Shown one piece after another: positions 1 through 64,000 of a stretch of DNA of 64,000 nt. The DNA comes from Candidatus Fermentibacterota bacterium. Lineage in GTDB: Bacteria; JAFGKV01. The stretch lies in contig JAFGKV010000186.1 of assembly GCA_016928395.1 (NCBI GenBank), forward strand, positions 599-64,598. Reading direction: 5' to 3'. Positions within the stretch are counted from its first letter, which is position 1; every line of letters starts with the position of its first letter. The notes under the pieces were generated by a model. It had not been told where the DNA came from. It saw nothing but the letters and a program-made list of their open reading frames with translations, and did not search any database. Position numbers and translations under genes: made by a program.

Positions 1-514
1 TGTCCAGAAGGCAGACGAGCACGCCGGATCCGGTATACCCCAGGGCATGCAGGTACGGCACCCTGATCTGGGCGAGTTGCGCCTCGGCGGCGCCGTAGTC
101 GGGCACTCCGCACCCTGCCCTGAGGGGCTCGGGGAAGCTGCGGACATAGCGAGGTATGGGCCGTATTCCCCAGACAAAGGGGAGCGCTGCCAGGCGATCC
201 AGCACCGGCCGGTCAGCCTCCACCGACACGGCGTTGAACCAGCGAGACCGGTGGCGTATCAGGGCGCCCCTCTCCGCCACGGCCTCCACATAGCGTTCAG
301 ATACCTGAAGATCCTCTTCATCGATGAGGCGTGCGGCCTCTCCTCGCACTTTGGCGCGTCTGGCCAGGCACCGAGCCGAGAGCGATGTCCGGGCGAGACC
401 GTCCGCATCGGCCGCCTCGCCTTTGTCCGAAAACAGAACCCAGCAAACCTCGTCCGCTCCAGTGGAGCTCGCCACAGCGGCACCAAGACACAGAATCAGT
501 AGCCACTCACGCAT
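1..514 (-). CDS. Subtilisin-like S8 serine peptidase, N-terminal part (signal peptide plus I9-like propeptide and start of catalytic domain). The gene continues beyond the window start.
   Basis: Reverse-strand reading from the ATG at 514, preceded by GGAGGTG, gives MREWLLILCLGAAVASS...RVPYLHALGYTGSGVLVCLLD, ending exactly at the Asp-Thr-Gly catalytic motif region of S8 peptidases. It is open to the window edge and is not in the ORF track because it has no stop. Confidence 0.6.
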   Translation of the reverse strand, partial: MREWLLILCLGAAVASSTGADEVCWVLFSDKGEAADADGLARTSLSARCLARRAKVRGEAARLIDEEDLQVSERYVEAVAERGALIRHRSRWFNAVSVEADRPVLDRLAALPFVWGIRPIPRYVRSFPEPLRAGCGVPDYGAAEAQLAQIRVPYLHALGYTGSGVLVCLLD

Positions 515-777
515 CGCGCACCTCCATGGAGGCAAGATAGAGGCCGCCTCCCAGGACGACAATGGGATCCCCAAACTACGGCGGCGGGCGTCCCGTCAAC
601 CATGCATGCCTTCCCCGCCCTGTTGGCCGTTCGAGGGCGTGCACTCCGGTTTATCGGTCCATTCATCCATGCGTGGATCCTTCGAACCCTCATCACGACT
701 CGATCCTTGACCGCGAGGCCCCCGGGCCGTCACTTGTCCCTCCGGCTGAGCGACCTCGCCCACAGAAAGGAGATGCC

Positions 778-2709
778 ATGATCCCGTCGATGGTGATACT
801 GATGACGCTGGTCTCGAACCTGACAGTACAACCCCCTTCGCCTGCGTTGCGCGCCCACGTGGCGCGCGCCAAAGAAGAGGCATACCGGGCCTCACGGGCC
901 GCCATTCCAGAGGAGCAGGTGAGGATCGCCGAGGAGATCGATGTTCGCCGATACGACATCGACCTGACGATTGACCCCGAGGCACGGCTCATTCGCGGAT
1001 GGGTGGGTCTGGCGGCGGAAGTGCTTGCACCGATATCCGCTCTCTCATTGCACATGAACAGCTCCTGGCTTGCCGTGGACAGCGTCTCGGGGCCGGTCGC
1101 GGGGTGGACCCACCAGGCCCACCTGCTGACTCTGCAGCTTGACCGATCCTTCGCCGCGGGCGAACGCGTAGATCTGACTGTCTTCTACCACGGCTCGCCG
1201 CTGTACTCCTCGTTCGGGATACCGTTCTTCGATCAACGCAACGGTGTTCCCCTCATCGCCACCCTCAGCGAACCCTTTGGTGCGCGCAACTGGTGGCCCT
1301 GCAAGGATCAGCCCGACGACAAGGCCGATACGGTCTCCATGACCGTGACCGTGCCCTCGGGCCTTACGGTCGCCTCCAACGGCCGCCTTGTGGGTATCGA
1401 CCTGGCGCCCAACGGTCGCACTCATCGGTGGATTGAGGAATATCCCATTGCGACCTATCTCGTGTCCCTGGCCATCAGCGACTACGTGGCGATTCAGGAA
1501 TGGTATCTCCCCGCCGGCGGGGATTCCGTGCCTGTGGTTCACTACCTCTATTCGGATCTCTCCGGCAATGCGGGGGCCTTCGCGGTGACGGTTCCTGCCA
1601 TGGGGGACCTGGCATCGCGGTTCGGGCCCTACCCGTTCCCCAAGGAGAAGTACGGTCACGCGCTCTTTCCGTGGGGCGGGGCCATGGAGCACCAGACCTG
1701 CACCACCATGGGGGAGCAGGCGGCGAACGGTGGATGGGAGTGGATCATCGTCCACGAGTTGGCTCATCAGTGGTGGGGAGACCTGGTCACCTGCGCCTCG
1801 TTCCATGACATTTGGCTCAACGAGGGATTCGCCACCTACAGTGAAGCACTCTGGCAGGAGGTGCAAGGCGGTATGCCCGCGTACCACGCTGCCATGGCCG
1901 GCAATGCCTTTTATGGCGGCGGGACGGTGTATGTCGAGGACCCCGAGACCGAGGATATCTTCCACTACGGCCTCAGCTACATGAAGGGCGCCTATGTGCT
2001 CCACATGCTGCGTCATGTCGTGGGCGACAGCGCCTTCTTCGATGCACTCCTCGCCTACCGCGAGCGATTCGCCTATGCCAGCGCCACCACCGATGGCTTC
2101 CGGCAGGTTGTCGAGGACGTATCGGCTCGTGATCTGGGCTTCTTCTTCGACCAGTGGATCTATGGATCCCGCTACCCGACCTACGAATACGGGTGGTCCT
2201 GCGATGCCGATGGGTCCGTGTGGAAGACTTCCCTGAGGATCCGCCAATCGCAGACGAATACGGGCTTGTTCACCATGCCGGTGGATGTGCGACTCACGCT
2301 GGATGACGGCACGACGGAGACGGAGATCTTGTGGATACAGGGTTTTGAGACCACGGCGGAACTCCTCACTGACGGGCTGGTTACGGCCGTGGAGCTTGAT
2401 CCCGAAAACTGGGTTCTCTGCCGCAAGACCGAAGTCCCGCTTCGAGGCGATGACTACCCCGGCCCCACCATGCTGACACTCCAGGGCCCTTGGCCGAACC
2501 CATCGACACACGGCGCCGGCCTCATCGCGTGGGCGCCCTGCAGCACGGAGTTGGTGATAGCGGATCTTCTCGGCCGCACGGTAATGAGCAGGCATCTGCA
2601 GCAGGGACGGCATGCGGTCAGGCTTGACCTGGAGGCCGGAGCAGGGGTGTATCTGGTGCGGTTGGTCGGATCCTGCGGCACGGCGACGCGGACAATGGTG
2701 ATCCGCTGA
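778..2709 (+). CDS. M1-family zinc aminopeptidase (aminopeptidase N-like) with a C-terminal T9SS-type (Por) sorting domain.
   Basis: GAMEH (GAMEN-like) and HELAHQWWG...NEGFATY (HEXXH-E) motifs. The C-terminal ~75 aa (WPNPSTHGAGLIAW...LLGRTV...GVYLVRL) fits the T9SS C-terminal-domain pattern. AAGGAG lies upstream of the ATG at 778; the in-frame 562-777 extension is low-complexity. Confidence 0.8.
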   Translation: MIPSMVILMTLVSNLTVQPPSPALRAHVARAKEEAYRASRAAIPEEQVRIAEEIDVRRYDIDLTIDPEARLIRGWVGLAAEVLAPISALSLHMNSSWLAVDSVSGPVAGWTHQAHLLTLQLDRSFAAGERVDLTVFYHGSPLYSSFGIPFFDQRNGVPLIATLSEPFGARNWWPCKDQPDDKADTVSMTVTVPSGLTVASNGRLVGIDLAPNGRTHRWIEEYPIATYLVSLAISDYVAIQEWYLPAGGDSVPVVHYLYSDLSGNAGAFAVTVPAMGDLASRFGPYPFPKEKYGHALFPWGGAMEHQTCTTMGEQAANGGWEWIIVHELAHQWWGDLVTCASFHDIWLNEGFATYSEALWQEVQGGMPAYHAAMAGNAFYGGGTVYVEDPETEDIFHYGLSYMKGAYVLHMLRHVVGDSAFFDALLAYRERFAYASATTDGFRQVVEDVSARDLGFFFDQWIYGSRYPTYEYGWSCDADGSVWKTSLRIRQSQTNTGLFTMPVDVRLTLDDGTTETEILWIQGFETTAELLTDGLVTAVELDPENWVLCRKTEVPLRGDDYPGPTMLTLQGPWPNPSTHGAGLIAWAPCSTELVIADLLGRTVMSRHLQQGRHAVRLDLEAGAGVYLVRLVGSCGTATRTMVIR

Positions 2710-2807
2710 GCAACCCTTGACAGGCCGGCCCTATACCATTCCATGATAAGGTTGCCTTGTTCTCTGTGGCGGTTTCCCCCGGCGATGCCGTCTTGAAAGG
2801 AGTATGC

Positions 2808-3209
2808 GTGAAGGATCCCGAGGCCCTGGCCATGGCCGCAGCCACCCTGGCGGCCGACGAACTGGCGACCGACATCGTGGTGCTCGATCTGCGCACCCTG
2901 AGCGATGTCGTCGACTTCTTTGTGATTGCCTCATCACCATCCGATATGCACCTGCACGCCATCGCCTCGGGCATTGAGGACGGTCTGCGCCACAAGGGGA
3001 CAGCGCCCCATCATAGGGAGGGCGGGGCCGGATCACGGTGGATCCTCTTGGACTACATCGATGTCATCGTGCATCTCATGCATCCGTCCATCCGGACATT
3101 CTATTCCCTTGAGGAGCTGTGGGGCGACGCGCCGACGAGACGCGTGGAAACGCGACGGCTCTCTTCGGAAATCTCCGACGGGATTGACCTTGATGATATC
3201 GACGCTTGA
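2808..3209 (+). CDS. rsfS: Ribosome silencing factor RsfS (iojap family).
   Basis: DIVVLDLR...SDVVDFFVIAS...LLDYIDVIVHLMHP...FYSLEELWGDA matches the RsfS signature. GTG start at 2808 preceded by AAAGGAG. Confidence 0.8.
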   Translation: MKDPEALAMAAATLAADELATDIVVLDLRTLSDVVDFFVIASSPSDMHLHAIASGIEDGLRHKGTAPHHREGGAGSRWILLDYIDVIVHLMHPSIRTFYSLEELWGDAPTRRVETRRLSSEISDGIDLDDIDA

Positions 3210-4836
3210 GCAAGTCGTAGACCTGCTCAAGCAGGAGATCGCCACTGCGGCGGGAGATGCCGCGGCAGATGTGGCCCCCGTCATCGAGCGGCCGAAGGAG
3301 GCGGGGCATGGTGATTTCTCCTGCAATATCGCGTTGCTGTTGGCCCCCAGCGTCGGAAGACCACCTCGAGATATCGCCCGCGACATCGTCTCCCGCCTGA
3401 GCATGCCGGCTGATACGGTGGAGGAGGTAGAAATCGCCGGGCCGGGATTCATCAACTTCACGCTCTCACCCGCGATGCTGCATAGAGGGCTTGTCGGTAC
3501 TTTGACCCAGGGTGATGCCTTCGGGACTCTCACCACCGGCGCTGGCTTACGAGCCCAGGTGGAGTTCGTGTCGGCGAACCCCACGGGTCCCCTCACCATA
3601 GGCCACGGTCGTCAGGCCGTGCTGGGCGACGTGGTCGCGCGTCTGCTGGCCAACGCGGGCTACAGGGTGGAGCGGGAGTATTACTTCAACGATGCCGGCC
3701 GCCAGATTGCCCTGCTGGGCGAATCGGTTCGAGCCCATTACCTGACCCAGCTTGGACAGCCTTCGTCGCCACCTGAAGGAGGGTATCAGGGAGACTATGT
3801 GGAAGAGATCGCGCACGCCTTTCGGGCCGCCCACGGCGACACCCTTCCACCCCCCGACATTGACGTCTTCTCCGAGTTCGGCACGATGTCGAACTTCGCC
3901 GCAATCCGTCGGACCTTGGATCGATTGCGGGTCTCGTTCGACTCCTACTACAGCGAGAGGAGCCTCTACGAAAGCGGCCGCATCAACGAGACCGTGCGCG
4001 CATTGCGGGAGGCCGGGCTTGCGTATGACAAAGACAACGCGGTCTGGCTGGCGGGGACGAAGCTACAGCTGGACCAGGATTGGGTCATGGTGCGCAGCAA
4101 TGGTGAACCGACCTATCGGCTTCCCGACATCGCCTATCACCGGCACAAGCTGCAGCGGGGATTCGATCTGATCATAGACGTGTTCGGCGCTGATCATCAT
4201 GCAACCTATCCCGTGGTGCTGGCCGCGGTGCACGCTTTGGGCGGCGATGTTTCCCGGTTCCAGGTGCTCATCCACCAGTTCGTCACGGTGAAACGCGGAG
4301 GCCAGGAAGTCCGGATGTCGAAACGATCGGGCGAGTTTTCGACCCTGGATTGGCTGCTAGACGAGGTGGGGGTTGATGCGGTTCGGTACTTCTTCCTGCT
4401 GCGCGTGCGCTCCAGCCATCTGGCCTTCGACATCGACCTGGCTCTCAAGCAGAGCGAGGAGAATCCGGTGTTCTATGTCCAGTACGGCCATGCCCGAACC
4501 TCAGGCATCTTGCGGTTCGCCTCCGAGCAGGGGTTCAACAGCGACGGTTTATTCGATCCAGGAATGCTGTCGCAACCGGAAGAACTTGCCCTGATCCGCG
4601 AGATCCTCCAGTTTCCGGAGATACTCCGTCAGGCAACGGAGTCGCTGGAACCGCAGAAGATCACTGTGTCTCTACGTAACGTGGCCACTGCGTTTCACCA
4701 GTTCTATCAGCATCACCGCGTCATCGGCGAGGATCGGGACCTCTCGCGGGCGCGGCTGGCCTTGGTCCGCGCCACCCGTATCGTTTTGGCGCGGGGTCTT
4801 TCACTCCTGGGCGTCACGGCGCCTGAACGCATGTAG
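3193..4836 (+). CDS. argS: Arginine--tRNA ligase.
   Basis: The N-terminal additional domain, FVSANPTGPLTIGHGRQAV (HIGH-region equivalent) and a length of ~548 aa are typical of ArgS. The ATG at 3193 lies just before the rsfS stop. Confidence 0.9.
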   Translation: MISTLEQVVDLLKQEIATAAGDAAADVAPVIERPKEAGHGDFSCNIALLLAPSVGRPPRDIARDIVSRLSMPADTVEEVEIAGPGFINFTLSPAMLHRGLVGTLTQGDAFGTLTTGAGLRAQVEFVSANPTGPLTIGHGRQAVLGDVVARLLANAGYRVEREYYFNDAGRQIALLGESVRAHYLTQLGQPSSPPEGGYQGDYVEEIAHAFRAAHGDTLPPPDIDVFSEFGTMSNFAAIRRTLDRLRVSFDSYYSERSLYESGRINETVRALREAGLAYDKDNAVWLAGTKLQLDQDWVMVRSNGEPTYRLPDIAYHRHKLQRGFDLIIDVFGADHHATYPVVLAAVHALGGDVSRFQVLIHQFVTVKRGGQEVRMSKRSGEFSTLDWLLDEVGVDAVRYFFLLRVRSSHLAFDIDLALKQSEENPVFYVQYGHARTSGILRFASEQGFNSDGLFDPGMLSQPEELALIREILQFPEILRQATESLEPQKITVSLRNVATAFHQFYQHHRVIGEDRDLSRARLALVRATRIVLARGLSLLGVTAPERM

Positions 4837-4849
4837 ACGAGGAGGAACC

Positions 4850-5716
4850 ATGCACCGTGTGGATCTGGCGGTGATCGGGGGGACCGGTCTGTACGATATG
4901 GATGTGGTCGAAGTGATCGACCGCATTCGTCCCCGCACCCCCTACGGTCCGCCGTCGGACGAAATCACCGTCGGCCGCCTCCACGGCCTCATGGTGGCGT
5001 TCCTTCCCCGGCATGGAAGAGGGCACCGTCTGCTGCCGTCGGAGATTCCGTACCGCGCCAACGTGTTCGCCCTGAAACAGTTGGGCGCAACCAGAGTGGT
5101 GTCTCTCAGCGCGGTGGGCTCCCTGAGCGACCGGCTCAAGCCTATGGATATCGCGGTGCCGGACCAGATAGTCGACAAGACATGGGGCAGGCCCTCGACC
5201 TTCTTTGGTGACGGTGTAGTGGCACATGTCGAGTTCAGCGCCCCGGTCTGTGCCACACTGAGAGCGGTCGCATCGGCGGCGGTCAGGCAAGTGACCGGCA
5301 CGGTCCACGACGGCGGCACCTATGTCTGTATGGAGGGCCCGGCCTTCAGCAGTAAGGCGGAGTCGCTGCTACACCGCTCGTGGGGTATGGATGTCATCGG
5401 GATGACCGCCATGCCCGAGGCGAAGCTCGTCCGTGAGGCCGAGATGTGCTACTGCCTCATCAGCCTCGTGACCGACTATGACGCCTGGCATGAGACCGAG
5501 GAGCCGGTTTCCGCCGACATGATTCTCACCTACCTGCGGAAGAATGCAGAGAATGCCAAAGCCATCATCAGCGCTATGGCGGATAGTCTTCCGGCGGGCC
5601 GAAGCTGTTCGTGCGGCACGACCTTGAGCCGCGCGTTGGTCACAGACCTGACGAGAGCCCCCTTCAGCACCGTGGAGCGCTTGCGGCCGCTCCTGGCCCC
5701 CTACTTGAAGGCTTAG
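4850..5716 (+). CDS. mtnP: S-methyl-5'-thioadenosine phosphorylase.
   Basis: Purine nucleoside phosphorylase family II fold with AVIGGTGLYD, LPRHGRGH, PSE...RANV, GMT..PEA motifs typical of MTAP. Confidence 0.85.
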   Translation: MHRVDLAVIGGTGLYDMDVVEVIDRIRPRTPYGPPSDEITVGRLHGLMVAFLPRHGRGHRLLPSEIPYRANVFALKQLGATRVVSLSAVGSLSDRLKPMDIAVPDQIVDKTWGRPSTFFGDGVVAHVEFSAPVCATLRAVASAAVRQVTGTVHDGGTYVCMEGPAFSSKAESLLHRSWGMDVIGMTAMPEAKLVREAEMCYCLISLVTDYDAWHETEEPVSADMILTYLRKNAENAKAIISAMADSLPAGRSCSCGTTLSRALVTDLTRAPFSTVERLRPLLAPYLKA

Positions 5717-5720
5717 CGGG

Positions 5721-6680
5721 ATGATACGGCAGGAAGGGTGCGCACCACTGCTAGTGGTAGGGTCTGTTGCCCTTGATTCAGTCACGACTCCGTTTGGCGA
5801 AGCGACGGACATGCTGGGGGGATCTGCGGTGTATTTCTCTCTGGCTGCGTCGCTGTTCGTACCGGTGAGCATCGTGGGCGTCGTTGGTGCCGATTTCTCA
5901 ACCAGTCATCTTGACCTGCTCCGTGCGAGAGGGGTCGACACCCAGGGGCTCCAGCAGATGCCAGGGTCGACGTTCCGATGGGGCGGGCGGTATGGCTATG
6001 ACCTGAACCAACGGGATACTCTGTTTACCGAACTCAATGTCTTTGAGCATTTCAGGCCATCAATTCCGGAGTGCTACCGGGATACCCCCTTTCTCTTCTT
6101 AGGCAATATCGATCCCGAGCTTCAGCGGATGGTCTTGGACCAGATTCATTCCCCCGTTTTGGTGGCGGGCGATACCATGAACTTCTGGATCGAGGGCAAA
6201 CGCGAGGCGCTCATGTCGGTGGTGGCCCGCCTCGATGTGCTGATGCTCAATGACAGCGAGGTGCGATTGCTCACCGGCGAACCAAACTTGGTTCGTGCCG
6301 CCCGTCAGGTGCTGGTTCGTGGCCCGAAAAGCGTCGTGATCAAGAAGGGTGAACACGGCGCCATGATGCTCATGCCCGAGGGATGCGTGTTCGCGCCGCC
6401 GTTTCCCCTGGAGTTGGTGGTAGATCCCACAGGCGCTGGGGATTCCTTCGCCGGTGGATTCATGGGGTATCTGGCATCCTGCCAAGTAGTCGGGGAGGCC
6501 GAACTCCGGCGCGCCGTGATGTACGGCTCGGTGGTCGCATCGTACAGCGTCGAAGATTTCGGCGTGCGACGACTGGCGTGCTTGACTCGTGAGGAAGTCG
6601 AGGGGCGTGCCGTCGAGTTCGGAAGAATGACGGTCCTTGATCTCTCTCGCAGAGAACAGGGCCTTCCGGAGACCGACTGA
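5721..6680 (+). CDS. PfkB-family carbohydrate/nucleoside kinase.
   Basis: Ribokinase-fold signature DPTGAGDSFAGGF near the C-terminus and the N-terminal GG dipeptide region. Substrate unknown; it sits next to mtnP. Confidence 0.8.
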   Translation: MIRQEGCAPLLVVGSVALDSVTTPFGEATDMLGGSAVYFSLAASLFVPVSIVGVVGADFSTSHLDLLRARGVDTQGLQQMPGSTFRWGGRYGYDLNQRDTLFTELNVFEHFRPSIPECYRDTPFLFLGNIDPELQRMVLDQIHSPVLVAGDTMNFWIEGKREALMSVVARLDVLMLNDSEVRLLTGEPNLVRAARQVLVRGPKSVVIKKGEHGAMMLMPEGCVFAPPFPLELVVDPTGAGDSFAGGFMGYLASCQVVGEAELRRAVMYGSVVASYSVEDFGVRRLACLTREEVEGRAVEFGRMTVLDLSRREQGLPETD

Positions 6681-6821
6681 GCGGCACGACACCGTCCATT
6701 TCGAATAGCCCGGAGGGCTCGACTGCCTCGAAGGATCGGCTCATTCCGCGCATGAGTGAGGACGGCGCAAAGCATTCTGCTCCAAGAGCATCCCACAACC
6801 TCTCTGCTCCGAGGAACCACA

Positions 6822-8321
6822 ATGCTTCTTCGTGATGGGTTGAACCTTCGGGTGGTGACCCTGCTGGTCTTGTCTGCCGCAGCGGTCACCCTGTCGTTTC
6901 CGCGCACAGCCCTCTACGCTTTGGTCTTCGTCGCGCTTGCCCCCACTCTGTTCGTATGCCACGGAGCCCGCGCAGGCGCCGTGTTCGCCTTTCGGGCGGG
7001 ATGGGCCATGGGGTTTTTGGCCCACATGGGCACGCTCTGGTGGATCGCGCGGCTCTATCCCACGGAGATCACGTATCCCTGGTTACGGCTTCCCATCCTG
7101 ATTCTCTTGGCAGCCTTCGAGGGGTTATTTTACGGGCTTGCATTCCTGGGATGGAACGCCGCCTCCCGCCACGGCCGGTGGTGGCTGTGGCCCGGAGTCT
7201 GGGTTGTCACGGAGTATGCCCGGTCTTTGACGACATTGGCATTCCCATGGACGGTGCTGGCCAATACCTTAACCGCACAACCGCTGCTCCTCCAGCCGGC
7301 AGCCGTGGGCGGCGTCTGGCTTCTAGACCTGGGCCTGGCTGCCGTGAACATGCTGGTCTTCAAGGCTGTGGAGCGGCCCCGGTATGCCGCCGTCGCCGCC
7401 GGGCTTCTTGCCTGCTGGATCGGGGGGAGCATCCTATCCATGGACACCGAGGCAGGCTCCGTGGATGTGGCAATCGTTCAGCCCAATGCACTCCCCGAGT
7501 TCAAATGGCATCAGGGGGGCAAAAGCCGCGTATTGAGCGATCTGGAAGCGCTTTCCTTCGCCGCCGCGGAGTCCTTACGCGATGCCCGCGCGCCGCTTTT
7601 GATTTGGCCCGAGACGGCCCTGCCTATGGTGGTGCGCCCCGGAGGAAGCGCCGAGTTCTGGCTGGCGCGCCTTGTGGATGAGCTGGGCATGCCCCTCATT
7701 ACGGGGGCCCTGGGAACCTCATACCATCGAGGCCAGGATCTTCTCACCAATGCGGCGGTGGCGGTGATACCCGGACGCGGAATCGTCGGGCGCTATGACA
7801 AGCTCCACTTGGTACCGTTCAGCGAGAAGATGCCGTTCTCCGACACCTTTCCCGCCATGAAGAACATCAACTTCGGCCAGGGCGACTATGCACCCGGTAT
7901 CGAGTCGGTCATGCTGGAGGCCGGCGGCATACGCGTCGGCGTACTCATCTGTTTCGAGGCCATCCTTCCTGCACTCGTCCGCCAGCATAGTGACTCCGGG
8001 GCCGAGCTGTTCGCCAACATCACGAACGACTCCTGGTTCGGGCAGTCGGGTGCACCGGAGCAGCATGCATCTATCTCGATTCTCCGGGCAGTGGAGCACC
8101 GGAGGTGGCTCGTACGGGCAGCCAATACCGGCCTGAGCATCATTGTGGATCCGTGGGGCCGGGTGATACGGCGCGGCGGGATGTTCCGCCCAGAAGTGAT
8201 CACGGGTTCGGTGCGGCCGCGCAGCGATCGCACGGTCTACGCCCGCACGGGCGACTGGGCCGCCTGGCTGGGCATCCTGGCCGTCGCGTGGGTTGCCGTT
8301 GAAGCATGGATCCGCCGATGA
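6822..8321 (+). CDS. lnt: Apolipoprotein N-acyltransferase.
   Basis: Multi-TM N-terminal half followed by a CN-hydrolase domain (WPE, LICFE motifs). GAGGA lies upstream of the ATG at 6822; an alternative upstream ATG at 6756 is less likely. Confidence 0.85.
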   Translation: MLLRDGLNLRVVTLLVLSAAAVTLSFPRTALYALVFVALAPTLFVCHGARAGAVFAFRAGWAMGFLAHMGTLWWIARLYPTEITYPWLRLPILILLAAFEGLFYGLAFLGWNAASRHGRWWLWPGVWVVTEYARSLTTLAFPWTVLANTLTAQPLLLQPAAVGGVWLLDLGLAAVNMLVFKAVERPRYAAVAAGLLACWIGGSILSMDTEAGSVDVAIVQPNALPEFKWHQGGKSRVLSDLEALSFAAAESLRDARAPLLIWPETALPMVVRPGGSAEFWLARLVDELGMPLITGALGTSYHRGQDLLTNAAVAVIPGRGIVGRYDKLHLVPFSEKMPFSDTFPAMKNINFGQGDYAPGIESVMLEAGGIRVGVLICFEAILPALVRQHSDSGAELFANITNDSWFGQSGAPEQHASISILRAVEHRRWLVRAANTGLSIIVDPWGRVIRRGGMFRPEVITGSVRPRSDRTVYARTGDWAAWLGILAVAWVAVEAWIRR

Positions 8322-9013
8322 GCCGCCCACGCATCCTGCTGACCAGTGACCGCGCCGTGGTGGGGGATCCCCCGCGCTTGGCCGACTTTGTCAACGCAGT
8401 GTATACCGAGGCTGTAGAGCGTGCCGGTGGACTGGTCACGCTGCTGCCCGCTGGCGATATCCATCGTGTGGCCGAGGCGCTAACCCACGCTGACGGCGTC
8501 CTCCTGACAGGAGGCCCGGACTACCGCAGAGCTGGTCTTGATCCCCATTCACGATATTGCCACACGCACCGCGAGAAACGTGATCTCGCGCTGTGGCCAC
8601 TCCTGGCGGAGCGATACCATGCTGTTCTGGGAATCTGTTTGGGCATGCAGCTCATGACGTTAGGAGCTGGGGGCGCATTGTACCAGGATCTTCCATCCCA
8701 AGCTCCTGATGCCGGGCTTCACCGAGGTACGCACCACCGCGTACGGCTGCGCCCCGACAGCAGGTTGGGAAGACTCCTCGGAAACACGATACTCGTCAAT
8801 TCCCGGCATCACCAGGCACTGAAACAGCCCGGCCACGGCTTCGTTGTCGCAGGATGGGCGACTGACGGCCTTGTCGAGGCCATTGAGGCTCCCGGACAGA
8901 GGTTCCTAGTCGGCGTGCAGTGGCACCCGGAAGGCATGCGCAGAAGCGCCCCTCAGCAGCGGCTCTTTCGCGCCTTCGTAGAGGCTTCGGGCAACGGTGG
9001 AAGATGGCCGTAG
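8318..9013 (+). CDS. Class I glutamine amidotransferase-like hydrolase (peptidase C26 / gamma-glutamyl-GABA hydrolase PuuD family).
   Basis: GICLGMQ nucleophile elbow and VQWHPE motif. The ATG at 8318 overlaps the lnt stop (ATGA). Confidence 0.75.
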   Translation: MSRPRILLTSDRAVVGDPPRLADFVNAVYTEAVERAGGLVTLLPAGDIHRVAEALTHADGVLLTGGPDYRRAGLDPHSRYCHTHREKRDLALWPLLAERYHAVLGICLGMQLMTLGAGGALYQDLPSQAPDAGLHRGTHHRVRLRPDSRLGRLLGNTILVNSRHHQALKQPGHGFVVAGWATDGLVEAIEAPGQRFLVGVQWHPEGMRRSAPQQRLFRAFVEASGNGGRWP

Positions 9014-9786
9014 GCGACGATCTTCTCGCCGCAGTCCAAGAGGTGGCCCGGGAGGCGGGAGATCTCCTAAGGCGCTCGTTTCGGCGACCCATGAGTATTT
9101 CGTATAAGGGACTCGCCAATCTAGTGACCGACGCCGACACCGCCAGTGAACGCCTCATCCGCACGGGACTCGAGCGCATACTGCCCGGCGTCTCTTTCCT
9201 CGGCGAGGAGAGCGGGGGAGATCTGTCCGTTTCGGGCCAGACCTGGGTCGTGGACCCCCTGGATGGAACCACCAACTTCGCGCACGGCTTCCCCTGGTTC
9301 TGTGTCAGTATCGCCCTGGTCGAGGAGAGCCAGCCTCTCCTGGGCGTGGTGTACCACCCCATGATGGACGAGTGTTTCATCGCCCGAAGGGGTAGTGGTG
9401 CGTTCTGCAATGGTCAGCGTCTTGCGGTTTCCACGATTCCCAGCGTGGCTGAGTCGCTCCTGACCACCGGATTCTACTATCACAAGGGTGATGAGTTGTC
9501 GCGCCAAGTCACCCTATTTCATCGCATTCACCAGAAGGCCCAGACAATCCGACGGCCGGGCAGCGCCGCCTTGGATCTTGCGTATGTGGCCGCTGGGTAC
9601 TTCGATGGCTTCTGGGAGAAGGGCCTTGCCCCGTGGGACGTAGCCGCGGGCTTCCTGCTGGTGCGCGAGGCCGGAGGAGTGGTCACGGACTACGCCGGTG
9701 CACCGGTGTCCGTCGACACGGCCGAGACGCTTGCCACCAACGGGCTGATTCACCATGCCTTGAGAATTCTCCTCCGCGGTACGTGA
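9004..9786 (+). CDS. Inositol monophosphatase family protein (SuhB-like).
   Basis: EESG, WVVDPLDGTTNF and AAG...D motifs of the IMPase/FIG family. The ATG at 9004 overlaps the previous gene's end by 10 nt. Confidence 0.8.
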   Translation: MAVGDDLLAAVQEVAREAGDLLRRSFRRPMSISYKGLANLVTDADTASERLIRTGLERILPGVSFLGEESGGDLSVSGQTWVVDPLDGTTNFAHGFPWFCVSIALVEESQPLLGVVYHPMMDECFIARRGSGAFCNGQRLAVSTIPSVAESLLTTGFYYHKGDELSRQVTLFHRIHQKAQTIRRPGSAALDLAYVAAGYFDGFWEKGLAPWDVAAGFLLVREAGGVVTDYAGAPVSVDTAETLATNGLIHHALRILLRGT

Positions 9787-9979
9787 AGAAATCCGCGGGC
9801 ACGGGTCTTGCCTGTGTCCCATGTGTGGGGCTCTGGACGGCCTGCAAAGTGAGAGGTAATTCGAAACACGACCGCATTGGTCAGTGGTGCCGTGGGTGCG
9901 GCAGGAAAGGAGGCATGTTCGGAGACGGCGCGTTCCGGTGACCCTGCGTTGCATACCGTGTTCTCCAGGAGGTGAAACA

Positions 9980-10792
9980 ATGAGGTTCTTGCTCTCTGTG
10001 GCCCTTGTGCTTGCGGCCGTCGGATCCGCCAATGCGGCAAACTGCAATGACATGCACATCATCGGCGTCACGACCGTGGCGTCCGACGGCACGGCCCAGG
10101 GCCTGTTCGACAAGATGCTCGGAGAGTCCATCTGCGTGCAGGTGCAGCTCATCGAGATCGACACCGACCTGCAGCTTGAGACTCCGGCCGACTACGATGT
10201 CCGCATACTTATCGTGGATTCAAACGGCGACACGGTCGAAACCTGCTGCTGGACCGGCGAACCCTCCCCGGGCAATTCCGTCCCGTTCTACATGGGCCCC
10301 CCGGGGTGGACCTGCTGCTATGCCCTGTCTCCCGATGATCCCATCGGCACCTACACAATCTATGTCGGTATCTTCGCTGACGACGGCAACTGCGAGATCC
10401 CGTGCGTTCCGGGAAGCTGGAACCATGCGGTGACCCAGGTCACCGGCGTGGTGCCCGTCGAGCTGTCGGCCTTCGAGGCAGCAGTCTCCGGTGCGACAGT
10501 CACGATTCGATGGGAGACCAGGTCTGAGAATGATAACCTGGGATTCTTCGTTCTCAGGTCATCCGGCACAGACGGCGACTATGTCCGCCTCGGCGAGATG
10601 ATTCCCGCCCAGGGGAGCTCATCAACCGGCGCCACCTACTCGTTCACCGACCGGCCGGGCACTTCCGGTGCCTACTTCTACCGGCTGGAGGATGTTGCCA
10701 CCGATGGCTTGACCACTCTGCACAACCCTGTCCGGGTCGTGACCGGCGACACGGCAACCTGGGGTGAGATCAAGGCATCCTTCGACAAGTAG
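9980..10792 (+). CDS. Secreted cysteine-rich hypothetical protein with a C-terminal beta-sandwich-like module.
   Basis: AGGAGGTG RBS and signal peptide MRFLLSVALVLAAVGSANA. About 10 Cys in the mature N-terminal half. The C-terminal ~90 aa (LSAFEAAVSGATVTIRWETRSENDNLGFFVLRS...YFYRLEDVATDG...HNPVRV) resembles a recurrent C-terminal domain of secreted proteins. Confidence 0.6.
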   Translation: MRFLLSVALVLAAVGSANAANCNDMHIIGVTTVASDGTAQGLFDKMLGESICVQVQLIEIDTDLQLETPADYDVRILIVDSNGDTVETCCWTGEPSPGNSVPFYMGPPGWTCCYALSPDDPIGTYTIYVGIFADDGNCEIPCVPGSWNHAVTQVTGVVPVELSAFEAAVSGATVTIRWETRSENDNLGFFVLRSSGTDGDYVRLGEMIPAQGSSSTGATYSFTDRPGTSGAYFYRLEDVATDGLTTLHNPVRVVTGDTATWGEIKASFDK

Positions 10793-10850
10793 AAATAACC
10801 GCGCCGAGTCCGAAGACCGGTGGCCCACTCCGGGCCGCCGGTCCTCCGTT

Positions 10851-10900
10851 TTCAGCGGGGGAAAGGTACGGCCATTCAGCGCGTACCACCTTGCCCCCCA
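10851..10900. terminator. Imperfect GC-rich hairpin between convergent genes; candidate bidirectional terminator.
   Basis: GGGGGAAAGGTACG...CGTACCACCTTGCCCCC imperfect inverted repeat in the 145-bp gap between the ends of the 9980-10792 (+) and 10938-12680 (-) genes. No U-tract. Confidence 0.25.
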
Positions 10901-10937
10901 AGCCTGTGGCCTGTGGCTTCGCGTGGCGTTCGACCTC

Positions 10938-12680
10938 TCAGGGGCCGTCGTCCAGCGCCCATGAGGAGCCGCCCACGGGCTCCGTCGGCATGGACAGGCT
11001 GAGCCCCATCCGGGAGATCAGCGTGTAATACCGCTGCGACCCTCCACCGGAAAGTGCATTCACGTCAAGATACGATGTGGCCTGGATGGTCGTCTGCCCG
11101 GATTGTGGTGACCAGGGCGCAGTGTGCCACCGGAGCACATAGTCGGTTGCCGGGGGATCGGGCGCCCATGTGAGCAGGAGGTCATGGTCGTTCGGCGCGC
11201 TCACCGTCACCCACGCCGGCCCAGCCAAAGGCGGGGCGTCGCCGCGTCTGAACGAGAATACTTCTGCACCAACAAGACTCGATGCCAGGAACTCCTGGAG
11301 TCCCACACCGGGGGCCGACACCACGGCGCACGTCCAGGTAAGGCCGTCATTCGCTGGCGTCTGCGCTGGATCAGGCAGGTTCGCCCATCCCGGGGCAGCG
11401 CCTCCCAGCAGGGGCACCTGGAACGAGGTCACCGACGCAGGCCCGACCACCTCCCACACCAATGAATCCAGGCCGGCGCCCGAGCGATCTTCCAGCGTAA
11501 ACGAGGAGACTTCCCAGTCGGCAGCGGGAGTACCTGCCGCCTGGTACCCGCCAAAAGTGAACTCGTCCCCCGCGCGGATGAGATCCGGCGGCAGGTAGAA
11601 GGCTTCGAATAGGCGGGTTGCGCCAGGCGTCAGGGCAGTCCAGTCGAATGCTCCACCGCCCCAGGTGGGATGCTCCGAGGTGTCGGAGTATGCCACGCCC
11701 GAGTAGGCATCTAGGTCGGCAAACACGCCGGAGGCAGGCAGATATGAAAGGGACACCGTGGTGTCGATCCCCGCGCGGCACTGGACGCCGTGCAGCGGCA
11801 CAAAACGGTCCTTACGCGGACTGGTAGTCAGCTCGCCAAGGCAGGCCACATAGCCCTGGCTCCCCCCCGGCACTCCGCTCACTGTGACCTGTATGCCATG
11901 CACAAAGCCTGTGGTACAGGTGTGATTGATGACGGCGTCGCCCGAAACGGCGTAGTTGCGCGATGCGGTTCCACTCGTCGCGACAAGCTGGAGGGGATTG
12001 CCGGCGATGAGATCATCGACGCTGACCCGATACCCCAGACAGATCATATCCACGGTGCTCCCGGTGCGGAAGCGCTGGGTATACGGCTCCTTGAAGAAGT
12101 TCACTACATACATCTCTGTCTGACTCGGGATGTCGATGTTCTCAGGAATCGGGATATCGGCATTGACGGGCCACCCGATATGCATCGTGTCCATGAAGGA
12201 TGACATCAGGACGCCTGCGTCGCCGCTTAGAAGCTGCTCCGGAGCGATGGCGCCCATGACGATACCCATGTCCAGAAAACCGTCGGTGTTCACCAGGGGC
12301 AGCCCTCGCACGACGCCCGAGATCAGCGAAGTGTCCGGCCATTGTTGGACGACACAGGGATCGCACCACAGCGTCAGGGTGCCCACAGGACAGTCCAGCA
12401 CCGTGAGTCTCGCATACCCTGCGGGCGCCGCGGTCACGGAAAGCCCGGCAACCAGGGCCGGATCGCTCAGAACGACCAGTCCATCACCTCCGGTGATCCC
12501 CCAGTTGCCCGGGAAGGGATCATCCGGGGCGGCACCGATCTGTAGGTAGACCCCCGACAGCGGCTGGTCGGTCTGCCGATCCCGCACAGTCACGGTGAGC
12601 TGATCTGCCGAACCCGCCACGCACAAAGTCGCCAGCATCATCACCGCGAGGAATGGAATGCGGCAATCGGTCCTCATCAT
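10938..12680 (-). CDS. Secreted hypothetical protein with a C-terminal fibronectin-III-like domain; last gene of the glycan gene train.
   Basis: Signal peptide MMRTDCRIPFLAVMMLATLCVAGSAD at the ATG at 12680 (the first 79 codons of the tracked ORF were rejected). C-terminus VTVSAPNDHDLLLTWAPDPPATDYVLRWH is FN3-like. There is a 10-nt gap to the upstream GWxTD gene. Confidence 0.6.
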   Translation of the reverse strand: MMRTDCRIPFLAVMMLATLCVAGSADQLTVTVRDRQTDQPLSGVYLQIGAAPDDPFPGNWGITGGDGLVVLSDPALVAGLSVTAAPAGYARLTVLDCPVGTLTLWCDPCVVQQWPDTSLISGVVRGLPLVNTDGFLDMGIVMGAIAPEQLLSGDAGVLMSSFMDTMHIGWPVNADIPIPENIDIPSQTEMYVVNFFKEPYTQRFRTGSTVDMICLGYRVSVDDLIAGNPLQLVATSGTASRNYAVSGDAVINHTCTTGFVHGIQVTVSGVPGGSQGYVACLGELTTSPRKDRFVPLHGVQCRAGIDTTVSLSYLPASGVFADLDAYSGVAYSDTSEHPTWGGGAFDWTALTPGATRLFEAFYLPPDLIRAGDEFTFGGYQAAGTPAADWEVSSFTLEDRSGAGLDSLVWEVVGPASVTSFQVPLLGGAAPGWANLPDPAQTPANDGLTWTCAVVSAPGVGLQEFLASSLVGAEVFSFRRGDAPPLAGPAWVTVSAPNDHDLLLTWAPDPPATDYVLRWHTAPWSPQSGQTTIQATSYLDVNALSGGGSQRYYTLISRMGLSLSMPTEPVGGSSWALDDGP

Positions 12681-12690
12681 GGCGCGTCTC

Positions 12691-13893
12691 CTACCATCGG
12701 GACAGGTCGCCCTGGACCATATCGTACCGGCCGAAACCCGTACGATCCACGAAGACGAACTCTCGCTTGAGCGAGTGGTAGCTCCAGATCTCGTACGGCT
12801 TGTTGTTGCGGTCAAACGGATGGCGTTCGATATCGTCGGGAGGGCCGAAGCGGACATGGACCATTCCCATGTCCGTCTTCCACCCCTCTTCGAATGCTGA
12901 AAAGTTGTCGTTGGCATACATGATCCGCGCCTCGTACATTTCTACCAGTTCATTGCGGGGTGTCGACGGCACTGGATCGTGCTCGACCCAGTACGCGTGC
13001 CAGAACTCTGTCCGGTCTTGGGGCGCAAGCTTCTTGAATCTGCGTACCTCGTCCTTCTCGGCGATGTAGCTCAGGAGCCGGTGGGCATCATCATACCTAT
13101 TCACCATGGTCCAGATAGACCATGGTACTACCATGTGCCTGGCTGTCGTAGTGGGATCGTGCGTTCCCACGCTCATCTGCACTTGGTAGCTTCCTGCCTC
13201 CAGCCGGGTGACGCCAAGGAACATCTCAACCATGGTCAGTGCTCCGGAAACCAGAATACTGTCGCTCTGCTCTATCCTGCTCTTGCCCCGAGCATCGGAG
13301 ACCTCCACCCGCACGGGAAGCACGGTCTCGGAGGTATCTCCGAATGCATAAAGCTCCGCGGCCACCGTCAAAGCGCCGCATGGGTCAGGCAGCGTGTCGG
13401 AGAGTGCCTGCCGGTCCTCCATGCATCCGAGCAACATAAGAGAGCTGAGTTGCAGGCCCGACGATTTGGGAGGCTCCATCACCAGCGTCTGCTGACGCGT
13501 TCCGCTTCGCTTGTTTTCACGGTCTTCCATCGTGACGCTGACGACATAGCTGCCGGGCGGAAGTCTCAATCGGATCTCCTCATGGGCAAGCATATTGCGA
13601 GCATTGGTTTCGGCGAACGAGAAGACCTGAACCGCGCCGCTAAGATTCCCCGTGTGCACCCGTTCCCCCTTATCCGTTGCAATCCGGTATGAGGCGGTGT
13701 AGGTGGCGGTGAAGCCGTCCTCGCCCTTCACGAAGAGGAGTTCGTCATAGGCAAGGGAGATGCGTATCTTCGCGTAGGGGCCTTCCTCGGGTTCCCAATA
13801 GCTTGCAGCCTCCACTTGGAAGGGAAGGGAGGCAGGTTGAGACCACGCCCAACCGGCGTGTGTGAGGGCTGCGAGTATGATGAGTCGATTCAT
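12691..13893 (-). CDS. GWxTD-domain protein (secreted).
   Basis: Signal peptide MNRLIILAALTHAGWAWSQ. The literal motif GWKTDMG sits near the C-terminus within a ~100-aa conserved-looking block. The start overlaps the upstream gene's stop (ATGA at 13890-13893). Confidence 0.75.
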   Translation of the reverse strand: MNRLIILAALTHAGWAWSQPASLPFQVEAASYWEPEEGPYAKIRISLAYDELLFVKGEDGFTATYTASYRIATDKGERVHTGNLSGAVQVFSFAETNARNMLAHEEIRLRLPPGSYVVSVTMEDRENKRSGTRQQTLVMEPPKSSGLQLSSLMLLGCMEDRQALSDTLPDPCGALTVAAELYAFGDTSETVLPVRVEVSDARGKSRIEQSDSILVSGALTMVEMFLGVTRLEAGSYQVQMSVGTHDPTTTARHMVVPWSIWTMVNRYDDAHRLLSYIAEKDEVRRFKKLAPQDRTEFWHAYWVEHDPVPSTPRNELVEMYEARIMYANDNFSAFEEGWKTDMGMVHVRFGPPDDIERHPFDRNNKPYEIWSYHSLKREFVFVDRTGFGRYDMVQGDLSRW

Positions 13894-16187
13894 GAGTTCT
13901 CTCCTGGCATGAGACTGGTGTTGGGACGAGTGGATCCACCCATGAGCGCCGATGCGATGAGCCGAAGGGAGCCCAAGAGAATCCGCACGTCAGTGCCGAG
14001 GTTGATGCTGTTCAGGTACGCAAGGTCATACTTCAGCTTGTCTGAGGCTTCCGAATCATATCGCCCGTGTACCTGTGCCAATCCGGTGAGACCGGGCCTC
14101 ACCACAAGCCGCCGTTGATAGGCAGGGTCACCCCGGGTGAACACCTCCACGAACTCCGGTCGCTCGGGCCGTGGCCCGACGAAACTCATCTCTCCTTTGA
14201 GGATATTGATGAGCTGCGGAATCTCATCGAGATGGGTGCTCCTGAGAAATCCCCCGAAACGCACGATCCTCGGGTCGTCAGCAGAGGCCAGCACCGGGCC
14301 CGACTCCTTCTCGGCATCAGCAATCATCGTACGGAACTTCAGCAACACAAACTGCTTGCCTCGCCGCCCCACGCGAACCTGTCTGTACAAGGCCGGCCCG
14401 GGGCTTGAGAGCTTCGTGCTGAGCATCACCAGCGCACACACCCAAGAGGTCAGCAGGAGGCCCGCCCCGCTGGCCACTACATCCAGGCCGCGCTTGACCG
14501 TACGATACCACCCGGAGAGAGGATCGGTGGGCAGCTTGATCAGCGGCATGCCAGCCAGGTTGGTCAGCTCGACCCTGCCGATGAGGATCTCGTACAGCCC
14601 TGGCACGATGCTGACGCGTGCGCCTCGGTATTCGCAGCTGGCGATTACCTCAATGAGCCGGTGTGGGGGCCACGAGTCCACCGCAATGATGACTTCGGTG
14701 AGTGCGTAGCGATGCAGCACCGCTGCGATGCCATCGGCCTGGCCCAAGACGGGTGCCCCCACCGATTCGGGACCCGATGTAGAGACGAACCCCACGAATC
14801 GTGAGCCGACCCCGAGACGTCCCCCCAGTTCGCGGGCAAGCCTCTGGGCGGCATCTCCGGTGCCGATGATGCCGACGCGAACGACACCGCGTTTCCGCGT
14901 CGGCCGCGAGAGCAGTGCGGTTCGCACGACAGCCAACGGCGCGACTGCCAGGATCAAACCCAGTGCGAACACCGATCGGGGGAAGGGAAAGGTGAGCGTG
15001 GCGAAACGCCGCGACACGAAGTTCGCCAGCACGAACACGCCTGCAGCCACGGTGAGCGCTCGCGCCACCTGATATGCCAACTGCACCATGTCTCTGTCAT
15101 GTTCCTCGTCGTAGAGTCGCGCGCCCCACAGCACCAGAATCGTGATGCCCGTCAGCACGGGGGAAGCGTGGAGGAACGCATCGAAGTGAGGCTGGACCAC
15201 GCCCCCCAGTTTCAGGTAGAACGCCGCCACCTGGGTTAGGTTGATACACACTGCGTCCAGCGCCATGATAGCCAACACTCTGACAACCGGCGCAATACCG
15301 TCGATGATGCCCCTCGCCAATACCCCGAAGGATACGAGCCAGTTAAGCGGCCGGGCCAGCGTACCGGCGAAGTGCTTGTTGTGGAAGAGCAGCATCGCCC
15401 GGTGGAACTCGTACGTGCTGCGCAGCTTGTTACGCTTGCTCAGCCCGCCTTTGTAGTGGATAATCTCCGCAGCCGGGTTGTACAGCACCTTCCACCCGTG
15501 CCGCCGGGCGCGAAGACACCAGTCCAACTCCTCGCCGTACAAAAAGAACTGCTCATCCAACGCACCAACCGTCAGCAACACCTCCGGTCGGAACATGAGA
15601 AACGAGCCGGACACTGCGTCCACTTCGGTCTCCCTGGCATCATCCTTGAAAGTCAGGTTGTACCTGGCGAACCGAACGCTGGAGGGTCGAAGCTTCGCCA
15701 GCCCGATCATCCGATAGAACGCTACCGCGGGCGTGGGAATCGATCGCCGGCAGGCGAGCTGCAGGGTAAGATCGGGATTGAGCACGCGGCAACCCGCGAT
15801 GCCCGCCTCCGGATGGGCATCCATGAAGCGCACCATGTCCGATAAGGCATCACCCAGGACGCGGGTGTCGGGGTTCATCAGCAGCACGTAGCGACCTGTG
15901 CAGAAAGGGAACGCCTGGTTGTTGGCCCGGGCAAAGCCGACATTCTCGCTGTTGGCCAGAACGGTGACCTGGGGATAGCGTGTTCTGACCATGTCGGCGC
16001 TGCCATCCGTCGATGCGTTATCGACAAGGGTCACGTGCACGCTGATGCCCTCGGTGTGTCCGAACACCGAATCCAGGCATTCTTCCAGATAGTCGATTCC
16101 ATTCCAGTTGACGATGACCACGGAGAGATCAGGTGGCACGCCTGGGTCCGGCACTGGCCGCGCCTTGGGTGCCGCTGCATCGTTCAT
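13890..16187 (-). CDS. Fusion protein: N-terminal GT2 glycosyltransferase joined to a C-terminal polyprenyl-phosphate sugar phosphotransferase (WbaP / bacterial sugar transferase family).
   Basis: N-terminus: VVIVNWNG...LVDNASTDGS...DxD-like GT2 features. Middle: multiple TM helices. C-terminus: KRGLDVVASGAGLLLTSW...LLKFRTM...PGLTGLAQV, the hallmark of the exopolysaccharide-priming transferase family. The ATG at 16187 is preferred; an alternative start is at 16229. Confidence 0.8.
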   Translation of the reverse strand: MNDAAAPKARPVPDPGVPPDLSVVIVNWNGIDYLEECLDSVFGHTEGISVHVTLVDNASTDGSADMVRTRYPQVTVLANSENVGFARANNQAFPFCTGRYVLLMNPDTRVLGDALSDMVRFMDAHPEAGIAGCRVLNPDLTLQLACRRSIPTPAVAFYRMIGLAKLRPSSVRFARYNLTFKDDARETEVDAVSGSFLMFRPEVLLTVGALDEQFFLYGEELDWCLRARRHGWKVLYNPAAEIIHYKGGLSKRNKLRSTYEFHRAMLLFHNKHFAGTLARPLNWLVSFGVLARGIIDGIAPVVRVLAIMALDAVCINLTQVAAFYLKLGGVVQPHFDAFLHASPVLTGITILVLWGARLYDEEHDRDMVQLAYQVARALTVAAGVFVLANFVSRRFATLTFPFPRSVFALGLILAVAPLAVVRTALLSRPTRKRGVVRVGIIGTGDAAQRLARELGGRLGVGSRFVGFVSTSGPESVGAPVLGQADGIAAVLHRYALTEVIIAVDSWPPHRLIEVIASCEYRGARVSIVPGLYEILIGRVELTNLAGMPLIKLPTDPLSGWYRTVKRGLDVVASGAGLLLTSWVCALVMLSTKLSSPGPALYRQVRVGRRGKQFVLLKFRTMIADAEKESGPVLASADDPRIVRFGGFLRSTHLDEIPQLINILKGEMSFVGPRPERPEFVEVFTRGDPAYQRRLVVRPGLTGLAQVHGRYDSEASDKLKYDLAYLNSINLGTDVRILLGSLRLIASALMGGSTRPNTSLMPGENS

Positions 16188-17689
16188 GGTGCCGCTCCCG
16201 GCCCGGGACGGCTCCTCGAAGCCAACCATGAGATCAACCGTCCGGCGTCATGCAAGGCCAGAGTCGGCTCGCCCCGCCATACCGCTACGCGTGACCGTAG
16301 CCGTTTCGCCACGCGCGGCAGGGCCGCGTTGTAGTGATGGAAGCGTGCGTGCATGGCGGACTCCACGGTTGAGTAGCTGACCCCGGGCGGCAGAATCATC
16401 CCTCTGTCATCGCGGATGAAGTAATAGTCGTGGGGGCTCATGCGGAAGTACGCATCCCGCGGCATGGTCTCCATCACGACACCCCTCTCCAATGCCCAGT
16501 CGAACAAAGCTGTCCCCGGGAACGCCTCATAGCCCGAAAGACTTGCAAAATCCGGCGCCAGCTCCCGCATAAATCTATCTGTCGCGTGGACATCTTCCAG
16601 GCTTTCTCCCGGTAGCCCCATCATGAAGTACGCAGTCCAATGCAGGCCAGATCTTCGCAGCATTGCCGCGGCATCTCGAATCCGAGCAGCGCTCAGCGAT
16701 CGATCAAGCCTCTGCATCATGGGTTCCGACCCGGTCTCTACGCCCACCTTGACTCCCCGGCATCCCAACCCACGCATCGCCGATAGCAGTCGCTCGTCAA
16801 TCCTGTCCACCCGGGTCACGCAGTCCCATGTCATGCCGCGTCGATGCAGAAGCTCGGCGATAGCCAGCGTCCGCTTCGCATCCAGGGTAAACACATCGTC
16901 TTTGAAGGCCACATGGCGAACACCCTGCCTCGTGATCTCGTCAAACTCTGCCTCCAGGACCTCCAAGGGGACCAGTCGCACACGCCGCCGCCACAGCCCC
17001 TTGGTGAAGCAGTAGGTGCAGCCAAAAGGACAGCCCCGCGACGTCATCACCAGGCCCAGATCCTCGCGAGAGTATGATCCCCGGACGAAAAGGTCGCGGG
17101 TAGGGTGCCCCAGGCGCTCGAGAGCCGCCGGGGGGACCTCGGTGATGCAGTTACCGGTCCTGGTCACCAGCCCCGGTGTCTCCCTTCCCAACGTCTCAAT
17201 CGCGGCACGGTCTTCTACCAGGATCGTTCCCAATACCGGCTCACCCTCCCCTACAACAACCCCATCGACTTCAGGAGCGTTCTCCAGAATCTCCATGGGC
17301 CGCACCATGGCGTGGGGGCCTCCCACGACGATGGGCACGTGGGGGAGCCTCGCGCGTACCCTCGATGCAACCTGCATCACCGAGGCCATCTTCGCGGTCA
17401 GCGCCGAGATGCCAACCCACTGGGGCCGGGTCACGGCCAGGGTATGGTCAAGCTCCTTCCAGATGGGGGATCCCTCATCGGCGACCCCTGCGGAGTAGTC
17501 GGGATAGCGTCGAGGTAAGCCTTGGTAGTCGACGCCTCGAGCGCGAGCATCGTGGTCGGCGTCGTAGACCAACGGCTCGTGGCCCAAGGCGCGGGCGTGA
17601 GCCGCAAGGGTGGCCAGACCATACGGGAAGTAGCGGGTGAGAAAGCCCATGAATCGGTAGAACGGAGGGTCTATCAGCAGGATCCGCAT
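16184..17689 (-). CDS. Cobalamin (B12)-binding radical SAM protein (class B radical SAM).
   Basis: N-terminal B12-binding Rossmann region (MRILLIDPPFYRF...YFPYGLATLAAHARALGHEPLVYDADHD) followed by the CPFGCTYC CxxxCxxC radical-SAM cluster motif. Start at 17689 preceded by GAGGT; the 91-codon upstream extension in the ORF track is Arg/Gly-rich and was rejected. Confidence 0.85.
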   Translation of the reverse strand: MRILLIDPPFYRFMGFLTRYFPYGLATLAAHARALGHEPLVYDADHDARARGVDYQGLPRRYPDYSAGVADEGSPIWKELDHTLAVTRPQWVGISALTAKMASVMQVASRVRARLPHVPIVVGGPHAMVRPMEILENAPEVDGVVVGEGEPVLGTILVEDRAAIETLGRETPGLVTRTGNCITEVPPAALERLGHPTRDLFVRGSYSREDLGLVMTSRGCPFGCTYCFTKGLWRRRVRLVPLEVLEAEFDEITRQGVRHVAFKDDVFTLDAKRTLAIAELLHRRGMTWDCVTRVDRIDERLLSAMRGLGCRGVKVGVETGSEPMMQRLDRSLSAARIRDAAAMLRRSGLHWTAYFMMGLPGESLEDVHATDRFMRELAPDFASLSGYEAFPGTALFDWALERGVVMETMPRDAYFRMSPHDYYFIRDDRGMILPPGVSYSTVESAMHARFHHYNAALPRVAKRLRSRVAVWRGEPTLALHDAGRLISWLASRSRPGPGAAP

Positions 17690-18585
17690 GCCAACCTCGG
17701 CGACAGGCAGGCCTTGAGCACCGCCATGTGCTCGGCGCGATGGGCGCCAGGCATGGACACCAGTGAGTAGCCGCACAAGAGGGCACGAACCCCCGACCTC
17801 TGAAATGCATTGCCGTGGCGCTGGAAGTAGCGAAGCGCACTGATCGCCCGATGGCGATGGGCCCGGGCCGTCCGACTCGGCGCGCTGCCTCCAATGACGT
17901 GTCCTGCCGTGGCCGTGGGTGTGAACCCTACGGCCCAGCCCGCGTTCCACAACCGACGGCACAGATCCTTTTCTTCGTAGTAGAGGAAAAAACCCGGGTC
18001 AAGGGGACCGGCATCGAAGAGGGCTGCGCGACGAAGCATGAAACAGGCGCCGCTCACCATTTCGACCTCCCGCTCGACCGTGTGGGGATCAAGCTGGCCA
18101 AAGACGTCGGCCAGTTTGGTTCGGCCCAGCGCACGCTTTGCGGCCGGCGGCACCCTTCCCGCTACGCCCAGAAGATGCCCGGCGAGCTGCACGAGAGTTG
18201 GGAGCCGGTAGCTGCTGGTCTGCAGGGTTCCGTTCGGATTGCACAGTCTAGGCCCCGCCAGGGCCATACGGGGGTGGCGGAGCAGGAAGGCAACCAGCGC
18301 TCCGACAGCACCGTCACCCAGTGTTGTATCCGGGTTAGCCACGAGGAGGAATTCGTTATCCAGTAGTGCAAAACCACGGTTCACACCCCGCGCAAACCCC
18401 AGGTTGCGGCAGGGCTCGTCCCAGACCACCGAAGCGCCGAAGCCGGCTTTCAGATTCATGGGTACCGGGTGGGAGTCATGATTGACCACCACCGTTCGAT
18501 GCACCTGGGGAACCAAGGCACTAAGGCACCTGAACAACAGGTCGAAGGAACCATAGTGCACCACCACGGCCCCGACATTCAGCAT
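17674..18585 (-). CDS. GT2-family glycosyltransferase.
   Basis: VVVHYGS...LVANPDTTL...EEKDLCRRL pattern of GT-A fold family 2 enzymes. Overlaps neighbours on both sides. Confidence 0.75.
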   Translation of the reverse strand: MLNVGAVVVHYGSFDLLFRCLSALVPQVHRTVVVNHDSHPVPMNLKAGFGASVVWDEPCRNLGFARGVNRGFALLDNEFLLVANPDTTLGDGAVGALVAFLLRHPRMALAGPRLCNPNGTLQTSSYRLPTLVQLAGHLLGVAGRVPPAAKRALGRTKLADVFGQLDPHTVEREVEMVSGACFMLRRAALFDAGPLDPGFFLYYEEKDLCRRLWNAGWAVGFTPTATAGHVIGGSAPSRTARAHRHRAISALRYFQRHGNAFQRSGVRALLCGYSLVSMPGAHRAEHMAVLKACLSPRLACGSC

Positions 18586-19223
18586 GGCAGTCTCCGGTAG
18601 CGAATCCGGTAGAAGAGAGTCTTCACCGTCTCATTGAAGACCCGCACCAATCCATCCTCGTTCTGCCACCATGGCTGATAGTCCACCTCCGGTACGGGCG
18701 CGGCCGCCACATGAACGACGATTCCCCTGGATTCCAGCACTCGGCCGAGTATCCAGCGTGACCGGGCGCTATGATAACTGGAGGTGACGAAAATGAGCCT
18801 TCGAAGCCCTCGACCCCCGGCCCAGGCCGCCGCGGCCTCTGCTTCGTCCAGGGTGCTTGCCACGGGACCGGGCAACACGACAACGCATGAATCGGCTATC
18901 CCCAACGTGGACAGAATGCCGCAGGCGATGACATCCTCGGGAGGAGCCAGCCCCAACCTGACCACGGCGCTGCTCTCAGGCCTTGCCATGGCAACGATGG
19001 GGGCGCGCCCCTCCCGCATGAGCGCTGCCGCATAGGCGGTGCGGGGAAGCACCTCCCCCAGCAGGATAAACACTGCATCCGCCCGTGCGGGCAGCTGTTC
19101 CCAGTGCTGGAGCCGTTCTCCCCAAAGCCGCAGCAGGTGGTGGGGCCGGTAGGCCAGATAGACGCACAGGCCGAGGGCAACCCCGGCGAGAAGCGAGAAT
19201 CGCACCGGTCGGGGTGCAGTCAT
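18579..19223 (-). CDS. DUF218 (YdcF/ElyC/SanA-like) envelope-biogenesis-associated protein.
   Basis: N-terminal TM helix (FSLLAGVALGLCVYLAY), then ADAVFILLGEV...R...APIVAM...VTSSYHSARS, typical of DUF218. The ATG at 19223 overlaps the upstream stop (ATGA); the longer 300-aa ORF was rejected. Confidence 0.65.
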   Translation of the reverse strand: MTAPRPVRFSLLAGVALGLCVYLAYRPHHLLRLWGERLQHWEQLPARADAVFILLGEVLPRTAYAAALMREGRAPIVAMARPESSAVVRLGLAPPEDVIACGILSTLGIADSCVVVLPGPVASTLDEAEAAAAWAGGRGLRRLIFVTSSYHSARSRWILGRVLESRGIVVHVAAAPVPEVDYQPWWQNEDGLVRVFNETVKTLFYRIRYRRLPC

Positions 19224-20173
19224 CCCAGCTTCCCGACGGTCACCGGCCATGGCATGAAGCCAATCACCATCCACGGAGCAATGCGCCGGGCGAACAACCC
19301 CAGCCGAGGCGTCCTCCGGTGCAGGGAGGGGCGGACCCGCACCGCCGCACACTTTGCCCGAGACACCGCGCGCCCGCGTCCCGCTGCGATGTGGCGGAGT
19401 AGACTGGCTATCTGGTAGCACCCATGCAATGGTCCCAGCGCAGGCCAGAGCACCCAGGGCGTATTGTGCCAAAACGCCCACTCCAGATTCCGTTGCGCTA
19501 GCGACAAAAGCAGGCCGGGCGTACGGCGCAGCGTTTGCCCTCCCAGATGCTCCACCACCGCACCGGGATGCAGCAGGCAGGAGTAGCCGGCATACCGCAG
19601 GCGCAAGGCAAGGTCAATGTCCTCGTCTTGCGCGAAGTACGCCCGGTCAAAGCCCCCCACTTCCATGAAGGCGTCTCGGCGGTAGATCGCTGCCCCGCCG
19701 CTGGCTCCGAAAACCTCCACGGCGTGGGGGGGGAGTTGGCAGGTCAACCGCCCCTCCATGCATCTGCGCCCTACTCCCCAGATGGTCCAGCGCAGGCCAG
19801 CTGACTCAACTACCCCTTCGGGCGAGAGAATCACCGATGCACACGAGCCGACAGCATCCCACCCAAAGACCGACTCCGCCGTTGCCAGCCATGCCTGATG
19901 TGGCCGTGCGTCATTGTTCAAGAAGGCGATAAGGTCAGCGCAAGACGCCTCGGCCCCCGCCTGCGCACCTCCCGCAAATCCGGCATTGGTGGAAAGCCGT
20001 ACCACTCGAATACGGGGATACTCTGAGCCAAGCCACGCGTCGGTCTCGTCGGTCGAGCCATTGTCCACCACCACGATGCCGTCAGCGACCCGTGTCTGGG
20101 CGGCCAGCGCATCCAAACACGACCCCAACAGGTGCCTGCCGTTCCACGAAGGAATGATGACGTCGATTCTCAT
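19220..20173 (-). CDS. GT2-family glycosyltransferase.
   Basis: MRIDVIIPSWNG...VVVDNGSTDETD...DEDIDLALR motifs. The start at 20173 overlaps the rlmN stop (ATGA). Confidence 0.75.
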   Translation of the reverse strand: MRIDVIIPSWNGRHLLGSCLDALAAQTRVADGIVVVDNGSTDETDAWLGSEYPRIRVVRLSTNAGFAGGAQAGAEASCADLIAFLNNDARPHQAWLATAESVFGWDAVGSCASVILSPEGVVESAGLRWTIWGVGRRCMEGRLTCQLPPHAVEVFGASGGAAIYRRDAFMEVGGFDRAYFAQDEDIDLALRLRYAGYSCLLHPGAVVEHLGGQTLRRTPGLLLSLAQRNLEWAFWHNTPWVLWPALGPLHGCYQIASLLRHIAAGRGRAVSRAKCAAVRVRPSLHRRTPRLGLFARRIAPWMVIGFMPWPVTVGKLG

Positions 20174-21294
20174 GGCACGGCTGGACCAGACGGTGTACAG
20201 GCACCGCCGGCCAATTGGCCGCATGCCGCTGCGATGTCACGACCCATGCTCTGACGCAAAGTCACGGCCCGGGGCCCGGGTTGCAGCCACTCCATGAACT
20301 GGCGCGTTCTGTGCGGCGACGATGCGCGGAACTCCCCATCGCCTGCATCGTTGAACACGATAAGGTTAATCTTGCAGGCGAGGTTGGTGGCCAGGGATGA
20401 CAAGGCCCGAGCACAGGACGGGGTATCGTTGATTCCCTCAAGAAGCACATACTCCAGGGTGATCGTTGCTTTGGTGGCCGCCGCATACTGCTTCAATGCA
20501 GGTACGACCTCGGCCAGCGGAGGGGCCTTGGGCATGAGTGAGAGCCGCAGCGACTCCCACGGGGCATTGAGACTGAGCGCAAGGCGAGGCTTCAGCCCTG
20601 ATTCGGCCAGGGCACGAATTCCGTCGGGAATACCGCAGGTGCTTACCGTGATGCGCCGGGAGGCATAGCCGAAACCGTGTTCCCAGACCAAGACGCGAAT
20701 CGCCTCGATGACCGGCCGAGGCTCCAGCAGGGGTTCTCCCATCCCCATGAACACCACATGCGTCGGCCTCGACAGCCCAGCCCCGGCCGGCTGCGGTCGT
20801 TGGATCGCCAAGAGCTGTTCCAGGATCTCTCCGGTGCCAAGGGTACGCCCGCGCCCCCGTCGCCCGGTGACGCAGAAGACGCAGGCCATGGGGCACCCTG
20901 TTTGGGAGGATAGACATACCGTGGTGCGTCGCGCCGCCGGAAGATGCACCGTCTCCACGGCGTCACCTGAAGCGAACTGCACCAGCACCTTGCATGATCC
21001 GTCTGTTGACGTGGAGGACACCTCGATGGCTGCTCTTCGGACACACCACTCCTGGGCGAGACGGCGCCTCAGCACTGCCGAAACATCGCTCATCCCGTCG
21101 ATATCTTCTACATCGTGCTGGTACAGCCACCGGGCGATCTGCGAGGCTCGGAACGGACGCTCGCCCAGTCTTTGTGCCAACTCCCCAAGCCCTGTTCTAC
21201 CCAGGTCGCGTATGTCGGCAGCGGCCGACCCCTGCCAACCCTGCTCTGCGCAATCGCCGTACGCCGGTGGGTTCTCGGTGTGTCGGCAATTCAT
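20170..21294 (-). CDS. rlmN: 23S rRNA (adenine2503-C2)/tRNA methyltransferase RlmN (radical SAM).
   Basis: FRASQIARWLYQ N-terminal domain, CLSSQTGCPMACVFCVTG radical-SAM motif, GMGEPL, and C-terminal DIAAACGQL. It is embedded head-to-tail in the glycosyltransferase train. Confidence 0.85.
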   Translation of the reverse strand: MNCRHTENPPAYGDCAEQGWQGSAAADIRDLGRTGLGELAQRLGERPFRASQIARWLYQHDVEDIDGMSDVSAVLRRRLAQEWCVRRAAIEVSSTSTDGSCKVLVQFASGDAVETVHLPAARRTTVCLSSQTGCPMACVFCVTGRRGRGRTLGTGEILEQLLAIQRPQPAGAGLSRPTHVVFMGMGEPLLEPRPVIEAIRVLVWEHGFGYASRRITVSTCGIPDGIRALAESGLKPRLALSLNAPWESLRLSLMPKAPPLAEVVPALKQYAAATKATITLEYVLLEGINDTPSCARALSSLATNLACKINLIVFNDAGDGEFRASSPHRTRQFMEWLQPGPRAVTLRQSMGRDIAAACGQLAGGACTPSGPAVP

Positions 21295-21332
21295 CGAGTG
21301 CTTCGCCCTGGAGCCTATCTGCGTAGGTCCAT

Positions 21333-23747
21333 TCACCGTGTTGAGAGCACCAGAGCGCTCAGAGGAGGCACCTCCAGACGCACCGCTCCCGCGTACTGGT
21401 TCGCCTCACCTTCTCCCCATCGCCTGAGCAGGCGCTTCACCGCCAGACTCTGTAGGCTCACCTGGCCTGACCATTCGTGCTCCGTCAGGTTGAACGCTAT
21501 GACGGCATAGTCATCGAAGAACGCCCGAGCCATGACCAGAACGTGGTCCTCGATATGAAGCGGAAGGAAGTCACCGAAGGACAGTGCGGGGATGTCCCGC
21601 TTGAGCCGACCCAAGGCCCTCATGGATGCGAGGTGCATGTGCTCATCGGTGGATAGCTCATCGCCGAACCGCATCATCCGCCGGTTGTCAGGGTCAGCCG
21701 CACCCGGCATGCCGATCTCATCGCCATAGTAGAGCACGGGAATGCCGGGGATGGACAGGTTGAACAGGAAGAAGAGCTGCATCCGCCGGTACACGATGGG
21801 ATCGCGCACCGTCACCTCGTTCGTCCAGCCCCATCGGCGTTCGTCTGCGCCGGGAGGCATGTCGCCCTGGGCCAGGGTCACGAATCGCACCTGGTCGTGG
21901 CTACCGGTGACATTTGCCATCATGTGCAGGGGCCCGAAGGAGTCCAGCGACTGGTCCAGCTCCCGGATCACCTGGACGAACGATGCGCCGGGGCGGCCGC
22001 AGAAGAGAGGCCGGGAGGCATAGTAGAGGTTGAAATCGAACTGGCCATCCATCTCGGCGGGGCAGACATAGCTGCCCACCAGAGCACGCGAACCAAAAGT
22101 TTCTCCGATCTGGAGGAGGGGTTGGTGTGGCGAAGCCTCACGAAGCCCGGCGGTCAGTGCGCGCCAGAATCCGTGGGGAATGTGCTTGGTGGCATCGTGC
22201 CGGAATCCGTCGAGATCGAAGGTGGTGAGCCACCATGCTGCGGAGCAGACCATCGAGTCCACGCCAGGAGCGCCCAAGGAGAGATCCAAGGTCGGAAGGA
22301 ACGGGTCAAACCAGGTGGATAGGCGATGCTCGTCCCAGTGGCGCAGGTTGAGCGTACCGTCGGGCAGCGTGAGGTTCTGGAATAGACTGGGATGCTCGGT
22401 CGCCCACGGGTGATCAACATGGACATGATGCGGCACCAGATCTAGGATCACGCGGAGACCGCGGGCATGGGCCGCGGCTACCAGATCCCGCATCAGCGCG
22501 ACAGCCCCAAATCGAGACTCGATGGCGCGGTCGGCGGCCGGCCAATATCCGTGATACCCGCTATAGGCCATGGCTGCCGGAAACTCGGCATCGGGAATGG
22601 GGAGCCGGCGCGCCCCGAAGTAGGGATCAACGGATTCGGTCAGGAGCGAGTCCAGGGCCTCGACTGAGAGACCGCGCATCTCGTTCGTGTACTCCAGCGG
22701 CGAGATAGCGGCCTTCTCAGGACCCGGGTAGAGCGGACCCATCCACAGAGTACTCACACCCAACGAGTCGAAATAGCCCTCGTCCAGCGTGTGCCTCACC
22801 CCCGCCAGATCTCCGCCCTGGTAGTTGACCAGATGATGCACCCCCGGATGGCACAAAGGCCTGTCATTGGAGGGATCTCCGTTGCGGAACCGGTCAGGGA
22901 AGAGACTGTAGATGAGACTGTCGTAGAACCCCGCATCAGCCCCGGGCCGGCCGCGGGGCTGACCATGGTCCAGCCAGGTCCAGCATTCGGGCAAAGGTCG
23001 GCTCTGCGCGTCGAGACCAAGAATCCGAAGCAGGCCTCCCCCTTGGGGCGTGACCCGGAGCAGCCCCTCTTCGTAGCTGAATGGAGCTTCCAGCCCATCC
23101 AGGAGCACAAAGACTGCTTCGGGGGAATCGTCCGGGGGATACAGCGAGAAGGTCAGCGTACCATCCTGGTGGCCTGTTTTCAGGAACCGACGGGTCGAGG
23201 TACCCAGGCCGATATGAATGACCGAGTTATGGCCACCCAGCCCATCATCCACACGGTCGGGATTGGTCGGATCCGCGATCCACGAGCCGTCAACGACGAA
23301 CTTGTAATGATAGGTTCCAGGACTCAAGGCAAGGCGCGAGTGGAAGCTGCCGTCGACGCATTCCATGGGGTTGGCCGTTGCGCTCCAGCCGTTGAATGAG
23401 CCCGCAACGAACGCCGATGACGGCGCGGGTTCCTGGCACGAGTAGACCAACTCGACATCGGCCATGGGCCTGCGTTCCACCGGAATCACCATCGAGCGGC
23501 CCAAAGCTCTCAGCTGGACAAGCCCGAGCGTGCCGCCTTCACCGGCGGCGTTCAGCACCAATGAGTCGCCCTCAACGCACGCGTCGATGCCCTCTGGACA
23601 ACCTTCAACGATCCACGGACCCGGTTGCGACCAGGCCGAGAGGTCCAATGTCTCCGGCCGGGCGCCAATGAGACGAATCGTAGGCGGGAAGGGCGAGGCC
23701 GCAATAGAGGCCGTTGCCAGTACTCCCGTAAGAAACAGTCGCCACAT
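21333..23747 (-). CDS. GH13 alpha-amylase-family enzyme with an N-terminal CBM48/E-set glycogen-binding module (pullulanase/amylase-like), secreted.
   Basis: Signal peptide MWRLFLTGVLATASIAASP at 23747. FNGWS...YHYKFVVDGSWIADPTNP CBM48-like block. Catalytic GFRHDATKH, the EMDGQ region and the YYGDEIG motif of GH13. Confidence 0.85.
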   Translation of the reverse strand: MWRLFLTGVLATASIAASPFPPTIRLIGARPETLDLSAWSQPGPWIVEGCPEGIDACVEGDSLVLNAAGEGGTLGLVQLRALGRSMVIPVERRPMADVELVYSCQEPAPSSAFVAGSFNGWSATANPMECVDGSFHSRLALSPGTYHYKFVVDGSWIADPTNPDRVDDGLGGHNSVIHIGLGTSTRRFLKTGHQDGTLTFSLYPPDDSPEAVFVLLDGLEAPFSYEEGLLRVTPQGGGLLRILGLDAQSRPLPECWTWLDHGQPRGRPGADAGFYDSLIYSLFPDRFRNGDPSNDRPLCHPGVHHLVNYQGGDLAGVRHTLDEGYFDSLGVSTLWMGPLYPGPEKAAISPLEYTNEMRGLSVEALDSLLTESVDPYFGARRLPIPDAEFPAAMAYSGYHGYWPAADRAIESRFGAVALMRDLVAAAHARGLRVILDLVPHHVHVDHPWATEHPSLFQNLTLPDGTLNLRHWDEHRLSTWFDPFLPTLDLSLGAPGVDSMVCSAAWWLTTFDLDGFRHDATKHIPHGFWRALTAGLREASPHQPLLQIGETFGSRALVGSYVCPAEMDGQFDFNLYYASRPLFCGRPGASFVQVIRELDQSLDSFGPLHMMANVTGSHDQVRFVTLAQGDMPPGADERRWGWTNEVTVRDPIVYRRMQLFFLFNLSIPGIPVLYYGDEIGMPGAADPDNRRMMRFGDELSTDEHMHLASMRALGRLKRDIPALSFGDFLPLHIEDHVLVMARAFFDDYAVIAFNLTEHEWSGQVSLQSLAVKRLLRRWGEGEANQYAGAVRLEVPPLSALVLSTR

Positions 23748-24172
23748 AGAATCCTCCTCCTCGGCCAAGGGCCGCTCCAAAGCACTCGCCTCGTGAGTGC
23801 TGACGATTCATCCGACTGCGGTGCAGGGCCAAGCACTGCCCCTTCCAGACACTAGGTGCAGCGGGCGGCGGCTTTCGGCACGGACACGCCGGGTGACACA
23901 CCCATACCCGTGGTCACAGGGCGGGCATGAGGCAGCGACCGGGCCTCATCACCCTTGCACAAGGATGGATCAGACAGTAGCCTCCCCGGGCAGGTGCTGC
24001 CGCCGTCAGCGCTATCGTCTCTCGCGCCACAACCCATCGAGACTCGGCATCTTTGTCCATCAATCCTTGCGTGGGGGGTCCCTGACGGGCCCAGTCGGAT
24101 GATCGAGAGAGACCAACCCCATCTTACACTGCGGTCGAGAAAGCGGCAAGAGCCCTCAGGAGGTGTGCAAAG

Positions 24173-25147
24173 GTGGATGACCTCAGGAAAATCCCCCGCC
24201 CGGTGGCACTCCTCTTCTCCGTTGACCACGCAGCCTGGATCGCCGGCGTCCCCGCCTCCCACGCCTTTCACAGCCCCACGCGCATGGCGTCGGTGGTGCT
24301 GTACGCCCACGCCGTCTATGGTCATGACCTGGTGGTTGTCCACAGCGATGCGTTCATCCTCTTGGAGGCACTGGGAGGGGAGTGCGCCTACTCTGACGCC
24401 GGTCCCCCCGTGCTGATACGCAGACCTCCTGCGGAGTCAGAGCGTCCCATCGATCCGGAGAGGGACGGCCGCATTCCCCTACTGCTCGAGGCCGCATCCT
24501 TGGTGCGGCGGCATCTATCCGGCATGTCCGCGGTGGCAGTTTCCATTACTGGGCCCCTCACTTTGGCTGCGGGCGTAGTCGGTGAAGCAGGCTTCCTCGC
24601 GTCCCTGGGCAGCATGACGGCCCAGTATCGCACCGTCTTGGCCTGCGCCGAAGAGACTGTGGCAAATATCGCGCGGGCGGCTCGCCGGGAAGGAATGCTC
24701 GTCATGCTGGCTGAACCCCTCGCTGGCATGCTGAGTCCCTCGCTTTTTGAGGCGGAGGCGGCGCCAACGCTGCGTCGCATCCTTGCCGACGCAGAGGCCA
24801 TCGTGCACATTTGCGGCGATTGCTCGCATCTGCTCCCCCTCCTTCCCGCTGTCGGAGCATCCGCCTTCAGTCTTGATGATGTGGACATAGGTGCAGCATC
24901 GCGGACGCTCCTGGATACAACGATGCTGATGGGAGGAGTGACCCCCTTTGCCATCCGGGAGGGGCCGCCGGAGCGAGTGCGAGTTCTGGCACGGGAGGCC
25001 TGTGCCACGGGGAGTGGGTTGGTACCCTGCAGTGGTTGCGATCTTGTGTGGGATACTCCTCGGGAGAACGCCAGGGCGTTCGTGCAGGGCGCTCGGGACG
25101 CGACGAGCAATCAAGGGGAACCGGATCGCCCCCTGGCCACGCGATGA
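24173..25147 (+). CDS. Uroporphyrinogen-decarboxylase (URO-D)-family protein, MtaA/CmuA-like; function unclear.
   Basis: Overall TIM-barrel URO-D-like pattern (...AIVHICGDCSHLLPLL...FSLDD...). It lacks the canonical HemE N-terminal PIWLMRQAGR motif. GTG start at 24173 with AGGAGG 10 nt upstream. Assignment is tentative. Confidence 0.45.
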   Translation: MDDLRKIPRPVALLFSVDHAAWIAGVPASHAFHSPTRMASVVLYAHAVYGHDLVVVHSDAFILLEALGGECAYSDAGPPVLIRRPPAESERPIDPERDGRIPLLLEAASLVRRHLSGMSAVAVSITGPLTLAAGVVGEAGFLASLGSMTAQYRTVLACAEETVANIARAARREGMLVMLAEPLAGMLSPSLFEAEAAPTLRRILADAEAIVHICGDCSHLLPLLPAVGASAFSLDDVDIGAASRTLLDTTMLMGGVTPFAIREGPPERVRVLAREACATGSGLVPCSGCDLVWDTPRENARAFVQGARDATSNQGEPDRPLATR

Positions 25148-25235
25148 GGGGAGCAGGCGCATCCTTGTCTTCCCTTCGAAACCCTCGGAACGGCAGCGCT
25201 GTGCCGAATTTCCCCTGAGAATACAAGGAGCCTTG

Positions 25236-26351
25236 ATGCACGCACTGGTTACGACACGCGGCCTGCTCGGCCTGGCACTCATGCTGCCGTGCGTCTCCTT
25301 GGCGCAACCCGAGATTCCGACGGGGAAGCCTCCCGTATCCACGATGATCATACCGGAAACCCTCGCGCTGTGTGGTGAAACCCTGCCGCTGCACAGAGCC
25401 GATGTGCGAGAACGTCTGGAGCGGGAATTCTACTTCAACCTCGACCGGGAAGGCCAACTGGTGCTCTACCTCAAGCGCCTTGCCCGCACCAACCCCGTTG
25501 TCGAGCCCATCTTACGGGAGATGAACCTTCCCGACGACTTGAAGTTCGTCCCCGTGGCGGAAAGCGGCCTCGTGTTCAGGGCAGCCAGTGCTGCCGCTGC
25601 GGTGGGCTACTGGCAGTTCGTCAAGGGAACGGCACTGCGATACGGCCTTACAGTAGGAACCTATGTGGACGAACGCCGTGATCTTGCCAAGTCGACCCGT
25701 GCGGCCGGTGCCTACCTGAGAGACCTGCACACGCAGTTCGGCTCATGGGCGGTCGCGCTGGGTGCGTACAATTGGGGCGAAAACCGCATGGACCGGGCCA
25801 TTCGGGAACAAGGGACTACTTCATACTACGACCTCTACTTGCCCGATGAGACCGATCGCTTCGTGTTTCGCATCGCCTGCATGAAACTGCTGCTGGACAA
25901 TCCACAGAGGCATGACCTCTACCTGCCGGAGGAGCGCCTCTATTCGTTACCCCTGACCGATGAGGTGGAAATCCGAGCCAAGAGCTCTCTGCATATCGCG
26001 GAACTGGCGCAGGCTGCCGCGGTGTCTGCCCGCGAGTTTCGTCACTTGAATCAGTGGATGAACGCCAACACGCTGCCGGCCGGTACATACCGCTTCTCGG
26101 TTCCCCGGGGCTCTGGGCAGACCTTTGAGAACCGGCTTCGCCAGTCATCGCCGGCCCCTGCCTCGAGACCGCCCGGTTCGGCAGCGGTTCATGTAGTACG
26201 CCAGGGCGACAGCCTCACACGGATCGCCATGCGGTACGGGGTGTCGTTGGAGGATCTCGAGCGCTGGAATGGCGTCTCACGACGACACGCCATCCACCCC
26301 GGTCAACGGCTGATTGTGGGATCCCCCACATCGGGCGCAGACAAGTCGTGA
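25236..26351 (+). CDS. Lytic transglycosylase (SLT domain) with a C-terminal LysM domain; MltD-like.
   Basis: Signal peptide MHALVTTRGLLGLALMLPCVSLAQ. Family-1 LT motifs AESGL...ASAAAAVGYWQF...TALRYGL. C-terminal LysM (VHVVRQGDSLTRIAMRYGVSLEDLERWNG...GQRLIV). Confidence 0.75.
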   Translation: MHALVTTRGLLGLALMLPCVSLAQPEIPTGKPPVSTMIIPETLALCGETLPLHRADVRERLEREFYFNLDREGQLVLYLKRLARTNPVVEPILREMNLPDDLKFVPVAESGLVFRAASAAAAVGYWQFVKGTALRYGLTVGTYVDERRDLAKSTRAAGAYLRDLHTQFGSWAVALGAYNWGENRMDRAIREQGTTSYYDLYLPDETDRFVFRIACMKLLLDNPQRHDLYLPEERLYSLPLTDEVEIRAKSSLHIAELAQAAAVSAREFRHLNQWMNANTLPAGTYRFSVPRGSGQTFENRLRQSSPAPASRPPGSAAVHVVRQGDSLTRIAMRYGVSLEDLERWNGVSRRHAIHPGQRLIVGSPTSGADKS

Positions 26352-26366
26352 TTTCTCCGTGCCGCA

Positions 26367-26392
26367 GAGAGCTCCATGCATGGAGCTCTCTT
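26367..26392. terminator. 26-bp perfect palindrome immediately after the mltD-like stop; candidate intrinsic terminator without a U-tract.
   Basis: AGAGAGCTCCATGCATGGAGCTCTCT is a perfect inverted repeat, 16 bp after the stop at 26351. Confidence 0.3.
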
Positions 26393-26550
26393 GGGAACGT
26401 TGTGCCTTTCCCAGAAGCGCTTCATACTTCGAGCCGCTCACCATTGCAGCCTGTGGAACGACCACTCCGGGAACTTCACCCAGGGCACGGGGTAGGTGGA
26501 ACCGGACGGGTTGTTGACAACCACACCGCCCATCACTAATGTCTTGGAGT

Positions 26551-26573
26551 GTGGCCAGACGCGCTCTGGCCAC
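26551..26573. promoter_or_regulatory. Hairpin (9-bp stem, 5-nt loop) 60 bp upstream of the DksA/TraR-family gene; candidate operator or attenuator.
   Basis: GTGGCCAGA-CGCGC-TCTGGCCAC. Confidence 0.2.
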
Positions 26574-26633
26574 ATTGCTCATGTTCTCCAACCCGCCAGC
26601 TGAGCTGACGGCTCGTCTCTGTGGGAGCGCGCC

Positions 26634-27077
26634 ATGGATCAACAGACCCTCCAGCAGATCAAAGACCGGCTCCAGGAGCGCAAGACTGAGCTCCTTCGTC
26701 TCATCAAGGAGCAGCAGGAGGAGATGGGCGCCATCCAGTCCACACGTTCTCCTGACTGGCTCGATCTCACCACCGCCACTGAGAACATCCACCTGCTGAT
26801 GACTCTTGGCGACAACGAACGTCGCGAACTCGACGACATCGAGATCGCTCTCGGCAAGATCGACGATGGAAGCTACGGCGAATGTGAGGCTTGTGGAAGA
26901 CGGATTAGGCCTGCGCGGCTCGAAGCGCTCATCACTGCCCGCCTCTGCAAGAAATGCAAGGACGAGGAGGAAGCCACGCTGCGGCCCAATGCCCCGAGCT
27001 ACAGCATCGGTTGGCGCGCCATAGAGCAGGATCCGACGCTTCTGGCCGGCGCCGGTGAGGAAGAGGAGAAGGAGTGA
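26634..27077 (+). CDS. DksA/TraR-family C4-type zinc-finger transcription factor.
   Basis: N-terminal coiled-coil region and the C-terminal CEACGRRI...RLCKKC four-Cys zinc finger. Confidence 0.8.
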   Translation: MDQQTLQQIKDRLQERKTELLRLIKEQQEEMGAIQSTRSPDWLDLTTATENIHLLMTLGDNERRELDDIEIALGKIDDGSYGECEACGRRIRPARLEALITARLCKKCKDEEEATLRPNAPSYSIGWRAIEQDPTLLAGAGEEEEKE

Positions 27078-27103
27078 CAGCCGTTCGGGTTGTCCGGTGA
27101 CGG

Positions 27104-27952
27104 GTGGGGAGGTTCATCAGTAGGCGGAGATTCCTCACGTATGCGGCCGGCGCAGCCGTCGGCACCGGACTCTACGGCGTGGCCTGGGAGCCTCGCCGTT
27201 TTCATATAGCAGACGAGTCGGTGGTTATCCGAGGGCTGCCTCAGGCGTTGTACGGCCTCAAGGTCGTTCACCTCTCGGACTTTCATCGTGGACACTGGGT
27301 GAGCGAGGATCACATTGGCCGAGCGGGAGACCTGGCGCGCACGCTTGACGCCGATCTGGTCGTGCTGACGGGTGACTTCGTGACGGGGCGAGCGTCCTAC
27401 GCATGGAGCTGTCTTGATGCGTTGGGAAGCATTCCTTCGCGCTTGGGTACCTTTGCTGTCATGGGAAACCATGATTGGTGGACGGACAGCACCGTAGTAC
27501 GGCGAGCCCTGGCCCGCGCCGGGGTTCACGTGCTCTCCAATGCCGCGGTTCGCATCACCCTTGACGACTCGCCGTTGTGGCTTCTCGGGGTCGAAGACAT
27601 GTGGAGTCCTGCCTTCTCGCTGGCAAAGGCCGTCTACGCCGCAGGCAGCAATGAGCCCCGGATCCTCCTGTGCCATAACCCGGATGTCTTTGCCACCGCC
27701 TCTGCCTGGGGCCTTGACCTCGTTCTCTCCGGCCACACCCATGGCGGCCAGGTGTGCCTGCCCGGCATAGGGCCGCTCCTTCTGCCGATACGAGCCGACC
27801 GACGGCTTGCCTCGGGAACCCACCGGGTCGGGCGGACCAGCATTCATGTCACCCGGGGCGTGGGAGTCGTGGCGCCTCCTGTGCGAATCAACTGCCCTCC
27901 GGAAGTGTCCCGAATCACGTTGCACCCGGAGGCCGACTATCCCGTTGCCTGA
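27104..27952 (+). CDS. Tat-exported calcineurin-like metallophosphoesterase (YkuE/YaeI-like).
   Basis: Twin-arginine motif SRRRFLTYAAGAAVG. Metallophosphoesterase motifs HLSDFH, GDFV, GNHD, GHTHGG. GTG start. Confidence 0.75.
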   Translation: MGRFISRRRFLTYAAGAAVGTGLYGVAWEPRRFHIADESVVIRGLPQALYGLKVVHLSDFHRGHWVSEDHIGRAGDLARTLDADLVVLTGDFVTGRASYAWSCLDALGSIPSRLGTFAVMGNHDWWTDSTVVRRALARAGVHVLSNAAVRITLDDSPLWLLGVEDMWSPAFSLAKAVYAAGSNEPRILLCHNPDVFATASAWGLDLVLSGHTHGGQVCLPGIGPLLLPIRADRRLASGTHRVGRTSIHVTRGVGVVAPPVRINCPPEVSRITLHPEADYPVA

Positions 27953-28093
27953 CCACACATGTCCTTATCCGTGGGAGGTCCACTGGAGTCCTTCTCTCAG
28001 TCCCCTCTGGCTCAGGGCACGGGGGTTTTGATGCTCCCTGGGTAGACACGTACTTTGTTTGACAGAATCTCGGTTCACGGAGGGAGCAGAAGA

Positions 28094-29572
28094 ATGCCAC
28101 CTGCCGATAGTATGCCCAGTAGGCTCAAGGTCCTTCACATCGCAAGCGAGGGCTTCCCCTTCGTCAAGACCGGGGGCCTTGCCGACGTGGTGGGGGCGCT
28201 GCCGGCGGCCCTGGCTCAAGCAGGACATGACATCAGGGTAGTGCTTCCGCTCTATGGCTGCGTAGACCGCGATGGGTTGGAGCGAATGGCCCATGCTCTG
28301 GGGGTACCTCTTGGATCCCGCGAGGAGTGGGGTGCGTCCTGGCGACGGGTTGACGGAGGGGTCACCACCTACTTCCTGGAACACGATGTCTTCTTCAACC
28401 GCCCGTGGCCGTACGGCCCTCCCGGGGGCTCGTATAGCGACAACCTGGAGCGCTTCGTGTTCCTCAGCCGGGGCGCGTTGCAACTGTGCCATGCCACGGC
28501 CTGGTTTCCCGACATCATCCATGTCCATGACTGGCATGCCGCCATCGCCCCCGTCTTTCTCAATACCGTCGAGCGCGCCACGCCCCTGGGCCGGGCAGGC
28601 AGCGTCCTTACGATTCACAACATGGATTTCCAAGGCAACTTCCCCGCCGATCAAATGCCGCACACCGGCCTGGGCTGGGAGCACTTCACGTTTCTCGATA
28701 TGGAACTCAATGGCAGAGTATCGCTGCTGAAGGGTGGCATCGCCCATTCGACACTGCTCACCACCGTCAGCCCCACCTATGCCTGGGAGATTCAGAATGA
28801 GCCCCTGGGCCGAGGTCTGGAGGGAATGGTGCGGGAGCGACGCGACCTCCTCACGGGGATTCTCAACGGCATTGACTACAGTATATGGAATCCCGAAACC
28901 GATGTGCATCTCCCCGTTCGATACTCGGCGGACACCCTGGCCTCGCGGTCTGCCTGCAAGGAGACACTTCAACGGCGGGTGGGCCTTGACCCGAAGCCCG
29001 GCACGCCACTTGTGGGAATGGTGACCCGCCTCTCCTGGCAGAAGGGTATCGATGTCGTACTGAAGGCATTGCCCCGCATTCTCGAACTGGACATGCAGAT
29101 GGTCATTCTTGGGGCGGGTGATCCGGATGCCGAAGGCGAGGTCCATCACCTCCACACAGCCTGGCCGGGCAAAGCTGCCGGTATTGTCGGCTATAGCGAG
29201 GAACTGGCCCACCAGATCTATGCGGGCAGCGATTTCTTCCTCATGCCGTCTCGATTCGAACCAGGCGGATTGGGGCAACTCTATGCCCTGCGCTACGGCT
29301 CGCTTCCCATCGTGCGCGCCACCGGGGGCCTGGTCGATACCGTGACTTCCTACGATGAAGCAAGCGGCCACGGCACAGGGTTCTCGTTCAACGACCTTAG
29401 CCCCGAAGCCCTCTTCGATGTCGTCGGCTGGGCTCTGTGGGCCTACTACGACCGCCCTACCCACATAGAGGCCATGCGCCGCGCGGCAATGAGCACCCGC
29501 TTCACATGGGAGACGGCGGCCAACCGCTATCTCGATGTATATCGTCGAGCACTTCGCCTGCGCAGGGGATAG
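28094..29572 (+). CDS. glgA: Glycogen synthase (ADP-glucose-type).
   Basis: KVLHIASEGFPFVKTGGLADVVGALP N-terminus; GT5/GT-B organisation; C-terminal FEPGGLGQLYALRYG motif. GGAGGGA lies 9 nt before the ATG at 28094. Confidence 0.85.
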   Translation: MPPADSMPSRLKVLHIASEGFPFVKTGGLADVVGALPAALAQAGHDIRVVLPLYGCVDRDGLERMAHALGVPLGSREEWGASWRRVDGGVTTYFLEHDVFFNRPWPYGPPGGSYSDNLERFVFLSRGALQLCHATAWFPDIIHVHDWHAAIAPVFLNTVERATPLGRAGSVLTIHNMDFQGNFPADQMPHTGLGWEHFTFLDMELNGRVSLLKGGIAHSTLLTTVSPTYAWEIQNEPLGRGLEGMVRERRDLLTGILNGIDYSIWNPETDVHLPVRYSADTLASRSACKETLQRRVGLDPKPGTPLVGMVTRLSWQKGIDVVLKALPRILELDMQMVILGAGDPDAEGEVHHLHTAWPGKAAGIVGYSEELAHQIYAGSDFFLMPSRFEPGGLGQLYALRYGSLPIVRATGGLVDTVTSYDEASGHGTGFSFNDLSPEALFDVVGWALWAYYDRPTHIEAMRRAAMSTRFTWETAANRYLDVYRRALRLRRG

Positions 29573-29794
29573 CGGGGAGATAGCTCGAGCCCGGAGGCAG
29601 GGCCGTCACACACTGGTTGACGCAGTTGCGGTTCGCCGTAGGCATCGAGAAGTTGTCATGACAGAAGAGTACGGGTGCGGAGTGCTGCCATTGCGCACTC
29701 CCCAGGTACAGCCCGTGATGGAGCAACGACTCTGACCGGGGGGTAACATGAGACGCCTGGTTGTATGCAGCACTCTGCGCGGCCGCCTCACTGC

Positions 29795-31285
29795 ATGGAG
29801 ATGGGGTGGTCCGTGAGTTCTCGAGGATCGGAGACGCTCAGAATTCTGCTCATTGACGATAGTCCTTCGCACGCGGCGTTGATGGCGGGCGCATTGCCTT
29901 CGCATGACGAGACACTATTCACCCTGGAGAGATGCACGCGGCTGACAGACGGTCTCCGGCACCTGCAACGCTCAGTCTTCGATCTTGTCGTACTCGGCCT
30001 GACCCTGCCTGATGGCGGTGGCCTTGAGGGGATCGGCTCCGTTCGTCAGGGTACCCCTGGGCTGCCCGTGCTGATTCTTGCCGAGAGAGCAGATCGCGAG
30101 TTGGCCATCGACGCGGTCCGTCGAGGCGCCGACGACTTTCTTGTCGCGAAGACCATCAATCCTGCAATGCTGACGCGGGTCATCCGTCATGCGGTCGAGC
30201 GGGCGCGCTACGAGGCGGCACTGGCCGCCAGCGTCGCCAAACATCAGAGCCTCTTGGCCAGCATCCAGTCACCAGTCTTGGCTCTGGATGAGAGCATGCG
30301 GGTCATCTACTGCAATGAAGCCTATGGGCGTTTCGTGGGTCTCTCTTTGTCCGAGCTGGAGGGGCAGGTACTCACCACGCTGTTTCCCGCCTTTACTCGC
30401 ACTGCATCCTGCGCGGCGTATCGGGCCGCCTTTGACACGGGCCAAAACCAAGAGGTGGAGGGCCCGTGTAAAGATCGATATCTCCGCGCCCGCGTATTCC
30501 GCGCGCCCTTCGGAATTGTTGCCATCGCCGAGGACATCACCGCGCATAAGCGGGCCGAGGAGACACTGCGGCTACGAACCCTTGAGTTGGAGGCGCGTAA
30601 CGAGGAACTTGATGCATTCAACCACACGGTGGCCCATGATCTGCGCAACCCACTGGGCGCCATTCGAGGGTTCGTGGAGCAGTTAGCCGATCATGTCGAC
30701 TCCATGCCGGTCGACGAAATCAGGACCTACCTCGAGAGCATTCTGCATGCCGGCTCCAAGATGAACTCCATCATAGAAGAGCTGCTCCTGCTGGCCGGAA
30801 TCCGCAGGGCAGCTGAGATTCCGATGGCCCACCTCGACATGCCAAAGATCGTTCGTGAAGCGCTTCTTCGCCTCTCGCATGTCACGGCACAGTGCGGGGC
30901 CGAAGTAACTATTGCCGAAACCTTGCCGCCGTCCTTGGGCCACGGCCCCTGGATAGAAGAGGTGTGGGTCAACTACCTCAGCAATGCCCTCATCCACGGA
31001 GGCAGACCACCCAGGATCACCATCGAGGGGGTCGAAAACGGCGATCATGTCCGCTACTCGCTTCGCGACAATGGCAAGGGCATCCGCCCCGAGGAGCACC
31101 AGGCACTCTTCTCCCCCTTCACTCGGCTTGGCGACGCCAAGGCCCCGGGCCACGGCCTTGGGCTCTCCATCGTGCGACGGATCGTCGAGCGGCTCAATGG
31201 AAGTGTGGGCGCCACGAGCACGCCAGACGGATGCACCTTCTGGTTCACGCTCCCGCGTTCAGGCGGCCCAGGCGACGGCGCATGA
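29795..31285 (+). CDS. Cytoplasmic hybrid sensor histidine kinase (receiver - PAS - HisKA - HATPase_c).
   Basis: N-terminal REC (LLIDDSP...D...LVVLGLTLPDGGG...ADDFLVK). PAS region. H-box AFNHTVAHDLRNPL. C-terminal G1/G2 boxes (DNGKGI, GHGLGLSIV). No TM segments. The start among ATGs 29765/29795/29801 is uncertain. Confidence 0.8.
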   Translation: MEMGWSVSSRGSETLRILLIDDSPSHAALMAGALPSHDETLFTLERCTRLTDGLRHLQRSVFDLVVLGLTLPDGGGLEGIGSVRQGTPGLPVLILAERADRELAIDAVRRGADDFLVAKTINPAMLTRVIRHAVERARYEAALAASVAKHQSLLASIQSPVLALDESMRVIYCNEAYGRFVGLSLSELEGQVLTTLFPAFTRTASCAAYRAAFDTGQNQEVEGPCKDRYLRARVFRAPFGIVAIAEDITAHKRAEETLRLRTLELEARNEELDAFNHTVAHDLRNPLGAIRGFVEQLADHVDSMPVDEIRTYLESILHAGSKMNSIIEELLLLAGIRRAAEIPMAHLDMPKIVREALLRLSHVTAQCGAEVTIAETLPPSLGHGPWIEEVWVNYLSNALIHGGRPPRITIEGVENGDHVRYSLRDNGKGIRPEEHQALFSPFTRLGDAKAPGHGLGLSIVRRIVERLNGSVGATSTPDGCTFWFTLPRSGGPGDGA

Positions 31286-33024
31286 AGAGCCCTACAGGGC
31301 GAACGAGCGGGGCAAGGCCGGCATTTCTCCTCGCCTGCCACGTGGTGATCTCACCGCTTCTGATGGCCGGTGATCTCTGGGCCATGGTGTACCAGGTCGG
31401 CCCTGGGCAGCCGTATGCTTCCATCGGCGCCGTACCATGGGAGTCGTTGGCAGCCGGCGACAGCGTGGTGATTCACTGGCGGAGCGAACCCTACCGCGAG
31501 AAGTGGGTACTATGCCGTACAGGTACGGCAGATTCCCCCATCGTGGTGCGCGGCCTGCCTTCGCCGGAAGGCGAACGGCCGGTGGTCAGCGGCGAGAATG
31601 CCGTGACCAGGCCTCAGCTTGACTACTGGAATCGCGATCGAGGCGTGGTGAAAATCGGGGGCGCCAGTGTTCCGCCCGACTGCATGCCAGCCCACATCAC
31701 CATCGAGGGCCTGCGAATCCGCAGCGCCCGCCCTCCCTACACCTATGATGGCGGCTCGGCATACTCCTCCAGCGCCTCGGCCATCTACGTCGAAAAGGGA
31801 GAACACCTCACCTTCCGCGACTGCGTCTTCGACGATTGCGGCAACGGCCTCTTCACGGCCTATCAGTCGGCCGTGGTGCTGGTGGACCGATGCGCCATCT
31901 TTGGCAATGGGATCGAAGGCTCCATCTATCAGCACAACTCCTACTGCGAAAGCCAGGGTATCACCTACCAGTTCACTCACTATGGACCGCTGCGTGCGGG
32001 GTGCCCGGGCAATAACCTGAAGGATCGCTCCTCGGGCTGCGTAATCCGGTACAACTGGATCGAAGGCGGCAATCGCCAGCTCGACCTCGTCGACAGCGAT
32101 CACTCGGCCCTGTACAGTGATCCGGCATACCGCACCACCTTCGCCTATGGCAATATCCTCATCGAACCCGACGGTGCTGGCAATAGCCAGATCTGCCACT
32201 ATGGCGGCGATTCCGGGGCGACAAGCCGCTACCGCAAGGGGACGCTCTACTTCTACAGCAACACCGTGGTGTCAACGCGAACGGGCAATACCACGCTCTT
32301 TCGCCTCTCCACGAACGAGGAATCCTGCGACTGCCGTAACTCAGTGGCCTTTGTGAGCGCCACCGGGCCACATCTGGCCATGCTGGATGCCACCGGCGTG
32401 CTGTATCTCTACCATGACTGGTTCAAGACCGGCTGGGTCACCTGCCACGGCACCCTTCAGGGTACGGTCCATGACATGGGCGGAATCGTAACCGGGCCGG
32501 TACCGGGCTTCGCTGACGAGGGAGCGCAGGAGTTCTGGCCCACGCCTGCCTCGGCGTGCGTGGATGCGGGCGCCAATCTGGCCGACCCGTGCGTTCCTGA
32601 CCACACCGTCGAACTCGAGTATGTGAAGCATTCGACCTACAAGGCGCGAGCCCTTGCAGCCCCCGTGGATATCGGCGCCTACGAATCCCCCCACGAGGGT
32701 GGCATCCCTGCCTCGGTATCCGGCGTGTCGGCCAGGGAGGAGGGTATGGCGGTGATCCTGACATGGGAGGCGGTGACTACGGACACGTGCGGATTGCCCC
32801 TCGTGCCGGATGCCTACCGGGTCTATACCGCCACGCGGGCGTATTTCGTACCGGGCAGCGAGCTGCTGCTGACCACTACAGCCGACACCACCACCACGGC
32901 CCCAGGCGCCGCCCAGGATCCGCTGTGGGATCATTTCTTCTGCGTGACCGCGACACGCGCCGGGGTCGAAGGCGCTGCCAGCGAAGCGGTCGGCGCCTTC
33001 GATTTCGTCATGGGTCCGCGATGA
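31282..33024 (+). CDS. Secreted right-handed parallel beta-helix repeat protein (pectin-lyase-fold / NosD-like CASH-domain architecture) with a C-terminal FN3-like domain.
   Basis: The ATG at 31282 overlaps the kinase stop (ATGA). Signal-like N-terminus. Repeated ~22-aa units with conserved Gly/Asn/Ile-Val ladders (ITIEGLRI, VFDDCGNGLF, CAIFGNGIEG, YNWIEGGN) typical of beta-helix repeats. Confidence 0.7.
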   Translation: MKSPTGRTSGARPAFLLACHVVISPLLMAGDLWAMVYQVGPGQPYASIGAVPWESLAAGDSVVIHWRSEPYREKWVLCRTGTADSPIVVRGLPSPEGERPVVSGENAVTRPQLDYWNRDRGVVKIGGASVPPDCMPAHITIEGLRIRSARPPYTYDGGSAYSSSASAIYVEKGEHLTFRDCVFDDCGNGLFTAYQSAVVLVDRCAIFGNGIEGSIYQHNSYCESQGITYQFTHYGPLRAGCPGNNLKDRSSGCVIRYNWIEGGNRQLDLVDSDHSALYSDPAYRTTFAYGNILIEPDGAGNSQICHYGGDSGATSRYRKGTLYFYSNTVVSTRTGNTTLFRLSTNEESCDCRNSVAFVSATGPHLAMLDATGVLYLYHDWFKTGWVTCHGTLQGTVHDMGGIVTGPVPGFADEGAQEFWPTPASACVDAGANLADPCVPDHTVELEYVKHSTYKARALAAPVDIGAYESPHEGGIPASVSGVSAREEGMAVILTWEAVTTDTCGLPLVPDAYRVYTATRAYFVPGSELLLTTTADTTTTAPGAAQDPLWDHFFCVTATRAGVEGAASEAVGAFDFVMGPR

Positions 33025-34067
33025 ACCTCATCGAGGTTGACCGGCTCAGCAAGACCTTCCTGACCAGGGAGAAAGAGCCCGGATTCCTCGGCAGCCTGCG
33101 TAGCACGTTACGACCGCGGAACCGGGAGACCGCAGCGGTACGGAGCATCTCGTTCGCGGTGGAGGCCGGTCAACGGCTGGCATTCATCGGCCCGAATGGC
33201 GCAGGTAAGTCCACCACCATCAAAATGCTGGTAGGCATACTCTACCCCACATCCGGTCAGGCCTCGGTGCTGGGCAAGACGCCATGGTCCCAGCGGCAGG
33301 CGCTGGCCCGGGAAATCGGCGTGGTGTTCGGGCAGAAGTCACAGCTCTGGTATCACCTGCCCCCTCATGATTCCTTCGATCTGCTGGGTCGGATTTTCGG
33401 CCTCAAACCCTCGGAGACCCGCGCGCGAACCCGCCAGCTTGTGGAGTTGTTCGAGATCGCCCGCCACATGGAAACCCCCGTGCGCAAGCTCTCGTTGGGC
33501 GAGCGCATGCGCTGCGAAATCGCTGCCTCACTGCTCCACCGGCCCAAGGCCGTCTTTCTGGATGAGCCTACCATCGGCCTCGACGTGGTCATCAAACAGC
33601 GAATCCGTGATCTCATTCTTACCCTGAACCGAACCGAGGGGCTTACCCTGTTCCTGACGTCCCACGACGCCGGCGACATGGAAGCCCTCTGCAGCCGTGC
33701 TCTGGTGATCAACCACGGTGAGATCATATTCGACGGCCGTGTCTCGGCACTGAAGCGTGATTACATCAAGACCAAGACCATCTCGTTGAAGCTGCGCCAG
33801 ACGTGGGAGGGCTTCGAGATGCCCGGCGTCAGCGTCCTGAAGCACAAGGGGTATGGCGTGAAACTGGAAGTATCGACCGACCGGGCACCCATCGACCGCG
33901 TCATCGCCGCCGTGCTTGATCGATACACAGTTGCGGACCTCAGCGTCGACGACCCGCCCATGGAGGAAGTCATCTCGGCCATTTACGCCGAGCCGGCCTC
34001 TGCCGAGGGCAGATCGCCCAGAACTCCTTCTCCCTCGACAGGAGAAGGCCGGGATGGGGGTGAGTAG
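33021..34067 (+). CDS. ABC transporter ATP-binding protein (exporter-type, with C-terminal accessory domain).
   Basis: Walker A GPNGAGKST, signature LSLGERMR, Walker B LDEPTIGLD, H-loop. The ATG at 33021 overlaps the upstream stop (ATGA). Confidence 0.85.
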   Translation: MNLIEVDRLSKTFLTREKEPGFLGSLRSTLRPRNRETAAVRSISFAVEAGQRLAFIGPNGAGKSTTIKMLVGILYPTSGQASVLGKTPWSQRQALAREIGVVFGQKSQLWYHLPPHDSFDLLGRIFGLKPSETRARTRQLVELFEIARHMETPVRKLSLGERMRCEIAASLLHRPKAVFLDEPTIGLDVVIKQRIRDLILTLNRTEGLTLFLTSHDAGDMEALCSRALVINHGEIIFDGRVSALKRDYIKTKTISLKLRQTWEGFEMPGVSVLKHKGYGVKLEVSTDRAPIDRVIAAVLDRYTVADLSVDDPPMEEVISAIYAEPASAEGRSPRTPSPSTGEGRDGGE

Positions 34068-34105
34068 TGGCCTCATTCCCTCCTGTGCACAGCGCCTCCT
34101 GACCC

Positions 34106-34900
34106 ATGGGCGTGCTCACCTACGCCGCCGTAGCGCGCCTGGCTGCGCGCCAGCAGACCGCCTACCGGGGAGAGATGGTCGCCAGAGCGATCTCCATGGG
34201 CGTCTTCATGGTGGTGTTTGTCGCCCTCTGGTCCGCCGCGTTCTCCGGCCGGGCATCCGTCCCTCTGGCCGGCTACAGCCGAGAGCACGTGCTGTGGTAC
34301 CTGGTCATGACCGAAACCATCGTACTCTCGTCTTCCCGTGTGTTCCTGGAGATCAGCGAGGCGGTGAGAGCCGGAGACATCGCGTACACTCTGGTGCGCC
34401 CGACCCACTATGCCGTGTGGCAGATTGCGCATTCGCTGGGAGGTGCGCTGCCTCGGTTCGTCACCAGCCTGGTGGCCGGGTCGGCGGTGGTGTTCGCCTT
34501 CACTGGAACTGTCGCCGGCTCTCTCGGCGGGCTCCTCAGCTTCGCGCTGCTGGGTACTGCGGCTTTGGTGCTTGACGGCATCATCGCCGTCTTGATCGGG
34601 CTGGCGGCCTTCTGGATCGAAGACGTATCTCCCGTTTTCTGGATCTACCAGAAGCTGCTGTTCACCATCGGCGGCATGTTGGTACCGCTGCAGTTCTTCC
34701 CCCAGTGGCTGCAGCAGATCGCTGCGTGGCTGCCGTTTTCGCTTGTCGTCTATGCACCGGCCCATGCCTTCGTCGCGGGCAGTCCCTCCCACCTCCTCCG
34801 GACGCTGGCCGGTCAGGCTGCCTACCTCGCCGGAGCTGCCCTACTCCTCCAGCTTGTGTGGCGCAGAGCCCAGCGCCGCATGGTGGTTCAGGGAGGATAA
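34106..34900 (+). CDS. ABC-2-type transporter permease (6 TM).
   Basis: Polytopic hydrophobic protein immediately after the ABC ATPase. Shares the AYRG motif and overall pattern with the next permease (paralog). Confidence 0.7.
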   Translation: MGVLTYAAVARLAARQQTAYRGEMVARAISMGVFMVVFVALWSAAFSGRASVPLAGYSREHVLWYLVMTETIVLSSSRVFLEISEAVRAGDIAYTLVRPTHYAVWQIAHSLGGALPRFVTSLVAGSAVVFAFTGTVAGSLGGLLSFALLGTAALVLDGIIAVLIGLAAFWIEDVSPVFWIYQKLLFTIGGMLVPLQFFPQWLQQIAAWLPFSLVVYAPAHAFVAGSPSHLLRTLAGQAAYLAGAALLLQLVWRRAQRRMVVQGG

Positions 34901-34907
34901 GGAAGGG

Positions 34908-34955
34908 ATGGAGGGAATGATGGAACGATGGAACGATGGAATGATGGAATGATGG
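34908..34955. repeat. 8-bp tandem repeat (GATGGAAN) x ~5-6 in the permease-permease intergenic spacer, with an inverted partial copy at 35034-35047.
   Basis: gatggaggg-aat gatggaac gatggaac gatggaat gatggaat gatggaag read directly. tccatcgttcca at 35034-35047 is the reverse complement of tggaacgatgga. Confidence 0.7.
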
Positions 34956-35118
34956 AAGGACGGGTGGAGGAGTGCAGGGGTGGCGCTTCTGAATTCTGAC
35001 GTATGGATTCCTCTCCTGCGTAGCGCAGACCTGCCTCCATCGTTCCATATTCCCCATGATTATGGAGTCATTCCAGTACCCCATGACTCCATCCCTCCAC
35101 ACTCGACGAGTTAGTCCC

Positions 35119-35901
35119 ATGCGCCACCTGACGCTCATCCTCGCCTATCTCCGCCACAATCTTCTGTCGGCCATGGCCTACCGTGGAGCGTTTCTGCTGC
35201 AAGTCATGGGGATGGTCCTCAACAACTCGTTCTTCCTCTTCTTCTGGTGGGTGTTCTTCCAGAGGATTCCAACCTTGCAGGGATGGGGCCTGTCGGACGT
35301 GATGATTCTGTTCGGCCTTGTCGCGTTCGCCTTCGGCATCGCCACCGCCGTCTTCGGCAACTGCCTGCGCATTCCCCGACTGGTCGTTACCGGACAGCTC
35401 GATTACTATCTGACTCTCCCTGCCGACCCGCTCGTGCACCTCCTGGTGTCCCGGATGTCGCTCTCCGCCTGGGGCGATGTGCTCTTCGGCCTGGGCCTCT
35501 TCTGCGTGATTCACCCCCTTGACCCTCTCAGGCTTCTCATCTTCGTGAGTGTCGGGCTGCTGTCTGCCGCGGTTCTAGTCTCTTTCGGTGTACTCTCCGG
35601 GTCGTTGGTTTTCTGGCTGGGCAGCATGGAACAGGGGGCCGAGCAGATCATCTGGTCCATCACGACGTTTTCCATGTACCCCACGGAGCTGTTTCCCCCC
35701 GCCATCCGAGTCATCCTCTACACACTCATCCCGGCGGCCTTCGTCGGAGCCCTTCCGGCCCGCCTCGTCGCCCAGTTCTCCTGGGATCGCCTCGGCCTGC
35801 TCCTGGCCTTCACCGTGGGTTTTGCCCTCCTGGCTCGGCTGGTCTTCTATCGGGGCCTTCGCCGCTACTCCTCAGGCAATCTCGTCGCCATGCGCGGCTG
35901 A
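35119..35901 (+). CDS. ABC-2-type transporter permease, paralog of the preceding one.
   Basis: MRHLTLILAYLRHNLLSAMAYRG... six predicted TM segments. The start at 35119 was chosen over the tracked 35056 extension. Confidence 0.7.
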   Translation: MRHLTLILAYLRHNLLSAMAYRGAFLLQVMGMVLNNSFFLFFWWVFFQRIPTLQGWGLSDVMILFGLVAFAFGIATAVFGNCLRIPRLVVTGQLDYYLTLPADPLVHLLVSRMSLSAWGDVLFGLGLFCVIHPLDPLRLLIFVSVGLLSAAVLVSFGVLSGSLVFWLGSMEQGAEQIIWSITTFSMYPTELFPPAIRVILYTLIPAAFVGALPARLVAQFSWDRLGLLLAFTVGFALLARLVFYRGLRRYSSGNLVAMRG

Positions 35902-35929
35902 CCATGGCCTCACCGGGGAATCGGGCACT

Positions 35930-35965
35930 CCGCAGGACTATTCTAATATTAGAATAGTCCTGCGG
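35930..35965. repeat. 36-bp perfect palindrome with an AT-rich core CTATTCTA-ATAT-TAGAATAG; member of a palindrome family (see 48146 and 45144/45337).
   Basis: CCGCAGGACTATTCTAATATTAGAATAGTCCTGCGG verified base-by-base. It lies 29 bp after the permease stop and is a striking AT-rich core in a 67% GC background. Confidence 0.8.
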
Positions 35966-36078
35966 GAACGGGAGGAGCGCCTTCAGCCCCCTGAACCCAA
36001 CCTGGCTTCTGCGGGTTCATCCTGAAAGGCATCCGGTATTCCCCACCGGATCGAGCGCATCGGAAGGCGAGCAATGTA

Positions 36079-36252
36079 AGACGTCTTTTCCTGTGTGGAG
36101 TGCCTCTGCTCATGGTGACGACTGGATGCGGCGGAAGCGGGCCGGCTGTTCTGGAGATGGTAAAGATCAGGGGAGGGTCGTTCCTCATGGGGTCGAATGC
36201 AGGAGATCCTGACGAACAGCCCGTGCATGAGGTGCATATCATGGATGAATAG
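36079..36252 (+). pseudogene. N-terminal remnant of a formylglycine-generating-enzyme (FGE-sulfatase / SUMF1) family lipoprotein gene.
   Basis: Translation ...LFLCGVPLLMVTTGCGGSGPAVLEMVKIRGGSFLMGSNAGDPDEQPVHEVHIMDE* shows a lipobox-like signal then the characteristic FGE-domain opening (V.IPGGSF.MGS...E.P.H.V). It stops after ~58 codons with no continuation in any frame. Confidence 0.4.
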
Positions 36253-36428
36253 ACGGAATGGCGAAATGATTGGGGAGAGGAGAACTGAATCGCCCACGCA
36301 GAGAAACAACAGACAACCCGTTCGATCCTGACTGCGCAATGGAGTGCGGAGGTTGACGTCGTGCGGGGCACATCGTTGTCTTGTCGGTGAGCGCAGAAGG
36401 TCTGCGCTCGCACGAACGAACACGGAGA

Positions 36429-37673
36429 ATGTGGATGCGGCGATCCCTGGTGGAGTTTCTGGGGCTTCGCAGGAGCATGCTGGGGCTCCTGGGCATGGTA
36501 GTCTTGGTGGGCATGGGTGAGAAGATGGCGGAGCGTTTTCTGCCCATCTACCTAATCGCCCTGGGAGGCGGGCCGCTGGTGGTCGGCCTTCTCAATGGCC
36601 TGGACAACCTGCTTTCCGCCCTCTACTCGTTTCCTGGCGGCTACCTCGCTGAGCGTCTGGGCACCAAACGCGCACTCATGGTCTTCAACATCATGGCCAT
36701 GGCGGGATTCGTCATCGTCATCGCCATCCCGACCTGGCAGGCAGTGATCATCGGGTCGGTGCTCTTCCTCTCGTGGACCGCCATCTCCCTGCCCGGCACC
36801 ATGAAATTGGTGTCGACAGTCCTCCCCAAGGAAAAGCGCACAATGGGCGTTTCGCTGCACTCGTTGGTGCGTCGCATTCCCATGGCCTTGGGACCCCTGG
36901 TGGGTGGTGCCCTCATCGCGGCCAGGGGAGAACGCGACGGGGTACGCCTCGCCTTTGTGGCCGCGCTGGTCCTAGCAGGCGTGGCCGCATGGCTGCAGCA
37001 CGTACTTATCGAGGATGACCGGGGCACGCATAGGGCCGGGGCATCTCCAAGCAAGAACCCGCTCAGTCTCTGGCGAGGCATGCATCCGAGCCTGAAGAAC
37101 CTCCTGGTGGCCGATATCCTGGTGCGCTTCTGCGAGCAGATTCCCTATGCGTTCGTGGTCATCTGGTGCATGAAGACGGTTGCTCGACCCGTGTCGGCCT
37201 TCCAGTTCGGCATACTCACTGCGGTCGAGATGACCACCGCCCTGCTCATCTACATCCCCATCGCCTATCTGGCTGACCGGGGCAACAAGAAGCCCTACGT
37301 GGTGACCACTTTCGGTTTCTTCACCATCTTCCCGATGGTGCTCATGATGTCCAGGTCGTTCTGGCCGTTGGTGTTCGCATTCATTCTTCGCGGGCTCAAG
37401 GAGTTCGGCGAGCCGACCCGCAAGGCCCTGATCATGGATCTGGCTCCCGACGATGCCAAGGCGGCCACCTTTGGTCTCTACTACCTGGTGCGAGACGTGG
37501 TGGTCTCCCTGGCCGCCTTCGGCGGGTCACTGCTGTGGCTCATCTCTCCTCAGGTGAACTTCATCGCCGCCTCGGCATTCGGTCTCCTGGGCACCGTCTG
37601 GTTCGGCCTTCGGGGCCGGGACCTCGGGGCGGGCTATCCGCTGAACGGATCTCTCCCCCGGGCCAGCGGTTGA
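36429..37673 (+). CDS. MFS-family transporter.
   Basis: 12 predicted TM helices and MFS-like loop motifs (G..AER.G.KR). ACGGAGA lies before the ATG at 36429. Confidence 0.8.
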   Translation: MWMRRSLVEFLGLRRSMLGLLGMVVLVGMGEKMAERFLPIYLIALGGGPLVVGLLNGLDNLLSALYSFPGGYLAERLGTKRALMVFNIMAMAGFVIVIAIPTWQAVIIGSVLFLSWTAISLPGTMKLVSTVLPKEKRTMGVSLHSLVRRIPMALGPLVGGALIAARGERDGVRLAFVAALVLAGVAAWLQHVLIEDDRGTHRAGASPSKNPLSLWRGMHPSLKNLLVADILVRFCEQIPYAFVVIWCMKTVARPVSAFQFGILTAVEMTTALLIYIPIAYLADRGNKKPYVVTTFGFFTIFPMVLMMSRSFWPLVFAFILRGLKEFGEPTRKALIMDLAPDDAKAATFGLYYLVRDVVVSLAAFGGSLLWLISPQVNFIAASAFGLLGTVWFGLRGRDLGAGYPLNGSLPRASG

Positions 37674-38122
37674 CTTGACCCGTCATCCGCTCGGGAATTC
37701 GGGCCGGATCGTACCTCTTCGTCGCGGCTGTCCGCAGACACCGCCTGGCTGATGATCCGGTCGGTCACCTCGGAAAGATGGGCCTCGAGGACAGCGCTGA
37801 ACTCCAGAAATTCAGGCCATAGCGTCTCCTCCACGAATCGGCGGGATACGCGGGCCATCACCGTGGTCCGCCGTTGGTTGCGGTAGCGATAGGGCTCGAC
37901 TCCATACCGCCGGAGCAGAGCGAACAGGAGCCTGCGCGACCAGCCGTCGGACACGGAAAACCGGAACTCCGTCGGCGGGTCGAGCTCTGCAAGCTCGCCC
38001 AGGCGCCTGCGGATCCGTTCCGCGGCATCCGCCGCTGCCGCCTTCTCGCCCTCTGTGCCGGGCCGCGCGAACAGCGCTTCGATCCGATGGAGCTTCTCAA
38101 TGAGCTGACGTTCGTCGGTCAC
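37634..38122 (-). CDS. Hypothetical protein (possibly DUF2786-like N-terminus).
   Basis: ORF with coding-like composition; its start overlaps the upstream gene's stop by 4 nt. N-terminal ...IEKLHRIEALFARPGTEGEKAAAADAAERIR is weakly DUF2786-like. Convergent with MFS, overlapping its 3' end by 40 nt. Confidence 0.5.
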   Translation of the reverse strand: MTDERQLIEKLHRIEALFARPGTEGEKAAAADAAERIRRRLGELAELDPPTEFRFSVSDGWSRRLLFALLRRYGVEPYRYRNQRRTTVMARVSRRFVEETLWPEFLEFSAVLEAHLSEVTDRIISQAVSADSRDEEVRSGPNSRADDGSSQPLARGRDPFSG

Positions 38123-38619
38123 GTGACCTCTTCGCTGCTCTGCACCCGCGCACGTTGGTAGGGCTCAGGGTTCGGGGGTTCGGCCTCCGGAGACGCAGCA
38201 GGGAGTCGCTGATCGGGGGAGTCAGCCGTGTCCCCGGGGGCGATTCCCGTGGGTGATGCCGCCTTCGGGCGGACGAAGTGCGTAGACCAGAGCTCCTCGA
38301 TGGCCGGGATCCGGCTTCGGGAGAACCGCAGGTGAACCTTGGGGCCTTTGCCCCATGCCATGTAGCCGGTGTGGCTGGGTTTCAGCTTTCCGTTCATGCT
38401 GTTCCTCCGCACGGTCTTCATGATGAACGAGATCCGAGCGAGGTTGACGCGGACCACCTTCTCAAGGTAGGGGACGCGGCGAAACCTCCAGGATTCAAAG
38501 TCCTTCGGATCCAGGTAACCGAGGGCCATGAACACGTCGGGATAGCTGATATACCCCTTCTCGCGGAGCAGCTCACCTGTCACCGTACCGAGCTTCTTCA
38601 GCAGATCCCGCCTGTTCAT
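38119..38619 (-). CDS. Hypothetical protein.
   Basis: MNRRDLLKKLGTVTGELLREKGYISYPDVFMALGYLDPKDFESWRFRRVPYLEKVV...; translationally coupled (ATGA) to the downstream hypothetical. No recognisable family. Confidence 0.5.
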   Translation of the reverse strand: MNRRDLLKKLGTVTGELLREKGYISYPDVFMALGYLDPKDFESWRFRRVPYLEKVVRVNLARISFIMKTVRRNSMNGKLKPSHTGYMAWGKGPKVHLRFSRSRIPAIEELWSTHFVRPKAASPTGIAPGDTADSPDQRLPAASPEAEPPNPEPYQRARVQSSEEVT

Positions 38620-38710
38620 CGCGCAACGGTCTCCACCGCGCGGCCGCTTTGCATGCATCCCGTAAGGCTTCCTCGATGCACGTGCCTCCCTTCCTCCGCT
38701 ACCGGGCAGC

Positions 38711-39403
38711 CTAGCCGCGCAGCCAGTGCACCACCCATACGGGCAGCATGCCGCCGATGTTGAAGAGGGCGTGGATGATGACCGCCGGAAGCAGGCTTCC
38801 CGTCCTTTCGCGGTAGCGGGCCGCGACCAACCCCAGGAGGATCGTGAGCACGATCAGGGGACCCGCCGCCGCTCCCATGGATCTGATGAGCACAATGTGC
38901 ATCAGCCCGAAAAACACTCCGCTGACGACAACCGGCAGGCTCAGCCTGCGCGAACCGGAAACCCTTGGGTCGGAGTTGCCGCCCAGGAGCGTTTGCAGCA
39001 GCCCCCTGGTCAATACCTCCTCACAGATGCTGGCATACACCCACACGAAGACGACAATCTGCAGCTTCGTGAAGTTGGCGGCGGGTCCGGCGCGACCCTG
39101 CGCTCCCCCGGACGCAACCATTGCGAGGAGAGAGAGTACTGCGGTCGGCACGGCCCAAAGCAGGATGCGAGGGCTGAACCTAAACGTTCCGAGGGTGAAC
39201 CCGAACAGCGCAAGCCGGCCCCGTGAGAGAAGCCACATCGCCGCAAGGGAGAGTGTGAGCATCACGGAATGCGTGATCCACGACGAGGGGAAGAAACTCT
39301 CCGCCGGGAGGCGGATAACCCTCGGAGCCTGGAGTGCCGCCAGGGCAATAGCCGCCGCCAGGGCGAGGCCGGTCACGAGCCTGAACGATAAGCGATGTGC
39401 CAT
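38711..39403 (-). CDS. CPBP-family intramembrane glutamic endopeptidase (CAAX protease / bacteriocin-processing type).
   Basis: Motif 1 EEVLTRGLLQ, motif 2 FGLMH, motif 3 HALFN, embedded in multiple TM helices. Start at M32 of the tracked ORF. Confidence 0.75.
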   Translation of the reverse strand: MAHRLSFRLVTGLALAAAIALAALQAPRVIRLPAESFFPSSWITHSVMLTLSLAAMWLLSRGRLALFGFTLGTFRFSPRILLWAVPTAVLSLLAMVASGGAQGRAGPAANFTKLQIVVFVWVYASICEEVLTRGLLQTLLGGNSDPRVSGSRRLSLPVVVSGVFFGLMHIVLIRSMGAAAGPLIVLTILLGLVAARYRERTGSLLPAVIIHALFNIGGMLPVWVVHWLRG

Positions 39404-40410
39404 GCAACCGCCTCCCTGAGAGGTGCCTTCCGAAACATCCGCACTGCGCCTGACCCCCTGCCCACGAGAGGCCGGCGGAGGAGAATCAGGCAGCACTCCC
39501 CGAACTCATCGCCCCCAAGACCGGCCTCGCGTGGGCTGCGCCCATCCAGGTGGCAGAAGTAGTACGAGGTCTTTGGACGCTCGAGCATCACCCAATCCTC
39601 GTCGTGCTGGGTCTTCCCGGAATGAGCCAGGCCGGTTGCACGAGCCCGGCCATCTCTTCGCCGTCGGCCAATTGGCAGGCTGCTCGCCCTCTCCACGGCG
39701 CATTAGAACGGGTCACTCCCCCGTGGGGGTCATCACAGCAATCCGGTCCCGCGGCATCAGGATCACTGTGGTCGCGCGGAAGATTGGCATCGAATCCGCC
39801 GCGTCAAGCGGGCGGGCAAGTCGGACGGTGGCAGACGACCCCTCACTGCCCAAAGTACTTACATCGGCGCACTCCAGGCCGAAACGGCCTCCCGCTTTAA
39901 TAACCCTCGCGGCCAAGGACCCTGTGACACACCCCCCGACAAACCCGCGTGCTGGCGCTTCGGCCACGCCCGGAAGATCTCCCGGGGTCTGGGTACGCGA
40001 CGCGGGCTGGTTCACTCCCCCGATCTCCACACTCTACCATACCTCTGCACCAGTGCACTGGGCCGTCACGGCGGTGTGCGGCTCGGCCCCCCATCCGCAG
40101 TGATTCGCCGAGTCGGCAAGTTCGACCGCGACCTGACCTGACCCCAGGCGTGAACAGGACTCCGGCCCCAGCGCCCAAAGGTCCGCCAGTGGCTGGCTCC
40201 CGCCACCTCACGCGATACTCCTGCGAGGCACTCTCCGCACCGAGCAATTCGGACCGCGCCCCCTGTGGCCAATGCTGCGAACCGGAGCTCAGCCGGGCCT
40301 CTGAGCGCGCGGATCGCAGTTCCCCTGAGCAAGACGGTCCAGGAAATGCATGCTGATTGAACTTCTGATATTCACTTGACATAGCTCATACACAGCGGTA
40401 TTTGCCCGGG

Positions 40411-41604
40411 ATGATCACTCGAACGCTCTCCTCGCGGTTGCTCCAACTCGCCCCGTCGTACCCGGTGATCTTCCTTACCGGTCCCCGGCAATCGGGAAAG
40501 ACCACTCTGGCGCGGAGCGCCTTTCCAGACTACATGTATGTCTCTCTCGAGGATCTCCAGAACCGGGAGGAGGCCACGGAGGACCCGCGGGGCTTCCTAC
40601 GCCGCCTGGAGAACGCCCCGGGTGCGATCCTCGATGAGGTACAGAGAACGCCGGATCTGTTCTCCTACATCCAAGGATTCGTCGACTCGGGAGGGGGTCC
40701 TCTCATACTCACGGGGTCAGAACAGTTTCTCCTCTCTGAGCGGATAGACCAGACACTGGCTGGACGCGCCGCCATCCTTGAGCTTCTTCCGTTTTCCGTG
40801 GCCGAGCTCTGCCGCCGTGCAAGCCTGTCGCCCGACGAATTCATCGCCGGGAGTAGCATCCCCTCCGGCGAACCCCCGATGAGTCTGGACAATATGCTGT
40901 TCACCGGATTCTTCCCCCGAATCCATGATCTATCCCTGGAGCCGTCCCCTTGGCTCGATGGGTACATCCGCACCTATGTGGAACGAGATGTGCGCGCCCT
41001 CACAGCAGTGGGCGATCTCGACACGTTCGGCCGGTTTGTCGCGCTGTGCGCGGGCCGGAGCGGCCAGCTCCTCAACACCTCGTCGTTGGGGGCCGATGCG
41101 GGAGTGACGCACTCCACTGCACGGCGCTGGATTTCCATACTGAAGGCAGGCTACGTCATCGACTTACTGCAGCCACACTTTGAGAACTTCTCCAGACGTC
41201 TCGTCAAGGCACCCAAGCTCTACTTCGTGGACACGGGGCTGCTGTGCCGTCTGCTGGGCGTGCGGAGTCCTGGTGACCTGCACCGCCATCCTCTTCGCGG
41301 CCTAATTGTCGAGAACCTGGTCATTGGCGAGCTTCGCAAGCTGTTTCTGCACCATGGCCAGCGCCCCCCGCTCTACTTCTGGCGTGACTCCAACGGACGC
41401 GAAGTGGATGTCATCATTGATCTGGGAATCAGAAGGATCCCGGTGGAGATCAAGGCGGGCCTCACTGTGGCAGCCGACTTCCTGAAGTCACTCGATCTCT
41501 ACGCCGGCCTTTCACAGGGGGAGGGTGGCATTCTGGTCTATGGGGGCGACGAGACCTACCGTCGCCGCCAGGATCTTGTTCGTGCCTGGTGGTCATGCAC
41601 GTAG
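40411..41604 (+). CDS. AAA+ ATPase with C-terminal DUF4143 (archaeal-ATPase-like family).
   Basis: Walker A GPRQSGKTT, Walker B ILDEVQ, and the conserved C-terminal DUF4143-like block (GREVDVIID...PVEIKAG). Confidence 0.8.
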   Translation: MITRTLSSRLLQLAPSYPVIFLTGPRQSGKTTLARSAFPDYMYVSLEDLQNREEATEDPRGFLRRLENAPGAILDEVQRTPDLFSYIQGFVDSGGGPLILTGSEQFLLSERIDQTLAGRAAILELLPFSVAELCRRASLSPDEFIAGSSIPSGEPPMSLDNMLFTGFFPRIHDLSLEPSPWLDGYIRTYVERDVRALTAVGDLDTFGRFVALCAGRSGQLLNTSSLGADAGVTHSTARRWISILKAGYVIDLLQPHFENFSRRLVKAPKLYFVDTGLLCRLLGVRSPGDLHRHPLRGLIVENLVIGELRKLFLHHGQRPPLYFWRDSNGREVDVIIDLGIRRIPVEIKAGLTVAADFLKSLDLYAGLSQGEGGILVYGGDETYRRRQDLVRAWWSCT

Positions 41605-42058
41605 AGCATAGTGGTCAAAGGCCTCGCCGGCATAGTCTTTCCTGCCGGTGTGGATGGCGTCGTAGAACGCCGCGGTCGTGGCGAAAGGCCCATCCCCGGT
41701 TCCGCCTCTGGTCATCGGCTGAGCCCCCGAAGGCGCCCGAGCCATATCGGGCCGAACAAGGTCACCAGGAGCACGGCGACGCACACTCGGCTGCGGAGCA
41801 CATTACAGTCCGAAAGAAGCCGCTCCCACGAGTTACCGAACAGGTAGTGGCCGGCCAGGAACTCGAACGCAACCGTAATCCTCACTCAGAATGAACCCGC
41901 GATGACCAGGTCCGCCCGACGTGACGGCCTGATCCAGGGGAGAGCACACCACATCACCACGAGAAGCGCGATGCAGCCCGTCACCGTGCTGATCACGTGG
42001 CCCGCCTTCGATATCGGTCACTGCACCCCCACCCGTTGCGGGGCTCGCCCTTTGCCCG

Positions 42059-42445
42059 TCAGTCTCGGTGGGCGGCACAGTTGAACAGCCGCTCCATTGC
42101 TTCCCCCCGGCTATAGGCCAGCTCCCTCGGCGTGTCACCGAACTCCGAGCGGATGTCCGGGCTGGCGCCAGCCCGCAGGAGGAGCTCTGCACTGCACTCG
42201 TCGCCCTGCATGACCGCGACGTGAAGTGGTGTCTGCCCCATGTCACCGATCGCGTCGAGTTCGGCACCCGCCTCGATCAGCACCTCGATGGCCCGACAAT
42301 CCCTCCGCCAGGCCATGACGTGCAGGGGTGTGTCCCCATCCGTACCCCTGCTGCCGATCTCCACGATCCGTGCGCCCAGCTCATCGGGGAACAACACGTC
42401 CGAGGCTGACTGCAGAATCTCGTTCAGCGAACGCTCCGCCTCCAT
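42059..42445 (-). CDS. Ankyrin-repeat protein.
   Basis: Three ANK units (DGDTPLHVMAWRRDCRAIEVLIEAGAELD, GQTPLHVAVMQGDECSAELLLRAGASPD). GAGGAGGG lies before the ATG at 42445. Confidence 0.7.
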   Translation of the reverse strand: MEAERSLNEILQSASDVLFPDELGARIVEIGSRGTDGDTPLHVMAWRRDCRAIEVLIEAGAELDAIGDMGQTPLHVAVMQGDECSAELLLRAGASPDIRSEFGDTPRELAYSRGEAMERLFNCAAHRD

Positions 42446-42560
42446 GTTTCTCGCCCTCCTCACCTGTTCCTGCGCTATGGGCCGTCGGGCACCCTCACCT
42501 CGTGTGGTCGCCTCGCTATGCCAACTTCGAACACCCTGGCGAGAGCCATTCCGCGCGGGG

Positions 42561-43013
42561 TCAGAACGCCGCATCCCTCGACTCAAGGCATCGCGCTTCC
42601 CAGTTCTCGGCTCGGAACTCATCCCACTGGTGCTCCATGACGGGCGTGGGAAAGACAGTCTCGTGCCGCAGGTCTTCCCGGGTGAACCATCCGGCTTCGA
42701 CGATCCCTTCGGCTCGCGCTTCCTCGGTCGGCATGACGTCGCCGCCTACGACATCACACAGCATCCAGATTTTGCACATCTTGAAGCGAACGCATTGCAG
42801 GTCCTCGATCCACAGAACCCGCCAGGGCCGAACCACGACGTCGGTCTCCTCCCGCGTCTCGCGGATGATGGCGTCAACGGTATTCTCGTACGGACGGAGC
42901 GCGCCGCCCGGCCCGACCAAGTACGAACCGCCTCCGGCCGTGGGGTACCGGACCAGCAGGATGGCATCGCCCTTCAGGACGATTCCTCCACCGGCAATCC
43001 GATGCGGTGTCAT
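42561..43013 (-). CDS. NUDIX hydrolase.
   Basis: Nudix box GPGGALRPYENTVDAIIRETREETDV (G.5E.7REUXEEXGU pattern). Confidence 0.7.
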   Translation of the reverse strand: MTPHRIAGGGIVLKGDAILLVRYPTAGGGSYLVGPGGALRPYENTVDAIIRETREETDVVVRPWRVLWIEDLQCVRFKMCKIWMLCDVVGGDVMPTEEARAEGIVEAGWFTREDLRHETVFPTPVMEHQWDEFRAENWEARCLESRDAAF

Positions 43014-43063
43014 GCGGCAGCTCGATGCCGGGGCGTGTTCATCCAACGTATCCCTTCTCATCT

Positions 43064-43450
43064 CTACCGCGCCCCTTCATCGCGCAGCCTGACTCGGTTG
43101 CGGAATCCTCGCTCCTTCACGACCTGGTCGCCGATGCGAATACCCTGCCGAATACGGATCTGCATCGGGACCACCCTGTCTATGGTCTTCCCTGCGGGCG
43201 TTCGGATGACAAGATGTTCCTCTTCGGGAGACTCCAGGATGAACCGATCCACCCATCGAACCTTGAGCCCGACCACCTCTCCCTCGTAGGGGAAGTAGGC
43301 GTCGTGCACATACGTGGCAACAGACACGAAGAACGCCGCGACCACTGCAAGGCCCAGCAGCGCCAGAACCCCACCCAGTGGAGTGCCGAGAAACCGCCAC
43401 CGGCCCTTGTGGTCAGGAGCATCCCGCCAGAAAAGTACGGTCACCTTCAT
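43064..43450 (-). CDS. Hypothetical membrane-anchored protein.
   Basis: MKVTVLFWRDAPDHKGRWRFLGTPLGGVLALLGLAVVAAFFV: a single TM helix then a soluble domain; no family recognised. Confidence 0.5.
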   Translation of the reverse strand: MKVTVLFWRDAPDHKGRWRFLGTPLGGVLALLGLAVVAAFFVSVATYVHDAYFPYEGEVVGLKVRWVDRFILESPEEEHLVIRTPAGKTIDRVVPMQIRIRQGIRIGDQVVKERGFRNRVRLRDEGAR

Positions 43451-43544
43451 CGCGTTCCCTCGTATGAGTGCGCCGTAGCCAGCCTCCATGCCCGCTCGTC
43501 TCCCTGATCAACCCAGCGGCAGCGCTGAGCGACCGCCGCCGACT

Positions 43545-43964
43545 CTATTCCTCGACTTTCAGAGAGTTCTCCTTACACCATTCCAGGAGTCGGTCCTTGG
43601 TCTCCCGTGCCTCGAACTCATACCACGTCTCCAGCACACCCCGCCTGGCGAGGAGGTCCTTGAATCGGCCGTAGGCCCCTCGCCGACGGAAGATCTCCCT
43701 CACCCGCCACGGAAGCTCACCGCCAATCCCGTCCGCAAAGGCGAAAGCGAGACTCCGGCCTAGACCCAAGTCGTTCTTGTGGGGAATCGAGACGAAATCG
43801 TCGTCGAACTCTGCGTCTTCGGGAACCTCGTCCACATCGGCCATATCCGATCGGTAGAAGACCTCACCCGTAACCCTCGACACAAAGGCCGAGTTCGCGT
43901 ACTGAGGGGCCGAACTCACGAAGCTGAATGCCGCTTCGATATCAGAGTACGTGATCATGGTCAC
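43545..43964 (-). CDS. Hypothetical protein.
   Basis: 139-aa acidic protein with coding-like composition; slightly lower GC (~57%) than the flanks. No family recognised. Confidence 0.5.
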   Translation of the reverse strand: MTMITYSDIEAAFSFVSSAPQYANSAFVSRVTGEVFYRSDMADVDEVPEDAEFDDDFVSIPHKNDLGLGRSLAFAFADGIGGELPWRVREIFRRRGAYGRFKDLLARRGVLETWYEFEARETKDRLLEWCKENSLKVEE

Positions 43965-44773
43965 CTGTCCTCTCTTCCCTCATCGAGCGAGTCCAACGCG
44001 AGAATCTGCGGTAGACGCAGTTTTCGCATGACCCCACTACTGACGGATTCTCAGCGCGCGGCTGAACCCTTCCGTGCGCGACGTCTATCTTCTCACGAAG
44101 ATCAACCACTACCCCCGGTGATGATGCGGATGAGCCCCAAACAGGGCAAGGCATTCGCCACGCCCGCGCTGCCCTTGGCATCCGCTCTCACCTCTCCGTG
44201 GCCTGTTTCGCCGATGATACTCCAATTCAGTGGGGGAGACAAGTCGGCGCTCCTTGAGGAAGCGGACCGGAGGCAGAGGCGGCCTGTAGGGTCATCCGTT
44301 CGACCGTCCATGCGTGGCGGTCTGGTTCTCGCCCGTCGTGCCAACGCCGTTTTGGAATGGCTCTTCTTCGGCCAATCCGAAAGGGACCTCTTCTTCCTTT
44401 CTTCGGCACTGCGCACCGGCAACTGCCGACTCCTTGGAGTGCGGCGGCTCGCCGCCGCATTCGCCTGCGGGAGCTGGGCTCCCGCCATCCAAGGCGCAGG
44501 CAAGCCTGCGCAAACCAGTCGTCAAATCCAAGGTCGGTCAGTTCCACCGCCTTCACTCCTCCGTCGGCCACTCCACTTCGGCCTTCGCCGCTGTCCCGCC
44601 TTCCGCGGCACCTGCGGAGATCGCGATCATCAGACCGCCGATCACTCTCCGACCATGCTCCTCAGAGTGTCCATTTCAAACCAGCGATGGTGCTGTGGGA
44701 GCGACTCTTGGTCCGGCACGGCTGGATGCTGGGATCAGCCGTGACTCCCCCGTTCTGTTCCTGGTGTTCCCGG

Positions 44774-45085
44774 CTACTTCACCACCGTGATCGGGACGAA
44801 CTGGCGGGAGCCATCGCCCTCAACTCCCAGGAAGTACTGGCCGGTGGTGATGGTGTCCGGCAGTCTCAAGACGATCGTCGCGTCCGGTCCCATCCTCTCC
44901 GCCTGCTGCAGGCTCATCACCCGCCGCCCCAGCAGATCGACGACGGTAAGTCGGATCAGGCCTTGTCCTTCCAATCCCGCAACCCCGCATCCTTCGTTGC
45001 GGAACCATGGCGTGACGTGAAAACAGCACATCCGATCGGGGACTCCGTATGCGATTGGAACCCGCCGGAAAGCATTCGACCACAA
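44774..45085 (-). pseudogene. Orphan T9SS C-terminal sorting-domain remnant (3' end of a decayed cargo gene).
   Basis: Translation ...LIRLTVVDLLGRRVMSLQQAERMGPDATIVLRLPDTITTGQYFLGVEGDGSRQFVPITVVK* matches the T9SS C-terminal-domain pattern. No upstream catalytic region exists, and the 5' side runs into the IR-bounded element at 45152-45336. Confidence 0.45.
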
Positions 45086-45143
45086 GGATTCTGAGGATCG
45101 GCGGAATGCGTCGCAACTGGCTCACAAACAGGCAGGATCGGAG

Positions 45144-45343
45144 CTATTCTAGTCTGAGCCCACGTTGAGCGATTCCCCTCTACTGCGGCTTCCACCGCGC
45201 GGCTGCGCTGTTCGTTTCCCGCTTCGCCCTCTCGACGTATCCGGTGGATACGCCTCCGTCGTCTCAGCGCTCCAACATCGCGGCTCGCTCGCGCGTTGTG
45301 AGCCTCGCGACGACAAGAGTCGCTCAACGTGGGCTGAGAATAG
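45144..45343. mobile_element. ~185-bp inverted-repeat-bounded, highly structured element (MITE-like) inserted between the two half-sites of a CTATTCTA / TAGAATAG palindrome.
   Basis: Left: CTATTCTA-g-TCTGAGCCCACGTTGAGCG (45144-45171). Right: CGCTCAACGTGGGCTg-AGAATAG (45321-45343). TIR ~15/16 bp. The interior has several internal palindromes (CCGCGCGG, CGTATCCGGTGGATACG, GTCGTC...GACGAC). Confidence 0.4.
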
Positions 45344-45538
45344 TGGGCAGTATCGGCCCCGGCTGCGCCGGACGCGCGGCCCGAGCAGCCGGATCCATGG
45401 CCAGGTGCCGAGAGGGAGTGGTCAGTCTTCAGTTGTCGGTAACCAGTTGAGCGCAGGGGAAGCGGCGACACGAAACCGGCGAAGAATCCCCATCGTGCGA
45501 CGGAAGGACGCGCCATGGGTCGAGAAGCATGCGAACGC

Positions 45539-45637
45539 GATCCGATTGTATCCATCACAGCCCCTGGTGAAGGTCTCTCTCGGAACGGAATAGGCTTCAA
45601 GGAAGCCGATACCTCCTGCGCGGTCAAGCGGTTCGGG
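45539..45637. repeat. Copy A of a three-copy ~100-bp repeat family (core TATCCATCACAGCCCCTGGTGAAGGTCTCTCTCGGAACGG...GGCTTCAAGGAAG...GTCAAGC).
   Basis: Aligned by eye against copies B (49400-49505) and C (51838-51930); ~85-90% identity over the ~55-bp core. Confidence 0.6.
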
Positions 45638-45867
45638 TGCGACGTAAGGTCTTCCGCCGGCAAGCCTTGGAGATCCCCCAGGCCAAGAGCCCGAGGACTG
45701 ACCAGTCCTACTCTCATGGCCGTCCGTAGACCGCAGAGCCCCGCGCGCGGAGCGGCGTGGTTGCCTGACGGCTACTCGAGATCTTCGAGAGGAATTGTAT
45801 TGCCTTCCCGGGCTTCCCTTCGGGAGCGCTCAATCACCTTCCGGAACCGTGGGTCGTTGAGGAGCCG

Positions 45868-46014
45868 CTACTCGAGGTAATCATCCTCATCTCGGAAGCC
45901 CCTGAGCACTGCAACCGGTTTCCCGTGGCGTGTGATGATGATCTCCTCCCGGACCGCTCGCTTCACGCAGGCCGAGAGACTATCCTTCGCCTGACTAAGA
46001 GACATCGTGGTCAT
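45868..46014 (-). CDS. Phd/YefM-family antitoxin (short, 48 aa).
   Basis: MTTMSLSQAKDSLSACVKRAVREEIIITRHGKPVAVLRGFRDEDDYLE* has the Phd/YefM N-terminal signature (ITRHGKPVAVL). The ATG at 46014 overlaps the relE-like stop (ATGA). Confidence 0.7.
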   Translation of the reverse strand: MTTMSLSQAKDSLSACVKRAVREEIIITRHGKPVAVLRGFRDEDDYLE

Positions 46015-46307
46015 GAGTTCTTCACTCCATGTTCATCGAGCAATTCCCCAGCGCCAGCCTTTGGCACAATGGCCAGAACGATCACCTTCGCGCCGACGAC
46101 ATCGCAGAAGACCCTGTATTCATCGACCCGGAGACGGTACTCGGGATGCGCCATCGCGCGTAGCTTCTTGATTCGACTCCGGCTCGTCTTCGTCGGTTCG
46201 TACCGAAGATGGCGTTCGAGTTCAGTCTTCAGCACCGCACGCCACCGGGAACTCAAGGCCCGGTAGTGGCATTGAGCCGTAGTGGTTAGAACGATTTCGA
46301 AGCGCAT
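46011..46307 (-). CDS. RelE/ParE-family toxin.
   Basis: C-terminal KKLRAMAHPEYRLRVDEYRVFCDVVGAKVIVLAIVPK matches the RelE/ParE core (YRLRVGDYRVIY...V.IL.I.HR pattern). Confidence 0.75.
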   Translation of the reverse strand: MRFEIVLTTTAQCHYRALSSRWRAVLKTELERHLRYEPTKTSRSRIKKLRAMAHPEYRLRVDEYRVFCDVVGAKVIVLAIVPKAGAGELLDEHGVKNS

Positions 46308-46628
46308 GCCTGCAAGGTGGCGACTTTCTAACCAGAATCAAGGCCAGATTAAAGGCTATGTCTCATCTGGCCATGAGGTGGCCAGCGGAAGGGGGTACGC
46401 GGTCGGCCGACACCGCGTCGTAGGGCAACTGGAGAGCCTGGTGCGCCTGCCTGCCGCAGGCAGGTAGCGAAACACGCTCCTGTCGCGTCGCAGCTTCAGC
46501 GGAGACGGATGCCCGCCTGCGAAGCGGGCTGACTGCCGACTGAAGATTGCCGCCCCATCTCCTCACTCCTATCTCCTTACTCGACAGACCCCTTCGAGTC
46601 CTTCGTGTCTTCGCGGTGAGATTGCTGC

Positions 46629-46659
46629 CTTTGCGCTCTTTGCGCTCTTTGCGCCTTTG
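46629..46659. repeat. 9-bp tandem repeat (CTTTGCGCT) x ~3.5.
   Basis: ctttgcgct ctttgcgct ctttgcgc ctttg read directly, in the spacer between the RES gene end and the relE start. Confidence 0.6.
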
Positions 46660-46839
46660 TCGTTGACCCTGAGCGCAGTCGAGGGGCGGGAGATTCCCGT
46701 TTCGGATTTCCCGCGTAGCAAGCCGACTCTTCCATTCGTTCCAACTCGCCGATTATCCGGCGCATTCCCCACGTCCCTATGCCGGCCCTGGAGTGCGGAA
46801 TGCAGGAATGCCAGGACAAGCGGAGTGGGGTGGCCTCCG

Positions 46840-47310
46840 TCAGCGCGGCTTCGTGAGGCGGGGGTCGAAGCGGAACTCGGCGGCGCCGCCGATCCCGATG
46901 CGGGCGAAATCCGAATGCGCCGGGTTCAGCAGGAAGTTGGTCTCCACACGGACAATGGCGCTCGGCACGGCCAGCACCGCCGACGTACGACGCCTGACCC
47001 ACTCCGTGCCCAGACGACGGGTCGATGCGGGGGGCGGATCATCGGCCCAGTCAGCAGGAAGGTCGGCTGATGCCACTCGGAGGCAGATGGATTCGTCGAA
47101 CGTGATGGGCACGCTCACGTACAGACTCAGAAACTCAGGCGTGCCCAAGTGGGCGAGCATCTCTAACGCCGCCAGCGACAAGGATCCCGCGGTGTACACC
47201 ATGCGGATGCCCCGCTGGTTCCACCGGCCCGGGTACAGTCGTGCACCTTCGCCGGCAAACGCCGCTTTCGCATGCCTCGATTGGACGATTCGCCATGCGG
47301 TGATCGTCAA
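46840..47310 (-). CDS. RES-domain toxin (ParT/MbcT-like).
   Basis: GRWNQRGIRMVYTAGSLSLAALEMLAHL contains the R-E-S residues in the expected context. TTG start at 47310 overlaps the antitoxin stop (TTGA); the longer ORF to 47430 would overlap the antitoxin. Confidence 0.75.
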   Translation of the reverse strand: MTITAWRIVQSRHAKAAFAGEGARLYPGRWNQRGIRMVYTAGSLSLAALEMLAHLGTPEFLSLYVSVPITFDESICLRVASADLPADWADDPPPASTRRLGTEWVRRRTSAVLAVPSAIVRVETNFLLNPAHSDFARIGIGGAAEFRFDPRLTKPR

Positions 47311-47636
47311 GAAAAGACCCCGTGCTCCAATCGTCCCAGCAAGTCCTCGACCTCCCTCGCGCCGACCTCGGTGTCGGCATGCTGGAGCGGCGTTTGCCCC
47401 CGTAGCGCTTTCTTCGGTGACTTGAGCCACTGTCGCGCCTGCTCCTCGCCTCCGAGTGCCGCCACGGCGCTGTCGAACAGCGTGGCGATGCGGTAGACCT
47501 TCTCGGACTCGAGCGCCCTGAGTCTCCCCTCCTGTTTGCGGCGCGCGAGCGTTCGCCGTGCGATCGATACGAGGTCAGCCAGCTCGTAGACCGTGAGCTG
47601 TAGCTCGCTGCACAGCTTCTCGAAGGCCGTGAACAT
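47307..47636 (-). CDS. Xre/MbcA/ParS-family antitoxin (HTH + DUF2384-like toxin-binding domain).
   Basis: HTH LTVYELADLVSIARRTLARR; C-terminal ...ARQWLKSPKKALRGQTPLQHADTEVGAREVEDLLGRLEHGV typical of DUF2384. Start chosen at M76 (47636); the tracked ORF extends to 47861. Confidence 0.7.
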   Translation of the reverse strand: MFTAFEKLCSELQLTVYELADLVSIARRTLARRKQEGRLRALESEKVYRIATLFDSAVAALGGEEQARQWLKSPKKALRGQTPLQHADTEVGAREVEDLLGRLEHGVFS

Positions 47637-48145
47637 GAACCCTCTCTTGATCTCTTCGATGGCCCGTGCGCTACTGGCAAGCCGAAGCCCCAGCGCACTA
47701 CACGGCGGTCTCCGCGATCGGCCTCGCAGGCGCAGAGCCGATGCGTCAACGGTGGCGAACCCATACTGGGTCCACCCGTACACCGAGCCTGGTTCGCGAA
47801 CGCGGGCGATCTCCTCTGGTGAAGTCGTGACCGCAGTGTCTCGGGTGCGTGAGCGGGGCATTCCTACCTCCTTATGCCATTATGCACTGGAAGATCCGCC
47901 AAATGGCATGCATTGTCAAGATGGAGAAGCACGACCAGCTCGCTGCCGCTACTTCTCGGTACGACACGGGAATCCAACGCGCCCGTCGGTGCGTGAGTGG
48001 CGGACACGGTGCGGAGCACACGCCATGTTCCACCGATGCCGTACGGCTCATCTGCCCGCGTCGCCTCGTCGAGTCGCCGGAGTGTTCTCCACGTCCGTAG
48101 GTACCGAGCGTGGCGAACTGCGAGTCAAGACAGCCCGTGCGGGCC

Positions 48146-48167
48146 ACTATTCTAAACTTAGAATAGT
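48146..48167. repeat. Second copy of the AT-rich palindrome: ACTATTCTAA-AC-TTAGAATAGT.
   Basis: Read directly; shares the CTATTCTA / TAGAATAG half-sites with 35930-35965. Located in the 730-bp divergent spacer between the Xre-RES and mazEF-like operons. Confidence 0.7.
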
Positions 48168-48317
48168 TCGTAGTGTAGCCGTGGAGTACCATGTCGCCAT
48201 GCTTCAGAGGGTTCGGAAGCCCTTTCTGGAGCGCTCTTTCGTTCAACAACCTGACACTTGCCAACGCCCCTAGACCGGCCTCGGTGTTTGTTCGCGAGAG
48301 AGGGTGGCAGGCACAGG

Positions 48318-48357
48318 ATATTCCATGCCCGGAATATTCCTGGCATGGAATATTGGC
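48318..48357. repeat. Array of three ATATTCC half-sites forming a ~36-bp near-perfect palindrome centred on GGAATATTCC.
   Basis: AGGATATTCCATGCCCGGAATATTCCTGGCATGGAATATTGG; 34/36 positions self-complementary when checked against its reverse complement. Confidence 0.7.
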
Positions 48358-48588
48358 TCTCGGCGCGTCGCCCGGCTGTCCGGAAAGCCTGTCCCTAGAC
48401 CGGGATGCCTCGCTATCCTTTGCGTCCTTGCCTGCTCTTCGTGAGATTCCCGTTTGGCTTCTTGCGCTTCCCGAGTAATGCGTTCAGGATTTCCCGCGCA
48501 GCACTGCGCGGTGGGCTTGACTGCAGCGTGCCTCAATCCCTTCTTGGCAGAAGTGATGTCAAGAGGACAAGGGGTAAAGGAGTAGGAG

Positions 48589-48843
48589 ATGGCAGAGGAG
48601 ATGGCAGAGGACACGGCGTTGGCGTACAGCAGGCTGTCCAGTAAGGGACAAGTCACCGTTCCTCTCAAGGTCCGGGAGGCGTTGGGATTGAAGGCTCGTG
48701 ACATAGTGGCGTACGAGGTCCGCCCTGACGGTGTGGTTTTGCGCAGGGCCGAACCATTCGATGTGGAGTTTTATCGTGCCCTCGCCTCCACGCTGGAGGA
48801 ATGGAACTCCCCGGAGGATGAAGAGGCATTCCGTGACCTGTGA
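48589..48843 (+). CDS. AbrB/MazE/SpoVT-family antitoxin.
   Basis: SKGQVTVPLKVREALGLKARDIVAYE is the swapped-hairpin AbrB/MazE signature. Confidence 0.75.
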   Translation: MAEEMAEDTALAYSRLSSKGQVTVPLKVREALGLKARDIVAYEVRPDGVVLRRAEPFDVEFYRALASTLEEWNSPEDEEAFRDL

Positions 48844-49168
48844 TCAGTGGGACGTGGTCGCTGTTCCGTTCCCGTTCTCGGAGTCATCGGGGGCGAAGCG
48901 ACGTCCTGCAGTGGTCCTCAGCGGGCGAACCTTCAACAATGCCGGCCACGTCGTACTCGCCATGGTGACCACACAGCAGCATCGCCCGTGGCCCGGTGAC
49001 ACGCCGGTTGCCGACATAGATCGGGCAGGCCTTCCGCGCCCGTGCATCGTTCGACTGAAGCTCTTCACGCTGGATGCGCGGCTGATTGCCCGGAGACTCG
49101 GCACGCTCGGTACGGATGACATCGCGGCAGTGCGAGCGAGCCTTCGCACATATCTCTCGTGCGATTGA
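48836..49168 (+). CDS. PemK/MazF-family toxin.
   Basis: WDVVAVPFPFSESSGAKRRPAVVLS...VLAMVTT matches the MazF/PemK/CcdB-fold consensus. GTG start overlaps the antitoxin stop (GTGACCTGTGA). Confidence 0.75.
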   Translation, partial: TCDQWDVVAVPFPFSESSGAKRRPAVVLSGRTFNNAGHVVLAMVTTQQHRPWPGDTPVADIDRAGLPRPCIVRLKLFTLDARLIARRLGTLGTDDIAAVRASLRTYLSCD

Positions 49169-49399
49169 GCCTCAACCAGCGCACGCCCTCCCCGGGGGGC
49201 GAACCACGCCATGTCTGGAGCACACGCGGTCCTGTCTCCGCTTCCGCGGCTCGATTCTGACTTCAGAACAGTGCCCGAGACCCCTCCATCCGACTCGGCT
49301 TCCGTCTGCTCTCCGTGTGGTCAGACTGCCTCCCCACGTTCCTTCGCGCAATCCCCGCGGCGAGCGCTGCGGACCGCTGCGGCGAGCGGGATTGGAGGA

Positions 49400-49505
49400 T
49401 GTCCGATCGATCATATCCATCACAGCCTTTAGTGAAGGTCTCTCTCGGAACGGGACAGGCTTCAAGGAAGAGCCTCGACCCAGGACCGTCAAGCCCGCCG
49501 GTTCA
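49400..49505. repeat. Copy B of the three-copy ~100-bp repeat family.
   Basis: GTCCGATCGATCATATCCATCACAGCCTTTAGTGAAGGTCTCTCTCGGAACGGGACAGGCTTCAAGGAAG...CCGTCAAGC. Confidence 0.6.
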
Positions 49506-49662
49506 GCTTCGCGCCCTCCGCGGAGCCCGGGGAAATCACGATTTTAGGACCACACACAGTGCCCAGGCATGCGCACTGGAGCGTCCAACTCACGCCGATG
49601 ATTCTGTCCAATGTGCAGCCGGTGGTGAACGTGGCGAACATGCCGTTGGGGCACCGTATGTC

Positions 49663-50388
49663 TCATCCGTCTTCTTCGCCGGTCTTGTCGGTACCTCTAG
49701 ACATCCGCAGAAAGACAACGGAGTTCGCATTCCTGAATGGGGTGTCGTACTTGCACGCGAGAGATTCAACGAGGTCCACCTCGACCCATTCATTGTCGCG
49801 GGAGATTCTCTTCAGGCACTCGACTGAGACCGTCTCACTGAGCACATCGGGCAGTTTCTGATCAAGATACTGGTTATACCCGACTGGTATTGTTACGAGC
49901 GCCTTCCCGTCAGGAGTGAGAAGGGCCTGGACCTTCCTCAGGGCGGTAATCACCGATTCCTGCTGTCTCGGCCTCTCATCCCATCCCACATGCTCTATGG
50001 TCGAGATGGATACGATGACGTCGAATCGCCGCCCCGGGCGGAACGCGAGGAGATCCTGGTTGAGTACCGGTCTGTACGTACATCGTTCCCATTTGTCGAT
50101 GACGGTATGACCTATGTCGAAGTAATGGGACAAGACGTTGCCGACTTCGAGAGTCGTGGAAGGAGATGCCTTTCCCAGGAATTCACGCACATATGGGATT
50201 TCGACGGCACGTTCATTTGCCCATGTATGGTTATATGGATGGAAGAAGTACGGGTATTCACGTCCGCCAAGATGGAAGGTCCGCGTCCGCAGCGGGTTGC
50301 GATGTTCGCGGATAGTCCAGCGGATGCGATCGCTGAAGCATCGACGCCACAGCTTGAACTCCATACTGGAATCGCGCAGAATGCTCAA
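49663..50388 (-). CDS. Methyltransferase-fold protein (class I SAM-MTase-like, 'type 11'-like), in a lower-GC region.
   Basis: FDVIVSISTIEHV (post-motif-II block) and a weak motif I (TLEVGNV). Region GC is ~53% versus ~67% in the flanks (hand-counted on four 60-nt lines). Confidence 0.55.
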   Translation of the reverse strand: MSILRDSSMEFKLWRRCFSDRIRWTIREHRNPLRTRTFHLGGREYPYFFHPYNHTWANERAVEIPYVREFLGKASPSTTLEVGNVLSHYFDIGHTVIDKWERCTYRPVLNQDLLAFRPGRRFDVIVSISTIEHVGWDERPRQQESVITALRKVQALLTPDGKALVTIPVGYNQYLDQKLPDVLSETVSVECLKRISRDNEWVEVDLVESLACKYDTPFRNANSVVFLRMSRGTDKTGEEDG

Positions 50389-50451
50389 CCGTGTCTCCCC
50401 ATCAGCCTCGAACCGCTGTTCCGTAAAGCCAGGTGCCGACGAAACGAATGC

Positions 50452-51441
50452 TCAACCCCCGTGGCAATACTTCTCGATCTCCTCTTCAGTCAAGGCGCGA
50501 TTGTAGACATAGACCTCATCTATCGTACCGCATGCATAGTGTTTCCCCCTCTCACCTGATCCGATCAGGAACGCGTCGGCTATGTCTGGAAGTCGCGCGG
50601 GAACTCCGTTGAGACTTCCGAATACCTGTCTGCCGTTGACGAAGACCCTCGCGAAGCCGTTATCAATGGTCATCGCATAATGATACCATTCATTCAGCTG
50701 GAAAGTGTGTGAGGGCACTTCGACATCAGTATGGCTGCCCGGATCATACAACGGATGCAGCTTCGGAGAGACCAACAGCCTATACGTGCAGCACTCAGCG
50801 GAACTGACAATCCCATCGTACTCGGCATGATCGGTAAGCCGAAACCAGGCCATGATCGTCATCTGATTGGTTGATGAGAATTCGTAGTGCCCGCTGACTT
50901 GGACATAGCTGCTGCGGCCGTTCAGTCTCAGCCCCTCCCCGTCCTTGCCTTCACCCCATTCTGCGCCAAAGACGGTGCTTGTATGCCCCTGCCCACTCTC
51001 GTCGTTCGCATCACCGTTCAAGGGAAGGTAGAGAAGGAGACCATCATGAGAGGCCCCTCCTGCCTGTGGAGACGCCGAAGCCTGACCGCGTTCCTTGGTT
51101 CTGAGATGAACATCGGTGATCGTTGTCTTGCCCGCCACAACGGCGATTCTGACGCGGGCCTCGGGGTGGCCATACTTGGCCACGATGACCACGTAGTGAC
51201 CGACAAGGACGTCGGCGATCGTGAAACTCCCGTTCTCGTCAGTCGTGACGGCGCTGGTAGGCGGGTCCGTACAGACGCTGGCGAGTGGGATGGCCGTCCC
51301 GTCTCGGGAGTCGATGGCTCTTCCGCTGATGATCCCTGTGGGAGGAACGGGTTCGGGAGGTGTTTCTACTGGCACACGCCCTGCAAACCGATGACATGCG
51401 AGCTGGCAAAGTAGCAACAACACTATCCAGGGTCTGTTCAT
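50452..51441 (-). CDS. Secreted protein: carboxypeptidase-regulatory-like domain followed by a LamG/concanavalin-A-like lectin domain.
   Basis: Signal peptide MNRPWIVLLLLCQLA. ISGRAIDSRDGTAIPLASV...ENGSFTI...YVVIVAKYG is CarboxypepD_reg-like. NGRSSYVQVSG...MTIMAWFRL...NEWYHYAMT...VFVNGRQV is the LamG pattern. Lower GC. Confidence 0.65.
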   Translation of the reverse strand: MNRPWIVLLLLCQLACHRFAGRVPVETPPEPVPPTGIISGRAIDSRDGTAIPLASVCTDPPTSAVTTDENGSFTIADVLVGHYVVIVAKYGHPEARVRIAVVAGKTTITDVHLRTKERGQASASPQAGGASHDGLLLYLPLNGDANDESGQGHTSTVFGAEWGEGKDGEGLRLNGRSSYVQVSGHYEFSSTNQMTIMAWFRLTDHAEYDGIVSSAECCTYRLLVSPKLHPLYDPGSHTDVEVPSHTFQLNEWYHYAMTIDNGFARVFVNGRQVFGSLNGVPARLPDIADAFLIGSGERGKHYACGTIDEVYVYNRALTEEEIEKYCHGG

Positions 51442-51837
51442 GAAATGATCCCTCCCTCCTTCGCTTCTCGTTGATCCGGGCCGCGGCCCACCCAACTATG
51501 GCTCCTGTGGATCCGAAGGGGATGCCGAGGTCGGAGGGTAGCCGCAGAACCCGCCCTCGGCGGACTGCGATGGTAGTGAATCTTCCTGTGAGCATTGCCT
51601 TCCGTCCTGCCATTATGGACTCGCCTGCATCTCATGCGTGCCCAGCCAGTCGCATCCGCCTCTGACCAGAAGCGCGCCAACCGTATTGGTGCCATGAGGA
51701 AACACACGGTCCTCGGCGCTCGGGGGCCAGTGGATTGGGCCGTGTCGGGATGCCGCGGCAGGCGGCCGGCCGTCGGACGTAGCGAAGGCGGTGAGGCGCG
51801 CTCGGTTGGTGTGTAGGGTCGCGGGCTGGTTGCCCAA

Positions 51838-51930
51838 GATCCGACCGTATCCATCACAGCCCCTGGTAAAGGTTCATCTCGGAACGGGATGAGACCAAAG
51901 AGCAACATTGACTCCGCACCGTCAACGCCG
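51838..51930. repeat. Copy C of the three-copy ~100-bp repeat family.
   Basis: GATCCGACCGTATCCATCACAGCCCCTGGTAAAGGTTCATCTCGGAACGGGATGAG...ACCGTCAACGCC. Confidence 0.6.
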
Positions 51931-52068
51931 CTGAGCTGACTCCGCAATGACCGCTCGGGATCTTCCCCGGGCATCATGGTCATGGGGGACACGTCACAGA
52001 CAGCATTTGTCCTATCACCGCTTCTTCCCTATCGAAGCGTCGGTTCTCCCCCTCTCGCTGCCGCACAC

Positions 52069-52132
52069 GGGCGTGTAGGGGCAAGGCTCTGACCTTGCCC
52101 ACGGGCGGAGTCAAAGCTCCGCCCCTACAAGG
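52069..52132. other. Nested-hairpin structure: outer stem GTAGGGG/CCCCTAC enclosing two adjacent perfect 8-bp hairpins. Possible small structured RNA or recombination site ~400 bp upstream of the tRNA.
   Basis: gtagggG-CAAGGctctgaCCTTGCCc-ac-GGGCGGAGtcaaagCTCCGCCC-ctac, read directly. Confidence 0.45.
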
Positions 52133-52535
52133 AGCGCGGCGGCAAGGTCCAGCATCGTGCGGCGGTGCATTCTTCACGCCGTACCTTTCTCGCCGCTTCG
52201 CCACCCATGCAAGGTGTTGCGGCAGGCCTGCGCACTCCACAGCCTGCCGGGTTCCAGTTGTCGGAGGAGATCGCGGGGATTCCGAGGGAACGCCCTCACC
52301 GGCGAGTCCAGACCATTTCGCGCCGGCGTCGACACCGCTTCGGCTCGTTCGCGCTTTGCAGCGTTCTGATCGGCCGGATCGCGCCTGTAGCGAACCGCAG
52401 ATTGGCGCCGCGCGGATAAGGCATACTCGATCGTGTGTCTACGCCGAGGGCGCGTGCTGACAGCCGCACGCACCGACCATCTTGACAGGACTGAGCCGGA
52501 TTACAACTTGTCAGGGTTTCCATAAGGTATCGACT

Positions 52536-52611
52536 GGGCGGGTAGCTCAGCTGGCAGAGCACCGGCGTCACAAGCCGGGGGCCACAGGTTCAAGCCCTGT
52601 TCCGCCCACCA
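52536..52611 (+). tRNA. tRNA-Val (anticodon CAC), 76 nt including encoded CCA.
   Basis: Cloverleaf folded by hand: acceptor GGGCGGG/TCCGCCC (G-U closing), D-arm GCTC-AGCTGGCA-GAGC, anticodon stem CCGGC/GCCGG with loop GTCACAA, T-arm ACAGG-TTCAAGC-CCTGT, discriminator A, CCA. Position 32 = G is unusual. Confidence 0.8.
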
Positions 52612-52679
52612 GTCTTGCAGTAGTCAGGCCTTTCGAGGGCCGGCTTCCCTCTCACGCGCCTAGTTAGGCATGCGGGCAC

Positions 52680-53393
52680 ATGGATGAAACCATAGAACTC
52701 CTGCTCAAGCTTCAGGAGATCGATTCTCTGGCGGACGAGCTGGAGAGGAAGAGGGCGCTGGTTCCCAAGCGTCGCGCTGAGCAGCAGGCGGTGCTGGATG
52801 CCGCAGTTGCCGCAGTGGCTGAGCACAAGGACCGGGTCAAGAAGAAGGAACTAGACAAGCGCGCCGCAGAGAACGAAGTCAAGGAGATCGAACAGACCAC
52901 GCTACGCTACCAGACCCAGCTCAATGCCGCCAAATCGAACGACGAATACCGGGCGCTGGTTGCCCAGATCCGGCGAGCCAAGGAACGGCAGAACGCCCTT
53001 GAGGACCGGGTCCTCGCCGCCATGGAAGAGATCGATCAAGTCGAGCGTGCGCTTGGCGAGGCAGAGGCCGCCCGAAAAGCCGCCCACCAGCAGTCTGCAG
53101 ACCGCGATCGTGAGCTCACTGCTCTGTCGGCCTCGCTGGGGGAGGGAATCCAGGCAAAGGCTATGGAGAGGAAGCGGGTCGCCTCGTCCCTCGATCCGGT
53201 GACCTTGCGCCGGTACGAGCGTATCCGGAGTGGCCAAGGCGCTCCTGCGGTAGCCGTGATTGATGGCTACATTTGCGGGGGTTGTCACGGCACTCTTCCG
53301 GCGCAGACTGTCAACGAGATCCGGAGAAGAGACAAGCTGTACACGTGCCAGTTCTGCGGCAGGATCGTAGTCACGCTCTCACCGCAGGACTAG
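52680..53393 (+). CDS. COG1579-type zinc-ribbon / coiled-coil protein.
   Basis: Long N-terminal coiled coil then the C-terminal YICGGCHGTLP...YTCQFCGRIV C4 zinc ribbon, the COG1579 hallmark. Confidence 0.8.
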   Translation: MDETIELLLKLQEIDSLADELERKRALVPKRRAEQQAVLDAAVAAVAEHKDRVKKKELDKRAAENEVKEIEQTTLRYQTQLNAAKSNDEYRALVAQIRRAKERQNALEDRVLAAMEEIDQVERALGEAEAARKAAHQQSADRDRELTALSASLGEGIQAKAMERKRVASSLDPVTLRRYERIRSGQGAPAVAVIDGYICGGCHGTLPAQTVNEIRRRDKLYTCQFCGRIVVTLSPQD

Positions 53394-53404
53394 GCTGGTT
53401 AGCC

Positions 53405-53885
53405 GTCAGGGACGGCCCCAGGCGATCGCCTCCCGGCAGCGCCGGGGGGAGGAAAGTCCGAGCTCCCCGGGGCAGGGTGCTTCGTAACGCGAAGGCCGGG
53501 TGACCGGCGGAAAGCGCCACAGAAAGTATACCGCCCCGCACCCAAAGGCTGCGGTGCCCCTGCACTGCAGCAGTCTGGTTTCTTTATCCGCCGCCTTTGG
53601 GTGCGGGGTAAGGGTGAAACGGTGAGGTAAGAGCTCACCGGTTCCGGAGGCGACTCCGGAAGCCGGGCAAGCCCCACCTGGAGCAAGGCCAAATAGGGAG
53701 GAATGAGCCGCCCCGACTCTCATCCTCCGGGTAGGCCGCGTGAGCCCGTCGGTGACGGCGGGCCCAGATGAATGATCGCCACCCCGCACCCACGAGCCGC
53801 GAAGGGGGAGCAGGCAATGCCCATGTTCCCGCTGCGCTGCTTGTGGGTGCGGGGAACAGAACTCGGCTTATGGGGCCGTCCCATG
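53405..53885 (+). ncRNA. rnpB: RNase P RNA, bacterial type A (rnpB), ~480 nt with an apparently elongated terminal hairpin before the P4 3' strand.
   Basis: Universally conserved blocks present: GGAGGAAAGTCCGAGCTCC (P4 5'), GGCAGGGTG, ACAGAAAGTATACCGCC, GGTAAGGGTGAAACGGTG-AGGTAAGAGCTCACC (P10-12), GCAAGGCCAAATAGGGAG, GATGAATGA, AACAGAACTCGGCTTAT (P4 3'). P1 pairing GGGACGGCCCC (53408) with GGGGCCGTCCC (53872-53882). Confidence 0.85.
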
Positions 53886-56042
53886 ACGCTATCGTCCGAT
53901 GCTTTTATCGCCGGTGTAAGGGATCTCGATCCCAGCCTCGACACCGTCATCCTTGGCCGCGCGTTCGACATGGCATCCGCGGCCCATCGCGACCAGATGC
54001 GTGCCTCTGGTGAGGCATACTTCAGCCATCCCCAGGCCGTGGCGCTCACCGTTGCCCGCCTGGGCCAGGGCAGTGACGCGGTAGCCGCTGCCCTGCTTCA
54101 CGACGTCGTCGAAGACGGCGGCGTCACCATCGACAATGTGCGACGCGCCTTTGGCCCCGGCATCGCGACTCTGGTGGCGGCACTGTCCAAGATGTCTGCC
54201 CTCGAGACCCCCCAACGGGAGGCCCGTCAGGCCGAGTACTTCCGGCGTCTCCTCCTGGCATTGGGCGAAGATGTGCGGGTGATCGTCATTAAGCTGGCAG
54301 ATCGCCTCCACAACATGCAGACCCTTTCCTTTCTCGCCCCTGACCGCCAGCGCTCCATCGCCACTGAAACCCTGGATATCTATGCGCCCCTCGCCCATCG
54401 CCTGGGAATGGGGTGGTTTCGTGTGCAGTTGGAGGATCTCGCCTTCAAAGAGCTCGATCCGGCATCGTATCAGCAGATGAAGGAACGTGTCGCTGCCCGG
54501 CGAGAGGAACGCGAGTCTATGGTGGAGGGATTGGCCGCTCCTCTGGCCGCCATGCTCACCGCGGAGGGAATCTGCGGGCAGGTGGTTGGGAGGGTGAAGC
54601 ACTTCTACGGCATCTATCGGAAGATGAAGCTCAACGGGAAGTCGTTCGATGAGATCTTCGACCTGGTAGGTCTTCGAGTCATCACGCAGTCAGTGGAGGA
54701 CTGCTATCGGGCGTTGGGTCTGGCCCACACAATGTGGGCCCCGGTGGAAGGGCGTTTCAAGGACTACATCGCGGTTCCCAAACCCAACATGTATCAAAGC
54801 ATCCACACCACGGTCAAAACCGAGGAGGGTGTCACCGTGGAGTTGCAGATACGGACCTCGGTGATGGACACCATTGCTGAATTCGGCGTTGCGGCACACT
54901 GGCGATACCATCTGGAGCAAACCGGAAAACGCTACGTGGCCAAGGAGCATTTTCGCTGGATTCGACAGCTCCTCGAGTCAGAAACCGCCGAGGATGCCCG
55001 GAGGGATCTGCTGGGCGCCTTCCGCGACGGAACCCGAGACGCCGAGGTCATGGTGCTGACGCCCCGCGGCAAGTTGATTCCCATGCGGGCCGGTTCTACG
55101 GCCCTTGACTTCGCATTCTCCCTGCACTCCGATATTGGGCTGCACTGCGCCGGCGCCCGGGTCAATGGAAAGGCCGTCACGCTGGATCATGTCCTGAGCA
55201 GTGGTGATCAGGTGGAGATTCTCACCTCCCCTGCAGCCCATCCCACCCCAGGCTGGCTCACCAGGGTGGCGGGCACCAGTGCCCGTCAGAAGATCAGGCG
55301 ATACCTTCGGCGAGCAGAGCGTGAGCGACTTCAGGCGTCAGGACGGACACTGCTCCTACGGTATCTGCGCAAAGAGAAGCTCCCGCTTCCCAAGACGGGG
55401 ATTGCGTGGGATGAGCTAGCCCAGACCCTTCAGTATCCTACGGTTACTGAACTTCTTCATGCCGCGGCCATTGGCGCCGTGAGCCGTTCCCATCTGGCAG
55501 CGCTGCGACCCAAGGAGGAACCATCGCCATCTCAGGAACCCCTGCGCGACATACCCCATGAAGCCCGGGGAATTCGTTTGGGCGATCTCCGCGGGATTGC
55601 CGTCAGATTCGCCGAATGCTGCCGGCCGATTCCGGGTGACAGGATCACCGCCATGGTGACCAGGGGCCGGGGCGCCAGTATCCATCGCGTTGATTGCAGC
55701 AATGCCTTCCGAGGCGACGCCGAACGGTGGATCACCGTGGAGTGGGATGTGGCGCACGGAGAGACCTTCAGTGCCCACTTGGCCGTACTGGTCGGCCAAC
55801 GGAGAACGGTGCTGGGAGACATGGAGGCGGCAATCCAGGGTGCAGGCGCACGGCTGGGAGGGATTGAGATCACCAGCGACATTGACGGATCTCGTTGGCT
55901 GCAACTGGTGGTGGTCGTGACGGGCACACAGCATGTGGACGCAGTGCTGACGGCGATCCGCAAGCTGCCCGGCGTCCTTGAGGCGGCGCGGGGACGCCCC
56001 ACCAGGCCTGGCCGAAGAGTGCAGAGAGCGATCCAGTCGTGA
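53883..56042 (+). CDS. Bifunctional (p)ppGpp synthetase/hydrolase, RelA/SpoT family (long RSH).
   Basis: HD hydrolase domain (HRDQMRASGEAYFSHP...HDVVED), synthetase domain (GRVKHFYGIYRKM, DLVGLRVI), TGS and ACT-like C-terminal regions; 719 aa. The ATG at 53883 follows the last rnpB nucleotide directly. Confidence 0.9.
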   Translation: MTLSSDAFIAGVRDLDPSLDTVILGRAFDMASAAHRDQMRASGEAYFSHPQAVALTVARLGQGSDAVAAALLHDVVEDGGVTIDNVRRAFGPGIATLVAALSKMSALETPQREARQAEYFRRLLLALGEDVRVIVIKLADRLHNMQTLSFLAPDRQRSIATETLDIYAPLAHRLGMGWFRVQLEDLAFKELDPASYQQMKERVAARREERESMVEGLAAPLAAMLTAEGICGQVVGRVKHFYGIYRKMKLNGKSFDEIFDLVGLRVITQSVEDCYRALGLAHTMWAPVEGRFKDYIAVPKPNMYQSIHTTVKTEEGVTVELQIRTSVMDTIAEFGVAAHWRYHLEQTGKRYVAKEHFRWIRQLLESETAEDARRDLLGAFRDGTRDAEVMVLTPRGKLIPMRAGSTALDFAFSLHSDIGLHCAGARVNGKAVTLDHVLSSGDQVEILTSPAAHPTPGWLTRVAGTSARQKIRRYLRRAERERLQASGRTLLLRYLRKEKLPLPKTGIAWDELAQTLQYPTVTELLHAAAIGAVSRSHLAALRPKEEPSPSQEPLRDIPHEARGIRLGDLRGIAVRFAECCRPIPGDRITAMVTRGRGASIHRVDCSNAFRGDAERWITVEWDVAHGETFSAHLAVLVGQRRTVLGDMEAAIQGAGARLGGIEITSDIDGSRWLQLVVVVTGTQHVDAVLTAIRKLPGVLEAARGRPTRPGRRVQRAIQS

Positions 56043-56055
56043 CGGCGCGGGTATC

Positions 56056-56111
56056 AAAGTTCAGGGTTCAGGGTTCAGGGTTCAGGGTTCAGGGTTCAGG
56101 GTTCAGGGGTC
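56056..56111. repeat. Heptanucleotide tandem repeat (GTTCAGG)x6 + (GGTCAGG)x2, telomere-like G-rich unit.
   Basis: gttcagg gttcagg gttcagg gttcagg gttcagg gttcagg ggtcagg ggtcagt, read directly, 14 bp after the relA/spoT stop. Confidence 0.8.
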
Positions 56112-56352
56112 AGGGGTCAGTCGGGCCTCTGGCGGCGGGATACTCGGGGTTTTCGAGGTTGGGAGTACGCCGAGTTGTAGCCCCGTCGCTCTGCGCCGGG
56201 CGCCCGTGAGAGCTCAGGTCGTCGGACACGGGCGCAGCTAGTGATCTGCCACCGGGCCGCAGTCAGCCACGTCACGGATTGATGCGATCGACTTCGCAGG
56301 GTACCTTGCCGACCATGTTGACACGAAGACACAACGGTCCGGAGGCCACTCC

Positions 56353-57474
56353 ATGAAGGGCACGCGCACATCGACAACAGACGAGCACTGGATGGGACGG
56401 GCCGCAGCCTTGGCCCGCCGGGGCGAAGGCAGGACTTCGCCCAACCCACTCGTGGGGGCTGTGCTGGTCAATGAGGGACGAGTCGTGGGAGCTGGTTTCC
56501 ACGCGCGCGCAGGCGGTCCCCACGCAGAGATTGTCGCGCTGAAGGCCGCGGGACCTGCGGCGCGGGGTGCCGACCTGTATGTCACTCTGGAACCCTGTGC
56601 CCATCACGGGCGTACTCCGCCCTGTGCAGACGCTCTCGTGGCCGCGGGAGTCAGGCGGGTGGTTGCTGGAGTGCAAGACCCGAATCCCTTGGTGGACGGC
56701 CGGGGCTTCGCCCGGCTGGCGGTCGCGGGCGTGGAGATCCGAGTCGGCGTACTCGCGCCGCTATGCCAGCGACTCATCGAGCCCTATGCAGTGGCCATGG
56801 CCGCGGGGCGCCCTTTCGTTCACCTCAAGATGGCCTTCTCCGCCGACGGGCGGATTGCCCCTGCAACGGGTTCATCCCGCTGGATAACCGGTCCCGCGGC
56901 CCGGCGGTGCGCCCATCGGTTGCGGTCACGGCTGGACGCGGTGCTCGTGGGCATCACCACCGTCCTGATGGATGACCCTGCGTTGGATGTCCGCCTATCC
57001 GGGGCTCCCAGGGCCCAGCCCCGTGCGGTGGTGCTCGATGCCGGTGCGCGAACGCCTCCCCAGGCGCGCCTGCTGAGGCCGGGTTCGGATGGCCCCCCGC
57101 TGATCCTCTGCGCCGCCGACGCACCACGGCAGCGAGTTGCTGCATTGGCGGCCGCAGGCGCCCGTGTGGTGCCGGTGCCCGAGGAGCCGCCGGGCATGCT
57201 CCATATCCCTTCCGTGCTGGAGGCCTTGGCACACGAGGGGATTCAGAGCATTCTGGTCGAAGGGGGAGGCCAGGTGGCCGGCTCCTTCCTGGCGGCGGGC
57301 GTGGTGGATCGTGCAACCATATTCCTGGCGCCGGTGTTTCTCGGCTCCGAGGCCACCGCTGCAGTGGCCGGCCTGGGCCGGCTGGACCTATTGTCCGCGC
57401 CCCGGGGCAGGCTTGTAGGCATCCGCCGAGTCGGATCTGATGCGGTGATCGAATTGGCGCTGGGAGGTCGATGA
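56353..57474 (+). CDS. ribD: Bifunctional riboflavin-biosynthesis deaminase/reductase.
   Basis: CMP/dCMP-deaminase zinc motifs HAEIVAL...TLEPCAHHGRTPPC, then the RibD C-terminal reductase domain (GITTVLMDDP...SILVEGGG). Confidence 0.85.
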   Translation: MKGTRTSTTDEHWMGRAAALARRGEGRTSPNPLVGAVLVNEGRVVGAGFHARAGGPHAEIVALKAAGPAARGADLYVTLEPCAHHGRTPPCADALVAAGVRRVVAGVQDPNPLVDGRGFARLAVAGVEIRVGVLAPLCQRLIEPYAVAMAAGRPFVHLKMAFSADGRIAPATGSSRWITGPAARRCAHRLRSRLDAVLVGITTVLMDDPALDVRLSGAPRAQPRAVVLDAGARTPPQARLLRPGSDGPPLILCAADAPRQRVAALAAAGARVVPVPEEPPGMLHIPSVLEALAHEGIQSILVEGGGQVAGSFLAAGVVDRATIFLAPVFLGSEATAAVAGLGRLDLLSAPRGRLVGIRRVGSDAVIELALGGR

Positions 57475-58101
57475 GTGTTCACCGGACTGATCGAAACAAT
57501 GGGAACACTACTGTCGTGGCAGACGCGGGGGCGCGTCGTGCGCCTGGGGATACGGACGCCGTTGGCCCGAGATCTCGCCATCGGCAGCAGCATTGCCATC
57601 GACGGCGTCTGCCAGACCGTGGTGCACACGGCCGGCGACACCTTCGACGTCGAGGCAACCGGAGAGACTCTCAAGCGAACGACCCTCGCGAGTTGGAGGG
57701 GGCCACGGGCGGTGAATCTGGAGCGGCCACTGCGGGCCGATGGCCGGCTGGACGGTCATCTGGTAACGGGTCACGTGGACGGAATCGTACGCCTTATGGA
57801 CCGCCGGATGGAATCCGCGGGAGTCTGGTGTGTCTTTTCCCAATGCCCGGATCTCAGGAGGTATGTCGCCCCTCAGGGCAGCGTGGCCCTGGACGGTGTC
57901 AGTCTCACCGTCGCGACCGCCTCCGAAGGCTCCTTCTCGGTCTCTTTGATTCCCCACACGCTCGGGCAGAGCACCCTTGGCGCGAGGCGGCCCGGTGACT
58001 ACCTTAATCTGGAGGTAGATCTCGTGGCGCGGTACGTGGAACGGCTGATAGCCCGGGCCTCCGGCCTGGGCAGTCAGGAGGGCATGAATGAGTGGTTTTA
58101 G
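57475..58101 (+). CDS. ribE: Riboflavin synthase (alpha subunit).
   Basis: [13 protein letters not shown]-terminus and the duplicated lumazine-binding halves ([11 protein letters not shown] / [11 protein letters not shown]). GTG start immediately after the ribD stop. Confidence 0.85.
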
Positions 58102-59380
58102 CACGGTCGAAGAAGCATTGGATGCCCTGCGCACCGGCCGAATGGTCGTTGTGGTGGACGATGAGCGCCGGGAGAACGAGGGTGACTTGGTCATGGCCGG
58201 GGAGAAGATCAGGCCGGAAGACGTCAACTTCCTGTCCAAGGAGGCCCGGGGCCTTGTCTGCGTCGCGCTGACGGAGGATCGCGCGAGGGCGCTGAACCTC
58301 TCACCCATGGTTGACCGCAATACCGCGCCTTTTGGCACGGCCTTCACCGTCAGCGTTGACTATGTCAAAGGCACGTCCACGGGGATTTCCGCCTTTGACC
58401 GGGCTGCGACCATTCGCGCACTGGCCGACCCTGCTACTCCTGCCGAGGATCTGGCTCGTCCCGGGCATATCTTCCCTCTGGTGGCGCGTCAGGGCGGTGT
58501 GATCCGCCGAGCAGGCCACACCGAGGCTGCGGTGGACCTGGCCCGATTGGCCGGCCTCAGCCCGGTGGGGGTTTTGTGCGAGATCATGGACGATGATGGC
58601 CATATGGCCCGCCTCCCCCGCCTTGAATCCTTCGCCCGAGACCATGACCTCAGGCTCCTGACCATTGAGGAACTCATCCGCTACCGTCGAGCCCGGGAGA
58701 ATCTGGTGACCAAGCTCTTGGAGATTGATCTGCCCACCCGCCACGGCAACTTCCGGCTGCACCTGTACGAGAGCATCTACGAGGGCGACCATCACATGGC
58801 GTTGGTGCGGGGCGAAGTCCGGGGACAGGAACGCATACTGGTGCGTGTACACTCCCAGTGCCTTACCGGCGACGTGTTCGGCTCGCTTCGTTGCGACTGC
58901 GGCCCTCAACTCGATCACGCCATGCGGCTCATCTCCAAAGAGGGACTGGGCGTCGTGCTGTACATGCGGCAGGAAGGAAGAAGCATCGGCCTGGTCAACA
59001 AACTGAAGGCCTACCGTCTCCAGGAGCAGGGGCTTGACACTGTGGAGGCGAATCTTTCCCTGGGCTTCAAGGCGGACCTCCGGGACTACGGGATCGGCGC
59101 CCAGATCCTGGCCGACCTCGGCCTCTCGACCATCAGGCTTATCACCAACAACCCCCGCAAGGTCGTGGGGTTGGAGGGCCATGGGCTGGAGGTCGTGGAG
59201 CGCGTGCCGCTGGAGGTGCGGCCCAACCCGATAAATGAGCAATACTTGGCCGCCAAGCGGTCCAAACTCGGCCACCTATTCGGACTGGGTCCTTCGCTGG
59301 ATGCCGATGCGCCGGAGGACGTCATCAGCGAGTGCATGCGCGACGAACGCAGCCCATGGCATCGAAAGGAGACACCATGA
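58088..59380 (+). CDS. ribBA: Bifunctional 3,4-dihydroxy-2-butanone-4-phosphate synthase / GTP cyclohydrolase II.
   Basis: DHBP synthase half ([23 protein letters not shown]) then GCH-II half with the CxxC...C zinc site ([11 protein letters not shown]) and [10 protein letters not shown]. Confidence 0.9.
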
Positions 59381-59853
59381 CGGAACTCCACGGCCACCTG
59401 GATGCGACCGGGCTTTCTCTGGCCATCGTGGTGAGCAGATTCAATGACTTCATTACCAAGCGCCTGCTCGAGGGCGCGCAGGATTGCTGGGTACGGCATG
59501 GGGGAGACGATTCGGCCGTCACCGTGGCCTGGGTGCCGGGTGCCTTCGAACTGCCTCTTGCAGCCAAGCCCCTGGCTGCATCGGGAGCGTACGACGCCGT
59601 CGTGTGCCTCGGGGCCGTGATCCGGGGCAGCACGCCTCACTTCGATTTCGTTGCCGCCGAGGCCTCCAAAGGAATCGCCAAGGTCGCGTTGGATGCGCCG
59701 TGCCCGGTGATCTACGGCGTGCTGACCACCGACACCGTGGAGCAGGCCATCGAACGGGCGGGTACCAAGTCGGGCAATCGGGGATGGCATGCCGCCCTGG
59801 CCGCCATCGAGATGGCTCGTCTCCACCGGCAGATCGAGTCGGCCCGGCGGTAG
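59377..59853 (+). CDS. ribH: 6,7-dimethyl-8-ribityllumazine synthase.
   Basis: [20 protein letters not shown]...WVPGAFELP...[20 protein letters not shown] is the lumazine synthase signature. AAGGAG before the ATG at 59377, which overlaps the ribBA stop (ATGA). Confidence 0.9.
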
Positions 59854-59859
59854 TCATCG

Positions 59860-60294
59860 ATGACCGGTACACGGCATCGGATGAGAAAGGCCCTCCTGCA
59901 GGCCGTCTACGCGTGGCTCCTTGAGACTGACGCGCCTGATGAGGTTCTCGACACCGCTCTGAACGAGCATGCCGTGCAGCCGGATGACCGGGAGTATGCC
60001 CACAGACTGCTGACCGAGATCATCGCCCACCGCGCGGAGGCTGATTCGCTGCTGGCCCGTGTGCTGGAGCATTGGTCGCTGGACCGGCTAGGCCAGGTCG
60101 AGGCCGCAGTGTGCTACCTGGCTCTCCACGAACTGAGGGCCGGTGAGATCCCGACTGAGGTCATCCTTGACGAAGCCGTTCGCTTGGGAAAGGAGTATGC
60201 GGGGGAGGAGTCTGCCCATTTTGTGAATGGCTTGCTGGATGCCGCCGCCGGTATTGTCCGGCCGGATGCGGCATCTCTTGAGGAGTCTCCGTGA
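59860..60294 (+). CDS. nusB: Transcription antitermination factor NusB.
   Basis: R.RKALLQAVYAW...ALNEH...DREYAHRLL...LDRL..VEAAVCYLALHEL...EIP..VILDEAV.L.KEY; classical ribH-nusB synteny. Confidence 0.85.
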   Translation: MTGTRHRMRKALLQAVYAWLLETDAPDEVLDTALNEHAVQPDDREYAHRLLTEIIAHRAEADSLLARVLEHWSLDRLGQVEAAVCYLALHELRAGEIPTEVILDEAVRLGKEYAGEESAHFVNGLLDAAAGIVRPDAASLEESP

Positions 60295-61019
60295 CCACGG
60301 CGGTGCTTTCGGATGTCCATGGCAATCTTGAGGCCCTGGACGCGGTGCTGGCCGAGATCGCCAGCCTCGACATTGAACGGCTTCTGGTATGCGGTGATGT
60401 TGTCGGATACGGAGCCAATCCCACCGAGTGCCTTGACCGACTCCTGGATCGTCACCCCGTCATGGTGGCCGGCAATCACGACTGGGCCGCCGTGGGCAAG
60501 CTGCCCACCGAGTCATTCAGCGATGATGCGGCGGCGGCAGTGCTGTGGACATCGAGCCGGTTGGATGAGCCTCACCGGCAGGCGTTGCGCACACTTCCTC
60601 TGGAGTATAGAGATGAGATCCTGCTGGCGGTGCACTCCTCCCCGTGCGCCCCATCGGAGTGGTCGTACCTGGTGGAGATCGACGACGTCCGCCGGGCCAT
60701 CGAGACGTCCGACCGGCCATTGTGCTTCGTTGGCCACAGCCATGTCCCCTTCGTGTATGGGCGGGGCGAAGGGCAGGAAGTATTCGACCGTCGGCCGGGG
60801 CGCTACCCTCTACGGCCCGGCTGGCGCTACCTTGTCAATGTGGGCAGCGTGGGTCAACCCCGCGACGGAGATCCCCGCGCCAGCTTTGCTTTGCTGCACG
60901 GGGAGAGCAAGACGGTAGAACTGGTGAGGACACCCTACGATATACGTGCGGCCCAGGAGAAGATCCACGCCGCGGCCCTCCCTGAGTTCTTGGCGTGGCG
61001 GCTGCGCTGGGGGTTCTGA
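60291..61019 (+). CDS. Metallophosphoesterase (YfcE/MJ0936-like phosphodiesterase family).
   Basis: VLSDVHGN, CGDVVGYG, GNHD and GHSHVPF motifs. GTG start overlaps the nusB end. Confidence 0.75.
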   Translation: MTTAVLSDVHGNLEALDAVLAEIASLDIERLLVCGDVVGYGANPTECLDRLLDRHPVMVAGNHDWAAVGKLPTESFSDDAAAAVLWTSSRLDEPHRQALRTLPLEYRDEILLAVHSSPCAPSEWSYLVEIDDVRRAIETSDRPLCFVGHSHVPFVYGRGEGQEVFDRRPGRYPLRPGWRYLVNVGSVGQPRDGDPRASFALLHGESKTVELVRTPYDIRAAQEKIHAAALPEFLAWRLRWGF

Positions 61020-61813
61020 TGGGTAGTTCAGGGGCGACCGAGGCATGCGGCTCTGCCCATGATGAGCCCTGGCAGGCATTCTGGGGGCAAAGACAGGCCT
61101 CACCCCACGACGTCTACCCCAACTCACCCCGAATTCCGATGCGTCTACTGTCCGGCGAAGGAGGCGACCCCGTTTTGGAAGTTGGCTGCGGCAGCGCGAG
61201 GGACAGCGTCCGATTGGCTCAGGCAGGGCGGCAGGTGGTCGTACTCGACCGAGCTCCCAACGCCTTGGCCATTGCCAGAACCTTTGCCCGGGAGGCCGGA
61301 GTCAGACTGTGCCTCGTGCGCGGTGATGCCCGGCAACTTCCATTTAGAGCCGGCGCATTCGGCACGCTGTTCCATCAGGGGGTGCTGGAGCATTTTCGCG
61401 ACCCACTGCCCCTGCTCAGGGAGAACCACCGGGTGCTCCGGGCAGGGGGAACGCTGCTGGTGGATGTTCCCCAGACGCTGCACCCATGGACTCTCCTCAA
61501 GCACATCCTCATTCCCCTCGGCCTGTGGTTCGGCGGGTGGGAAACTCAGTTCACCCCCGGGCGAATCCGATGCGTGGTGTCGCAGGCGGGGTTCACGGTC
61601 CGCCACATATATGGAGAGTGGATGGATCCCTCCTTAGTTTACCGACTCATTCGTGAGCTGGGACGCAGAACGGGCCTATGGCGCCTCCCGCTCTACCCGC
61701 GGGGAGTCCGGCCTGTCGTCCTGGCCCGTACTGTGGACCGCATGCTCCTGAAGGGCGCGGCGGAGCTGCACACCGGGTACGTTGTCGGAGCCGTGGCCGT
61801 GAGGATGCCATGA
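61019..61813 (+). CDS. Class I SAM-dependent methyltransferase.
   Basis: Motif I VLEVGCGSARD, motif II VVLDRAP, motif post-II FGTLFHQGVLEHF. Confidence 0.7.
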   Translation: MGSSGATEACGSAHDEPWQAFWGQRQASPHDVYPNSPRIPMRLLSGEGGDPVLEVGCGSARDSVRLAQAGRQVVVLDRAPNALAIARTFAREAGVRLCLVRGDARQLPFRAGAFGTLFHQGVLEHFRDPLPLLRENHRVLRAGGTLLVDVPQTLHPWTLLKHILIPLGLWFGGWETQFTPGRIRCVVSQAGFTVRHIYGEWMDPSLVYRLIRELGRRTGLWRLPLYPRGVRPVVLARTVDRMLLKGAAELHTGYVVGAVAVRMP

Positions 61814-62919
61814 ACATCTTGGTGGTGAATTGGCGGGGAATCCGGAGCCCGCAGGCTGGTGGGGCGGAAGTACACGTCCACGAGATCTTCCGGCGACTCG
61901 CGGCATGGGGGCATTCCGTGACGCTTCTGTGCAGCAGGCCGCCTGGGTTTTCCGCCGAGGAGACGGTGGACGGAATACGTACCCTGCGGTATGGCAACTG
62001 GATGAACTTCAATATGGCTGCCGCGGTCTACTACCTGAGGCATCTTCGGCGCGAGCCCTTTGACGTCATTGTCGACGACATAAACAAGATACCCTTCTAC
62101 ACGCCGCTCTACGCCCGCCATCCCGTACTCGTGCTGGTTCCGCATCTGTTTGGCACCACGGTGTTTGCCGAGGCAGCATTTCCGTTGGCGGCCTATGTCT
62201 ACCTGTGGGAGCGGGCCGTGCCGCTGGTATACCGCCGAACTCCTGCCGTGGCCATCTCGGAGAGCACAAAGCACGATCTTGTCAAGCGAGGCTTGGATCC
62301 CGGGCACATCAACGTGGTGTACTGTGGAGTGGACCGTGCCGTGTATCGGCCCCCTCATGACGGGGAACGACTCCCGGTCTTCGCCTATGTCGGACGGCTC
62401 AAACGGTACAAGAGCCTGGATGTGCTTCTGGCCGCCGCGGCGCTGCTTCGACCCTCGCACCCCGGGGTTCGTGTCGTCATTGCGGGTGCCGGGGACGATC
62501 TTTCCCGCCTCCGAAGGAGGGCCCGAAGTCTCGGGGTGGAGGATATGGTTTCGTTCCCGGGATTTGTGCCCCCTGAGCAGAAGGTCGCCCTCATGCAGAC
62601 GGCCATGGCGCTGGTGGTTCCTTCGCCTAAGGAGGGGTGGGGCCTTACCGCCATGGAGGCCCATGCCTGCGGCACCCCGGTTCTGGCCAGCAAGAGCCCG
62701 GGCTTGGTGGAGTCAGTGAGGCATGATGTCAGCGGGCTCCACGTCCCCTACGGAGACGCGCGGGCACTGGCGGCGGCCATGGCCCGGCTGATCGACGAAC
62801 CCGCCTTGGCGAGCAGACTCTCACAGGGCGCCCTCGAGTGGTCGGCCCGGTTCGACTGGGATGCAACGGCACAGGAGATGCTGCAGCAACTCGAGCGTGC
62901 GGCAGGAGGATCTCAGTGA
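61810..62919 (+). CDS. GT4-family (group 1) glycosyltransferase.
   Basis: GT-B fold with the C-terminal E-x7-E-like region (PSPKEGWGLTAMEAHACGTPVLAS). The ATG at 61810 overlaps the upstream stop (ATGA). Confidence 0.8.
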   Translation: MNILVVNWRGIRSPQAGGAEVHVHEIFRRLAAWGHSVTLLCSRPPGFSAEETVDGIRTLRYGNWMNFNMAAAVYYLRHLRREPFDVIVDDINKIPFYTPLYARHPVLVLVPHLFGTTVFAEAAFPLAAYVYLWERAVPLVYRRTPAVAISESTKHDLVKRGLDPGHINVVYCGVDRAVYRPPHDGERLPVFAYVGRLKRYKSLDVLLAAAALLRPSHPGVRVVIAGAGDDLSRLRRRARSLGVEDMVSFPGFVPPEQKVALMQTAMALVVPSPKEGWGLTAMEAHACGTPVLASKSPGLVESVRHDVSGLHVPYGDARALAAAMARLIDEPALASRLSQGALEWSARFDWDATAQEMLQQLERAAGGSQ

Positions 62920-63875
62920 AACCATTCCTGAGTGTGGTGTGCCCGGTGTACAATGAGAGGGAGAGCGTTCCTCTTCTGGTGGATGAGCTGTACCAGGTGC
63001 TACAGCGGCTCACGGCCGACCGCATCCGGGACTTCGAGATCATCTTCGTGGATGATGGCAGCACGGACGGAACGGCGGACGTGTTGGAACGGCTACGCGG
63101 AGAACGACCCCGGTTGGGCGTGATCCGTTTCCGCATCAATGTAGGCAAGTCCGCGGGCTTGGCCCGGGGGTTTCGGGCCTCGGTCGGGGATGTGGTCATC
63201 ACGCTGGACGGTGATCTCCAGGACGACCCCAGAGAAATCCCTGCCCTTTTGGACAAGCTCGACGAAGGGTATCACGTGGTTTCAGGCTGGAAGGCAGATC
63301 GGAAGGATCCTCTCTCCAAACGGGTGCCCTCACGGCTGTACAACTGGGCCACAAGAACCGCCAGCGGCTTGCCTCTTCATGACTTCAACTGCGGCCTTAA
63401 GGCATACAGGAGGGAAGTACTGGACGATATCAGGGTGTATGGCCAGCTTCACCGCTTCCTGCCCGTACTTGCCCATTGGCGGGGCTTCCGGGTAGACGAG
63501 ATACGTGTCCGGCATCGGCCACGCCGCTATGGCAGATCCAAGTTCGGCGCGTCCCGATTCGTGGCAGGGTTACTCGATTTCATGACGGTGGTGTTCTTGA
63601 TGAAGTACCGCCGCCGCCCGCTGCACCTCTTCGGCCTGATCGGGCTGGTGCTCTTTGGCATCGGGATTTTGGTCAATGTGTACCTTGCCCTCGTCTGGCT
63701 GCAGACCCACGCAATAGGTGGGCGACCACTATTGATCTTTGGCCTGCTGTCAACCATACTTGGGTTTCAGTTCGTATCCATCGGCCTGCTGGGAGAAATG
63801 ATGGTGCACCTGTTGAAGAGCGAGGATGACGCGCCCGTCGAGAGCAGTCTGGCCCCGCGGGGGGATGAGCAGTGA
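62916..63875 (+). CDS. GT2 polyprenyl-phosphate glycosyltransferase (dolichyl-/undecaprenyl-phosphate mannose or glucose synthase-like; ArnC/GtrB/DPM1 type) with a C-terminal membrane anchor.
   Basis: SVVCPVYNERESVP...FVDDGSTDGT...DGDLQDDP catalytic GT2 core plus two C-terminal TM helices. GTG start overlaps the upstream stop. Confidence 0.8.
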   Translation: MKPFLSVVCPVYNERESVPLLVDELYQVLQRLTADRIRDFEIIFVDDGSTDGTADVLERLRGERPRLGVIRFRINVGKSAGLARGFRASVGDVVITLDGDLQDDPREIPALLDKLDEGYHVVSGWKADRKDPLSKRVPSRLYNWATRTASGLPLHDFNCGLKAYRREVLDDIRVYGQLHRFLPVLAHWRGFRVDEIRVRHRPRRYGRSKFGASRFVAGLLDFMTVVFLMKYRRRPLHLFGLIGLVLFGIGILVNVYLALVWLQTHAIGGRPLLIFGLLSTILGFQFVSIGLLGEMMVHLLKSEDDAPVESSLAPRGDEQ

Positions 63876-64000
63876 ACTCCCTGGTCGTGATTCCCACCTA
63901 CAATGAACGGACCAATATCACCCAGTTGTTGCCGCAACTTCTGGCGTTGGATCGCCATCTGAACGTGTTGGTCGTCGACGACAATTCTCCGGACGGCACA
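63872..64000 (+). CDS. Second GT2 polyprenyl-phosphate glycosyltransferase, 5' fragment (runs off the window).
   Basis: VNSLVVIPTYNERTNITQLLPQLLALDRHLNVLVVDDNSPDGT; GTG start overlaps the previous stop. Confidence 0.6.
   Translation, partial: MNSLVVIPTYNERTNITQLLPQLLALDRHLNVLVVDDNSPDGT

Follow-up and report, generated by a model that had tools for sequence, protein, structure and literature searches.

A conserved nine-gene train with a proposed radical-SAM-tailored glycan module in an uncultured Candidatus Fermentibacter

Gene content and organization

The window analyzed here, a 64,000-nucleotide stretch of DNA, derives from an uncultured Candidatus Fermentibacter (FCB group). An ORF map places nine genes at positions 10938 to 23747, all on the minus strand, in the order and at the coordinates reported in a preliminary description of this DNA. 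The features of the train and its flanks are listed from its upstream to its downstream side.

23748..24172, no strand, divergent GH13/hemE intergenic region (ORF map and hemE Pfam match)
21333..23747, minus, GH13 alpha-amylase family protein with an N-terminal CBM48-like domain (Pfam Alpha-amylase, 106.7 bits; AMPK1_CBM, 47.8 bits)
20170..21336, minus, rlmN, dual-specificity RNA methyltransferase, radical-SAM (TIGR00048, 303.5 versus a cut-off of 290)
19220..20173, minus, GT2a, soluble or peripheral family-2 glycosyltransferase (Glycos_transf_2, 71.1 bits)
18579..19223, minus, DUF218 membrane-anchored protein of SanA/ElyC-like architecture (DUF218, 39.7 bits)
17674..18585, minus, GT2b, family-2 glycosyltransferase of the conserved core (Glyco_tranf_2_3, 40.5 bits)
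16184..17689, minus, B12-binding radical-SAM enzyme (B12-binding, 57.7 bits; Radical_SAM, 86.8 bits)
13890..16187, minus, bifunctional GT2 and large monotopic phosphoglycosyl transferase (PGT) (TIGR03025, 365.7 versus a cut-off of 295.55)
12691..13893, minus, secreted GWxTD-domain protein (TIGR04514, 112.3 bits)
10938..12680, minus, secreted 580-aa protein, last gene of the train, previously called an FN3 protein (hydrophobic N-terminus)
10815..10843, no strand, GC-rich 12-pair hairpin between the train end and a convergent plus-strand gene (terminator-like scan)

With the start codons originally assigned, the junction distances are -4, -4, -4, -7, -16, -4, -4, and +10 nt, i.e., overlaps of 4 to 16 nt at seven junctions and a 10-nt gap at the eighth. 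The overlaps and near-abutments described previously are therefore present, but they number eight rather than seven, as the GH13 stop (21333) also overlaps the longest rlmN start (GTG 21336) by 4 nt; an alternative rlmN start, ATG 21294, is possible. Shine-Dalgarno-like GGAG/AGGAG sequences lie 8 to 13 nt 5′ of the GH13 start (AGGAGG 5′ of ATG 23747) and of five of the seven internal starts examined, and the lengths of the fusion (765 aa), the radical-SAM enzyme (501 aa), and the GWxTD protein (400 aa) agree exactly with database records. GC content is even throughout the train, which is thus not an island.

From the spacing alone, we infer that the train is co-transcribed. Its promoter presumably lies in 23748..24172, the sole sizeable noncoding gap upstream, where a scan that is uninformative for this phylum found no sigma-70-like site, and the hairpin at 10815..10843 is a candidate bidirectional terminator. 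Dense packing is not peculiar to the glycan train: next door, an unrelated plus-strand housekeeping train (argS-PNP-PfkB-Lnt-C26-IMPase) is equally tight, with junctions of +13, +4, at most +75, -16, and -10 nt.

Pfam and NCBIfam domain calls agreed with the preliminary assignments for eight of the proteins and found no Wzx, Wzy, Wzz, ABC transporter, or sugar-nucleotide genes within the train, as had been claimed; the glycan-assembly part indeed lacks textbook export and polymerization genes. Flippase, polymerase, and ligase genes are likewise absent from the train, so that the pathway is incomplete as seen. The exception among the assignments is the 580-aa protein, for which no Pfam or NCBIfam match was obtained; fn3 was absent even at an E value of ≤10, and the sole hint of the FN3 label is a phmmer match to an FN3 chain at an E value of 0.27.

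Conservation across relatives

The complete nine-gene order recurs in two relatives (L001 and L011), and a third (L091) retains rlmN through the last gene but is missing GH13, in whose place another GT2 gene precedes rlmN. Amino acid identity in these syntenic relatives is 51 to 81% and even over the genes, with about 51 to 72% for the third. Gene order, the loss of which had been named as grounds for abandoning the earlier reading, thus holds in all three, and the train is supported as a real unit conserved within its lineage. In a more distant locus (L002), only a GT2b/radical-SAM/fusion core remains, at 43 to 61% identity, with a GT2b homologue (44% identical) directly upstream of the radical-SAM gene; the rest of the train is replaced by genes for PIG-L, a Wzy_C-TPR protein, and an arylsulfotransferase. 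Synteny of GT2a is confined to Fermentibacter-like loci.

The GH13 protein has a signal-peptide-like N-terminus, consistent with secretion, and is probably a catabolic passenger of the operon. The rlmN product contains RlmN_N and Radical_SAM domains with intact motifs (C-x6-C-x3-C-x2-C at 141 to 155 and AACGQL at 370). To call rlmN a co-transcribed passenger is an assumption, because its place is kept in all four syntenic genomes, the host included, and in L091 it has GT2 genes on both flanks.

Neither GT2a nor GT2b has hydrophobic segments, and they are therefore not processive synthases. The DUF218 protein has a hydrophobic helix near its N-terminus (residues 7 to 25); the Escherichia coli DUF218 proteins ElyC and SanA influence undecaprenyl-linked precursor pathways (PMC3879167, PMC8609368, PMC12176290). 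In the fusion, an N-terminal GT2 domain (Glycos_transf_2, 81.3 bits) is followed by a TM bundle, a nucleotide-binding DUF (CoA_binding_3, 29 bits), and a Bac_transf catalytic domain (195 bits) that carries the DEIPQ dyad and the PRP motif, with hydrophobic segments at residues 284 to 426 and 570 to 588. This fusion had been listed as part of a gene set of unusual composition, but full-length homologues are widespread in FCB phyla and the architecture is recognized as a bifunctional monoPGT class (PMC11626204).

A radical-SAM family associated with priming transferases

The train's radical-SAM enzyme carries a CPFGCTYC motif starting at residue 220 and reaches no NCBIfam equivalog, in agreement with the initial view that the glycan module contains an uncharacterized B12-type enzyme. 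Family members across phyla are 37 to 68% identical over their full length, with a mean column identity of 59% and 59 invariant columns in the alignment. All 10 orthologue loci, from several phyla, have a PGT or a fusion-type GT2 nearby, a PGT in eight of them and, in the remaining two, a fusion-type GT2 immediately downstream of the radical-SAM gene. No PGT was found in the 78 loci of distant radical-SAM paralogues, many of them on short contigs that inflate the contrast with the orthologues. In Elusimicrobia, Planctomycetota, and unclassified metagenome contigs, orthologues occur within glycan clusters near a Bac_transf gene, and the family is also found in a Parcubacteria-group bacterium. 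At one locus (L095), the radical-SAM gene abuts that of a large PGT, and the two stand by themselves, flanked by a comM-like gene and dapF. Five other Planctomycetota loci with GT2-domain homologues are without a radical-SAM gene, which would fit an optional tailoring enzyme yet weakens the linkage.

The closest solved structure is AprD4 (PDB 6FD2; E = 1.9e-28 with the single sequence and 3.1e-41 with the profile), followed in the profile search by QCMT (4e-30), TokK (2e-23), and CysS (4e-20). AprD4, a sugar diol-dehydratase, does not bind cobalamin (PMC12931638), so that the C-methylation suggested earlier for the glycan is one option only. On the basis of sequence and gene context, we propose that this uncharacterized, priming-transferase-associated family performs a glycan-tailoring step.

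Proposed pathway and alternatives

We favor, with moderate confidence, a polyprenyl-phosphate-linked oligosaccharide pathway with radical-SAM tailoring, in which GH13 and rlmN are passengers in one long operon. Observed directly are the order of the genes, their domain assignments, the intactness of the catalytic motifs, the synteny, and the recurrence of radical-SAM and PGT genes side by side across phyla; the substrates, chemistry, and final acceptor are given as we infer them. The operon's functional heart would be a five-gene glycan module (GT2a, DUF218, GT2b, the B12 radical-SAM enzyme, and the GT2/PGT fusion) working on the inner membrane, at its cytoplasmic face. First, the large monotopic PGT domain would load polyprenyl phosphate with the sugar-1-phosphate moiety of a UDP-sugar, the GT2 domain of the fusion would add a second sugar, and GT2a and GT2b could add up to two more. 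The radical-SAM enzyme would alter one sugar by radical chemistry, which could be C-methylation or AprD4-like deoxygenation, either on a nucleotide sugar or, near the priming step, on a lipid-linked intermediate. The membrane-anchored DUF218 protein may tune the flux of the polyprenyl-linked intermediate, and flipping, polymerization, or ligation would be performed by genes elsewhere in the genome.

The GWxTD and 580-aa proteins may also belong to this pathway, being as syntenic as the core within the lineage. In the GWxTD protein, a signal peptide and two beta-sandwich domains precede the GWxTD domain at the C-terminus (GWKTD at residue 337; AlphaFold pLDDT, 82); a fold search gave no match for the GWxTD domain, and the N-terminal sandwiches bear a weak likeness to FnIII folds of matrix scaffolds such as RbmA (TM about 0.2). 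The 580-aa family is rare (197 relatives at E ≤ 1e-3 among 1.84 billion representatives), and its members have a CarboxypepD_reg-like N-terminus. That the two are true pathway members, as periplasmic or outer-membrane handling factors or as glycosylated acceptors, agrees with the secretion of both and with their synteny with the core in all four Fermentibacter-like genomes, with junction distances ranging from -4 to +45 nt. However, both genes are absent from L002 and from every non-Fermentibacter radical-SAM locus, neither protein is enriched in the Bacteroidota O-glycosylation motif, and in other phyla the GWxTD gene has a different conserved context outside glycan clusters, between a MiaB-like gene and a Peptidase_S66 (LD-carboxypeptidase) gene. 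We regard membership as possible but improbable and describe both as secreted proteins of the envelope, with a lineage-specific and unproven connection to the glycan.

Somewhat less probable still is a radical-SAM target other than a sugar, such as the polyprenyl carrier, a membrane lipid, or a secreted protein, two of which (GWxTD and 580-aa) come after the enzyme in the operon. Its best NCBIfam match is the RiPP enzyme ApyD (152 bits), lipid enzymes such as the ladderane B12 radical-SAM enzyme and HpnR/HpnJ are also matched, and its second-best solved relative, QCMT, methylates a protein (PMC12931638). Against such a target, all of these NCBIfam scores are far under the family cut-offs, no conserved precursor-peptide-like partner is present, orthologues in other phyla keep PGT or GT neighbors without GWxTD or 580-aa neighbors, and the top solved relative works on a sugar.

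The genes might instead form an operon of convenience, packed by streamlining, with GT2, radical-SAM, and PGT acting in separate processes. The unrelated genes packed with overlaps in the neighboring train illustrate this, as do distant FCB homologues of the fusion that adjoin accA and the GWxTD context just described. We consider this unlikely, as recurrence of the radical-SAM/PGT-or-GT adjacency in independent phyla, down to the minimal two-gene pair, would be difficult to account for if the genes were functionally unconnected. The view that all nine genes serve a single pathway is not supported, given the loss of GH13 from L091, the nonglycan context of GWxTD elsewhere, and the equally packed housekeeping train.

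The preliminary description had further suggested that such a pathway produces a C-methylated anchor glycan for T9SS cargo. For the one defined T9SS anchor, that of Porphyromonas gingivalis, the linking sugar requires Wbp/Vim genes, and the linker count there (one WbaP-type initiator and three glycosyltransferases) matches the one PGT and three GT2 domains of the train (PMC13086638). Of the two peptidases reported to carry T9SS signals, only the M1 peptidase at 778-2709 shows a T9SS C-terminal domain (TIGR04183, 23.3 versus a cut-off of 23), giving the host at least one T9SS-type cargo; the other is an S8-like peptidase on the minus strand, of which the window covers the N-terminus (1-514) but not the C-terminus. 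Among the relatives of the 580-aa protein, some have a FlgD_ig-type domain at the C-terminus, and T9SS C-terminal domains often register as such. An anchor pathway of all nine genes is nevertheless an analogy that we judge very unlikely, as the train has neither Wbp/Vim-type linking-sugar genes nor T9SS component genes, a T9SS C-terminal domain is lacking in both the GWxTD and the 580-aa protein, GH13 is missing from L091, GWxTD is unlinked to glycan clusters outside this lineage, C-methylation is not favored above other chemistries, and the radical-SAM family extends to Planctomycetota, Elusimicrobia, and a Parcubacteria-group bacterium, which are not known to have a T9SS.

Comparison with known systems

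With WbaP-class large-PGT loci for Wzx/Wzy-type O-antigen or EPS, the train shares a Bac_transf domain with a DE dyad, a four-helix TM region, a nucleotide-binding DUF (PF13727), and stepwise GT2 additions (PMC10942596). It differs in the absence of Wzx, Wzy, Wzz/PCP, OPX, and sugar-nucleotide genes, in the extra N-terminal GT2 of its PGT, and in the embedded B12-type radical-SAM gene. The BiPGT class (catalytic domain plus monoPGT) likewise has a glycosyltransferase domain N-terminal to a monoPGT (PMC11626204, PMC10942596), but the GT2 of the train has as its fusion partner a large PGT that is complete (TM bundle, DUF, and core) rather than a bare core.

AprD4, which acts in apramycin C3′ deoxygenation, shares the radical-SAM core, has an N-terminal Rossmann-like domain, and uses a sugar ring as its substrate. 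The train enzyme, however, scores 111 on NF033070 (cut-off, 500) and has a B12-binding domain, whereas AprD4 binds no cobalamin (PMC12931638) and uses a soluble aminoglycoside with a partner, AprD3, that has no counterpart in the train. Class B radical-SAM methyltransferases (QCMT, TokK, CysS, and GenK-type) share the CxxxCxxC core and, at the N-terminus, a B12-binding domain, which in the train enzyme scores above the Pfam cut-off; the train enzyme differs in reaching no equivalog model and in having a priming PGT as its genomic partner. None of its PDB or NCBIfam matches is named as acting on a polysaccharide.

In the hopanoid trio HpnI/HpnK/HpnJ, a GT2, a deacetylase, and a radical-SAM enzyme act in turn on a lipid-linked sugar, a logic echoed in L002 by a PIG-L deacetylase-type gene, a GT2, and a B12 radical-SAM gene in a row. 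The train enzyme nevertheless scores 111 on the HpnJ model TIGR03471 (cut-off, 577), and there are no hopanoid genes here, the lipid presumably being polyprenyl phosphate. Finally, the P. gingivalis A-LS linker/A-LPS pathway, with its WbaP-type initiator and three glycosyltransferases, builds a short Und-PP-linked oligosaccharide (PMC13086638) and, like the host of the train, is found alongside T9SS-type cargo, although this is a likeness by description. The two differ in that the train has no Wbp/Vim genes for the linking sugar and the P. gingivalis pathway has no radical-SAM enzyme; the family of the train's radical-SAM enzyme extends to phyla outside the FCB group.

A nine-gene operon conserved within the lineage

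The minus strand carries nine long open reading frames in head-to-tail order at 10938-23780. Pfam and NCBIfam label the first eight as GH13 with a CBM48-like module, RlmN, GT2 (GT2a), DUF218, GT2 (GT2b), B12-binding plus radical-SAM, a fusion of a GT2 with a large priming phosphoglycosyl transferase (PGT), and GWxTD. Eight of the nine labels in the preliminary description are thereby borne out; its FN3 label for the last protein, of 580 aa, was not confirmed. With the start codons of that description, the eight junctions measure -4, -4, -4, -7, -16, -4, -4, and +10 nt. The tight spacing it reported stands, and its count of seven junctions rises to eight with GH13/rlmN, which it missed and which is also a 4-nt overlap provided that rlmN starts at GTG 21336. 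A GGAG-like motif lies 8 to 13 nt upstream of the GH13 start and of five of the seven internal starts examined.

Surroundings of the nine-gene train
Convergent flank, plus strand: argS, nucleoside phosphorylase, PfkB kinase, lnt, C26 amidotransferase, IMPase
Divergent flank: hemE, SLT-LysM transglycosylase
10815-10843, where the train and a plus-strand 302-aa ORF converge: GC-rich 12-bp hairpin followed by a T-rich run, a candidate bidirectional terminator

Tight packing alone is not meaningful here, because an unrelated housekeeping train next door is similarly packed: six functionally unrelated plus-strand genes have junctions of +13, +4, at most +75, -16, and -10 nt. Overlapping junctions are a habit of this genome, that of a Candidatus Fermentibacter (phylum Fermentibacterota, FCB group); they support co-transcription and are no proof of shared function, a caution against inferring function from how closely the genes of an operon are packed when the genome is streamlined. 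Scans for sigma-70 promoters and for terminators within the train, which are uninformative for this phylum, returned nothing above shuffled expectation, and an Rfam scan around it found no cobalamin riboswitch or other element.

The order of all nine genes is complete in two syntenic relatives (L001, GCA_900174595.1, and L011), at 57 to 81% identity that is even across the nine. A third relative (L091, GCA_030620115.1) retains the gene order for rlmN and all train genes after it, at 51 to 72% identity, and has another GT2 upstream of rlmN instead of GH13, the least stable member of the train. The comparison with related genomes that the preliminary description had suggested as a check thus turned out in its favor, and its view of the train as a unit is supported: the train is a real operon conserved within the lineage. 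GC content is uniform along it, so it is not an island; an origin as a horizontally acquired island is rejected on this uniformity together with the even identity to relatives over all nine genes.

A more distant relative (L002, 598-12497) retains just GT2b (44% identity), the radical-SAM gene (43%), and the fusion (61/45%); their companions there are a PIG-L deacetylase, a Wzy_C-TPR protein (859 aa), and an arylsulfotransferase. Because this locus keeps these three alone of the train, we take GT2b/radical-SAM/GT2-PGT as the conserved core; additions at about the family level are GT2a, DUF218, rlmN, GWxTD, and the 580-aa gene. By analogy, the succession in L002 of a deacetylase gene, a GT2 gene, and a B12 radical-SAM gene may recall the HpnK/HpnI/HpnJ logic of hopanoid synthesis.

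Side observations concern L001 and other parts of the window. In L001, the closest of the syntenic relatives, another B12-binding radical-SAM gene, shorter at 441 aa, is convergent with the train end at 15284-16609; it adjoins a ResB/cytochrome c assembly fusion and is missing at that position in the window.

Further features of the window
40402-41604: DUF4143/AAA_14 ATPase, upstream of several ORFs without a family match
48000-52000: GC of 0.58 to 0.60, against about 0.62 to 0.64 elsewhere in the window
50452-51495: secreted CarboxypepD_reg plus Laminin_G_3 protein
52536-52611: tRNA-Val(CAC)
53409-53886: RNase P RNA (class A, 273 bits)

The longest ORF call for relA/spoT, with its start at 53772, runs over the 3' portion of the RNase P RNA; the gene therefore probably begins further downstream.

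A bifunctional priming transferase in the core

The fusion contains an initiating PGT (Bac_transf, 195 bits; TIGR03025, 365.7 versus a cut-off of 295.55) behind an N-terminal GT2 (81.3 bits, Pfam), with PF13727 also present, hydrophobic segments at residues 284-426 and 570-588, and intact DEIPQ and PRP motifs. It has every mark of a large/bifunctional monotopic PGT, namely the core dyad, the TM bundle, PF13727, and an extra fused catalytic domain. Monotopic PGTs fused to glycosyltransferases are a recognized class (PMC11626204), and in large PGTs the PF13727 domain serves both to bind uridine nucleotides and to form dimers (PMC10942596).

Full-length GT2-PGT fusions with 30 to 38% identity occur widely in Bacteroidota, Ignavibacteria, Marinimicrobia, Latescibacterota, and Fibrobacterota. 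In three independent Bacteroidota- or Ignavibacteria-type contexts, homologues at 30 to 35% identity immediately precede accA, the gene for acetyl-CoA carboxylase alpha; two of these contexts have a small GT2 of ~238 aa just upstream of the fusion homologue. None of the three has a radical-SAM or GWxTD neighbor, and the pairing with accA resembles a housekeeping arrangement conserved within the FCB group.

Fusion homologues upstream of accA
L003, 10001-13056: small GT2 just upstream
L004/L005, 10001-12993
L006/L007, 9277-12962: small GT2 just upstream

A radical-SAM family that accompanies priming transferases

By its domains and motif, the radical-SAM protein is a predicted cobalamin-dependent (class B) enzyme: it scores 57.7 against PF02310 (cut-off, 32.1) and 86.8 against PF04055, its CPFGCTYC motif begins at residue 220, and a B12-binding Rossmann domain with a CxxxCxxC core gives the class B layout. 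It belongs to a tight family of ~500 aa, with 59 invariant alignment columns, whose members at 37 to 42% full-length identity come from Planctomycetota, Elusimicrobia, Deltaproteobacteria, Schekmanbacteria, a Parcubacteria-group bacterium, and a Solirubrobacterales bacterium.

Three outside contexts, picked solely for long contigs, all fall within glycan clusters with a Bac_transf gene 1.5 to 5 kb downstream. At one locus (L018), the radical-SAM gene is directly upstream of an orthologue of the GT2 domain of the fusion; at another (L095, 7995-10905), it abuts a large PGT (CoA_binding_3 plus Bac_transf), and the pair is isolated between a comM-like Mg-chelatase gene and dapF. Overall, a PGT is present in eight of the ten loci of radical-SAM orthologues examined, and in the remaining two the gene directly downstream is a fusion-type GT2. 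A metagenome scan with the radical-SAM profile returned mostly distant paralogues, which served as a negative control; of 78 loci of such B12 radical-SAM paralogues, none has a PGT, a contrast that is indicative rather than statistical, as many of the contigs are short. Viewed from the GT2 side, the radical-SAM gene is missing from five of six Planctomycetota loci, as expected of an optional tailoring enzyme. Adjacency to a priming transferase or fusion-type GT2 spans Fermentibacterota, Planctomycetota, Elusimicrobia, and unclassified metagenome contigs; the family keeps company with priming transferases across phyla.

The chemistry is less clear-cut. No NCBIfam equivalog cut-off is reached, and profile comparison with solved structures places AprD4 nearest, with a shared domain layout.

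Matches of the radical-SAM enzyme
NCBIfam ApyD: score 152, cut-off 750
NCBIfam HpnJ: score 111, cut-off 577.6
NCBIfam AprD4: score 111, cut-off 500
NCBIfam BchE: score 110, cut-off 481
NCBIfam PhpK: score 108, cut-off 600
Solved structure AprD4: profile E = 3e-41
Solved structure QCMT (PDB 9CCB): profile E = 4e-30
Solved structure TokK: profile E = 2e-23
Solved structure CysS: profile E = 4e-20
Solved structure OxsB: profile E = 1e-19

AprD4 is a sugar-diol dehydratase that does not bind cobalamin, whereas both QCMT and TokK are genuine cobalamin methylases (PMC12931638). With both kinds among the relatives, C-methylation and deoxygenation or rearrangement are both possible; the C-methylated glycan of the preliminary description survives as one option, not favored over the others, given that AprD4 is the closest solved relative. 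The main text of a 2026 review of B12 radical-SAM enzymes does not contain the words "glycan," "polysaccharide," or "sugar" (PMC12931638), and a literature search of limited extent found no such enzyme acting in a polysaccharide pathway or on a lipid-linked bacterial glycan.

We tentatively propose, at rather less than an even chance, that this ~500-aa family performs a previously unrecognized cross-phylum step of glycan assembly: radical chemistry (C-methylation, deoxygenation, or rearrangement) on the first sugar or sugars of an oligosaccharide linked to polyprenyl diphosphate, with the priming PGT as its physical or functional partner. If so, the Fermentibacter train would be an elaborate instance of radical tailoring and the L095 pair a minimal one. 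That two-gene pair is a good candidate for heterologous testing, in which lipid-linked products could be profiled, and the family is a concrete, testable candidate for glycobiologists and radical-SAM enzymologists.

Probable passenger genes and secreted proteins

Two train members are most simply read apart from the glycan core. The secreted GH13, with its starch-binding-type module, is most simply a catabolic passenger. The rlmN product scores 303.5 against TIGR00048 (cut-off, 290) and ~176 against Cfr models, far under their cut-offs; motifs CLSSQTGCPMACVFC and AACGQL are intact. With its complete catalytic cysteines (C118-type, CxxxCxxC, and C355-type) and the RlmN model passed, it is most simply a housekeeping gene and, judged by its sequence, probably a passenger, although a stably positioned one with GT2 genes on either side in L091. 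A diverged paralogue with a new role is unsupported by motifs and HMM score in these ~64 kb of genome.

The GWxTD protein scores 112.3 bits (cut-off, 28; TIGR04514/PF20094), with GWKTD at residue 337 and G337, W338, and D341 invariant in 48 sequences. Its family, of 400 to 440 aa, is conserved full-length in KSB1, Ignavibacteria, and Bacteroidota. In two independent contexts outside Fermentibacteria, the gene overlaps or abuts a MiaB/RimO-like radical-SAM methylthiotransferase gene on one side and has an LD-carboxypeptidase gene (Peptidase_S66) on the other; mreB-mreC-pbp2-rodA is a few kilobases away in L092.

GWxTD contexts outside Fermentibacteria
L092/L093, 6658-10185
L094, 6554-10341

Because of this setting, GWxTD is not generally a glycan-cluster gene, and the neighbors hint at a role in cell-wall or envelope housekeeping. 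Its predicted structure has two N-terminal beta-sandwiches modeled well and a GWxTD domain of moderate quality. An exact look-up of the protein in the window returned no record, a PDB sequence search no match, and a literature search for "GWxTD" no papers.

The 580-aa protein has no NCBIfam match and matches no Pfam family at E <= 10, whether searched whole or as its C-terminal 153 aa; no fn3 HMM matches even at that threshold, and the FN3 label was therefore dropped. Its sole PDB sequence match is weak (FN3-type 2dkm, E = 0.27). The family is rare, with 197 relatives among 1.84 billion representatives; they have a CarboxypepD_reg-like N-terminus and, in some, a FlgD_ig C-terminal domain. The secreted proteins of the train show no enrichment of D[ST][AILVMT], the O-glycosylation motif of Bacteroidota.

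The proposed anchor for T9SS cargo

The preliminary description went further and proposed a single nine-gene pathway whose glycan might anchor type IX secretion system (T9SS) cargo. In Porphyromonas gingivalis, that anchor is an Und-PP-built pentasaccharide made by WbaP and three glycosyltransferases, and its linking sugar requires Wbp/Vim genes; glycosyltransferases of that pathway include GtfC, GtfF, and VimF (PMC13086638). With one PGT and three GT2 domains, the train has the same numbers, a parallel that would fit by analogy, and the host appears to have T9SS-type cargo: an M1-family aminopeptidase at 778-2709 ends in a T9SS type A sorting domain (TIGR04183, borderline at 23.3 versus 23). 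The second peptidase credited with such a signal does not bear it out, as positions 1-514 hold only the N-terminus of a minus-strand S8-like peptidase. Against the idea, the train has no aminotransferase, dehydrogenase, or acyltransferase domain (Pfam) of the Wbp/Vim type that supplies the SAGA linking sugar of the P. gingivalis A-LS/A-LPS (PMC13086638), neither GWxTD nor the 580-aa protein bears a T9SS domain, and the radical-SAM/PGT module is found beyond the FCB group too. We regard an anchor role as very improbable; of the earlier interpretation, a conserved operon with a glycan module stands.

A model for the train and comparison with known glycan loci

Fermentibacter is an abundant uncultured fermenter of digesters and sediments, and the train is a candidate route to an envelope glycan in it. 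From the observed domains, motifs, order, and adjacency, we infer a scheme in which the large PGT domain, with its intact DE dyad and PRP motif, would prime polyprenyl phosphate and the fused GT2 domain would attach the second sugar. GT2a and GT2b would lengthen the chain to at most about four sugars, and the radical-SAM enzyme would modify one sugar close to the priming step. The membrane-anchored DUF218 protein (PF02698, 39.7 versus 27.6), which has a single N-terminal helix like SanA, may tune the pool of lipid-linked intermediates, by analogy with Escherichia coli ElyC and SanA (PMC3879167, PMC8609368, PMC12176290). Flipping and transfer to the final acceptor would fall to genes outside the train. 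A second small glycan group, which may run on past the window edge, occupies 60995-63875.

Second glycan group
60995-61813: SAM methyltransferase
61678-62919: GT4
62838-63875: GT2

Compared with known loci, the train shares with Wzx/Wzy-dependent O-antigen and EPS loci an initiating polyprenyl-phosphate PGT, but none of its nine products matches Polysacc_synt, Wzy_C, or Wzz (Pfam) as Wzx, Wzy, or Wzz/PCP would. As the preliminary description had read it, the nine include no gene for a flippase, a polymerase, a chain-length regulator, an ABC transporter, or sugar-nucleotide synthesis (Pfam). The Wzm/Wzt-type ABC-2 exporter of ABC-transporter-dependent loci is likewise missing from the train; an ABC_tran gene and two ABC2_membrane_6 genes lie at 32763-35901, ~9 kb past its GH13 end, preceded by a beta-helix protein (from 30892). 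Synthase-dependent systems use a processive multi-TM GT2, which neither GT2a nor GT2b matches: at the Kyte-Doolittle threshold applied, neither contains a hydrophobic segment, and, being without TM segments, they are not processive synthases. The train is best read as a polyprenyl-phosphate-based glycan assembly locus with a bifunctional PGT, a known kind, to which an uncharacterized B12-type radical-SAM family adds interest.

Follow-up and report, generated by a model that had tools for sequence, protein, structure and literature searches.

A 64,000-nt stretch of a Candidatus Fermentibacterota contig (JAFGKV010000186.1; hereafter the window) carries a perfect AT-rich palindrome of 36 bp, and similar half-sites recur in the same stretch, once as an intact site and once separated by a segment bounded by inverted repeats. 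An earlier note on this DNA read the palindrome mainly as the specific integration target of the inverted-repeat-bounded element, and alternatively as the operator of a dimeric regulator. We asked which of these, if either, the palindrome is, and what became of the split copy.

Palindrome copies in the window

The three sites listed in the earlier note (35930-35965, 45144-45343 and 48146-48167) lie where it had placed them, and copy 1 is indeed a perfect palindrome (Table 1). Their anatomy had to be revised. The half-sites are not 8 bp long with three or four nucleotides between them: copies 1 and 2 both read ACTATTCTAA-NN-TTAGAATAGT, with half-sites of 9-10 bp around a free centre of 2 bp. 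The GC content of the window is 62.6%, not 67%. With up to 3 mismatches allowed, the pattern CTATTCTANNNNTAGAATAG occurs twice in the window against 0.05 expected, and none of 100 shuffles contained it two or more times; the 8-mer TAGAATAG is found five times against 0.20 expected.

The 20-bp core of copy 1 (35938-35957) is followed by A/T and then by a locus-specific complementary extension of 7 bp. This copy lies 36 nt past the stop codon of an ABC-transporter permease-like gene (gene end 35901), and as RNA it is computed to fold into a hairpin of -27.3 kcal/mol. Copy 2 (core CTATTCTAAACTTAGAATAG, 48147-48166) has no additional complementarity beyond its A/T flanks and is located between two divergent toxin-antitoxin operons, an Xre/RES pair (-) and a MazE/PemK-like pair (+). 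A decayed fourth copy is alignable with intact copies of the composite element described below; its position relative to repeat 2 at 49404-49470 is that of the intact palindromes in the related loci L071 and L028.

Table 1. Positions of the palindrome copies, the inserted element and neighbouring features in the window.
Feature	Position	Strand	Description
Palindrome copy 1	35930-35965	.	Perfect 36-bp palindrome, CCGCAGGACTATTCTAATATTAGAATAGTCCTGCGG (direct sequence; self-BLAST)
Palindrome copy 2	48146-48167 with the common A/T flanks	.	ACTATTCTAA-AC-TTAGAATAGT
Copy 3, left part	45144-45158	.	CTATTCTAGT and first CTGAG (45154-45158)
Copy 3, right part	45334-45343	.	Second CTGAG (45334-45338) and AATAG
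MITE	45159-45333	+	175 bp, 66% GC, no credible ORF
Composite repeat E1, left flank	45060-45143	+	Homologous to the left flanks of intact L071:650, L017:1887 and L017:3843
Composite repeat E1, right flank	45344-45420	+	Homologous to the right flanks of L071, L017 (two copies) and L028
Decayed fourth copy	49252-49271	.	CGATTCTGACTTCAGAACAG, 4/18 mismatches
Repeat 2	45538-45605		Core GATCCGATCGTATCCATCACAGCCCCTGGTGAAGGTCTCTCTCGGAACGGAATAGGCT; comes after the right flank of E1
Repeat 2	49404-49470
Repeat 2	51838-51887
Short ORF	44774-45085	-	Ends in GQYFLGVEGDGSRQFVPITVVK; directly left of the composite repeat
RelE/ParE-like gene	46011-46307	-
RES toxin	46840-47430	-
Xre/MbcA-type antitoxin	47307-47861	-
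MazE/PrlF-like gene	48589-48843	+
PemK-like toxin	to 49168	+
Unrelated palindrome	48318-48353		36 bp, 34/36, centre GGAATATTCC; 150 bp from copy 2
Unrelated palindrome	26366-26391		Perfect, 26 bp, AGAGAGCTCCATGCATGGAGCTCTCT; 15 nt past a gene end
tRNA-Val(CAC)	52536-52611
Class A RNase P RNA	53409-53886		273 bits; two large insertions compared with the Rfam model

A dispersed repeat of the lineage

When one genome from each of 185,579 species was scanned for the exact pattern, 88 loci were returned, half of which (44/88) come from a single metagenome-assembled genome (MAG), Candidatus Eisenbacteria isolate Prado127 (JALOPK01; ~64% GC). The Prado127 loci, 288 kb in all, hold 44 exact copies and only one copy with a single mismatch. 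The window is related to this genome, since its genes at 34.1-35.9 kb share 74-80% nucleotide identity with those of Prado127 locus L026 and one protein pair is 85% identical. When JGI metagenomes were scanned with the 22-mer, at least 120 loci with at least 126 copies were obtained, and among the matches listed the loci with the palindrome are mostly of 40-55% GC. The palindrome is a lineage-specific dispersed repeat, of which Ca. Eisenbacteria and relatives have dozens to hundreds of copies, most of them intergenic. This high copy number had escaped the earlier note; it is not that of a handful of operators.

The consensus of the copies is A-CTATTCTAA-NN-TTAGAATAG-T. In the lower-GC relatives among the matches listed, the unit is a 28-mer, GGCA-CTATTCTAA-NN-TTAGAATAG-TGCC, whose GGCA/TGCC clamp is retained in 75-85% of the copies. 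In the Prado127 loci, T is found at +1 outside the core in 86 of 92 half-sites. The flank profiles are symmetric (T at +1, G at +2 on either side); beyond a few subfamilies, the flanks of the Prado127 copies are unrelated to each other. In the metagenome copies (at least 126), the half-sites are exact and the central dinucleotide varies (TA 31, TG 28, CG 24, CA 14, CC 14, GG 7, GC 5 and others).

Among the metagenome matches listed, 97 of 126 copies have CG, TG/CA or TA at the centre. Such a series is the expectation from C-to-T deamination of a central CpG (AACGTT), and possibly points to methylation of a cytosine in the site.

Intergenic positions account for 44 of 46 copies and, among the metagenome matches listed, for 115 of 126, and all gene arrangements are represented. 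Intergenic copies between convergent genes outnumber those between divergent genes by 28 to 14 among the matches listed (binomial p = 0.044). The density is about one copy per 20-70 kb, and solo half-sites are rare. No target duplication or target motif beyond chance was found around the 20-, 22- or 28-bp unit. Among the nearest genes of ~170 copies there was no recurrent transposase or RAYT-like cluster and no recurrent regulator; the genes that recur beside the palindromes encode only large secreted proteins, AAA ATPases and one GGDEF protein.

The orthologous position in Prado127 locus L026, where the upstream genes are orthologous and the downstream sequence is unalignable, lacks copy 1, so palindrome sites turn over between relatives. 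The fetched loci included only four orthologous pairs, and the palindrome is kept in all of these.

About 30% of the lower-GC copies, among the matches listed, are part of an asymmetric composite repeat (e.g. L124:2528-2620, L125, L107, L108 and L145). One flank of this composite carries another hairpin repeat (TGGAGGGACGC...GGCCCTCCA), and the other carries one or two degenerate sites (CTATTTACGAGG-TAGAATAGTGCC) located 33-36 bp from the full palindrome in an arrangement like that of an operator array.

A putative PadR-type operator in the core

Genomes outside the repeat-rich lineages have about one exact 20-mer each, mostly in the fully symmetric form CTATTCTAATATTAGAATAG. In 13 loci it is followed, at a distance of 4-22 nt, by a gene belonging to a single PadR subfamily (PF03551, E 1e-14 to 1e-15; motif RGMREWTEIGFSSIYY). 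These loci belong to eight Chloroflexota, one Rhodospirillaceae, two Spirochaetes, one Clostridium and one Hodarchaeota, and span at least five other phyla, including an alphaproteobacterium and an Asgard archaeon. In several of them the 20-mer overlaps the sequence TTGACA/TTGACT-16/17-TAGAAT, so that the right half-site would serve as the -10 box, and some of the PadR mRNAs are predicted to be leaderless, with the start codon 4 nt past the palindrome. Autoregulated repressors classically have this arrangement. The location of the 20-mer on the promoter of this subfamily in 13 loci marks the palindrome core, on sequence grounds, as a PadR-type operator sequence, and lends substance to the operator reading that had been the second choice in the earlier note.

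As the 13 loci had been reached through the palindrome, six homologues picked by protein similarity alone served as an independent test. AT-rich dyads are present directly upstream of the gene in all six: one is identical to the 20-mer at 18 of 20 positions (ATATTCTAATATTAGAATAA), one has the common TATTCTA/TAGAATA half-sites (ATATTCTAGTAGTAGAATAT), and four have a different dyad. These data suggest that operator and regulator co-vary within the PadR family, which would make the window palindrome one operator class. The subfamily comprises 2,348 proteins at E <= 1e-10, mostly from Chloroflexota, with no NCBIfam equivalog and no close PDB entry.

Downstream of the PadR gene in L210-L215 is a conserved operon, often with a GyrI-like gene (PF06445) followed by a BtrH_N/DUF4872 gene (peptidase C39-like), and efflux or ABC transporters are frequent among the divergent neighbours. 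The palindrome of L060/L070 and L046 faces a gene for an SbcD/Mre11-like phosphoesterase. The comparison would define, for the first time as far as we found, the operator and the conserved operon partners of a large PadR subfamily (>2,300 proteins).

Neither tblastn nor a profile search detected a PadR of this subfamily in the 64-kb window, the 44 Prado127 loci or the 119 metagenome loci; in the repeat-rich lineages this search covered about 1 Mb around ~170 copies. We infer PadR-type binding in the repeat-rich lineages from the identity of the site.

Insertion of a MITE into copy 3

In the split site, CTATTCTA (45144-45151) and AGAATAG (45337-45343) enclose a segment bounded by inverted repeats. 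The junctions read CTATTCTAGT-CTGAG-(CCCACGTTGAGCGATTC ... GAGTCGCTCAACGTGGG)-CTGAG-AATAG, and 5 bp is the sole duplication length that gives a true direct repeat. Excision of 45159-45338 yields CTATTCTAGTCTGAGAATAG, exactly 20 bp with 2 mismatches to the consensus, so the separated half-sites align with the full sites. The terminal inverted repeats reported earlier as 15-16 bp are present, but they measure 17 bp (45159-45175 and 45317-45333; 16/17 complementary), and the outer CTGAG that had been counted as part of them belongs to the 5-bp direct repeat. The duplicated nucleotides are positions 11-15 of the 20-mer, which places the insertion off the palindrome centre to which it had been assigned.

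The flanks of copy 3 (composite repeat E1 in Table 1) align with those of four Prado127 elements (L071:650, L017:1887, L017:3843 and L028:102), all of which contain intact palindromes (alignment A4). Because these four paralogues with homologous flanks keep the palindrome intact, the window site is the filled copy; the comparison is between paralogous elements in a related MAG. With intact paralogues, a 5-bp duplication and 20 bp restored by excision, copy 3 was broken by a true insertion, that of a 175-bp MITE. The earlier proposal of an inserted nonautonomous element of ~185 bp is upheld in this respect; its site specificity is not, as the other targets of the element are AT-rich sequences (see below). 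The half-sites are the best conserved block of alignment A4, also in copies that the pattern did not retrieve; the composite family includes three of these, with 1, 2 and 4 mismatches.

The split copy is part of a larger composite repeat, which had also been missed. Repeat 2, present three times in the window, is found elsewhere in L071:720-815, L028:185-282 and L013. Several copies are found 65-190 nt from a palindrome, on one side of it and in a fixed orientation, which suggests that repeat 2 and the palindrome form a larger composite element. The short ORF to the left of E1 resembles the C-terminal sorting/Ig-like domain of the large secreted proteins that recur beside the Prado127 palindromes, and may be a gene remnant.

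Homologues of the MITE were searched by BLAST and with a covariance model in the metagenome loci that had been fetched for the palindrome. The model (R1) scores the window element at 188.6 bits on the + strand and 43.4 bits on the - strand. The segment bounded by the inverted repeats folds into a closed, long rod-like hairpin (-98.9 kcal/mol, z = -5.3 on the + strand). Two homologues (L171 and L187) are ~70% identical to it, and aligning the three sequences yields a rod-like consensus fold with 61 pairs, of which 12 are changed on both sides. The ends are conserved among the homologues, with matching changes on both sides. About 10 full copies and additional fragments were found in ~0.6 Mb of related metagenome loci, several of them at contig ends; further copies of the element, on which the earlier note had made its reading depend, do exist. 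There is one copy in the window, the covariance model found none in the Prado127 loci, and the exact pair of ends had 0 matches in the metagenome scan.

Perfect 5-bp repeats flank 9 of the 11 full copies. The duplicated target of the window copy is CTGAG; those of the others include AAATT, GATTT, GATTA, AAATC, AATTT and TATTT. The ~10 other full copies all lie outside palindromes. Since their targets are generic AT-rich sequences, targeting is AT-rich and not palindrome-specific. The element represents a new but ordinary MITE family that prefers AT-rich targets, and would strike the palindrome merely because AT-rich islands are few in a genome of 63% GC. No transposase associated with the MITE ends was seen among the fetched loci. 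The end sequence to look for at a parent IS is CCYAMDTTGAGCGATTC (ends CC...GG); going by the CC ends and the 4-5-bp duplications, we guess that this parent is perhaps IS1380-like. Together with the other small hairpin repeats, the 175-bp MITE suggests that insertions accumulate in the few AT-rich islands of these GC-rich genomes. The point is relevant to the assembly and annotation of such MAGs because many of the repeat copies are at contig ends.

The closed rod-like fold led us to consider 6S RNA, Y RNA and retron ncRNA, which were rejected because the element is multi-copy with target duplications and is not followed by a reverse transcriptase gene. Rfam 15 gave no match in 44000-49500 at E <= 5, and none in the MITE homologues L187 and L161 at E <= 1.

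An 8.7-kb metagenome contig (L180) is bounded by inverted copies of the MITE family at 1-186 and 8454-8639, either as a composite transposon or by assembly breaks at the repeats. Five palindromes (L124:2271, L125(-):3551, L145:1623, L159(-):1607 and L188(-):2856) are cut after position 15, between GGCACTATTCTAANNTTAG and TCGTCATGA, by a small element with the inverted ends TTAGTCGTCATGAC...GTCATGACGACTAA, which is distinct from the window MITE. The break position, after TTAG, is the same as that of the left junction of the window MITE. These five are either independent insertions or one amplified composite.

Comparison with known repeats and operators

The REP, BIME and REPIN elements of Proteobacteria are mobilised by RAYT transposases, and IHF, gyrase or Pol I binds to some of them. 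The palindrome resembles them as a short palindromic unit (20-40 bp) with tens to hundreds of lineage-specific, intergenic copies, enriched near gene 3′ ends and in convergent regions, with a conserved stem and a variable loop or centre, and sometimes assembled in composite mosaics. It differs from them in being perfectly symmetric, AT-rich in a GC-rich genome and without a 5′ tetranucleotide of the GTAG type; moreover, no RAYT was found among its neighbours, and its core is a putative transcription-factor operator of other phyla. We file it as a repetitive extragenic palindrome built on a PadR-type operator, a variant of REP-like repeats.

PadR-family operators, such as those of PadR/padC and LmrR, contain the dyad ATGT-N8-ACAT. 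The likeness consists in an inverted repeat for a winged-helix dimer that overlaps the regulator's own promoter, the arrangement seen in the 13 loci. The half-site here is nevertheless TTAGAATAG with a 2-bp centre, the subfamily is uncharacterised, and in the lineage of the window the site is multiplied genome-wide and not beside a PadR gene.

Correia elements (CREE) of Neisseria are likewise small non-coding repeats that spread a regulatory or protein-binding sequence, but they are 100-155 bp long with 26-bp inverted ends and duplicate TA, whereas the palindrome is only 20-28 bp long and shows no duplication. The 175-bp insert is a classical MITE (inverted ends, target duplication, no ORF, many copies) and differs from Correia elements in duplicating 5 bp and ending in CC...GG. 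The inverted DUS/USS pairs of Neisseria and Pasteurellaceae share with the palindrome an exact short motif placed intergenically near gene ends. However, DUS/USS are mostly single motifs, occur about once per kb and also lie inside genes, in contrast to one palindrome per 20-70 kb with few solo half-sites.

Other motifs that were considered, namely parS, dif/Xer sites, serine-recombinase crossover sites, protelomerase targets, DUS and LexA, Fur, Zur, ArgR or Irr boxes, do not fit in sequence, copy number or spacing. We found no relevant literature on the motif, on repeats of Eisenbacteria or on the operon of the PadR gene.

What the palindrome might be

We lean, a little beyond even chances, towards a repeat-borne PadR-type operator that has multiplied in the lineage and acts as a REP-like, protein-bound element, with copy 3 broken by the MITE. 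Each 9-bp half-site (TTAGAATAG) would be read by one subunit of a dimeric winged-helix protein and the 2-bp centre would be left uncontacted. The multiplied operator would now be an intergenic, hairpin-capable element bound by protein and no longer the switch of a single gene, and selection on binding would preserve the half-sites. Constraint on the half-sites is suggested by the free centre beside exact half-sites and by their place as the best conserved block of alignment A4, a conservation that is in part ascertainment, as the loci were fetched with the exact pattern. The GGCA/TGCC clamp lies outside the PadR-type core and looks like common descent by copying and not like binding. Against an operator role, the positions of the copies relative to genes show no operator-like pattern, and convergent regions are favoured. 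In a bolder version, which we consider rather unlikely, the operator itself (20-bp core, 28-bp unit) became a genome-wide repeat that is kept exact by the winged-helix dimer, its spread having proceeded without target duplications or a detectable transposase. It would amount either to a PadR regulon or decoy network of very large size that arose as the repeat spread, or to a new minimal mobile palindrome, whose 'transposase' would be a PadR-like DNA-binding protein or hairpin-templated copying.

Many of the same observations would also be expected of a selfish hairpin repeat of the REP/REPIN or MITE kind, mobilised in trans by a RAYT/IS200-IS605-type or other hairpin-recognising protein and devoid of a regulatory role, with the PadR-operator identity left over from an ancestral capture and not reflecting present-day PadR binding. 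The high intergenic copy number, the preference for convergent over divergent regions, the turnover seen at copy 1, the clamp conserved past the PadR-type core, the embedding of ~30% of copies in larger repeated elements and the lack of a PadR gene near the copies all agree with such a repeat. We regard it as possible but doubtful, given that the nearest genes of ~170 copies include no recurrent transposase or RAYT, that the unit edges show neither a target duplication nor a motif, and that the palindrome is perfectly symmetric without the asymmetric 5′ GTAG of classical REPs; an identity of 18/18 to PadR operators in five phyla is also unlikely to be irrelevant. The specific-target reading preferred in the earlier note is highly improbable in our estimate. 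One such insertion is present in the window, and in the metagenomes another small hairpin element interrupts five palindromes at this position, after TTAG, but more than 170 palindromes are uninterrupted, and the location of the ~10 other full MITE copies in generic AT-rich pentamers outside palindromes largely refutes it.

Two further readings concern transcription. The copies might act as hairpins at transcript 3′ ends, that is, as bidirectional terminators or mRNA-stabilising stem-loops, often lengthened by locus-specific arms. Copy 1 suits this role in position and folding energy, and 19 of the 44 Prado127 copies have complementary arms of at least 4 bp (range 4-12 bp), against 0.6% in controls. 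These arms differ between loci, and the longest ones lie within 75 nt of a stop codon in 8 of 10 cases compared with 10 of 34 (p = 0.008 with a post hoc cut-off). Insertion into the loops of existing hairpins is disfavoured because arm complementarity begins right at the core; the arms might stem from hairpin-templated correction (template switching) or from selection that favours a stronger 3′ hairpin. We nonetheless consider a 3′-end role unlikely. No T-tract follows the stem of any window copy or of the extended Prado127 copies, the terminator scan found nothing at any window site, and 14 copies, including window copy 2, lie between divergent genes; an intrinsic (Rho-independent) terminator was rejected on these grounds. 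The unextended AT-rich arms of 9 bp are weak (-8.4 kcal/mol), and the need for an identical 18-base sequence would be left unexplained. Less probable still is a portable bidirectional promoter, in which the outward -10-like TAGAAT of each half-site would drive divergent transcripts from every copy. The PadR loci do use the right half-site as the presumed -10 box of a canonical promoter, several with mRNAs that would be leaderless, and some composite elements have conserved sequence after the half-site in a fixed orientation. However, neither intact window copy has a -35 element at the right distance, the promoter scan was negative at all window palindrome sites, the flanks are unrelated between copies, and about a quarter of the copies, among the matches listed, are between convergent genes.

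In eukaryotes there is ample documentation of transcription-factor binding sites spread by repeats, a process that is rare in bacteria. If a PadR-type protein binds the palindrome, as our preferred reading of a multiplied operator implies, the repeat would be a clear prokaryotic case and would provide a handle on regulation in a phylum without cultured members.

Surroundings of the repeats

Most of the repeats described above are located in a toxin-antitoxin island of low coding density (43500-49700; genes in Table 1), for which the Logan assembly SRR13394437 contains an identical contig of 5.4 kb. The two unrelated palindromes of the window have no copies among the fetched loci. The window also encodes a class A RNase P RNA and a tRNA-Val (Table 1).

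Follow-up and report, generated by a model that had tools for sequence, protein, structure and literature searches.

Three co-oriented repeats in the 64-kb window (the whole stretch of DNA that was analysed) are, as judged by comparison of their copies, non-coding, and alignment with homologues places the first of them, copy A, as the last ~95–115 nt of a ~440-nt conserved non-coding element that was previously uncatalogued. The other two, copies B and C, delimit two accessory-gene blocks. The element appears to be a locus of the chromosome that most likely encodes a structured RNA. We tentatively interpret it, at somewhat less than an even chance, as an insertion hotspot like tRNA and tmRNA genes, in which copies B and C would be att-type duplications from tandem accretion.

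All three copies are direct repeats on the + strand, with cores at 45549, 49414 and 51848. The core, TATCCATCACAGCC..GTRAAGGT..CTCGGAACGG, has a chance expectation of 0 matches, and repeat finding, nhmmer and a covariance model run with filters off agree on exactly three copies in the 64 kb, bearing out the three-copy repeat family proposed in an earlier sequence-only reading of this DNA. Copy A (45517..45630, +) is the 3' module of an intact element, the shared module running from GGGTCG or GATCCGA to GTCAAG. Copy B (49402..49493, +) and copy C (51816..51926, +) are 5'-truncated and consist of the 3' module only; copy C begins at GGGTCG, and copy B carries a 4-nt GATC duplication after TCCGA. 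The left ends of B and C fall about 21–22 nt apart, with C extending further upstream, just 5' of a nested hairpin, and the right edge (..GTCAAG/C) is common to all copies.

Alignment of the copies with one another by blastn covers 68 nt at 88% for A and B, 53 nt at 87% for A and C and 92 nt at 73% for B and C, and identity across the module is 0.77, 0.75 and 0.71 for the same pairs. Copy A is 0.83 identical to the module of one metagenomic homologue (L016), with the remaining between-organism pairs at 0.67–0.75. As A is no closer to B and C than to copies in other organisms, recent local duplication does not account for B and C. The three sequences also form a mosaic, in which A matches C at 3/3 informative sites left of 45567 and matches B at 14/16 sites to the right, with the breakpoint between the two classes of sites at 45566–45569 (Fisher test ~0.005, before correction for breakpoint choice). 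Copy B lies between the stop of a PemK/MazF-like gene (49168, +) and the stop of a 241-aa gene (49663, −), and copy C between the start of a LamG-type gene (51441, −) and tRNA-Val (52536). The flanks are not paralogous, in agreement with the different contexts that had been described for the copies.

The extent of ~100 bp originally assigned to copy A proved too short, as homology to other samples continues ~500 nt to the left, to ~45013, so that the copies are duplicated 3' ends after all, belonging to a larger non-coding element and not to a gene. The earlier description of the repeat as "not a duplicated gene end" is misleading for that reason. This element (~45013..45640, + by convention) comprises ~440 nt plus a 186-nt insertion, with copy A as its 3' end. 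Three unrelated metagenomic contigs each carry one copy of the element, at about 71–82% identity; one of these (L014) was found by a DNA pattern scan and the other two (L016 and L017) through their ORFs. The window copy aligns by blastn with L016 at 45336–45641 (82%) and 45031–45149 (72.5%), with L017 at 45335–45588 (76%) and 45052–45158 (68%), and with L014 at 45409–45585 (71%), and a four-sequence alignment of the element contains blocks of perfect conservation. Copy A and L016 remain similar ~45 nt further than GTCAAG, which blurs both the identity of the native copy and the position of the crossover. The 186-nt insertion (45150..45335) is present in the window copy only and is itself a long hairpin, with an inverted repeat at 45149–45175 and 45317–45343 (27 nt, 89% complementary). 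It interrupts, exactly at the loop, a small hairpin that is conserved among the homologues (CTATTCT..AGAATAG), L016 and L017 are contiguous across the insertion point, and the window holds no second copy of it.

The consensus fold of the element has 12 compensatory pairs compared with 0–4 in slid controls, and 0/500 shuffles reach 12, the count being taken from three sequences with the structure derived from the same three and the signal equal on both strands. Single-sequence folds are not unusually stable (z −2.1 to +1.1), and neither a sigma-70 promoter nor an intrinsic terminator was found at the element ends. The Rfam scan that had been suggested for the repeats was run and matched no family; the element and its homologues likewise match none, even at E<=10, and ARAGORN detects no tRNA or tmRNA in them.

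A conserved mini-ORF or leader peptide had been put forward for the repeat because its substitutions seemed almost all silent in the frame reading YPSQPLVKV. On recounting, the 42-nt core has 5 changes that are silent and 4 that are not, and over 57 nt the figures are 8 and 12, so that description was overstated. Silent changes in the other five frames number 0–2, and the excess in the YPSQPLVKV frame has an estimated binomial P of ~0.05 before six-frame correction. The stop directly after the motif in A and C and the read-through in B were confirmed in this frame; similarity among the copies also runs past the copy A stop codon (..TAGGCTTCAAGGAAG..GTCAAG), which is inexplicable by coding constraint. 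The peptide proposal is not supported: the copies have no start codon in common, the frame is broken in L014 and pN/pS is 1.22. In L014, a 1-nt insertion in the hairpin loop turns the peptide into YPSLPQGEGIFRKWM* with the downstream GTGAAGG..TCGGAA intact, and copy A differs from L014 by 7 third-position changes versus 13 and 14 at the first two positions. Over all six frames, pN/pS spans 0.53–1.48 (three sequence pairs, full element). Six-frame translations gave no match in two word-indexed protein searches, a weak negative because the same searches also missed Logan ORFs over B and C known to be in the collection.

That the locus encodes a protein after all, through this mini-ORF or through a − strand ORF of 170–270 codons (..PFRERPSPGAVMDTIGS..) open in all four homologues, is in our judgement very improbable. 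The − strand frame is stop-free over 271 codons in A, 232 in L016, 236 in L017 and 172 in L014 and is annotated by gene callers on public contigs, the net length difference between conserved blocks of A and L014 is 3 nt, and the YPSQPLVKV frame is richer in silent changes than the others. However, the open − strand frame has a pN/pS of 0.59–0.74, the range of stop-containing frames, its chance of staying open under random substitution is 0.09–0.17 per pair, and L016 and L017 had been discovered via their ORFs. The predicted products abound in R, S, P and A and lack any Pfam domain, and just 2 relatives turned up among 1.84 billion representatives; the start is not conserved, and in B and C the ORF has just ~30 residues in common. 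The mini-ORF frame, for its part, is disrupted in L014.

The nested inverted repeat of copy A (45541..45585), a proposed recognition or crossover site, consists of an outer stem, TCCGA (45541–45545) with TCGGA (45580–45584), and an inner stem, CCATCAC (45552–45558) with GTGAAGG (45567–45573), around the 8-nt spacer AGCCCCTG. These stems are 95.5% paired over six copies, in which they are invariant or differ by transitions only; the loop, bulge and internal-loop sequence is variable, and loop length varies in L014. A kept stem with a varying loop, the other possibility raised in the sequence-only reading, fits all six known copies, but no covarying pair among the six supports the hairpin, which is thus compatible with the data rather than demonstrated. 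The stem-loop sequence could equally be a double-stranded protein-binding site. At the right edge, the blocks GGAAG-N17-GTCAAG (45601..45628; CTTGAC-N17-CTTCC on the − strand) are spaced by exactly 17 nt of poorly conserved sequence in A, B, L014, L016 and L017, and AGAGC replaces GGAAG in copy C. These blocks form no consistent hairpin.

Accessory segment 1, from A to B (45641..49401), contains three toxin-antitoxin pairs identified through Pfam: a RelE/ParE-like gene with Phd (46011–46307 and 45868–46014, −), Xre with RES (47307–47861 and 46840–47310, −), and a MazE-like gene with PemK (48589–48843 and 48833–49168, +). Accessory segment 2, from B to C (49506..51815), contains two − strand genes, one for a secreted CarboxypepD_reg and Laminin_G_3 protein (50452–51441, −) and the 241-aa gene, which has a weak methyltransferase match (49663–50388, −). 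Cargo domains were taken from Pfam searches on the window ORFs and from precomputed Pfam results for identical Logan contigs. The GC content of segment 1 (0.622) is average, and that of segment 2 (0.578, compared with 0.626 +/- 0.015 for the window) is the window minimum, about 3 sd under the mean; the lowest-GC 2.3-kb interval of the 64 kb begins at 49401, that is, at copy B. No integrase, transposase or recombinase domain was found in the segment ORFs, in six-frame translations of the gaps at 45.6–52.5 kb or in sampled larger ORFs of the window. In the nearest relatives (62–67% identity in a CT398-like protein), the left flank differs, with no synteny there. Toxin-antitoxin genes likewise lie after the element in L017, where they are decayed and of DUF433 and PIN-like type. 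An apparent transposase fragment, judged by eye, also lies near the element on that contig.

Under the hotspot reading, the 3' hairpin region of the element would serve incoming DNA as an attachment site, and each inserting piece would already have carried a copy of the 3' module of the target, so that two successive insertions would have produced the order intact element A, segment 1, partial B, segment 2 and partial C. The CCATCAC-N8-GTGAAGG hairpin would be the likely recognition or crossover site, its 7-bp inverted repeat and 8–9-nt spacer being arranged like a tyrosine-recombinase core site and lying at the A/B/C mosaic switch. The recombinase may have been lost from the locus or may act in trans. 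What favours this reading is the truncation of B and C with a shared 3' edge, the foreign look of the cargo, with a GC minimum starting from copy B, three toxin-antitoxin modules and, in L017, toxin-antitoxin genes after the element as well, and the mosaic pattern together with the evidence against a recent local duplication of B and C. It is disfavoured by the lack of a recombinase domain, by segments of just 3.8 and 2.3 kb, far under typical islands, and by the average GC of segment 1. The repeats, at 71–77% identity, are also unlike fresh att duplications, which are near-identical across the crossover, and the hairpin is without covariation, with the element fold resting on three sequences.

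Islands at tRNA genes are marked by direct repeats, as long as 148 bp, that reproduce the 3' part of their target, by deviating GC and by tandem accretion (PMC4891358). The present locus resembles tRNA/tmRNA islands in its intact target on one side with co-oriented partial 3' copies at the far borders, in the symmetric stem-loop at the 5' edge of the duplicated part, and in cargo with toxin-antitoxin genes and, in one of the two segments, deviating GC (features in PMC4891358). As direct repeats of a target's 3' portion, B and C align only to the last ~95–115 nt of the element, and in the same orientation. Unlike in such islands, the target is an uncatalogued ~440-nt element negative with ARAGORN and Rfam, no integrase gene lies in the segments beside the att-like site, the segments measure 2–4 kb rather than 10–200 kb, and the repeats are just 71–77% identical.

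CALINs are clusters of attC sites lacking an integrase. With integron arrays and CALINs the locus shares co-oriented imperfect-hairpin repeats of ~100 bp between small accessory blocks, many of them toxin-antitoxin, with no nearby integrase. Its spacings of 3.9 and 2.4 kb agree with the rule of at least two sites within 4 kb, but each block has 2–6 genes, on both strands, instead of single-gene cassettes, no further diverged sites were found between the copies, and one copy lies within a much longer conserved element. An integron attC site was rejected: the R''/R' geometry (RYYYAAC...GTTRRRY) is absent on both strands by inspection, and the outer repeats GATCCGA...TCGGAAC place AAC/GTT on the wrong side for attC, again on both strands. 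As in MITEs and solo IS ends, the repeats are short, intergenic and non-coding with an internal inverted repeat; unlike those, they have no match in plasmid and phage collections. Assignment as a MITE was also discarded, as the 64 kb contains just three copies, all in one orientation, and neither terminal inverted repeats nor target duplications mark the edges of the 100-bp unit. The full element recalls GOLLD, ROOL, HEARO/omega RNA, OLE and raiA in its length of several hundred nt, its perfect-conservation blocks between variable hairpins, its position in or near mobile DNA and its occurrence in few lineages only. It is set apart from them in that none of these Rfam models matched even at E<=10, its structure is supported by just three or four sequences, and no IscB or TnpB gene is adjacent.

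One end common to all copies with the other end truncated would also be seen if the ~440-nt element were the terminal region of a mobile element (integrative, IS91/ISCR-like or otherwise one-ended), B and C being solo or partial ends from nested or abortive transposition, the hairpin a site for binding of a transposase or recombinase, and the right-edge motif an outward-facing promoter. This is unlikely in our view. The stems are conserved by sequence and without covariation, as for a protein-binding site, the homologues all lie on very short contigs (752–1440 bp), which is typical for repeats in assemblies, the possible transposase fragment of L017 is nearby, and the two element ends carry short sequences that match in inverted orientation, GC(T/G)TGAC ... 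GTCAAGC. But no transposase or HUH/Rep gene adjoins any window copy, no match exists in 72,556 plasmids, 50,697 phages or IMG/VR, the 64 kb holds one full copy and each homologous contig one, no target-site duplication was seen, and the compensatory changes and the insertion inside the hairpin loop are more RNA-gene-like. It is improbable, too, that B and C are old local duplications of part of a non-coding region (sibling small-RNA genes or decayed segmental duplications) with no role in DNA insertion. Such an origin would suit copies that are clustered, co-oriented and diverged, at a locus where no recombinase was found; against it, A is nearer to a copy from another organism (0.83) than to B or C, both truncations fall within 21 nt of each other beside the hairpin, B and C coincide exactly with the limits of the window's lowest-GC block, and no larger duplication is traceable in the flanks.

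The right-edge blocks lend themselves to a further explanation, to which we assign a distinctly low probability, namely that regulation is the role of the ~95-nt module, a portable "mobile promoter" with operator that was duplicated before unrelated sequences. The hairpin would then be the operator, and either GGAAG-N17-GTCAA would act rightwards as an ECF-sigma-like promoter, which presumably resembles ECF promoters of the form GGAAC-N16-17-GTC/CGT, or TTGAC on the − strand would act leftwards as a −35 box. In keeping with this, two conserved blocks at an exact 17-nt spacing flank a variable spacer in 5/6 copies, with conservation ending after the second block, and on the − strand copy C lies ~400 nt upstream of the LamG operon and the L014 copy ~265 nt upstream of a GNAT gene. 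The sigma-70 scan, however, found no promoter on either strand; the − strand "−10" would read TTCCTT, whereas the region upstream of tRNA-Val has an ordinary TAAGGT-type −10. Transcription rightwards from A and B would run antisense to neighbouring operons, leftward of B there is just the 3' end of mazF, and the ~350 nt of conserved left sequence in A, L016 and L017 would go unexplained.

Beyond the hotspot reading itself, it is a speculative extension, and one we consider a long shot, that Fermentibacteria-like bacteria have a new large structured RNA family, represented by the element, whose 3' hairpin is a dedicated landing pad for integrase-less cassettes. If this were true, the locus would be a platform for integron-like capture, built around an RNA gene and dependent on a recombinase whose gene lies elsewhere, and its landing pad would accumulate small toxin-antitoxin and surface-protein gene cassettes.

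A search of the window with a degenerate 26-nt core pattern returned exactly three matches (45549, 49414 and 51848), all on the plus strand and none expected by chance, confirming the three copies, A, B and C, described in the sequence-only reading. Pairwise blastn alignments covered 68 nt at 88% identity for A and B, 53 nt at 87% for A and C, and 92 nt at 73% for B and C, and no fourth copy was found in the 64 kb by repeat finding, an nhmmer profile or a covariance model run with filters off. Each copy is intergenic, and tblastx found their flanks unrelated, as the earlier observation of differing contexts had indicated. The core does read YPSQPLVKV(S/H)LGT(E/G) in the plus-strand frame for which a peptide had been proposed, with stops after A and C, and the similarity between A and B runs past the stop codon of A. 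The accompanying claim that differences between copies are almost all silent in this frame holds for some of them only, as the 42-nt core contains five silent and four non-silent changes, and 57 nt of the three copies contain 8 and 12, respectively. The silent excess is not significant after allowing for six frames, making this a cautionary case in which a few substitutions among three repeats are able to mimic a synonymous pattern.

Comparison with homologous contigs shows the repeat to be a small part of a longer non-coding element that is uncatalogued and has four homologues in all. A strict core pattern had no matches in genome, metagenome and viral contig collections, while a relaxed pattern had six in metagenomes, five by chance and one real, on the 1364-bp JGI contig L014, where similarity continues leftward for 130 nt beyond copy A (45409-45585, 71%). 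Searches of viral contigs with an 18-mer and two further patterns yielded one chance match or nothing, and blastn against plasmids and phages yielded no meaningful match. Word-indexed protein searches with concatenated six-frame translations also returned nothing, a result of little weight given that known Logan ORFs over B and C were missed too. Translation of the longer region on the minus strand and a search against 1.84 billion representative proteins returned two spurious-looking ORFs, on a 752-bp ENA contig (L016) and a 1440-bp Logan contig (L017) from the same run as the MAG. Copy A and its upstream sequence match L016 at 82% over 45336-45641 and at 72.5% over 45031-45149, and match L017 over the same two blocks at 76% and 68%.

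Because the two blocks adjoin directly in both contigs, the window must carry a 186-nt insertion (45150-45335). The insertion is itself a long hairpin (arms 45149-45175 and 45317-45343), is present only in the window copy, falls precisely within the loop of a small hairpin that L016 and L017 share, and has no second copy elsewhere in the window; one Logan contig (L008) breaks inside it. By these alignments, the unit is an element of approximately 440 nt, spanning about 45013-45640 in the window, of which copy A is merely the 3' end, and B and C align to this 3' end alone. The 5' module (CTTGAC.TGTGAC...GATCGA...TTCGA.TGGG) is tandemly duplicated in L016, at 142-204 and 226-290 of the reverse complement.

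The proposed peptide is refuted by L014, in which one extra base in the hairpin loop destroys the peptide frame and the downstream GTGAAGG...TCGGAA is kept. Between A and L014, third positions of that frame change least (7 versus 13 and 14 for the other two), and pN/pS is 1.22. Across all six frames, pN/pS ranges from 0.53 to 1.48 (about 115 codons, three sequence pairs). One frame, on the minus strand ('..PGAVMDTIGS..'), is open in all four homologues, with a chance of remaining open under random substitutions of 0.09-0.17 per pair; two of the homologues were found via their ORFs. Its pN/pS of 0.59-0.74 is no better than that of stop-containing frames, and the predicted products have abundant R, S, P and A, no domain and almost no relatives. 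We conclude that the element is non-coding, and regard it as very improbable that the region codes for protein.

At a threshold as loose as E<=10, neither the window copy nor its homologues matched an Rfam family, and ARAGORN found nothing in the element or its homologues, so that a tmRNA or tRNA-like RNA was rejected. The copies of about 100 nt fold no better than shuffles, while a 302-nt stretch around A has a z-score of -2.1 on the plus strand. The consensus fold of A (insertion trimmed), L016 and L017 has an energy of -102.5 kcal/mol on the plus strand and -84.0 on the minus strand, with 12 compensatory pairs on each strand compared to 0-4 in slid controls and 0 of 500 shuffles reaching 12. 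This is suggestive of a whole-element fold, but it comes from three sequences and a structure predicted from those same three, and it favours neither strand. The hairpin offered in the sequence-only reading as the alternative to a peptide survives, as the nested stems TCCGA/TCGGA and CCATCAC/GTGAAGG are 95.5% paired in six copies (A, B, C, L014, L016 and L017) with a varying loop and bulges, and the six show no covariation at all within it. Conserved as sequence, the stems would suit a protein-recognition site no less than an RNA helix.

Five of the six copies have the blocks GGAAG and GTCAA(G/C) exactly 17 nt apart at their right edge, with a varying sequence between them, and copy C has AGAGC in place of GGAAG (45601-45628, 49466-49493 and 51899-51926 in the window; also in L014, L016 and L017). 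Conservation ends directly after this motif, which looks like an ECF-sigma promoter on the plus strand or a TTGAC -35 box on the minus strand. No hairpin is common to the copies at this edge, and an intrinsic terminator on the minus strand was rejected, terminator-like sites occurring only in B and C with no consistent hairpin across the six.

With a GC content of 62.6%, the window is chromosomal DNA; an identical protein ties it to a Candidatus Fermentibacteria bacterium MAG, and Logan contigs identical to it come from run SRR13394437. To the right of the repeats lie a tRNA-Val (52536-52611), a CT398-like gene, a class A RNase P RNA (53409-53886, 273 bits, two large insertions versus the model) and relA/spoT. 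In the nearest relatives (62-67% protein identity), this order is kept, and conservation does not extend leftward of the tRNA; none of their orthologous CT398-RelA loci (L003-L006) contains a copy of the repeat, the right flank being common to them and the left flank not. L003 and L004 both have the genes CT398-like, rnpB, relA, ribD... in the same order as the window. A RelA-anchored search of reference genomes for syntenic loci found nothing beyond an unrelated Pseudoalteromonas locus. The longest relA/spoT ORF (53772-56042) begins inside the RNase P RNA, with which it shares its first ~115 nt, so the real RelA start must be further downstream. A 1003-bp Logan contig of the same run (L001) is 99.8% identical to the window over 909 nt (52582-53490), and its last 94 nt diverge inside rnpB, which may point to a second strain in the sample or to an assembly variant.

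The repeat-bearing stretch is accessory DNA. Between A and B (45641-49401), it carries three different type II toxin-antitoxin pairs within 3.3 kb (45868-49168), namely RelE/ParE-like with Phd, toxin gene first, Xre with RES, and MazE with PemK. Between B and C (49506-51815) are genes for a secreted CarboxypepD_reg and LamG protein and a 241-aa product; GC there is 0.578, compared to 0.626 +/- 0.015 for the window, and the lowest-GC 2.3-kb stretch of all 64 kb starts at 49401, the position of copy B. To the left of the element, about 2 kb (43500-45400) has a weak coding signature and no ORF matching Pfam or NCBIfam, and accessory or decayed DNA may thus reach beyond the element on this side too. 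An ORF there (44774-45121), taken by eye for a T9SS sorting domain, is unsupported by either database. At 44435-44517, where no gene is recognisable, GC-rich sub-hairpins make up an imperfect inverted repeat of 40 nt with a gap of 3 nt, and a compound palindrome of two adjacent GC-rich hairpins lies between C and the tRNA-Val (52074-52129, within TGTAGGGG...CCCCTACA).

Copies B and C are both 5'-truncated, beginning shortly before the hairpin at points 21 nt apart, and have the same right edge as every other copy. Over the module of about 90 nt, A and L016 are 0.83 identical, compared to 0.77 for A and B and 0.75 for A and C, so B and C resemble imports from another source more than recent duplicates of A; B and C are 0.71 identical, and other between-organism pairs 0.67-0.75. 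The copies are mosaic, with 3 of 3 informative sites to the left of 45567 grouping A with C and 14 of 16 to the right grouping A with B, so that a switch falls where the hairpin's spacer ends on its 3' side. Decayed toxin-antitoxin genes (DUF433, PIN-like) also follow the element on that side in L017, together with what, judged by eye, resembles a transposase fragment.

An intact target, co-oriented partial 3' copies, foreign cargo and an edge stem-loop together favour the element as an insertion hotspot, with B and C as att-type duplications, a reading that we hold tentatively and at somewhat less than even confidence. Incoming DNA would have entered the 3' portion of an RNA gene by site-specific integration, and repeated insertion there would amount to tandem accretion. 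The general features of such integrated DNA (PMC4891358) are matched in the intact target with co-oriented partial 3' copies at distal borders, the foreign cargo and the symmetric stem-loop bordering the duplicated stretch. The closest working analogue is a tRNA- or tmRNA-type attachment site, from which it differs in target type and in having no integrase. The main weakness of the hotspot reading is that no recombinase was found in the segments or sampled ORFs, and the tiny segments, the diverged repeats and the likeness of A and L016 for about 45 nt past the common edge also count against it.

Local duplication long ago, unconnected with insertion, is a quite unlikely explanation; it would leave diverged, co-oriented copies such as these, but it sits poorly with B and C being less similar to A than L016 is. 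That the element is instead the end of a mobile element is unlikely; the shared right edge and the possible transposase fragment in L017 speak for it, and the lack of meaningful blastn matches in plasmids and phages speaks against it. A portable promoter and operator module, for which the conserved stems could serve as the operator, is decidedly improbable, and a sigma-70 promoter scan found none. Other identities were rejected for the repeat: an attC site (wrong R'/R'' geometry), a MITE, DGR template and variable repeats (differences not adenine-specific, no reverse transcriptase) and a cis-regulatory leader of paralogous genes (downstream genes unrelated and often on the other strand).

Should the hotspot reading be true, this would be a new large non-coding element, absent from Rfam, in a barely studied candidate phylum, and it would widen the principle of an RNA gene as attachment site beyond tRNA and tmRNA. 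Truncated copies of the element would then offer a handle on small accessory-gene insertions in uncultured bacteria.
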